Shown one piece after another: positions 1-31,035 of a DNA stretch of 31,035 nucleotides. Each line of letters starts with the position of its first letter. Position 1 is the stretch's first letter. Source of the DNA: Synechococcus sp. (GTDB lineage Bacteria > Cyanobacteriota > Cyanobacteriia > Thermostichales > PCC-7336); assembly GCA_051439425.1 (NCBI GenBank), contig JBFRWD010000026.1, forward strand, positions 1-31,035, written 5' to 3'. The notes beneath the pieces were generated by a model that worked only from the letters and a program-made list of their open reading frames with translations, was not told the DNA's origin and did no database searches. A program made the translations under genes and the position numbers.

Positions 1-94
1 GAGTCAGGTAAAGCTCTTCAGCAGCACGAGTGAAGCTGCGATGGCGAGCAACTGCTTCGAATACTTTTAATTGGCGCAGGGTGGCTTGTTGCAC
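1..94 (-). CDS. LysR-family transcriptional regulator, CmpR/CcmR(NdhR)-like; 5' fragment running off the window edge
   Basis: Not in the ORF track. Minus strand from GTG at 94 reads (M)QQATLRQLKVFEAVARHRSFTRAAEELYLT, the typical LysR winged-HTH start of cyanobacterial CbbR-like regulators. The paralog cannot be resolved from 31 aa. Confidence 0.9.
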   Translation of the reverse strand, partial: MQQATLRQLKVFEAVARHRSFTRAAEELYLT

Positions 95-317
95 GGGATC
101 TAAACTCGGGAAAGTGCCTTGGGAAAAACGAATGGGACATGAATGGGAGAACGTTAGTGTAGCGTATCGAACATCTATGATGCTTTTTCAGCGTGGACTG
201 TCATTTTTAGGAGAGTTCGCAACGCGTTCAACTGGGCAGTGGGCATCTAACCTTGAAGGGTGACTCGGTAAATCTAACGATCTTCAAGTATTATGATGCC
301 CAAAACAATGGAAACAT

Positions 318-331
318 GTAAATAATTTTAC
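318..331. promoter_or_regulatory. Possible NtcA-type palindrome GTA-N8-TAC
   Basis: GTAAATAATTTTAC in an AT-rich divergent intergenic region; CATAAT lies 22 nt away on the minus strand (290-295). Confidence 0.3.
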
Positions 332-465
332 TTAAATTCGAAAAATTCCTGAACTGTTTCTATGTCTGTCTGGGCAGCAGAGCGATCTGCCATTGGTGGG
401 GAGCCGTTCTGGGTAGTCCTCTGGGCTGATATGATGGGCTCGACTGCGATTGAGAACGTTTTGCT

Positions 466-654
466 ATGTCTGACGAGAACGCTAATTCGTCTTCAGTACC
501 TGACCAAGACACCCCTACCTCTGAGCCTCAGCGCTTTCCTGTCAGCATCCGCAAAGGATTGGTGATGCCTGAATCTAAGACGTCTATCGGCAATCGCCCG
601 ATTGCTTCGAACGAAGCAGAAGGTGAGGATGCTTTGATGGGGTATCTAGATTAG
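466..654 (+). CDS. Small cyanobacterial hypothetical protein (62 aa)
   Basis: ATG start; C-terminus GNRPIASNE...LMGYLD resembles a cyanobacterial hypothetical family that I recall carrying GNRP(I/V) motifs and ending in MG(Y/F)LD. Confidence 0.7.
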   Translation: MSDENANSSSVPDQDTPTSEPQRFPVSIRKGLVMPESKTSIGNRPIASNEAEGEDALMGYLD

Positions 655-751
655 AGAATATCTGGATTTTGGATGCTGGATAGGTATATCTACTAAACTG
701 TGCTATTTCTGGTAAGCAAGACTGACATTTGTCGCTACGAATAATACGTCA

Positions 752-866
752 AGCTTCTACTCCTGCTAGCCAAAAACTCGAGGCATTTCCTGCGGTTTTT
801 GGGTGAGCCTAACCTTCTTGATTGCGAGTTTAAGTGTATTGCTGGGCGACTAGTTGGAGTAGAGCT
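752..866 (+). ncRNA. Candidate structured RNA (three-way junction), family unknown
   Basis: Arms 752-769 and 850-866 pair and enclose hairpins 770-802 and 807-847; G-U pairs favour the + strand. Confidence 0.35.
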
Positions 867-1001
867 GCTAGCCCGTTGTCCGGTTCGTCTTGGAAGCTTC
901 TTTAAGTGTCGTCTTGCAGAGATGGCGCTCTCGAGGCAATGTTGGGAGGAGAAAGTGGGGCTACGGTGATGATGGATGGTAGAGACTGATGCACCTCCAC
1001 T

Positions 1002-1589
1002 ATGGCTTATTCCACCTCAGAGTTGATTGACATTTTAGATCGTGAGCTTCAAGCCAACTGGCGAGGAGAGCGGGTATTGCTATCTCCTGCCGAGCGTCTC
1101 AATAACCCAGCGATCGCGATGGCTCTCGATCCAGGCAAGCTGAGCAAGGTGTTTGCCTACCGAGAATTTAGAACTCGGATTCATGAATATCAGGTTGAGC
1201 ATAGAGTCTCTGGAATTGTTTGGCGTACATGCCGATTCGGCGATCGCGAATTGCACCTCCCAGAAATTCACAATCATCTGATCGCCATTGAGGGAGATAA
1301 GGAGATTTTGCAGGCGGCAAAGCCTGACGTGATTGGCTTTTGGCAAGATGTGACGAGTGGGATGAGATTCTGGCTATCGGATAAATCGCTTAGTTTGCTT
1401 GCTGAGAGCGACTTGGAGAAACGCATGAGTCGCTCTGAATGGGCCATTGTCGATGCTGCTCGTGAAGAGTTGTATTTGGGATTGTGCTGGGGCAAGCCGG
1501 AAGAGTGTTATTGCGATTGGGCTCGGCCGGAGTCGGGTTGCGACCGCGTGATCGCAGCGAAGAACCAGCCAAGTTCTGTCAAGGTTTAA
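1002..1589 (+). CDS. Hypothetical protein (195 aa)
   Basis: Clean ATG ORF with globular-protein composition filling the gap before convergent gcvT; contains HIP1 sites. Confidence 0.8.
   Translation: MAYSTSELIDILDRELQANWRGERVLLSPAERLNNPAIAMALDPGKLSKVFAYREFRTRIHEYQVEHRVSGIVWRTCRFGDRELHLPEIHNHLIAIEGDKEILQAAKPDVIGFWQDVTSGMRFWLSDKSLSLLAESDLEKRMSRSEWAIVDAAREELYLGLCWGKPEECYCDWARPESGCDRVIAAKNQPSSVKV
1110..1117. repeat. HIP1 octamer GCGATCGC (example of many dispersed copies)
   Basis: Other copies include 5033-5040, 8913-8920 and 26028-26035; HIP1 over-representation is a cyanobacterial hallmark. Confidence 0.9.
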
Positions 1590-1621
1590 GACTATGTGCG
1601 CCTTGGAAATAGTGGCACTTA

Positions 1622-2728
1622 CTATTTGAAGAATGGCCGTTTGACGGTGGTGGCCGGGCAGATTTTTCCGCGTACGTCGATCCCGATCTGCGCACCAGAT
1701 TTGGCTACGCTTGGGGGCAAATATGCGATCGCGATACCTTTTCCTAGCATGGGTGACTTTGTGCCGCTGACAACGGTTCCAATGGTTTCTCCATTCACGA
1801 TGACGTCATACCCCGGTCTTGCGATTTCACGGCCATCCATCACTACCCATGCCAGCTTACGAGACAGTCCTTCACGTTTTTGACGCTCCAGTACCGAGCG
1901 CCCGATGAAGTCTCCTTTGCGATCGAGATGGACCAGCCATCCTAGTGATGCTTCCAATGGACTCGTCTCGTCATCCATATCCTGTCCGTACAAATGCAAT
2001 GAGGATTCCAGGCGAAGGGTATCGCGGCAACCCAAGCCACAAGGGGTGACGCCAGCTGTCATTAGCTGTTCCCACAGCCAAGTTCCGGCAGAGATAGGCA
2101 ACATAACTTCGAATCCATCTTCTCCGGTGTATCCCGTTCGGGCGACGAACGCCTCTCCCCGATCCTCTTTAAGAGTGACTGTGGCATGGCAAAATTTGGC
2201 GATTGTTGCCAGATCGGTCTCTACTAGAGCTTGTAATGCTGTCTCTGACTGCGGCCCTTGGACGGCGAGCAAGATGCGATCGTCTGACAAATTCACTAGT
2301 TCCACATCCTCGAGATGTTGCTGTAGCCACATGCGATCCTTCTCGGTTGTTTCAGCATTCACAATCGTTGGCCACGATTCCCAATCGCTATGCTCTGCAT
2401 CCGCTCCAGCACAATACAGGATGAGATCGTCCACAATACCGCCGTTGTCGTTGAGCAGTACCGTATATCGGCCTTGGCCAGCCTCTAAGTCTGCCAGGTA
2501 CGATGGCACTAAGGTTTCGAGTTGGGCTCTAACGTTAGCCCCTCGCAGCACGAATTTGCCCATATGAGAAATATCGAAGACTCCAGCCTCCGATCTCACC
2601 GCGTGATGTTCGGCCAGTGTGCCAGAGTACTGCAACGGCATCTCCCAACCGCTGAATGGAACCATGCGTGCCCCTAATGCAACGTGGCGATCGTAGAGGG
2701 GAGTGCGAAGCAATGATTCGGAAGACAT
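1622..2728 (-). CDS. gcvT: Glycine cleavage system aminomethyltransferase T
   Basis: LLRTPLY...MVPFSGWEMPLQY, GVFDISHMG, ARTGYTGEDGFE, GLGCRDTLRLE, LYGQDM, C-terminal VKRPF. Confidence 0.97.
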   Translation of the reverse strand: MSSESLLRTPLYDRHVALGARMVPFSGWEMPLQYSGTLAEHHAVRSEAGVFDISHMGKFVLRGANVRAQLETLVPSYLADLEAGQGRYTVLLNDNGGIVDDLILYCAGADAEHSDWESWPTIVNAETTEKDRMWLQQHLEDVELVNLSDDRILLAVQGPQSETALQALVETDLATIAKFCHATVTLKEDRGEAFVARTGYTGEDGFEVMLPISAGTWLWEQLMTAGVTPCGLGCRDTLRLESSLHLYGQDMDDETSPLEASLGWLVHLDRKGDFIGRSVLERQKREGLSRKLAWVVMDGREIARPGYDVIVNGETIGTVVSGTKSPMLGKGIAIAYLPPSVAKSGAQIGIDVRGKICPATTVKRPFFK

Positions 2729-2794
2729 GGCAACTGGGGGGAGAGAGCAGGAAAGTTGGTTGAGCCGGTAACGCTAGTGCGTCAAGCCTAAGAC

Positions 2795-2842
2795 GATGGG
2801 TTGGGCTGGCAGCAACGTGATGGGTTGGGCTGGCAGCAGCGT
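2795..2842. repeat. 24-bp tandem duplication (2 copies, 1 mismatch)
   Basis: GATGGGTTGGGCTGGCAGCAACGT followed by GATGGGTTGGGCTGGCAGCAGCGT. Confidence 0.95.
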
Positions 2843-2974
2843 ATTGCAAGGTCCTTCCGGAAGGGGATACCTGAAAGGAAGTTTGATGTCCTGCCAGTAG
2901 CATCAGCAGATCTGGCAGAATCTGGAGCCAAGCTACCATGACAAGTGTCACGCCAGAGTCTGTGAGAGAAGCAC

Positions 2975-3403
2975 ATGCGAATTTTGCACACCATGCTGCG
3001 GGTGGGAGATCTAGATCGCTCCCTCCAGTTCTATTGCGACGTATTGGGGATGCAACTGCTACGTAAAAAAGATTATCCAGGCGGCAAGTTCACACTGGCA
3101 TTCGTCGGCTACGGGCCCGAGTCTGAGGGAGCAGTTATCGAGCTGACGCATAACTGGGATACTGACAGCTATGACATTGGCGATGGATACGGTCATGTGG
3201 CGTTAGGGGTTGATGATATTTACGGTACCTGCGACGCCATCAAGGCTCGTGGGGGAGAGGTCACCCGAGAGCCTGGGCCTATGAAACATGGCACCACCGT
3301 GATTGCCTTTGTGAAAGATCCAGATGGGTACAAAATTGAGCTGATACAGCGTAAAGAAGAACCCTCAACCCAGCCAGAAATGGCTGCTTCTGCTAGTTCG
3401 TAG
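2975..3403 (+). CDS. gloA: Lactoylglutathione lyase (glyoxalase I)
   Basis: [51 protein letters not shown]. Confidence 0.97.
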
Positions 3404-3460
3404 GCGAAGATAGAAGGCTTGTGTGTCAGCGATCGACCAATGCTTCTCAAGCCAATGTAA

Positions 3461-3497
3461 GCAAACGCGGGGTGGCAAGTAGCCACCCCGCGTTTGC
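3461..3497. terminator. Strong hairpin between convergent gloA and ccmK4, probable bidirectional terminator or 3' stabiliser
   Basis: Perfect 16-bp stem GCAAACGCGGGGTGGC / GCCACCCCGCGTTTGC with 5-nt loop AAGTA; no long U tract. Confidence 0.75.
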
Positions 3498-3542
3498 ATC
3501 AATATCAATAGAAAGAGCTTTGACGCGGACGAGCCGCCCAAG

Positions 3543-3890
3543 CTAACGTCTGCCTGGCAAGAACGAGCCGTTTTCAGTGGACTCGCGGAAGGGTAGAGAC
3601 TCTTCGGTGTATTCGATGGGCAGGATCGCCACAACGTTTTCGTGGGGGCGAGGAACGATCACCCAAGATTCTAATGAACCACCGGGAGCATTTTCAACGG
3701 CTGCAACGCCTGCATCCATGGCAATTTTTACTTCAGACACATCACCGCGAATGACGATGAAGAAGCGAGCACTACCGGCGCGGCTGTAGAACGTGAGTGT
3801 CACGCGGCCAGCTTTCACCATGGCATCCGCTGCTGCCAAAATGCCTGGGAACCCTTTTGTTTCCAGTGAACCAACTGCTTTCTGCGTCAT
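3543..3890 (-). CDS. ccmK4: Beta-carboxysome shell hexamer CcmK4 (BMC domain)
   Basis: AVGSLETKGFPGILAAADAMVKAG...RAGSARF...RGDVSEV...WVIVPRPHENVVAILP; lies downstream of ccmK3. Confidence 0.92.
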   Translation of the reverse strand: MTQKAVGSLETKGFPGILAAADAMVKAGRVTLTFYSRAGSARFFIVIRGDVSEVKIAMDAGVAAVENAPGGSLESWVIVPRPHENVVAILPIEYTEESLPFRESTENGSFLPGRR

Positions 3891-3998
3891 GCTAAAGGGT
3901 CTCCTTGGGCGTCAAACACTTATAAACTGGACAACTAAAACCTGAACAATGAAAACCTGAGCGAGTCAGAATTGAACGCACCAGCAATGAGGTGGAGA

Positions 3999-4307
3999 CT
4001 AACGGAAAGGCTCATCTGCCTCGGTGTAGTGGATCGGTAAAACTGATTCGATATTTTCGGGTGGGTTTGGAACGATGTAGTGATTCAACACCGAAGCTCC
4101 AACCGCTTGCTTATCTACTGCTTCCAAGCCTGCCGCCATTGCCTGATTGACCTCAGATACGCTGCCACGAATGGCCACAAAATACTGTCCGCTCTCGGAA
4201 CCAGCAAACGTTACAAGGGTGACCTTTGCCCCCTTCACCATGGCATCAGCAGCAGCCAGAACCCCTGGAAATCCAATGGTCTGGACGACGCCTACAGCAT
4301 CGGGCAT
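3999..4307 (-). CDS. ccmK3: Beta-carboxysome shell protein CcmK3 (BMC domain)
   Basis: MPDAVGVVQTIGFPGVLAAADAMVKG...VAIRGSVSEV...HYIVPNPPENI; the PNPPEN motif and pairing with ccmK4 are typical. Confidence 0.92.
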   Translation of the reverse strand: MPDAVGVVQTIGFPGVLAAADAMVKGAKVTLVTFAGSESGQYFVAIRGSVSEVNQAMAAGLEAVDKQAVGASVLNHYIVPNPPENIESVLPIHYTEADEPFR

Positions 4308-4435
4308 GAACGGGCTCCTCTGAGTTAGCAGACTTATTGTACGGAGTTTGGCTCAACCCAGGTAATTCCCGGGACAAACGTTACCTCCCCCCATGGTTAT
4401 CCGAATTTTCTTAACACTCTGTCAACACAGTTGAG

Positions 4436-4441
4436 ATTATA
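4436..4441 (-). promoter_or_regulatory. Candidate -10 box (TATAAT) for ccmK3-ccmK4
   Basis: Perfect TATAAT on the minus strand about 130 nt upstream of ccmK3, preceded by an A-rich tract; no consensus -35. Confidence 0.45.
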
Positions 4442-4627
4442 GGGGGTTTTATTTTCTTTATGGGTTGCTGACACAGGTCCCAAAGAATAGGAGCGCGATC
4501 GCTGCTTTAGTCTTCGAGTTTGGGTTCGAAAACATATTGGCAAAACGCAGGTAGAGTATTGTTGCACAAGGCATGTGAGGGCTCACGTTGTTGATTGAGG
4601 TGAAAGGACCCGATCGTTCTGCAACGC

Positions 4628-7006
4628 TTATCCTGGTGCGCTGGTGACTGAGCTTGAGAGTGTCGCAAGATCTCGGGCGCTAGCTGTGTACCACCTGCCT
4701 AAGTTTTCCAGCTCTCTCGCGACGGTTTGTGTCTTAGGAAATTGATGGCAGGGATACCCAAGAGATCGCAACCCAGCCACGATAGTAGATGGTGCCACCC
4801 ACCACTGTTGCCCTGTTTGCAATAGGTTGATGTCCCAAGCCTTGTTTAAATGTGCCTCCAGCCTCTGTTGTAATTCCTCTGCGGTTGGAATGGGAACGGA
4901 GTGAGAACAAATATAGATATGGTGCCCGTCAGGGGAAGCTGGAGTGGTGCGGGCTAGCAGCCAGTTGAGGTGGGTAAGAGATGGGGGCAATGTCCAGAAG
5001 ATAATCTGTCGATAGACCACTGCTGGATGGGGGCGATCGCAATGGACGCTGGGCGTCTGCGGCTTAGGGTGCCGGAAGCCGTACAGTAACTGATTGCCGG
5101 AGACGGATGGCAATTGACTGACGGATGAATCGCTAGGATTCCAGTTGGGATTATGCCAGTTGAGATTGTGCGTCACCTCTGGAGCCGCACTGTAATGTAG
5201 GGCAGGCTGCTGGCGCTTTTGAGGACGAATTTTCCTGTCAGGCTGGGAAGAACGCATCTGAGGATTTGGGTGAGTAGCGCGAATACCGTTTAATTCCAGC
5301 TCGATCGCCACTTCTCCCTGCCAGCGATTTTGCTTGAGCGAACACACTACATCTACGGTGTCGGGTAAGGGGAATTGTTCGCCTCCACGCCAGGCGATCG
5401 CCGTTTTAGGGACCCCTCCGCTTTGTTCGCGTAATTGAACTTTCAGGTGTGCCTTATCCTTACCAATCTGTCGCTGTTGAATGACGTTTAGATTGTGTAG
5501 GGCAAACACCGGCTCGCGATTGCCTATCCCGTATGGCTGCAACAATTGCAAGCAATCAAACAGTGCGGCATTGATGGTATCGAGAGCTAGATCGGCATCC
5601 ACATTGACTAGTGGAGTTAAATCCCCGGGTTCTAGAACATCGCGAGCATGTTCTTTCAGAGCAACTTGTAATTCAGGCCAGTGTTGAGCCTGCATGGAGA
5701 ACCCACCTGCCGCTGGGTGCCCACCAGATTTTTCAAATAGATCGCGGCAATACTGAATCGCTTCAAACACGTTGAATCCCGGTATCCCCCGTGCCGATCC
5801 TCGAATAGATTCCCCTTCAAGAGAACCGATAAACACGGGCACGCAATAGCGTTCCAACAACCGAGAAGCCACAATCCCGATCACTCCGTGGTGCCACCCC
5901 TCCCCCAGAATCGCCAAAATGCGATCGCGTTTGGGGTCAATACCTTCTTGCTCAATGCGAGCGATCGCTTCTGCTTCGATATCGCTGCACAACTGCCGTC
6001 GTTGCTGGTTCAGGCTTTCGCATTGCATGGCCTGTTCCAGTGCCACACCGTCGTCATCTGTGGTTAGTAACTCAATCACTACAGCCGGCTGCGCCAGGCG
6101 ACCCACCGCGTTAATCCGAGGCCCTAATCCAAACCCAATCGCTTCCGGTTGCAATGTTTCGCGGCGATCGCTTAACCCAGATACTTGCATTAATGCTTGT
6201 ATTCCCGCCATCTGAGAGTGGGGTAGCAGAGCTAGCCCTTGCTTGACCCAGCGGCGATTAATACCTGTCAACGGCGCAAGATCGGCAATGGTTCCCAGCG
6301 TCAGTAGCTCCAGCAGAGGACGTTCCAGCCGTTCCCGCTCTCCAAACTCTGCGGCTAGTTCTAAAGCTAGTAGGTAGGCTACTCCCACCCCCGCCATCCC
6401 GGCATAAGGAGACTCAGGTACCAGTTGCTTGGGGTTCAAGATGGCATCTGCGGGCGGAATGTCCTTAGGAATGTCGTGGTGGTCGGTGACGATGACGGCC
6501 AAGCCCAGCTGCTTGGCAAGGGCGATCGGTTCGATGGCCGCAATGCCGTTATCAACCGTGACGACAATCGAGACTCCTTGCTCGTGCAAATCGCGCACGA
6601 TTCTCTCGTTAATTCCGTAGCCTTCTGTCATGCGGCTGGGAATCTTGTATCGAGCTTTGCCCCCTAGTCGTCGAAATGTTCGTAAGAGTAGGGCGGTGCT
6701 GGTCATTCCATCCGCATCGTAGTCCCCACAAATCGCTATCTCATCTCCCCTACGAATTGCGCTGGTCAGTATCGTTACAGCATTAGTTAGGTCTATAAAT
6801 TCATCTTTGGGGTGAGGCAGTTTGGAACGAGTGGGGTCGAGAAATTCCTGCGGCGATTCCACATCGCGGTTTGCAAGTAATCGAGCCAACAGAGGGTGGA
6901 ATTGAGAATACGTTGGCAAGCAAGCCTCCAGTTCTGCTTGCAATTTAACCAGATGCTCGGCCTCAATAGTCTTAAATATCCACCGTTGTTCCTGCCGTTT
7001 AACCAT
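4628..7006 (-). CDS. recJ: Single-stranded-DNA exonuclease RecJ with C-terminal extension
   Basis: GDYDADGMTS, EGYG, TVDNG, TDHH, GTIADLAPL, PRINAVGRL, HHGVIGIVASRL, GSAR, GGHPAAGG, PYGIGN. Confidence 0.97.
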   Translation of the reverse strand: MVKRQEQRWIFKTIEAEHLVKLQAELEACLPTYSQFHPLLARLLANRDVESPQEFLDPTRSKLPHPKDEFIDLTNAVTILTSAIRRGDEIAICGDYDADGMTSTALLLRTFRRLGGKARYKIPSRMTEGYGINERIVRDLHEQGVSIVVTVDNGIAAIEPIALAKQLGLAVIVTDHHDIPKDIPPADAILNPKQLVPESPYAGMAGVGVAYLLALELAAEFGERERLERPLLELLTLGTIADLAPLTGINRRWVKQGLALLPHSQMAGIQALMQVSGLSDRRETLQPEAIGFGLGPRINAVGRLAQPAVVIELLTTDDDGVALEQAMQCESLNQQRRQLCSDIEAEAIARIEQEGIDPKRDRILAILGEGWHHGVIGIVASRLLERYCVPVFIGSLEGESIRGSARGIPGFNVFEAIQYCRDLFEKSGGHPAAGGFSMQAQHWPELQVALKEHARDVLEPGDLTPLVNVDADLALDTINAALFDCLQLLQPYGIGNREPVFALHNLNVIQQRQIGKDKAHLKVQLREQSGGVPKTAIAWRGGEQFPLPDTVDVVCSLKQNRWQGEVAIELELNGIRATHPNPQMRSSQPDRKIRPQKRQQPALHYSAAPEVTHNLNWHNPNWNPSDSSVSQLPSVSGNQLLYGFRHPKPQTPSVHCDRPHPAVVYRQIIFWTLPPSLTHLNWLLARTTPASPDGHHIYICSHSVPIPTAEELQQRLEAHLNKAWDINLLQTGQQWWVAPSTIVAGLRSLGYPCHQFPKTQTVARELENLGRWYTASARDLATLSSSVTSAPG

Positions 7007-7267
7007 ACAATCTCTGGCTAATGAATTATTGGTTTTCTAGACACAGTCATTTGGGCGAGAGAATCCCCCCTTAATCATGGCCATTCTGCTCCGCTGAAAC
7101 TGCGCAGTCGCTCCATCCGGGCCACTGACGTTTTGCGGTACAGTATGTTGCGACTGTTCAAAAATTTGCACCTTACGCAGGTTTGCATTGTTCAGATGTT
7201 TGTTCGCGCGACAGAGATTTTGGATCGCGCAGCATAGTCTCTGAGAATTGTGGAGTTCTAAATCGGA

Positions 7268-8026
7268 ATGCGGCGACGTCATTTTCTGCAAGCAACAGGT
7301 TTAGCACTGGGAGGATTGGGGATTAGCTTGCCAATGGCGAAGCAAACGCTAGCTCAAGCGACCTCACTGAATATTCGCTGGCTATTTCACAGTTGCGTCC
7401 TCTTTCAAGCGGATGATTTAACGATTCTGGTCAACCCATTTCGACCACTAGGGTGTACGGCAGGCTATCCCATTCCCGAAGTTCCTGCAGATTTTGTATT
7501 GCTCAGTAGTCGCTTGCTGGATGAAGGAGCTATCACATCAGTTGTTGGCAATCCACGAGTCTTGTTCGAAGCTGGCGATTTTCGCGTCGGTGGGTTGCGG
7601 CTCCAGGGGGTACGTATGCCCCATGACGCGTTGGGGGGCAACCAGTTCGGCTCCAATATTGCTTGGCGATGGACCATGGGTGGCATCGATATCGTTCACA
7701 TGGGAGGCGCTGCTGCATCGCTGTCTCGCGAGCAGCAAATTTTACTTAACCGCCCCGACCTGATGTTTGTTCCCGTTGGTGGTGGGCCGAAAAACTACGA
7801 TGCCGATGGAGCGATCGCTGCTATCGAAGCATTGAGTCCCAAACTCGTGATTCCCACGATGTATCGCACTGCAGCGGCTGGCGAGGGCTGCGAACTCACT
7901 GGTGTTGATGAATTCTTGCAAAAGCTGCAGGGAATTAGCACTACCACCCTATCCAGCAACCAACTGTCGCTTGTGGCCAATCAACTACCCGAGGCCGGCA
8001 CGATAGTGAATGTCTTTCCTTCTTAA
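7268..8026 (+). CDS. Metallo-beta-lactamase-fold protein with twin-arginine signal peptide
   Basis: MRRRHFLQ Tat motif, hydrophobic stretch and AQA; HSCVL, ILVNPF, PHD, IVHMG, PVGG, PKLVIP match the Zn-dependent hydrolase fold, but metal ligands are degenerate. Confidence 0.85.
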   Translation: MRRRHFLQATGLALGGLGISLPMAKQTLAQATSLNIRWLFHSCVLFQADDLTILVNPFRPLGCTAGYPIPEVPADFVLLSSRLLDEGAITSVVGNPRVLFEAGDFRVGGLRLQGVRMPHDALGGNQFGSNIAWRWTMGGIDIVHMGGAAASLSREQQILLNRPDLMFVPVGGGPKNYDADGAIAAIEALSPKLVIPTMYRTAAAGEGCELTGVDEFLQKLQGISTTTLSSNQLSLVANQLPEAGTIVNVFPS

Positions 8027-8140
8027 CCGTCTGACGTCTGGCCGGTCTCAAGTTAGCTAGATCTCAAGTCTTACAAAACAGGCTAGGAATCACAAGCCGC
8101 TCGCAGGTTGGGCACGATGGCATAGTTTCCAACAGCCGAT

Positions 8141-8866
8141 CTATTGGCTACATGCAGATAGCTCGATTAACCAGTAACTCAACCCGGCACTGGCTAACGG
8201 TACGGTGATGTTGTCCACGCCGCGCCAAGACAGCATCTCCATCAGGGCCGAAATGCCACCAATACCGAGCGCCCCAACTGTCACCAGTCCCCATCCCAAC
8301 GGCTGCCCCCACATCGATAAGGCGCGAATCGACAGTACAGCGGCGATCGCGATGCTGCTGACCAGCCACATGACAGCCGAGCCTTCCCAACTTTTCGTCA
8401 CCCCAGCAACAACGTATTTACGACGCCCCCACCTGCGCCCGATTAAAGCCGCGAGTGCATCTCCCCAAGTCATTACTAATACGCCGATGACGGCATATGC
8501 ATGCAGACCCGGCTGCCAAAACAGCGCAAATAGAGTGGCAATACTAGCTGCATAGAAAAAGGTCCCATAACTATCGCGAGCGACCCCATTGAGACTCTGC
8601 AAAATCTTGATTCGATAGGACAATAACGCTACAACGCTGAACAATAGCGAGATCGTTACGGCGAGCGCTTGGGGAATGTCGAATAGCCAGGCTAGGACAA
8701 TGATGTTGCCCACGCCGATGTGAATTACTTTTCTAACTGCTTCCCCGTCGAACTGCCGGCTGCGCAACCATTCTGCTAGACCAAAGACGACTGCTAACCA
8801 AAGGGTGTAGCATGTCATCTGGCTGACTAATCCCAGTTCGATCTCCACTCGCTTGCCTAGATCCAA
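8141..8866 (-). CDS. Phytol/dolichol (polyprenol) kinase family membrane protein
   Basis: RKVIHIGVG, SYGTFFYA, MTWGDALAALIG, KSWEGS, GVDNITVPL; multiple TM helices; start codon uncertain. Confidence 0.88.
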   Translation of the reverse strand: MDLGKRVEIELGLVSQMTCYTLWLAVVFGLAEWLRSRQFDGEAVRKVIHIGVGNIIVLAWLFDIPQALAVTISLLFSVVALLSYRIKILQSLNGVARDSYGTFFYAASIATLFALFWQPGLHAYAVIGVLVMTWGDALAALIGRRWGRRKYVVAGVTKSWEGSAVMWLVSSIAIAAVLSIRALSMWGQPLGWGLVTVGALGIGGISALMEMLSWRGVDNITVPLASAGLSYWLIELSACSQ

Positions 8867-9173
8867 GACTTCCTGTAGCCATAGAGCTAGCTACAGATTG
8901 AAATTACGCTATGCGATCGCTGGTCCTCAATCAAGTCCTGGCATACTTGACGAGCTGATGTCGCAGGAATTTTGCATCATTTAGAACGGTATCGAATATG
9001 CGAGTGAAGTACCGTAAAGGTCGATCGTGTGCAATTCTGGCTAAGAAATTATGCTCCCTCTCACTAGAATGGGGCGATATCGTAGCTAGAAGCTTCTGCC
9101 ACACGTATCTTCCCGCGCTGGAGACTTGCCACTTCGCAGAGAGATTCATGGTTGGAACAGTCCAAATGTTGAA

Positions 9174-9245
9174 TGGGTTGGGAGGGATTCGAACCCGCGG
9201 CCAGTCGGTTAAAAGCCGAATGCTCTACCACTGAGCTACCAACCC
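9174..9245 (-). tRNA. trnK: tRNA-Lys(UUU)
   Basis: Minus strand GGGTTGGTAGCTCAGTGGTAGAGCATTCGGCTTTTAACCGACTGGCCGCGGGTTCGAATCCCTCCCAACCCA: 7-bp acceptor stem, D arm, anticodon TTT, TTCGAAT loop; CCA not encoded. Confidence 0.97.
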
Positions 9246-9265
9246 GAGCGCCATGCGCGTATATC

Positions 9266-9274
9266 ACTATAGCA
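9266..9274 (-). promoter_or_regulatory. Candidate extended -10 promoter (TGCTATAGT) of tRNA-Lys
   Basis: TGnTATAGT on the minus strand about 20 nt upstream of the mature tRNA 5' end. Confidence 0.55.
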
Positions 9275-9288
9275 AGAGGGGTCGCGTT

Positions 9289-10725
9289 TTGAACAAGAAG
9301 AATTATTGGCTTTCTCATTGCCAAGTACCCGAGTTCGACAACCCTCGCCACTATCAGGTTCTAGATATATGGCTGAATGACGGTGCGATCGCTGGCATCT
9401 ACTCCACAGGTACTCATCCAGTGCCAATAGGCACGGAGGTAGTTGAGGGCAAAAATAAGCTGCTATTACCGGGTTGGGTCAATGCTCACACCCATTCCAT
9501 GGAAATGTGGACACGCGGACTGATTCCTCCGCTTCCCTTAGAGCTGTGGTTGGCGGAACTCTATGCTCATCCCCTTCAATCGGTCGATCAACTGTATCTA
9601 GCCGCATTGCTGACTGCCGTTGAAACCCTACTGTCGGGGGGGACTACGGTTGTCGATCACCTTGTTCTTATACCTGGCCAAGAATTGGAGTCTCTGGCTG
9701 CGGCAGATCGCGCCTACCGTCAGGTGGGCATCCGAGCTTATATTGCACCCCTGATTCAAGATGAAGCGTTTGAGTACAGCATTCCAGGCGGGCGGCAGCT
9801 TCAGCCGATGATGCCACCCATGCCGACTGAAGACGTGTTGGCTTTGATGGAAGAGATTGTGCGAAAGTTCCACAGCCCGCAGGAGGGAATAGAAATCGGG
9901 ATTGGCCCCACTGGAATTCAGCTTTGTACGGATGCGTTGTTTGAAGGATGTATAGACCTCAGCAATCGCTACAACCTCTGCCGTCACGGTCACCTTCTAG
10001 AAACTAAAGCCCAAGTCAAACTCGCGCAAGAAAAATACGGCACCTCAGCTGTCGTCCATTTGGCAGAGCTGGGTTGGTTGAGCCCCAAAACATCACTGGC
10101 TCACTGCGTATGGCTGGACGAGCGTGATATCGAGCTGATGGCCGAAACCGGTACGACGGTTGTCCACAACCCTCTGAGCAACTTGCGGCTGGGGAGCGGT
10201 ATTGCCCCAATGCTGCGCTACCGCGATCGGGGTGTAAATATCTCGTATGGCTGCGATGGTGCAGCAAGTAACGACGGTCAAAGCATGTTTGAAGTGCTCA
10301 AAATCGGCTCGATGCTGCACAACACAACGGATTTTGACTATCGCACCTGGATGTCGCCACAAACGATTTGCCGTCAAGCCAGCGAGGGAGGAGCTGCAGG
10401 ACTGAACTCGCAGGCCTACGGTCGATTGGAGGTTGGCCAATCGGCTGACTTAGTGCTGTACACCCTCAATGACCTGTCGCTATTGCCTGCTGCCGATCCG
10501 TTAGGGCAACTGATTTGGGGACGTCCCGGCAACGTTGTGGACAGTGTCTGGGTTCGCGGTCAACAGGTGGTAGCTGACGGTCACCCCCTAACGGTTGATG
10601 TGAAGGCTCTGAGCGAGCGGCTACACAGTTACAGTGAGTGGTTGGAGGCGCGCCCTCCGTCCCCATCTTCCATGCGCCAACATCTGGAATCAACGTATCG
10701 TCAGTCTATGGGGTTGTCACAGTAA
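9289..10725 (+). CDS. Metal-dependent amidohydrolase (TRZ/ATZ nucleobase/nucleoside deaminase-like)
   Basis: LLPGWVNAHTH, GTTVVDH, HGHLLE, LAHCV, HNPLSNLRLGSG, GCDGAASND, GQSADLV. TTG 9289 preferred (GAGGGG upstream) over ATG 9253. Confidence 0.9.
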   Translation: MNKKNYWLSHCQVPEFDNPRHYQVLDIWLNDGAIAGIYSTGTHPVPIGTEVVEGKNKLLLPGWVNAHTHSMEMWTRGLIPPLPLELWLAELYAHPLQSVDQLYLAALLTAVETLLSGGTTVVDHLVLIPGQELESLAAADRAYRQVGIRAYIAPLIQDEAFEYSIPGGRQLQPMMPPMPTEDVLALMEEIVRKFHSPQEGIEIGIGPTGIQLCTDALFEGCIDLSNRYNLCRHGHLLETKAQVKLAQEKYGTSAVVHLAELGWLSPKTSLAHCVWLDERDIELMAETGTTVVHNPLSNLRLGSGIAPMLRYRDRGVNISYGCDGAASNDGQSMFEVLKIGSMLHNTTDFDYRTWMSPQTICRQASEGGAAGLNSQAYGRLEVGQSADLVLYTLNDLSLLPAADPLGQLIWGRPGNVVDSVWVRGQQVVADGHPLTVDVKALSERLHSYSEWLEARPPSPSSMRQHLESTYRQSMGLSQ

Positions 10726-10828
10726 CACCTGACTATTGCAGTAGCCCTACTGCTGCGCACATTTCAGCTATGTTTTATCCCTGGCTGTGCTTGGAACGCT
10801 TTGTCCTAACTGAACTGCAAAACGCTAT

Positions 10829-11974
10829 ATGTCTTCCCTTCCTGCTGTCGCAGATGCTGTTGTGATTGGTGGCGGCATTATCGGTCTGTGTACGGCCATC
10901 CATTTGGCTAGAAGTGGTGTGGCCGTTGTCCTGTTAGAAAAAAAATTTGTGGGGAGTGGCCCCACAGGGCGATCGCTGGCGGTCATCTCGCAGCACTACA
11001 CCCACCCAGCGATGGTGACCCTAGCGCGGACTGGGCTCGAGATCTTCCGTGATTTCGAGACTCACTATGGCGGAGGATGCGGCTGGACGGAGACAGGCTT
11101 AGTTGTGTTAGTCGGGTCAGAGGCTTCAGGCCAACTGCGTTCGACGGTTGAGATGCAGGTACAGCACGGTGCATGGGTTGAGTTAATGGATACCTCTCAG
11201 TTGAAATCCTTCGACCCACGTATCCAGACTACCGATGTAGGAATTGCCAGTTTTCAGCCCACCGCTGGGTACGCAGATCCTCAACAAACAGTCCATACCC
11301 TGCGTAATGCGGCTCTAGCAGAGCATGTTCAACTGCATGAGCATGTACCCGCAATCAATATCCTGACGACGGCAGATCGCGTTTGTGGCGTGACAACCCC
11401 CCACGGAACAATTTCTACCCCTGTTGTTGTTGATACGGCAGGCCCTTGGGCACATTTATTGGCTCGTCAAGTTGGATTGGAGATTCCGGTTGTGTCTTGC
11501 CGTCAGACAATGGCTGTTCTGCGTCGTCCGATCTCGTTTGGAGCTCGCCATCCAATTGTGAATGACTTCATCTTGGGCACCTCATTTCGAAGCGACGGTA
11601 ACTCAACAGTTGTGGGCCGTTTTGATCGCAGCCAAACTCAGCATCCTCTCGACCCCAACGTTGCTGATGGCAGCGTTGGGGGAGCGGAGATTCAACATTT
11701 GCGTGCCCTGTGGACACAGCGATATCCAGTCGGACAAAGGGGCGTGTTAGTTGGTGGATGGAGTGGTCTTTACGATGTCACTCCTGATTGGATGCCCATT
11801 TGCGATCGACTTGGGCCCGCAGGATTCTATGTCAGTTGCGGTACGAGCGGGCATGGATTTAAATTTGGCCCAGTTTTTGGCCAAGTGTTGGCCAAGTGGA
11901 TTGCAGGTGAATCCGCGAGTGATGTCGATATGGCTCAACTATCTATGCAGCGTTTTCAACAGCCGCAACCCTGA
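10829..11974 (+). CDS. FAD-dependent oxidoreductase (DAO / sarcosine oxidase beta-like)
   Basis: VVIGGGIIG Rossmann motif, GPTGRS, VVDTAGPW, YDVTPDWMP, GTSGHGFKFGP. Confidence 0.92.
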   Translation: MSSLPAVADAVVIGGGIIGLCTAIHLARSGVAVVLLEKKFVGSGPTGRSLAVISQHYTHPAMVTLARTGLEIFRDFETHYGGGCGWTETGLVVLVGSEASGQLRSTVEMQVQHGAWVELMDTSQLKSFDPRIQTTDVGIASFQPTAGYADPQQTVHTLRNAALAEHVQLHEHVPAINILTTADRVCGVTTPHGTISTPVVVDTAGPWAHLLARQVGLEIPVVSCRQTMAVLRRPISFGARHPIVNDFILGTSFRSDGNSTVVGRFDRSQTQHPLDPNVADGSVGGAEIQHLRALWTQRYPVGQRGVLVGGWSGLYDVTPDWMPICDRLGPAGFYVSCGTSGHGFKFGPVFGQVLAKWIAGESASDVDMAQLSMQRFQQPQP

Positions 11975-11982
11975 ACATCCTT

Positions 11983-13749
11983 CTATGCGGCAACTCCAGC
12001 GGGAACTGAACTCGCATTGACCAAAGCGGATATAGCAGATTGAAGTGCTTCCATATTCTGATGAGCGGCCGTTGTTGCTTGGCTGTATTGCCCTACCCCT
12101 TGTTCCACCGAGCCCATCAAGGTCTGCAACTTAGCCAGCAGTTCTTTCACGTCTTGCATGTGAGCCTGCTGTGCAGCTGTGCGTCCTCGTGCTCCTGCTA
12201 CATCCTGGCACCGTTGCCAGAGATCGGCCTGCCCCTGCTCTAATTGCTGTTTGAGGCTGTCTGCCTGCTGCTGTTGCTCGGCTGCCGCTCCTTGTTGCTG
12301 CTGTAACGCAGTCCGCTTTTCATCCAAGTTGGCCGTTAACGTTTGTCGTTCCGTCTCGCACCACTGGCGCTGGCTATCGAGTTGCTGCAACAGCGGTCCC
12401 AGATCGACCTTGGGAATGGATGGCCCGCTATCGTCTCCACGCAAGCGTTTTAAGAGCCCTTCTTGCTCGGTAAGCTCTTGCTGTTTCTTCTCCAATGCTC
12501 GTTGCTGGGGGGCTAAGCTGACCTCTAATGTGCTGCAAGCGGATTTGGCATAGTCAATATCCATCTCAATATCGAAGCGATCGCCATCGCTGGCCGTCTC
12601 CAATCGCTTCTGTAACTCATCGAGTTTGTGGTGATTCTGCTGTAGTTCCGAGACTTGCTGCTCGACTAACTGAGCATGTTGTTCATAATCTCGTCGCAAA
12701 CTTGCAACTTTCGCCTCTAATTCTTCAGGGCTGAGTTGTGGAACAGCTCCTGCACCATCAAATCCTTCGGCCACAAGGACATCTCCGCGGGTTGCCAATA
12801 ATTGGCGCCAGTGACTCAGAGCGTCATCTTGCTTGCGAAGCCGATCTGATAGAGCTGCCAGGTGCTCGTCTCCTATGGCAATGGCTGTCTCTAGAGCTCC
12901 AATCTCTGCACGAATGTCAGCGATCGCCTGTTGTATTTGCAAAAATTGTTGATGATGCTGAGTCCAATCATTAAGGGTTGAATTAAGTTGCTCTGTTTGA
13001 GTGTCATGCTGCTGCTGTTCGGATTGCAGTGTTGCCGCAGATGCATCAATGGTTTGCAGTCGCTGACTAACCTCTGTCTGTAGCTGTTGTAAAGCCTGTG
13101 TGGCAGTTCCATCGTTGATTTGTAACGATTGAGACACCGTTTGGCTGAGTGTTTGTAATCGTTGAGCTTCGGCTGAATCTAGTCGAGATGCAGCATCTGA
13201 CTCTAGAGCTTGTAGTTGTTGCTGGCGTTCCTGAAGCGCAGTCAATTGTTCGTTGAGTTGGCGGCGCTGTTCCCCCATTGCCTGCTGCTGTTCGCTGAGA
13301 GTTTTCTCCTGGGTTTCGATTTCAACCCGTTGAGCTTGCAAATTGGATAGATCGGTCTGGTAGCTCTGATATTGTTCGTCAAGTTGCTGGAGCTGCTCTT
13401 CCCGAGTTTCCAGTTCAACTTCCCGGCGGTTGAGTTCTTGACTCTGAAACGTGAGCGATTGTTTCCATTGCTCGATCTCTTCTTCTTGGCCCTGGCTTTT
13501 TTCCAAAATCCGAGAAAAAGCCTGCAAGGTACCTACGATTTCTCGAGAGGCTTCGCGAATTTTCATCACCTGACGGCTGGCATTAATCTCCGCCAGGATC
13601 AACATTCCAGCATTGAATTTTGCCGAGTCTTCGATGGGCAAGGCTTCATCGTTCACCGCCACCCAAGATCGATCTGAGACTTGCTTTGCTAGCAGCTGAA
13701 TTTTTGCTATTCGAAACGACCCTTTGTCTACAGCGGCTAAATACAACAC
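11983..13749 (-). CDS. hmpF: Pilus motility/taxis coiled-coil protein HmpF
   Basis: MLYLA start, LLA-x-Q-x-SDRSW, EEIEQWKQSLTFQSQELNRRE signature, long Q/E-rich coiled coil; divergent from the Che cluster; GTG start with GAGGA upstream. Confidence 0.9.
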   Translation of the reverse strand: MLYLAAVDKGSFRIAKIQLLAKQVSDRSWVAVNDEALPIEDSAKFNAGMLILAEINASRQVMKIREASREIVGTLQAFSRILEKSQGQEEEIEQWKQSLTFQSQELNRREVELETREEQLQQLDEQYQSYQTDLSNLQAQRVEIETQEKTLSEQQQAMGEQRRQLNEQLTALQERQQQLQALESDAASRLDSAEAQRLQTLSQTVSQSLQINDGTATQALQQLQTEVSQRLQTIDASAATLQSEQQQHDTQTEQLNSTLNDWTQHHQQFLQIQQAIADIRAEIGALETAIAIGDEHLAALSDRLRKQDDALSHWRQLLATRGDVLVAEGFDGAGAVPQLSPEELEAKVASLRRDYEQHAQLVEQQVSELQQNHHKLDELQKRLETASDGDRFDIEMDIDYAKSACSTLEVSLAPQQRALEKKQQELTEQEGLLKRLRGDDSGPSIPKVDLGPLLQQLDSQRQWCETERQTLTANLDEKRTALQQQQGAAAEQQQQADSLKQQLEQGQADLWQRCQDVAGARGRTAAQQAHMQDVKELLAKLQTLMGSVEQGVGQYSQATTAAHQNMEALQSAISALVNASSVPAGVAA

Positions 13750-14582
13750 GCTTTACGATCCTCGTTATTTCAAGAAAGATGTCTCAACAGTGAACTGAAT
13801 GCCAGCAGCTCACCGGGGAATTACGGCTTGAGCCGCATACCTGATTTCACTTTCCAACCTCGCTCGTTGGTTACCTTCCACCGAGTCTGCACCTCTGAGA
13901 AGAGAATGTACATCACACATACCCCACGGGATGAAGCATTTCGTACAACCAATTACTTGTTATGGACTCGTGACAATTGGATGCTGCCCCTACCAACTAT
14001 TGCCTGCGATTGCTCAACAAGCGGACAGGCCTTAACTGACAGATCGTTACTAGTGGAGCGAAGTCACTGTCATGCTAACTGCGGTTCCGATAGAGATAAA
14101 ACGGGGTTCTTCTGCGTTAAGTAGGGCATTTACCCAGAGAACTCCAAGCCGTTGGAGCTCATGCAGAATTGGGTCATATCCAGAGCTGGGACATGCTGCA
14201 AACAGTTGGATGAAGCTATGATTGCCGATACAATAGTTAGCTGGAGAAAAGCTGAAGGATGTCTTCTGCTGTTATGCTCCTACCGCGTTCGACCGGCCAG
14301 CTTTGTCTGTAAGCATGCACCGATACCTCTAACATACCCACAAGACGGGCTCGATCCTACGTAAGCTTGTCGCATTCTCGATTTTGTTTTGTGTCACAAA
14401 CCATGGTTTAAGCGGTTTGAAATGGAGCAGCAAAATCGAATGAGTGTTTTCGATTACGTGGGCTGGTTAACCTGTGACAGAGTATGCACGGAAACGGGCA
14501 CATTGACTGTACGCAGGGGTCAAGATGCTGGCTCGATCGCTCCACTTCGCTTGGTCTCGCCGCCGATTTCTACAGGTTAACT

Positions 14583-15737
14583 ATGCAAGGAAAGCTACAA
14601 GAAATTGATATTCGCAGCATCCTTCAACTTATACAACTGGGACAGCGGACGGGAGAACTGTTTGTAGAAGCCAGTGTATCCAAATATTGGTTTGTATTTT
14701 TTCTAAACGGCCGTATCATTTATGCCTCGGAATCTGACGGGAGTGTCGCCCGATTGCGCGACTACTTGCGTCGATTTCAGGCAGAAGACACTCTAGATGC
14801 CGTACCGCCGCAACCGAAAACAGGAACCAATGCCCCTGAATACGCTCACCTATGGGCGTTGTTGGAAGCCCACCAATTGGATCCAGCTCGCGGAAAACAG
14901 ATTGTTGGCAGCATGATTCGGGAGGTGCTATTCGACCTATTGAGCTTGCATCAGGGATCGTTCATCTTTGAGTCTGCTTCTCCGCTGGCCCCTCAGCTGG
15001 CTGCGTTTGAGATCGGGCCGTTATTGAGGGAAACCGCGACTCACGTGCAGGAATGGAAGAAGCTGCATCCCTATGTCCAGTCCCCGGACCAGTCGTTCTC
15101 CCTCACTAATCCATCGGCATTACAGCAATCTCTCCCGCCACAAATTTATGCAACTTTCCAAAAGTGGTCTGATGGTAGCACCAGCATTCGTCAGATGTCT
15201 CGCTATTTGGGCCGAAATATTTTGACGGTAGGTAAAGCCATGTGTCCCTACATTCAACAGGGCACCATCCAGCTGTCCGAGGTCAAGATGGAGGGAGGAC
15301 TGTCTCTAGGTCGAAGCTCTGACTCCCCCCCTCATATTGTCTGTATTGATGACAGTATGGCTATTCAGAAAACGGTGGAATATATCTTGCAAGGGGCAGG
15401 GTATCGAGTCACCTCGATAGATAATCCTCTCAAAGCCTTGGGACAGGTGTTTCTACTCCAGCCTGACATGATCCTGTGTGATGTCGCGATGCCTAAGCTC
15501 GATGGATACGATCTGTGTGCCATGTTGCGCAAGTCCACAGCATTTCGACAAACTCCAATGGTCATGTTGACGGGTAAGGATGGCTTCACCGATCGCATTA
15601 AAGCGCGGATGGCAGGAGCCAATGACTTTTTGACAAAACCGTTTGGAGAAAAGGAGTTGTTAACTGTGATCGAATCCTATGTGGGAGCACCGTTGGAAGC
15701 AGGGGTTCCAGAAAGTTTGGCTGCCTCTTCGATCTAG
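14583..15737 (+). CDS. PatA-type response regulator (PATAN + receiver), HmpA-like
   Basis: MQGKLQEIDIRSILQLIQLGQRTGEL (PATAN/DUF4388); C-terminal receiver CIDDS...LCDVAMP...MLT...LTKPF. ATG 14583 preferred over 14484. Confidence 0.93.
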   Translation: MQGKLQEIDIRSILQLIQLGQRTGELFVEASVSKYWFVFFLNGRIIYASESDGSVARLRDYLRRFQAEDTLDAVPPQPKTGTNAPEYAHLWALLEAHQLDPARGKQIVGSMIREVLFDLLSLHQGSFIFESASPLAPQLAAFEIGPLLRETATHVQEWKKLHPYVQSPDQSFSLTNPSALQQSLPPQIYATFQKWSDGSTSIRQMSRYLGRNILTVGKAMCPYIQQGTIQLSEVKMEGGLSLGRSSDSPPHIVCIDDSMAIQKTVEYILQGAGYRVTSIDNPLKALGQVFLLQPDMILCDVAMPKLDGYDLCAMLRKSTAFRQTPMVMLTGKDGFTDRIKARMAGANDFLTKPFGEKELLTVIESYVGAPLEAGVPESLAASSI

Positions 15738-15991
15738 CTATGCGACCGATCGCCCCAAGTGCTGCTCATCTCCACATTTGCGTAGAATGCTGGCACCGGA
15801 GATCGAATGGCCAGATGCTTACAGCCGCCGGTTGAATGATTCTGGCTTTGGTTTGAATGATTGATTTTTTAGCATTTTTGGAATGCTTATGATTGGTAGT
15901 TATTCAAACTTCGCGATCGGTATCGTCTCTTTATTTTTGGCACGAGGTTCTGTATTACCTCAGATCGATCCGGAAGGAATGTATGGACACT

Positions 15992-16357
15992 ATGAGCAAA
16001 GTACTGGTCGTTGAAGATAGTCCCGCCCAGCGGGAAATGATTATCGGACTGTTGAAGGAAAATGGCCTTGATGTTATCGAAGCCAGCGATGGAGTGACAG
16101 CGCTGGAATCTATTCAAGGTCAAGTCCCTGATGTGATCGTGCTCGACATTGTGATGCCGCGCATGAATGGCTATGAGGTTTGTAGACGGCTGAAAGCAGA
16201 TCCGGCAACTGAGAATGTTTCGGTTGTGATGTGTTCTTCAAAGGGTGAAGAATTCGATCGCTACTGGGGAATGCGCCAAGGCGCAGATGCGTACATTGCA
16301 AAGCCCTTTCGCCCCAAAGAGCTGATCGGCACCATTAAGCAGTTGTTGAGGAGCTGA
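15992..16357 (+). CDS. CheY-like single-domain response regulator, HmpB-like
   Basis: MSKVLVVEDS...VLDIVMPRMNGYEVCR...CSSKGEEFDRYWGMRQGADAYIAKPF; start is 15992 or 15983. Confidence 0.95.
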   Translation: MSKVLVVEDSPAQREMIIGLLKENGLDVIEASDGVTALESIQGQVPDVIVLDIVMPRMNGYEVCRRLKADPATENVSVVMCSSKGEEFDRYWGMRQGADAYIAKPFRPKELIGTIKQLLRS

Positions 16358-16361
16358 GTCT

Positions 16362-16889
16362 ATGACTGGGGATCTGGATTTTGACCTTCTAGCTCAGCCT
16401 GGTACTGATGAGCTGCAGGAGCTTGAAGTTCCTGCTGGTGAATTACACCTGAGATTCCAATTAACGTCTGGAACTGAGTTAGCGTTTGCCGCAGCAGGTA
16501 TTGCCGAGGTGATGTCTGTCTCTGCCGAGCAAATCACCCCCATGCCCAATGTCTCGCCACTACTATTGGGAGCCTTAAATTTCCGAGGAAAAGTTATTTG
16601 GGTGGCCGATCTCGGTCAATTCTTAGGAGATAGACAACCGCTGAACTCCGACCGCAATGACTTGCCTATCCTGGCTATCACAGATGGTCAGGATACAGTT
16701 CTGGCCGTTGCTGTACAGACCATTGTTGGGATGGAATGGCTAGAGAAAACTACGTTGCAATCTTCCGATGAATGTCCTGAGGAGATGGCTCCTTTTGTCC
16801 AGGGTGAATGGGAAAATTCGGATACAGGACATCCCTTACGACTCCTGGATCCTGGGGCCATTATTCGATCCAGTCGGTGGGTGACGTAA
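16362..16889 (+). CDS. CheW coupling protein, HmpC-like
   Basis: ITPMPNVSPLLLGALNFRGKVIWVADLGQFLG, LRLLDPGAIIRSSRW. Confidence 0.95.
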   Translation: MTGDLDFDLLAQPGTDELQELEVPAGELHLRFQLTSGTELAFAAAGIAEVMSVSAEQITPMPNVSPLLLGALNFRGKVIWVADLGQFLGDRQPLNSDRNDLPILAITDGQDTVLAVAVQTIVGMEWLEKTTLQSSDECPEEMAPFVQGEWENSDTGHPLRLLDPGAIIRSSRWVT

Positions 16890-17026
16890 GTCGCAGTGGT
16901 GTGTAGCGCAATCGGACTGAACAATTAGGGAAAGTTGTTTTTAGCGATTTCAAATCGTAGGGCTATTGGATTTGTTTTTTGCCTGTCACGCTTTTTGTTC
17001 CCGTTGAGTGACGTTTACTACTGAGC

Positions 17027-17072
17027 AGCAGCAATTGGCCCAGTTAGCAGCAATTGTCTCAATTAGCAGCAA
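17027..17072. repeat. Imperfect 19-nt tandem repeat (about 2.4 copies)
   Basis: AGCAGCAATTGGCCCAGTT / AGCAGCAATTGTCTCAATT / AGCAGCAA. Confidence 0.85.
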
Positions 17073-17229
17073 GCGAGTGTAGTCAAAGTATGTGGAAGAC
17101 TGTTGATTCTGTTGGTCCTATTATCGCCGCGTACCGGTTCGAGGGTGGGTGTCAACGAATTGCTGCTCCATCAGTGGCCTACTCAACACACCATTTAGCA
17201 GAGATTCAGGTTTAGGAGCATCTTCAGCC

Positions 17230-19809
17230 ATGGTTTCGAGCATTGATGACAATATAAGAGATCGCGCGATGCAAGCATTTGCTCGCGAAGAATACTCTGA
17301 AGCGACTCAACTGTTCGGACAGTTGACCAATGAGTCTCCGGAAGATCTCTCGCTTAAGTTATGGCTGGCTTCCTCACAGCAGTTGTCGGGATATCCAGCG
17401 GCGGCCCGAGAAACCTACGAATCTGTGTTGATGGAAACAGACGATCCCGACCTGATTGGAGCCGCGAACAATGGTCTAGCCCAGCTCCAAGCTCTTCAGG
17501 ATGGTACCAGTGGGGAGCAGTCTACTGATATGAATACCAGCCCTCTGCCAACACCCGGTGGCAACGTTCCTCTGCTTGAGGATAGTGACCTGAACTTCAA
17601 TTTAGATGAACTATCGATGACTAGCACTAACACAACCTCTCTCAATTCTACTGAGGACACAGCAAAGATAATGGCGAACGCACCCGAGTCTGGCGAACGC
17701 CCTGAGGGCGGGCATATTGCGGAAATGCCGCCAATGGATGGCTCCGAAAACCCAACCAATGTCTTGGATTCGAGCAACGTGTCCGACGATCTCATCTTTG
17801 ATGAGTGTGATGAGAAGGAGTTGTTTGCGGATGTGAGTGGTGATGTATCGAGCATCACTCCGCCTGTTGGCACGCAAATGTTTGCCAATGAAATTGAGGC
17901 CGATGATTCTGTCTCTGGGATTGAAGCGTTAATGGGTGACACTGCTAATGCAGTAGGTTCCGATCGCACTGTTTTTGCTAGCAGTGACTCTGAGAGCGGT
18001 AGTCTGGGAGGCGACTTTTCTGATGATGACTTTGCTTTTCTTGAAGAGTTGAATGATGAAGTCGGCATGATCGATGAAGGCTCTTCGACGCATTTTGCGG
18101 CTGTGGATGATTACGAGTTTGAAGCCGAGTCTTTTACCACTGTGGATAATGCCTCTGACGTTGTGGGAACTGTTCTGGAAGAGATGCCCGAGCGGGACTC
18201 TAGCAACACGATGCTTTTTGATGGCATGCCAGAACCATTTATTCCGCTAGGAGGCGGTGAAGACTACGCGGTGGCTGAGGATAACGACAATTTACTGTTG
18301 CTAGAGGATGATTCAGACGCACTGTTCGATGGGGTCGATCTGGATGATTCGCTCGAGTCCTCTGTGGAGCCAGCGGGGATCGACCCAACCCCTTCTGAGG
18401 CGGTAACAGTCGACAGCACAGCCTCTTCTAGCAATCCCGCAAAAGCTGCTGGGTTACAAGGTGTTGCCATTCTGGCTGCTAGCGCCCTTGGGTTCTTTGG
18501 TTTGCAGACAGTTGTGCCCAATCCCATGGTTCGTGGGGTGGTTGGGGCCGTTGCCGGAACGGTTGCCGGAGCTGGCGTCGGGTTTGTTACGGCTAAGCAG
18601 CAATCTGCAATTGCCCGCCGCAGCTTGCAGGTTTTGAGTGCGGATATGGAGGCAATGTCTCAGGGCAACTACACAGTTCGCACAACGATTGTTTCGGGAG
18701 ATATGGCCCCATTGGGGCATGCATTTAACTATATGGCTCAAGCGGTTGAAGAAAATCTAGGGGCTTTAGAACGTCGAGCAGCTGAACAAGGGCAGGCAAA
18801 AGAAGATCTGCAACGTCAGGTGATCCGATTGCTCGATGATGTGGAAGGGGCAGCTCGCGGAGATTTGACCGTGAGGGCAGAGGTGACGGCTGACGTGCTA
18901 GGGGCTGTAGCCGATTCGTTTAACCTGACGATTGCCAGTTTGCGTGAAATTGTGGGTCAAGTGAAGCAGGCGGCAGCTGCTGTGAACGATGCCGCGAATG
19001 ATAACGAGACGCTGTCACGGGATCTGTCGAACGAAGCATTACGCCAGGCGGATGAGATTTCCAACCTGCTGAACTCCGTTCAGGTGATGACACAGTCGAT
19101 TCAAGATGTGGCCGGAAATGCAAAAGAGGCCGAACAAGTTGCTCAACAGGCTTCCGAGACCGCTATTCGCGGAGGCGAGGCGGTAGAGAGAACGGCCGCT
19201 GGTATTTTGGCCATTCGAGAAACGGTGGCTGAAACCACCCGACAGGTGAAGCGACTGGGGGAATCTTCTCAAGAAATTTCCAAAATTGTGGCCTTTATTT
19301 CCCAAATTGCATCTAGGACCAATCTACTAGCGTTGAATGCCAGCATTGAGGCCGCTCGTGCAGGAGAAGCGGGTCGAGGATTCGCAATTGTTGCGGATGA
19401 GGTGCGACAACTGTCCGATCGCTCCTCCAAGGCATCGAAGGAAATCGAGCAGATTGTAATGCAAATTCAGTCTGAGACCAGTCAGGTGATGACAGCAATG
19501 GAAGAAGGGACTCAGCAGGTCATCGAAGGAACCAAACTGGCAGAACAAGCGAAATCTAGTCTGGACGAGATTATTCAGGTAAGTCAAACCATTGATGGTT
19601 TGGTGCGATCGATTACAGCAGCAACTGTTGAACAAACAGAAACCTCTCGAACCGTAGCTCAGGTGATGCAAAATGCCGAGCTGACCTCCAATGAGACGTC
19701 TCAGGAGGCCCAAAAGGTATCCAGCTCTTTGATGAAACTGGTTGCAATTGCTCGCGACCTGCAGTCGTCGGTTGGTAAGTTCCGCACCATCAGCGAAGAA
19801 GCGTTATAG
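17230..19809 (+). CDS. Methyl-accepting chemotaxis protein, HmpD-like (TPR-like N-terminus, acidic region, 2 TM, HAMP, MA domain)
   Basis: [36 protein letters not shown] hairpin tip; [25 protein letters not shown] 17230 preceded by AGGAG. Confidence 0.96.
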
Positions 19810-19920
19810 GCGAGTTAATACTCCCCCAAGGCAGCGGCAAATGCGCTGCGTTTTCCCTCTACCAGAGTGGCCACGGATTGAACGAGCCGCCTGCACTTTA
19901 GCCGATTGAGGATAGATTCA

Positions 19921-22900
19921 ATGGATCGCGAAGCACAACAACGGATTATGGGTTTCTTCATCGAAGAAGCTCGCGACCATTTGGTGAATCTAGAGCAGGG
20001 GCTGCTGAGCCTGCAGGAAAGCGCTTCTGATGCAGAACTCATCAACGAGCTGTTTCGTGGGGCTCACTCCATTAAAGGGGGAGCGGCAATGCTGGGCATT
20101 TCCAGTATTCAGCACACTGCGCACCGAATGGAAGATACGTTCAAGGTCTTTCGCGAGCGCGAAGTCCCCGTAGATCGCAAGCTCGAAACGCTACTCCTGC
20201 GCTGCTACGACACGCTTGCATCGCTGTTTGATAAATTGCAGAGCGATGAAGGGTTGTCGCCAGAGGATGGAGACGCTGTTCTATCCGAAACAGAACCCAT
20301 TTTTCAGCAGCTCGATTTACATATGAAAGTGCTGCTGGGTGAGCTATCTCCGGAAGCCGCCGCTGCGCAGATTGGGGCTGCAGATGAAGCTACTCCTGCT
20401 GCAACCAAGAAAGCCCCTGCTTTACAGGATGTATTCCAGCAATACGTTACGCGACTGATGCGAGAGATGCTGGATCTGTTCAAGCAAAGTGACAGCGCCG
20501 ATACCCGCTCCCGTTTGCGAGATGTCGGTCAGTCGTTAGCCCAACTGGGTGATACCTACGAACTGCCCACGTGGTCGCAGCTTTGCGAAACGATTGATGC
20601 TAGCTTGGCCAATCCCGCTAATCAATTCCCGCCGCTGGCTCGGCAGATTCTGCCAGCACTCAAACAAGCTCAGAAGCAAGTGCTGGCTGGTGAGGCGGCT
20701 GCAATTCAGATTTCTGCAGAATTACAGGCCATGGCGACGGCTGTAACCGAGATATCTCTGGTTCCTATCTCTGTTGTCGAGGATGTTCAGCCTGTACCAG
20801 AAGACGTACAGAGTGCAGAGTCTCAGGGGGGCGACCTGGCTGATTTGTGGGGACGTGCTGCTGAGGCACCGGTTGAAGCTCCCGATAGTCTTGCGGTTCC
20901 CGCTCCCGAACTTCTAGCAACTGACGATCGCGCAGAAGAGTCTGGGACTTCTCTGAATCTAGAGCTTGCTTCAACTGATGTAGAGATCGACCCACTGACC
21001 GCACAACCCACGTCAGGTTTAACCGATCTCTTTGGTGTTGAAGATGCGGTTGACCCCAGTGATGATTTGGTGTCGAGTGATATATCGTCGCTGTTTGCCG
21101 CAGATGAGGACAATGTAGCGGAGAGCTCTACTCCCCTAGATGTGCTTGACGCTGAAGAGGCTGTGTTACCAGAAATAGCTCCAGATGGTGATGTTGGCTT
21201 TGCCGATTTGTTTACGCCAGATGAGACTGAATTGGCAGTTAGTGACGTTGAAGCGAGCTCTCCAGTTGAAGCGAGGGCTGAATCTACTGACGATAGTTTT
21301 GAAGATTTGTTCTCCGAACCCGAACCTTTGCAGGTGGATGCACTGGCCTCAGATTTTGACTTTACGGACGACTTAGGAGAGGCGGCACCCTCAGTATCAG
21401 TAAACGAATCCGATGTCAGCTTAGATGAACTCGATTTGGGCTCGATGTTGTCGGAGCCTGCGAGCGAAGATCCGCTCGACGTCGGGTCTGCCGAGCTGCT
21501 TAACTTCGAGCATGCGTCTGATGAGGTTGACTCATCAACAGTGACGGACTCAACAGCTTCGAGTAGCTGGGACGATCTGGATGGTTTGTTTGATGATGCA
21601 CCGGCAGCTAGCGCTCCGACGAGTGCTCAAGTATCCCCTGTCTCCTCCCCGTTGCCTGAGAGTAGCCCATCGGTACAACCTCAAGTGTCTGCAACTCAAG
21701 AGGAAGGGGAGGCCGATCCATTCGCAGCCATAGATGAAATGATGGAGGGAGGCTCTGTCGGTAAGCCCAGGGCGGCTTCTGCCCCGGCGGCTCGCGCCTC
21801 GGCAGCTCCCCGTCGTTCTCCAACGAAGGCAGGATTTTCAAGTCCCACCATGCGGGTAGAGGTGAAATATTTGGACCTCATCAACAACCTGGTGGGGGAA
21901 ATGGTTGTTAGCCGAAACAGCTTGGAGCAGAATCAGGCGCGTCTACAGCAGTTTCTGGAAAACTTGCTCTTCCGTGTACGGCAATTGGGGGACATTGGAC
22001 AAAAGATGCGCGATCGCTACGAACGCTCCTTATTAGAAGCATCGCTATTGCGCAGTACCAATGCCGTTTCTCGCCCCACCACCAATACTGATGGAAGTGA
22101 CTCTCACGCTACGGGCGCTGATTTTGATGCCCTAGAAATGGACCGATTTACGGCGTTTCACAGTTTGTCTCAGGAAATTATTGAACTGATTGTGCGGGTG
22201 CGGGAATCTGCATCCGATATTCAGTTTGTGGTAGACCAAACGGAACAGACCGCTCGCCAGTTCCGCCAAAGTACATCCCAACTTCAGGACAATCTCAATC
22301 GGGCCCGTATGGTGCCATTCTCGCAGATTGCCGATCGTTTACCCCGAGCCATTCGAGACTTGTCGTTTAAAACTGGCAAGCAAATTGATTTGTTAGTGGA
22401 TGGTCGTGACACCCTGATCGACAAAGCCATTTTGGAAGAGTTGTACGATCCGATGACCCACTTGGTCAATAACGCGATCGTGCACGGTATCGAAGAGCCT
22501 CAAGTGCGTGAGAAGAGTGGTAAAGCCCCAGAGGGATTAATCAAGATTCAGACCTTCTATCAAGGAAATCAGACCATCATTGTGGTATCCGATGATGGAC
22601 ATGGCATTGATGCTGCTCGCGTCAAGGAGAAGGCACTAGCTCAGGGGTTGCTGAGCGAGAAAGAGGCAGCGTCAATTTCGGATAACGAGCTTTACGACAT
22701 CATCTTCCACGCTGGATTTAGTACGCGATCGCAAGCGGACGAGCTAGCCGGTCGTGGCGTGGGGATGGACGTCGTGCGCACTCGCTTGAATGACTTACGA
22801 GGCACCGTCCAGGTGGACTCTGTTCCTGGCCAAGGCACGACATTTACCATTCGCTTGCCGCTGACGTTGAGTGTGTCGAAGGCCATGGTCTGCGTCAGCG

Positions 22901-23805
22901 ATAAAGCCCTGATTGCTTTCCCCTTAGATGGTGTAGAAGAGATGGTAGACATCTCTTTGGACAGCGTGCGCAGAGATGCTGAAGGGAATAGCTTGATTGA
23001 CTGGCAGGATCAGGAACTGATTCTCAAGCCTTTGGCAGAGCTATTTAGCTATGGCAATCGCCATAGCCGCGGTCATGCTGAGGTTTATAGCTCGTCGTCT
23101 TACAGCGATGATGTGGTTCCGATCATCATCCTGCAGAGTGGTGGCCAACGGGTTGCCGTTCAGGTAGATAGTTTTGTGGAAGAACAAGAGATTGTAATTA
23201 AGCAGTTGAGTGGCCCAGCTCCCAAGCCATTGGGGATTGCTGGGGCAACCGTGTTGGGTGATGGTCGAGTTTTGGCGATCGCAGATACATTAGAGCTGAT
23301 CGATTTGGCCTATGGCCGTACCCGCCGCGATCAAATGCGCTTCTGGATGCCGGAAGGGGCTCAAGATGACCCTGTTGTTAGTGAAGATACAACTCCAACG
23401 GTATTGATTGTGGACGACTCGATTACGGTGCGCGAGTTGCTGTCCATGAGTTTCAACAAAGTGGGATACAAGGTGGAGCAGGCTCGTGACGGTCAAGATG
23501 CGTGGGACAAGCTGCGTAACGGCTTACCATGCGATCTGATATTCTGCGATATCGAAATGCCTCGAATGGATGGTTTGGAACTGCTATCTCGGATGCGAAA
23601 AGAGGAGCAGTATCAGGATTTACCGATCGCCATGCTCACCTCACGAGGGGCCGACCGACACCGCCAGATGGCATCGGATTTGGGGGCCAATGCTTACTTC
23701 ACCAAACCGTATTTGGAAGAAGAGTTGCTGACTGCTGCCAAGCGTCTACTTTCAGGAGAGAGTCTACTAGAAGCGGCTGTTCAAGCAGAACCGTCTCAAG
23801 CCTGA
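19921..23805 (+). CDS. CheA-type hybrid histidine kinase (Hpt, linker, dimerisation, HATPase, CheW, receiver), HmpE-like
   Basis: FRGAHSIKGGAAM (Hpt), HLVNNAIVHGIE, DDGHGID, GFST, GRGVGMDVV, GTTFTIRLP, C-terminal receiver IVDDS...CDIEMP...TKPY. Confidence 0.96.
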   Translation: MDREAQQRIMGFFIEEARDHLVNLEQGLLSLQESASDAELINELFRGAHSIKGGAAMLGISSIQHTAHRMEDTFKVFREREVPVDRKLETLLLRCYDTLASLFDKLQSDEGLSPEDGDAVLSETEPIFQQLDLHMKVLLGELSPEAAAAQIGAADEATPAATKKAPALQDVFQQYVTRLMREMLDLFKQSDSADTRSRLRDVGQSLAQLGDTYELPTWSQLCETIDASLANPANQFPPLARQILPALKQAQKQVLAGEAAAIQISAELQAMATAVTEISLVPISVVEDVQPVPEDVQSAESQGGDLADLWGRAAEAPVEAPDSLAVPAPELLATDDRAEESGTSLNLELASTDVEIDPLTAQPTSGLTDLFGVEDAVDPSDDLVSSDISSLFAADEDNVAESSTPLDVLDAEEAVLPEIAPDGDVGFADLFTPDETELAVSDVEASSPVEARAESTDDSFEDLFSEPEPLQVDALASDFDFTDDLGEAAPSVSVNESDVSLDELDLGSMLSEPASEDPLDVGSAELLNFEHASDEVDSSTVTDSTASSSWDDLDGLFDDAPAASAPTSAQVSPVSSPLPESSPSVQPQVSATQEEGEADPFAAIDEMMEGGSVGKPRAASAPAARASAAPRRSPTKAGFSSPTMRVEVKYLDLINNLVGEMVVSRNSLEQNQARLQQFLENLLFRVRQLGDIGQKMRDRYERSLLEASLLRSTNAVSRPTTNTDGSDSHATGADFDALEMDRFTAFHSLSQEIIELIVRVRESASDIQFVVDQTEQTARQFRQSTSQLQDNLNRARMVPFSQIADRLPRAIRDLSFKTGKQIDLLVDGRDTLIDKAILEELYDPMTHLVNNAIVHGIEEPQVREKSGKAPEGLIKIQTFYQGNQTIIVVSDDGHGIDAARVKEKALAQGLLSEKEAASISDNELYDIIFHAGFSTRSQADELAGRGVGMDVVRTRLNDLRGTVQVDSVPGQGTTFTIRLPLTLSVSKAMVCVSDKALIAFPLDGVEEMVDISLDSVRRDAEGNSLIDWQDQELILKPLAELFSYGNRHSRGHAEVYSSSSYSDDVVPIIILQSGGQRVAVQVDSFVEEQEIVIKQLSGPAPKPLGIAGATVLGDGRVLAIADTLELIDLAYGRTRRDQMRFWMPEGAQDDPVVSEDTTPTVLIVDDSITVRELLSMSFNKVGYKVEQARDGQDAWDKLRNGLPCDLIFCDIEMPRMDGLELLSRMRKEEQYQDLPIAMLTSRGADRHRQMASDLGANAYFTKPYLEEELLTAAKRLLSGESLLEAAVQAEPSQA

Positions 23806-24179
23806 TGGGTTTAGGCTGAGTCTCATTCTCCTAAGGATAAGACTTTGGGTTAAGAGTGCCTTGATGTACGCGGTTACTCGCCGGTACGGTCGCTTGCGAA
23901 CCGGGTGCGAATCTGCAGTCAGGCTCGATACGCTGAGGATAATTCCATTTCTTGTGGGTCGAGAAAGTTGGTTCGAGAACTTTGTCTGTCGGCCTATCTG
24001 GATCCACAACGGTTTGAAGTGGCTACGAGTGGTTCGCGATCCAAATCAATCTGAAGAATTGTCTGCGATCTCGCTGTTTCTTGCGAATGAGCGATGTAGA
24101 TTGCGCACCATGAAATTAAGGCCATGCGATGTCAACGCGGCTTATGCCCTTCACTTACTGATTTGGGGAGGCCATACTC

Positions 24180-24591
24180 GTGATTGAAACTCTCCCAACC
24201 ACCGACGGACGGGTTATTGGTTTTAGCATTGACGGAGCCATTGACGAAGAAGATTATCAAGCGCATTGCCGACGAAGTGACTCAGCGCTTGGAAACTCAT
24301 GACCGTCTGAGGCTGTATGGGGAAGTTAAAGACTGGACGGGGATTACCCCAAAGGCTCTGTTTGAAGATATCAAGTTTGCACTTCAGCATTTCCACGACT
24401 TTGAGCGGGAAGCAATTGTGTCCGATAAGGCATGGCTAAATGCGATGGCTAAAGAGGGCGCTCGCTTATTTCCCAGTATTGAGGTCAGACATTTTAGCTG
24501 GGACGATCGGGTGGCAGCTCTGACATGGGTGGAAGAATCGCTAGATAGTACTGCTTGTGATGGTTCGCTTGGCGATCGAGCTGCGATATAG
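24180..24591 (+). pseudogene. SpoIIAA-like (STAS/SEC14) protein split by a +1 frameshift near 24258-24264 (or a sequencing error)
   Basis: GGGGAGG RBS 8 nt before GTG 24180 gives MIETLPTTDGRVIGFSIDGAIDEEDYQ, stopping at 24300-24302; the family-like remainder (RIADEV...LRLY...AIVSDKAW...EVRHF...ALTWV) is in the next frame. Confidence 0.7.
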
Positions 24592-24706
24592 GAATCGCTA
24601 AGTGTGATTCAAGCTATCTCATTGTGTGTTGAGCCATTGAAGGGGTGACAGTGCTGTTCAGACTGGCTGTTTTGCAACTGTTGTGAATAGGGTCAGGTTG
24701 GACGTT

Positions 24707-25414
24707 ATGGTTGCGCTGTTTTTAAACCGTCGTGAGGCAGGTCAGTGTCTTGCTTCGCGGCTAGCATCGTTGGCTAACCGAGCTGATGTGGTGGTTGTGG
24801 CTTTGCCACGGGGTGGAGTCCCGATGGGATGGGAGATCGCGCGGGCACTCGCCGTGCCGTTAGATGTTTGCATCGTGCGCAAACTGGGGGTTCCCCAACA
24901 GCCCGAGTTGGCGTTTGGGGCGATTGGGTCTGGCGACGTAATAGTTTTGAATCCTGATGTTATCGATGCGTGGATGTTGTCGGCTGACGAGATCGATCGC
25001 GTAAAAGCCAGAGAGCAGCAAGAGCTTCATCGACGAGAACGGTTGTACTGTCAGGGACGCCAACAGCTCCAGTTGACCGGCAACGTCGTCATTCTGGTCG
25101 ATGATGGCGTAGCAACAGGTGCGACGGTGAAAGCCGCAATCTCAATCGTGCGTCAGCATCATCCTCGGACAATAGTTGTGGCCACTCCTGTGGCTCCCCC
25201 AACAGTTTGTGCCGAATTGCAAGCAGTAGTAGATTGTGTCGTTTGCCTTGCTATGCCCGCTACGTTTCGGGCGATTGGCGAGTGGTTTGTGAATTTTGAG
25301 CAATTGTCCGATGAAGAGGTTCGATACTGCTTGCGCAAGACGACGGCAGTCCGACCTCCCGAACTCCATGTCCCCCGCGCTTCGCTCGACTTGTTGGATG
25401 AACAATTGACTTAA
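24707..25414 (+). CDS. Type I phosphoribosyltransferase-family protein
   Basis: FLNRREAG, ALPRGGVP, VRKLGVPQQPELAFGAI, PRPP-binding VILVDDGVATGAT, FEQLSDEEV. Confidence 0.92.
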   Translation: MVALFLNRREAGQCLASRLASLANRADVVVVALPRGGVPMGWEIARALAVPLDVCIVRKLGVPQQPELAFGAIGSGDVIVLNPDVIDAWMLSADEIDRVKAREQQELHRRERLYCQGRQQLQLTGNVVILVDDGVATGATVKAAISIVRQHHPRTIVVATPVAPPTVCAELQAVVDCVVCLAMPATFRAIGEWFVNFEQLSDEEVRYCLRKTTAVRPPELHVPRASLDLLDEQLT

Positions 25415-25441
25415 GCAACGAGACGAAACTCGCTCCGTTGC
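25415..25441. terminator. Weak hairpin right after the PRTase stop in a convergent gap
   Basis: GCAACG (25415-25420) pairs with CGTTGC (25436-25441); no U tract. Confidence 0.25.
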
Positions 25442-25608
25442 CCCCAACTCGCACAATCGCCGGGGACCAGCCCCTAAGATTGAGGATTTCGAAGCCTTTC
25501 GAGAGTGTGTCGCCGCTCACGGCAACCTGACCCAACAGCAAATGGTAGGCTTGTGGCCGATATAGCTTTGCACTGTCTTGAACTCCACGAGCTGACGAAA
25601 AGCCTTAT

Positions 25609-27990
25609 TTATTCCAGTCCCGTCGGAGTGCCTTTGACGGACGTGACCACCCGCCCCCAGCCGTTTTTCTTGGGGTCAAACAGGGTTTTGAGTGTGGAAT
25701 ACGTGTAGAGATCGTACTCGCCCCCCTGACCGATGGCATACCTGTTGCTGGTGCCTTGGCGTGTACCGTAGGGATCGTGAATGAGAAATCCCGATTGCGC
25801 TGGATCGTGGCCCACGACAACTACAATGTGTCCCGATCTCTTGTACAACACGCCAATCACCACCGGTACGTTAGCTTTCAGAGATTTGAGTAAGAACTCT
25901 TGTGACAGACTGGTACTCCAGTAAGAGTTCACCCCAAAATCGTTGAGTGCCTTCGTTTGAGCGTCATGGTTGGTGGTGTCCCCGTAGCGGGCCACAAAAT
26001 CGTCGTATACCGATTCCGCCTGGCTTTGCGATCGCTGTAGTGCCAGTACATCGAGTTCGCCATCGAGTAGGTAGTTCAGCAGCATGGCGTTACTGCTGGT
26101 GCAACACTGGCGCGAGCCCGGACCAAACACATCTGTGGCGTTATCCAGCTGCGAATAATACTTGACGTCTAGCTTCAGGAGCTGTTTGTTGCTGCCTGCC
26201 ACGGTGGAGGCGCTCGCTGTTGCCTGCATGGGACTGCTCTTCTGGGAGAGTGGGTTGGGGCGCTCGCTTGTCGCGTTCACCGGCGTGCAAAATAATGCGG
26301 CCTCCTCCCCCCGTCTCCGTTTCAACCCTGCGGTCACATTGGGAGCGTTGGGGTTGCAGTACAGCTCGAAAATCCGAGTTACTTCGGCCTTATTGGTCCA
26401 CAAAGTGGGGCTGTCGCACAGTCGAGTAATGGACTCCCGATTGGCGGCTCTGTAAAAGCCTGGCCCTAAATTGTATGCAAAGCTGTACAGCGCGCCCTGC
26501 TGATTGACGTTCATCTGGCTCCATGTCGGAATCTTCGCCAATATGGGTCGACATTTTTGCAGCAGGAAATCCATCAGGTACTGTTGGGCTTGTTCCCGAG
26601 TGACCGTATCCCCTTGCTTGACTTTGCGGCCATCGGGATAGGTTGTGGTTCCGTACCCAATTGTTGGCACCTGCCACCCATGAGCGGGATCGGGATAAGC
26701 ATTTGCCCTGAACCCCTCGTGTTTTTCAATCAGTTCCACAACTCGAGACGGAATGCCGTCAATAGAGCGGCTCGCACTGGAATGCTTAGGGCGATCGGTT
26801 GTTGGGAGATTGGTTATTGCACTCGCAATGGCAGTATTGCTTCCGGTCGCATTAAGGCTGCTACCTTGCTTGGCTGGAGGCACCTCTTTCTCGGCCAGGC
26901 CATCCAGCAAGTTTTTGACACTACCCTGACCGATCAGGTGAGGATTGCGCTGATGGCGATCGGTTTTAAATGCGACCCAAGCAGTCACTAAATCTGCTTG
27001 CGATTGCCCCACCGCTTGGCCATTGAGTTGACCCAAGGTTAGACGGACAGCCGCTTCTGGAACAGGGGGGAGTTCGGCGACATCCTGGGCATCAACAATT
27101 TGAGTTTTCAGCACTGTCTCCGCATCATTAAGGCTCATGGATTGCAATTCTCGCTCCACGGCCGCAAAATCATACGGCTTAATCTGTTCGATCTGAGCTT
27201 GTGTTGCCTCCAGCGTGGACTTCACTTCGTCGATCGCCGCTCGATCCGCGATCGACTGCGTTCGCTCGGTTTTCAGCTGTTGATTCTCTTCTGATAATTC
27301 CTGATTTTTGCGTTGCGCTTCTTCCAGACTGGTTTCGTTAATGCGATCGATGAATTTCTTGAAGACCGCTGCGATGATTACTTTGCCGCCGTATCCGCCG
27401 ACCACACCAGCCACTGCCATATGCCCTGCAGAGTCCTGCCAGATGTCGGGCAAAAATTGATAGGCCAATAGGGCTCCTGAAATCCCAATCAGGACATCGC
27501 CAATGATGCCGGGACTAATGTTTTCCCCTCGAATTGATGCTGTGGGCAGTTCGATATTGTTGTCCGAAACAATCGTATAAATTATTCCGCCAAACCAGCC
27601 AAAGATACAGAGCAGCAAAAATTCAGGGTCTGCTGTCATCCATTGCAGTGGTGTATGTATGCCCTCGACTTTACCGTCATTGCCAATCAGTCCGGCCAAA
27701 AAGAGAGCGAACAACACCCCCCCAGATAGCGATGAAACCAGAATCAGCCACTTTTGCGCGATCTTGCTAAACGACACCAACACCAACAACAGCAGGCTGC
27801 CTGACACGAGCGAGACCAGGAAATATGTCGGTATGTTGAGTGCCAGAGCCAAAAACAGAATAGTGACGATTGACAGAACAATAGCTGTTAGCTTGAACGC
27901 CGAGGTGACTGCGACGGCTGACTTGACTGAGTCTGTGGTGACCAACTCTGATTGTTTGACTTGGCCTGTTGGAGAACTTTTGTCGCTCAT
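25609..27990 (-). CDS. Membrane-anchored multidomain protein: about 6 TM + coiled coil + PG-binding-like segment + GH24 lysozyme + C39-like cysteine peptidase
   Basis: Hydrophobic helices aa 34-210; GH24 motifs HEGFRANAYPD...TIGYG, ALYSFAYNLG, GLKRRRGEEAALF; C39-like YYSQLDN...RQCCTSSNAM...GHIVVVVG...IHDPYG. Confidence 0.9.
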   Translation of the reverse strand: MSDKSSPTGQVKQSELVTTDSVKSAVAVTSAFKLTAIVLSIVTILFLALALNIPTYFLVSLVSGSLLLLVLVSFSKIAQKWLILVSSLSGGVLFALFLAGLIGNDGKVEGIHTPLQWMTADPEFLLLCIFGWFGGIIYTIVSDNNIELPTASIRGENISPGIIGDVLIGISGALLAYQFLPDIWQDSAGHMAVAGVVGGYGGKVIIAAVFKKFIDRINETSLEEAQRKNQELSEENQQLKTERTQSIADRAAIDEVKSTLEATQAQIEQIKPYDFAAVERELQSMSLNDAETVLKTQIVDAQDVAELPPVPEAAVRLTLGQLNGQAVGQSQADLVTAWVAFKTDRHQRNPHLIGQGSVKNLLDGLAEKEVPPAKQGSSLNATGSNTAIASAITNLPTTDRPKHSSASRSIDGIPSRVVELIEKHEGFRANAYPDPAHGWQVPTIGYGTTTYPDGRKVKQGDTVTREQAQQYLMDFLLQKCRPILAKIPTWSQMNVNQQGALYSFAYNLGPGFYRAANRESITRLCDSPTLWTNKAEVTRIFELYCNPNAPNVTAGLKRRRGEEAALFCTPVNATSERPNPLSQKSSPMQATASASTVAGSNKQLLKLDVKYYSQLDNATDVFGPGSRQCCTSSNAMLLNYLLDGELDVLALQRSQSQAESVYDDFVARYGDTTNHDAQTKALNDFGVNSYWSTSLSQEFLLKSLKANVPVVIGVLYKRSGHIVVVVGHDPAQSGFLIHDPYGTRQGTSNRYAIGQGGEYDLYTYSTLKTLFDPKKNGWGRVVTSVKGTPTGLE

Positions 27991-28348
27991 ATCCTATTCC
28001 CTGAAGTTACTTACATCAGCGAGTCGCGATCGTCACACCGCTCATAGAGTTAGGGACTGAACGCCCATCTAGCACGACGCTATCAACGTTTAGCTCCCGC
28101 ATTCGATTGGATATGCACTCAGTCGTAACTTAGGCCGGTTTGCTGCCATTTGACGCTGTGGCCGGCGAATTTAAAGGCTGACGACAGTGGATGGGTCGCT
28201 AGATGTCAACTCTTTTGTATAGGGTTGCATCAGACCAATGATTGGTGGTGATGGGCTCCTGTTAGTTAGGATGCACAATCGTGCAGTTTGAGCAGACAGC
28301 ATTGTAAATCCGGGCCATGCTTGTTACAGCGCATTGGAGCACTGCAGC

Positions 28349-29596
28349 ATGGCAGACTTCGATTTGCTATTGCGAGGATGTCAACTGACCGATCGCGATG
28401 AGCAGCAAGATATCGCGATCGTGGATGGCACGATCGCTGCAATTGAACCGGTGATTACTGCCGAAGTGCGCGAGACGATTGAGGTTGCGGGCAACCTTGT
28501 CATCCCGCCATTTGTGGAATCTCACATTCATCTTGATTCGGTTTTTACGGCTGGCGACCCCCGCTGGAACAAGAGTGGCACTCTATTTGAAGGCATTGAA
28601 ATCTGGCGGGAACGCAAGCAAGATCTCACGTTTGAGGATGTTAAACAGCGCGCTATCGCAGCCCTTAAAGTGCAAGCGTCTTTAGGTGTGTTGCACGTAC
28701 GCAGCCATGCCGATGTCAGCGAAACTAGCTTGACCGCCCTCAAAGGATTGTTAGCTGTGCGGGAGGAGGTCAAGGACTGGATCGATTTGCAGGTGGTGGC
28801 TTTTCCGCAGGATGGATTGTATGGCACCCCCCAACAACTGGATTTAATGAAAGAGGCGATCTCGTTGGGGGTGGATGCGATTGGAGGCATCCCCCATTAC
28901 GAGTTGACTCGGGAAGACGGGGTGCGTTCGATTCGACAAATCTTTGATTGGGCGGAAGCCCACAATCGTCTCATAGACGTTCACTGCGACGAAATTGACG
29001 ACGAACAGTCTCGATTTTTGGAAGTGATGGTGGCCGAAACTCTGCGGCGCGACATAGGCAGTCAAGTTACCGCCAGCCACACAACGGCCTTTCATTCCTA
29101 CAGCAACGCCTATGCCGGAAAGTTGTTGGGCTTTATCGCTCGCACCCAGCTGAATATTGTGGCTAACCCGCTGATCAACATCACCCTGCAGGGCCGCACC
29201 GATACCTACCCCAAACGACGGGGGATAACTCGCGTCAAAGAACTCTGGCAGCAAGGCAGTAATGTTTCCTTGGGCCACGACTGCATTCGCGACCCGTGGT
29301 ACAGCTTGGGTACCGGAAACATGCTCAACGTCGCTCATATGGCTCTGCATCTATGCCAAATGACGGGGCGCGAAGAAATTCATGCTTGCTTGGATATGGT
29401 GACCCACAATGGAGCCCGGACTCTAAATATTGGCGATCGCTACGGGCTGATTCCCCATCGACCCGCTAGCCTTGTGGTGTTGAACGCCCCCAGTGCTTAC
29501 GAAGCGCTACGTACTCAAGCGGATGTTTTGTACAGCATTTACAACGGGCGGGTGCTGGCGCGGACGACTCCGGCGCACACCGAACTCGTCATTTAG
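28349..29596 (+). CDS. codA: Cytosine deaminase (bacterial amidohydrolase type)
   Basis: PPFVESHIHLD, WNKSGTLFEGIE, VAFPQDG, GGIPHYE, DVHCDEIDDEQSRF, SHTTA, LQGRTDTYPKRRG, GHDCIRDPWY; ATG 28349 after GGAG. Confidence 0.95.
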   Translation: MADFDLLLRGCQLTDRDEQQDIAIVDGTIAAIEPVITAEVRETIEVAGNLVIPPFVESHIHLDSVFTAGDPRWNKSGTLFEGIEIWRERKQDLTFEDVKQRAIAALKVQASLGVLHVRSHADVSETSLTALKGLLAVREEVKDWIDLQVVAFPQDGLYGTPQQLDLMKEAISLGVDAIGGIPHYELTREDGVRSIRQIFDWAEAHNRLIDVHCDEIDDEQSRFLEVMVAETLRRDIGSQVTASHTTAFHSYSNAYAGKLLGFIARTQLNIVANPLINITLQGRTDTYPKRRGITRVKELWQQGSNVSLGHDCIRDPWYSLGTGNMLNVAHMALHLCQMTGREEIHACLDMVTHNGARTLNIGDRYGLIPHRPASLVVLNAPSAYEALRTQADVLYSIYNGRVLARTTPAHTELVI

Positions 29597-29748
29597 GTTG
29601 AGGTTAGCGATGACAGTCAATAACGAGCGACATTGTTTGCTAGTCAATACTGCTGCAATCTTGGTGATTGCCCTGCTTTGATTCACCTTTTTCTGGCTCA
29701 TTGATTTCTGTCTCACCTCCTTCTTGTCTATCTCAAGGACATCCCGAT

Positions 29749-30195
29749 ATGCGTTTTCCCATGCAGTTGGCCACCGATCCGATTTCCACTGCGACACTAT
29801 CTCTGTTTGATGTCACTCCTTCGACGTCGTACGTAGAGATACATGGTGATGAAGTCGTGATTCAAGAAGGCAATCTGTTTCGGGAAACGTTTTCATTGTC
29901 GAGTTTGGGCAAAGCCGGTCTGGATAGTTGGGAGTGGTACATGGGGCTAGGGGTACGCACTGATTTTCAAGGAACTGTGGCCCCGATTACTAGCTTTGAC
30001 AAAGTGGTGAGTTTTCCACTGGTGGAGCCGCGATCGCTATTCCTGCGCATCGTTGGTAGTTTGGGTTTGCAGGTGGAATGCAAGCGGTTGGTTCTGAGCA
30101 TGGCTCAGCCGGATGAATTTTTGATCGCATTTAATTCGGCCTTACACGAGGTGGCCGACCCAGAAGCTCCCGAACCAGCAGAATTGGATGAATAG
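29749..30195 (+). CDS. Hypothetical beta-rich protein, possibly bacterial PH-like fold
   Basis: ATG 29749 after AAGGA; SYVEIHGDEVVI...LVLSMAQPDEFLIAF pattern (beta strands then a C-terminal helix). Confidence 0.7.
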   Translation: MRFPMQLATDPISTATLSLFDVTPSTSYVEIHGDEVVIQEGNLFRETFSLSSLGKAGLDSWEWYMGLGVRTDFQGTVAPITSFDKVVSFPLVEPRSLFLRIVGSLGLQVECKRLVLSMAQPDEFLIAFNSALHEVADPEAPEPAELDE

Positions 30196-30260
30196 ATGTG
30201 TTTTAGCTATCGGGTCGATTGCCGGTAGCCCCTCGCTCGTTCGATTTCTGGTTGTCTTTC

Positions 30261-30326
30261 ATCAATCACATCGAGCATTGTTGGGCTTGGATTAAGGCGC
30301 GAGTTTATCGCTGCAAGCATCAGTTG
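30261..30326 (+). mobile_element. IS630-family transposase C-terminal remnant
   Basis: INHIEHCWAWIKARVYRCKHQL resembles the IS630 SPDLNPIExxWxxLK motif; the rest of the transposase is absent. Confidence 0.55.
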
Positions 30327-30875
30327 AGGGAGAGACCGCAGTCAAATATTTTTGCGTTTATGGAAGCACAGCGATACGGAGTTATGGCAGTCTTCCATAG
30401 AGCTAATTCTATGATTTGGAATACATATACCCCAGCATTCTGAAACCGATCGCGACGTAGCGGCGGTTGTTTCAGCCCATTCTCACTCTGTTTTGAAAGC
30501 GTTTTGCTCAAATCAGCTGTTTACCAGAAGTGTTGTTATTCACATCTCTTCGAATTGAAACAGTCATACATTTATTGATACAACATTTAATTAACGTCCG
30601 ATCAGTAAAAGTACGGACTCGCGTACTCTACTTTGAAAATTGCTCTAGAGGGATTCCCAAGGGTTACAGTCATTAGCCGATTATCTTTGGCGATGTGGCT
30701 ATTTTCGTTGGGGGTGGTCTGCGAAAGTAGACTGTTGAACTGGTTTGTCATCTGAATCAAATTGCTTGCAGGTCGGCGTCACTATCTTGCAAGTCTCTAT
30801 AACCATTTTGAGTCTTCCCAACAGAGTGAATTAGCGTTCCACACATTTATTTTATGCAGAGGAGCATTCCTGTTC

Positions 30876-31035
30876 ATGGCTAACTTCAAACTGGAAGCTG
30901 AAGACCTTGACCCAAGTGGCGTTACGGGCTATCGACGAGAAAATAATGCAATCGCCTCCGGTGGCAGCTTATTGGGATTGAGAGGCAACGGTGGCAACGA
31001 AGTCGGCTCAGCCACGTTCACCTTCACGGGTGATG
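30876..31035 (+). CDS. 5' fragment of a protein starting with a CBM6/CBM35-like beta-sandwich module
   Basis: Not in the ORF track. GAGGAG RBS then MANFKLEAEDLDPSGVTGYRRENNAIASGGSLLGLRGNGGNEVGSATFTFTGD; EAE...ASGG is the CBM6/35-like opening; open at the window end. Confidence 0.75.
   Translation, partial: MANFKLEAEDLDPSGVTGYRRENNAIASGGSLLGLRGNGGNEVGSATFTFTGD

Follow-up and report, generated by a model that had tools for sequence, protein, structure and literature searches.

The protein considered here joins, in one chain of 793 residues, a group of hydrophobic helices, a lysozyme and a cysteine peptidase, and it raises a simple question: on which side of the membrane do the two enzymes rest, and what are they for? 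We label it P0001. It is encoded by a Synechococcus sp. on a stretch of DNA of 31,035 nucleotides, analysed as a whole and called the window below. The gene and its parts, from the amino end, are the following.

25609..27990, minus strand: whole gene, 793 amino acids and a stop (open reading frame call, ATG start)
27892..27990, minus strand: N-terminal tail, residues 1-33, variable and missing in ortholog P0003 (AF2 pLDDT <50 over residues 1-29, alignment)
27766..27891, minus strand: extra helical hairpin TM1-TM2, residues 34-75 (hydropathy, alignment, AF2)
27682..27753, minus strand: helix a (TM3), residues 80-103, counterpart of the first helix in four-helix relatives (alignment, mean KD 2.1)
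27361..27627, minus strand: conserved module core, residues 122-210, with helices b, c and d (alignment A3, AF2, KD)
27181..27360, minus strand: long charged helix, residues 211-270, continuous with helix d (single AF2 helix 188/190-270)
26761..27180, minus strand: linker, residues 271-410, with short helices at 275-366 and disorder at 365-405 (AF2 pLDDT)
26272..26760, minus strand: GH24 (T4/P22-type) muramidase domain, residues 411-573 (Pfam, AF2 pLDDT >95, dN/dS 0.055)
26191..26271, minus strand: inter-domain linker, residues 574-600, disordered (AF2 pLDDT <50, dN/dS 0.46)
25612..26190, minus strand: C39_2 papain-like cysteine peptidase domain, residues 601-793 (Pfam, AF2 pLDDT about 90, dN/dS 0.035)

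The source assembly being in 182 contigs, one must ask whether this is a single gene at all: the frame might be an assembly chimera, as a preliminary description of the locus had feared, or the remnant of a decaying prophage, or a pseudogene. Other assemblies provide full-length orthologs with 76% and 74% identity, an 87% ortholog covers the linker, GH24 and C39, and a contig from an independent study covers positions 26256-28200. Since the full-length orthologs and the independent contig cross the junctions, the frame is no chimera; with a dN/dS of 0.075 over the whole gene, and no phage genes nearby, we give this family of explanations almost no credit.

The gene appears to be monocistronic: the PRTase gene (24683-25414, plus strand) is convergent with it, and the amidohydrolase gene (28334-29596, plus strand) divergent. 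Pfam assigns 15 of the 19 window frames of at least 110 residues to ordinary cyanobacterial families (GcvT, glyoxalase, CcmK-type BMC, RecJ, PRTase, amidohydrolases and a PatA/CheY/CheW/MCP/CheA cluster), and the other four to none. As had been noticed before, these 19 frames, over 31 kb, include no phage structural, holin, spanin or secretion gene; neither do they include an ABC transporter or a nucleotide-signalling gene. The small frames flanking the gene yield no membrane-like product, holin or spanin and, taken together with the window frames, no trigger, regulator or partner for P0001. Caspase or STAND-type neighbours are absent from the window frames; in the source genome, MACPF is absent and the only caspase genes are distant ones. 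A scan for promoters and terminators around the gene returned counts at chance level. In G001 and G002, the PRTase and amidohydrolase genes that flank P0001 here are found in unrelated places; synteny within the genus is thus lacking, and no insertion site can be deduced. The one close-ortholog locus examined, L041, is cut off by the start of a contig.

Pfam places Phage_lysozyme (PF00959) on residues 423-563, with E 8.1e-20 and 71.9 bits against a cut-off of 22.3, and Peptidase_C39_2 (PF13529) on residues 607-741, with E 3.6e-13 and 50.7 bits against a cut-off of 24. The catalytic residues listed in the preliminary description are present under exactly those numbers: E425, D434 and T443 in the lysozyme (E-x8-D ... 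T-I-G-x-G context), and Q614, C629, H721 and D739 in the peptidase. Among the non-gap rows of an alignment of 150 sequences, they are conserved in 106/118, 101/114 and 111/125 cases for the first set, and in 79/98, 84/94, 80/88 and 80/86 for the second. PDB lysozymes match the GH24 domain (6et6_A, E 2.4e-14); for the C39_2 domain, sequence search finds no solved relative, and the profile gives only 3erv_A, a 'putative C39-like peptidase', at E 0.16. The true C39 bacteriocin-processing peptidase is not matched, C39_2 and C70 being the only families at E <= 1, and no ABC exporter lies in the window. The C39_2 domain is presumed to be a peptidoglycan peptidase, cutting the peptide stem or a cross-link. 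Purifying selection is strong on the heads, with dN/dS of 0.055 for GH24 and 0.035 for C39_2, against 0.46 for the linker between them. The intact catalytic sets, and this selection, speak against the eventuality that neither domain is active. We tentatively read the protein as an active two-headed murein hydrolase in which GH24 would cut the glycan strand and C39_2 the peptide part; this reading is held jointly with that of membrane-tethered self-lysis, developed below, and the pair falls a little short of an even chance.

Judging by sequence, the heads are of the cyanophage-endolysin type. The head region is covered to 80% or more by 59 phage records, phrog_10051 'endolysin' matches both domains, and gp211 of Synechococcus phage ACG-2014f is about 37% identical over 93% of the region. 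These cyanophage lysins have the same domains in the same order and no export signal, but they are soluble proteins of about 405 residues, without module, stalk or linker, whereas the window gene is chromosomal. Among the relatives of the heads that lack the module, which include chromosomal Jacalin+GH24+M15 and SH3b-like+C39_2 proteins, a crude test detects a hydrophobic leader in only 6 of 147; the heads thus belong to a leaderless lineage. A C39-like cysteine peptidase and a glycoside hydrolase also share one lysin in mycobacteriophages, whose modular LysA endolysins carry an N5 C39-like cysteine-protease domain, according to the part of PMC3314691 available to us; as described there, LysA differs by its host clade, its domain order and the lack of a membrane anchor.

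What is new here is the membrane module. The preliminary count of about six transmembrane helices agrees with both Kyte-Doolittle peaks and AF2, which give six hydrophobic helices (28-50, 55-72, 76-103, 122-143, 161-179 and 188/190-270 in the AF2 model, with pLDDT 85-93 over residues 160-210). The extra hairpin is confined to the subfamily of P0001-3, G001 and G002, and this added pair leaves the helix number even. The core consists, in order, of helix b (GWFGGIIYTIV..D), a beta-hairpin loop IELP, helix c (GIIGDVLIGISGA) and helix d (GVVGGYGGK). In module alignment A3, whose profile recovers P0001 at E 5.4e-60, residues G131, G134, G135, P149, G161, G169, G172, G198, G199, G201 and G202 are invariant, and Y200 is kept in at least 90% of the sequences. 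The motifs of the module are GG.IY..DG..E.P, G..GD.L.G..GA and GGYGG[KR], followed by the long helix: P0001 has them all, with lytic heads. One idea, that the C39-like domain might cleave the chain at the double glycine of GGYGG, was rejected, the motif being equally invariant where the heads are without C39_2.

Does the module resemble anything known? Pfam has no family for it in P0001. The DUF4257 profile (PF14074, cut-off 27 bits) finds nothing at E <= 1 in P0001, and nothing in its own genome, with a positive B. subtilis control; YLATT (PF20303) has no match at E <= 0.05 among 25 module sequences; and the SLATT/DUF4231 profile does not match P0001. DUF4257 does appear below threshold in 9 of 25 module relatives, with a best E of 5e-6. 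The earlier impression of a DUF4257 or YLATT-like module thus survives weakly, in relatives and for DUF4257, but not in P0001 itself; a distant kinship between the module and DUF4257 is possible. An Atlas feature-search neighbour, at 0.76 for a lead threshold of 0.9, belongs to a cluster with YLATT on 21% of its members. Among PDB folds, Foldseek gives a best E of 0.22 with TM <= 0.2, and a wide VIA-align search gives Z <= 6.8 with only the long helix aligned, the matches being limited to long coiled coils. By these searches, it counts as a new membrane domain without solved or named relative, with the proviso that a failed fold search is itself no proof of a new fold.

Between module and heads lies a spacer of about 200 residues. 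A coiled coil had been proposed at residues 220-270: a long helix is indeed there, as a prolongation of the last membrane helix. From the model, the long charged helix is presumed to be a coiled-coil or stalk spacer. Within the linker, a segment at about residues 310-365 may be PG_binding_1-like, with an hhalign probability of 43%, where Pfam is silent, and run X2 contains a variant with an in-frame insertion of 15 nucleotides behind position 26796.

The orientation of the module decides where the heads are. Over 41 module proteins, the density of K+R is 0.17 at the N-terminus, 0.07 in the a-b loop, 0.13 in the b-c loop, 0.05 in the c-d loop and 0.21 after helix d; this last flank is weakly diagnostic, since acidic residues are as numerous there as basic ones (130 D/E and 129 K/R). 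In L037, a signal peptide and an Exo_endo_phos domain stand upstream of helix b, which implies that helix b, and also helix d, run from outside to inside. The number of helices is even in all forms of the family: two in the versions with SLATT, four or six in the others. The charge bias, L037, the even helix number and the SLATT-fused analogues suggest that the heads are cytoplasmic at rest (C-in). The doubt concerns helix d, which contains internal K/R and has a mean KD of 1.29 (range 0.84-1.73) against about 2.0 for helices a-c: should helix c insert without d, the heads would lie in the periplasm and P0001 would simply be an anchored autolysin.

Such an autolysin, the main rival of the self-lysis reading given below, would span the membrane with helices a-c and the extra hairpin, keep helix d at the outer interface, and place its heads at the sacculus by means of the stalk, for local wall turnover, for remodelling of septa or junctions, or for inserting envelope machinery, type IV pili for instance. 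The substrate is indeed periplasmic, helix d is marginal, and some relatives carry Jacalin, PG_binding_1 or SH3 domains, which are typically extracytoplasmic. The GC content of the gene, similar to that of its surroundings, is also in favour, as is the position of the gene and of the 87% ortholog, each of which has a CheA/MCP taxis cluster tail-to-tail with it, of the kind that governs pilus-based motility in cyanobacteria. However, the taxis genes are convergent with the gene and form no operon with it, and likeness between the two clusters is only about 40%; the topological indicators point to C-in, and the heads come from a leaderless endolysin lineage. Moreover, only 8 of the 201 genomes, and 5 of the 108 genera of the class, have the module, which is less than one expects of a core wall function, and in relatives the same handle carries MACPF and adjoins caspase and STAND genes, which fits killing better than remodelling. 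Patchy distribution thus disfavours wall remodelling and the marginal hydrophobicity of helix d keeps it in consideration: we regard it as unlikely, while giving it real weight.

The same counts, with the lack of synteny within the genus, suggest that the module gene is accessory in character. That the architecture might be a common, characterised family is contradicted by these counts, and a literature search found no published account of it. In other cyanobacteria, the module carries GH24, GH23 (SLT), GH19 or PF11860 glycosidases, C39_2, M15_3 or M23 peptidases, or MACPF+Jacalin; headless forms also exist, at least four proteins by a headless search and at least four by a module-only search (word-index limited). 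Conversely, P0009 and P0036 have the same C39_2+GH24 heads with SLATT in place of the GGYGG module, and P0016 likewise carries SLATT instead of it. The GGYGG-module 'tethered lytic effectors' are apparently a rare, undescribed family with interchangeable heads, and the comparison of architectures indicates that the module serves as an exchangeable handle, to which lytic heads directed at the cell itself, MACPF included, are attached. In some related loci, module genes adjoin caspase C14, nSTAND1, KAP or CHAT genes, and sometimes an SPFH-like gene; these are loci of distant paralogues, not that of the window gene. Culturable strains bearing module genes include Leptolyngbya sp. PCC 7375 (locus L035), Microcystis aeruginosa LEGE 91341 (L024) and Phormidium strains (L027 and L031). 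No neighbour is conserved in the closest subfamily, and the defence families of PADLOC-DB v2 give no match for P0001, P0036, P0007 and the G002 paralogue.

The exchange of heads bears on another explanation, that P0001 is a domesticated phage lysin with a non-lytic role in scaffolding or localisation. The model is SpmX of Caulobacter, in which the anchor is C-terminal, the role is localisation, and the GH24 domain acts through protein binding. Both are membrane-anchored cellular proteins with a GH24 domain of phage-lysin origin, possibly facing the cytoplasm in P0001, and a weak NCBIfam likeness to LysLocSpmX (NF051871, E 1.2e-6) is detected; but it amounts to 28 bits for a cut-off of 700, and P0001 retains, intact and conserved, the E/D/T set and the Q/C/H/D set of a second hydrolase. 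Relatives have other enzymes in their place, non-homologous but with equal activities (GH23, GH19, PF11860; M15, M23); what selection maintains is therefore the cleavage of the wall rather than one particular binding surface, and we find a scaffolding role very improbable. The profile of the GTA endolysin BgtA (NF058676) likewise stays below its cut-off, with 41.1 against 315.

A membrane part and wall hydrolases in one architecture could also serve secretion, in the manner of a 'type 10'-like system: the wall, and perhaps the membrane, would be opened locally and without killing, releasing protein or DNA. Non-lytic secretion dependent on a holin and an endolysin is documented, in the part of PMC9527704 available to us. 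However, the window offers neither cargo nor operon partner, the closest subfamily lacks a conserved neighbour, and the MACPF heads and caspase neighbours of relatives indicate killing; this, too, is a quite improbable explanation. Two further ideas were rejected. Lysozymes cut the MurNAc-GlcNAc bond in polymerised glycan only; this bond is absent from lipid II and cytoplasmic precursors, and relatives bear wall-binding domains, so the heads are not expected to attack such precursors. A secreted interbacterial toxin is incompatible with an anchor of four to six helices, and an immunity-like neighbour is absent.

The reading that we favour is that P0001 is a latent, membrane-tethered, two-headed self-lysis effector. 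Its GH24 and C39_2 heads, joined through the long spacer to a glycine-zipper membrane module, would be kept harmless on the cytoplasmic side by an N-in/C-in insertion. Helices c and d, marginal, rich in Gly and bearing charges (conserved D/E in c, K/R in d), would form a conditional hairpin, whose rearrangement or oligomerisation, upon membrane depolarisation, damage or infection for example, would breach the inner membrane; given the length of stalk and linker, the tethered heads would then be able to get to the sacculus, and the cell would lyse. The outcome would be a cellular holin-plus-endolysin in a single chain, acting alone in its own genome, without a partner gene, for altruistic death or abortive infection. 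We hold this reading tentatively, with slightly less than half of our belief. Against it stand the marginal helix d with its internal K/R, the absence of a trigger or partner nearby, the empty PADLOC result, and the lectin, PG_binding_1 and SH3 domains of relatives; moreover, we know of no precedent for a tethered enzyme passing through a membrane lesion. The preliminary description had named four possible functions and left the choice among them open. Of the self-contained lysis or abortive-infection device first imagined, the device itself has gained substance, from the endolysin-type heads, the swappable handle, the caspase, STAND, KAP and CHAT genes near relatives and the cytoplasmic topology indicators, but not a specific trigger or a role in phage defence.

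The self-lysis reading has partial analogues. SAR (signal-anchor-release) endolysins, such as P1 Lyz and R21 of phage 21, have a single N-terminal helix that adjoins the catalytic domain, and are kept waiting in the periplasm; pinholins have glycine-zipper helices. In SAR endolysins, as in P0001, a lysozyme is covalently joined to a weakly hydrophobic helix rich in Gly and Ala, whose state in the membrane presumably controls lysis, and helix d is of similar composition. However, P0001 has six helices, two enzymes, a spacer of about 200 residues and, by prediction, a resting place on the cytoplasmic side, so that it does not qualify as a SAR endolysin. SLATT modules offer another likeness, as predicted membrane perforators fused to variable effector domains, with heads shared through P0009 and P0036: the two-helix SLATT/DUF4231 module is a predicted pore-forming conflict effector (Burroughs/Aravind, in the available part of PMC7159879). 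The GGYGG module is unrelated to it in sequence, has three or four core helices, and has no nucleotide-signalling gene nearby. The same part of PMC7159879 describes EAD1-linked effectors made of a lysozyme together with a peptidoglycan peptidase of the papain-like type, and caspase/STAND death systems in multicellular bacteria; these too are self-directed lytic effectors near caspase-like proteases and STAND NTPases, as module paralogues adjoin C14, nSTAND1, KAP and CHAT. The window gene differs in having no such neighbours, and that portion of the account mentions neither the GGYGG module nor MACPF.

One may go further and conjecture that the GGYGG module defines a new class of programmed cell-lysis effectors in cyanobacteria: the hairpin would open the inner membrane and deliver tethered hydrolase or MACPF heads from the cytoplasm, and some lineages would pair MACPF and hydrolase genes wired to caspase, STAND or KAP regulators, in a gasdermin-like manner. 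P0001 would be the minimal stand-alone version, triggered by de-energisation in phage infection or damage. This generalisation is doubtful, though worth stating. Bacterial gasdermin-protease pairs are protease-linked death systems; should the paralogues linked to caspase or STAND genes be activated death effectors, prokaryotes would have in them a second counterpart of protease-gated, pore-forming death systems.

Regulated lysis of cyanobacteria bears on the collapse of blooms, the release of carbon and phage-host dynamics, and few of its effectors are known; the protein and its family are concrete, genetically tractable candidates for this role. They also raise a mechanistic question, namely by which route an internal enzyme tethered to the membrane could get to the wall. 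The module seems to have been recombined on several occasions, its partners comprising at least four families of glycosidases, three of peptidases and one perforin-like domain, and the heads are possibly useful as lysins against cyanobacterial walls. Outside the cyanobacteria, the family has outliers in Anaerolineales and in one Eubacteriales MAG.

The gene under study encodes one chain, P0001, in which two catalytic domains, or heads, follow a membrane part.

Features of the window gene and its protein
25609-27990, minus strand: P0001 gene, single ORF with ATG start, 793 aa
aa 423-563: GH24 domain (Pfam Phage_lysozyme), 71.9 bits, cut-off 22.3
aa 607-741: Peptidase_C39_2 domain (Pfam), 50.7 bits, cut-off 24

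Hydropathy and two concordant AlphaFold2 models give six hydrophobic helices within aa 28-210, as the preliminary description had proposed for the N-terminal end; in the models, the sixth continues unbroken to aa 270, the catalytic domains are modelled confidently (pLDDT above 95 for GH24, about 90 for C39_2), and residues 365-405 and 574-601 are disordered. The catalytic residues named in that description are all in place, and are conserved in a 150-sequence alignment: E425 (106/118), D434 (101/114) and T443 (111/125) in GH24; Q614 (79/98), C629 (84/94), H721 (80/88) and D739 (80/86) in C39_2.

The one-chain architecture is genuine, and the worry that it might be a chimera can be set aside: other assemblies contain full-length orthologs built in this way (76% and 74% identity), and a contig from an independent study, run X2, spans 26256-28200 at about 97% identity, its sole indel being an in-frame 15-nt insertion at 26796, in the disordered linker at about aa 398. 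An 87%-identical ortholog in a same-genus genome spans the linker, GH24 and C39_2 as far as its contig end. Compared with this ortholog, the heads have dN/dS values of 0.055 (GH24) and 0.035 (C39_2), and the inter-domain linker has 0.46; these ratios are approximate because dS is near saturation. Taken together, the orthologs, the independent contig and the low ratios of the heads exclude an artefact.

By their sequence, the heads are of the cyanophage-endolysin type. With tblastn, the head region matches 601 phage records, 59 of them with coverage of at least 80%, and the best matches are T4-like Synechococcus phages; gp211 of ACG-2014f, a soluble protein of 405 aa annotated as hypothetical, is about 37% identical over 93% of the heads. 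In PHROGs, phrog_10051, labelled 'endolysin', matches both domains, and the passages of PMC3314691 on mycobacteriophage endolysins list a C39-like cysteine-protease as a catalytic module. The head lineage is leaderless: a crude test gives a hydrophobic leader in only 6 of 147 fetched relatives that lack the membrane module, and the widespread cyanobacterial SH3b-like+C39_2 proteins, of roughly 280 aa, likewise have none. This last family (P0049, P0066, P0077 and about 20 similar proteins, 264-305 aa) carries the same C39_2 subtype as the window protein, with up to 56% identity. The subtype also ends P0095 (aa 1439-1643 of 1647), whose three TIR domains and WD40 repeats suggest an intracellular conflict-type architecture. 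Another contig of the genome holds a second, stand-alone C39_2 homologue (G000:C175:16972-17526, 54% identity to aa 605-787); its matched frame contains one TAA and may represent either a broken gene or two separate ones.

The new element in P0001 is its membrane module. The core consists, in order, of helix b (GG.IY.I..DG), a short hairpin loop (..E.P), helix c (G..GD.L.G..GA) and helix d (G..GGYGG[K/R]), and eleven glycine or proline columns are invariant in the alignment. The proposed likeness to DUF4257 holds only weakly: 9 of 25 module sequences match that family, all under its cut-off (best E 5e-6), and the module region of P0001 has no Pfam match. The likeness to YLATT is not supported, with 0/25 matches at E <= 0.05, and a YLATT-labelled cluster reaches only 0.76 in an Atlas feature search. 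Structure searches found no solved structure resembling the module, and literature searches no paper on it.

A search for the GGYGG pattern gave 19 loci, on which our survey of heads rests. Heads come in pairs (GH24+C39_2, GH19+C39_2, SLT+M15_3, GH24+M15_3) or singly (M15_3, C39_2, PF11860 muramidase or GH24); MACPF+Jacalin is carried in six loci, and three modules are headless. Among same-genus genomes, G002 has the module fused to SLT(GH23)+M15_3, and the G001 version has a long insert in addition to SLT. In other relatives a 2-TM SLATT/DUF4231 element, unrelated to the module, stands in its place before C39_2+GH24 heads. The module is thus a shared handle for lytic heads, and the swapping of non-homologous enzymes of like activity shows that selection acts on wall destruction. 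A housekeeping role is argued against by rarity: the module is patchily distributed, and of 201 genomes sampled from the class only 8 carry it, in 5 of the 108 genera covered. Its gene has no conserved genomic position, even among genomes of the window's own genus. Module, stalk (the charged helix beyond d) and a TPR-like region also occur beyond cyanobacteria, in two Anaerolineales MAGs (L034:5989-7101, L036:3352-4461), where they are headless and within a conserved sulfatase/APH/GNAT/OTCase neighbourhood, and in a Eubacteriales MAG (L037:4966-6915). In Crocosphaera chwakensis CCY0110 (L032:1774-6507), an IS200/IS605 insertion apparently split the module gene, whose N- and C-terminal pieces now flank genes for a Y1 transposase and an OrfB/TnpB-like protein.

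On which side of the membrane the heads lie depends on helices c and d: the heads end up cytoplasmic when both insert or neither does, and periplasmic when c inserts without d. The main rival reading, a periplasm-facing anchored autolysin, draws on the second case, and we consider it the less likely of the two leading readings. In its favour, helix d is only marginally hydrophobic (mean KD 1.29, range 0.84-1.73; about 2.0 in helices a-c), with a near-invariant K/R inside it, and helix c has a conserved D/E. Against it, K+R density alternates along 41 module proteins (0.17 at the N-terminus, 0.07 in the a-b loop, 0.13 in b-c, 0.05 in c-d, 0.21 after d); in the L037 protein, helix b comes after a signal peptide and then an Exo_endo_phos domain, an order that fixes b as out-to-in, c as in-to-out, d as out-to-in and the stalk as cytoplasmic; and the helix number is even in all forms, being 2 (SLATT versions), 4, or 6 with the added hairpin of the P0001 subfamily. 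The heads are thus probably cytoplasmic.

The reading with the best support, at somewhat less than an even chance, is that P0001 is a latent self-lysis effector, the steps beyond tethered, endolysin-type heads being inferred. The heads would be held waiting in the cytoplasm; the c-d hairpin, glycine-rich and charge-bearing, would serve as the conditional part and breach the membrane; and the stalk of about 60 residues and linker of about 140 would let the heads reach the sacculus. Firm anchoring of the protein in the membrane leaves only the envelope of the producer itself as its target.

Five loci have two genes in tandem, each beginning with the GGYGG module: the first encodes MACPF+Jacalin, and the second, whose start lies within about 25 nt, encodes wall hydrolases (M23+PG_binding, GH19+M15_3, SLT, GH19+PG_binding or GH24). 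The arrangement resembles a cassette for attack on both membrane and wall. ORFs at fetched loci were called with a crude in-house script, and neighbour associations are raw counts: a caspase (C14), caspase-nSTAND1, CHAT or KAP-NTPase gene lies in the fetched flank of 5 of 6 MACPF loci, and in 7 of 21 loci the module gene is immediately preceded, on its own strand, by a long SPFH/Band-7-like gene. These long proteins form one homologous family, with Pfam SPFH/Band_7 matches in two Microcystis members and none in the others. An LCAT-like lipase also lies at L035 (1752-3188).

Loci around module relatives
L027:4080-10169, L031:5770-11511, L033:5995-11907, L035:5869-11682, L026:1126-7035: tandem module-gene pairs
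L030:3022-6452: further tandem pair, ended by contig edge
L026:7648-8670; L030:1-2037; L031:2-5137; L033:3451-5694, 11995-12747; L035:2-1720, 3229-5388, 12345-12974: C14, C14+nSTAND1, CHAT or KAP P-loop NTPase genes beside pairs
L019:3198-4892, L021:3512-5164, L022:5305-5754, L023:2-1084, L025:3488-5719, L028:3674-5803, L032:112-1725: upstream long-protein genes

In its mode of action P0001 would resemble a SAR endolysin or the pairing of holin with endolysin, yet it has the defining features of neither, and profile tests place it in none of DUF4257, YLATT, SLATT, SpmX or any PADLOC system. The searched passages of the Aravind-lab conflict-systems survey (PMC7159879) mention SLATT and effectors that combine lysozyme with a papain-like peptidoglycan peptidase; the GGYGG module and MACPF do not occur in them. 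We rate P0001 as a membrane-tethered lysin or self-directed lytic effector, of a known kind with a new membrane module. A secretion-aiding lysin and an SpmX-like domesticated lysin are minor alternatives.

The window is an entire 31-kb contig of a 4.8-Mb genome (182 contigs, 96% complete). It has no phage, spanin or secretion gene, as first described, and no holin gene either, and its content is that of an ordinary cyanobacterial chromosome: GcvT, glyoxalase, a CcmK-type BMC protein, RecJ, PRTase, amidohydrolases and a PatA/CheY/CheW/MCP/CheA taxis cluster. The P0001 gene has the GC content of its surroundings, and its two flanking spacers contain no membrane-like small ORF. In this assembly P0001 is the sole GH24 and sole module copy, MACPF is absent, and the only two caspase-like genes lie on other contigs. 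Pfam, at E <= 1e-5, assigns no family to four window ORFs, 175-588 aa long (11983-13749 and 8141-8866, minus; 1002-1589 and 29668-30195, plus), the 588-aa one having a weak RsiG-like match (E 0.0024). The P0001 gene and its 87% ortholog are each convergent with a cluster of CheA/MCP taxis genes, tail to tail (window 14484-23805; L041:2200-7000); the clusters are only about 37-40% alike (tblastx), and a PRTase and a SpoIIAA-like gene that intervene in the window are absent at L041.
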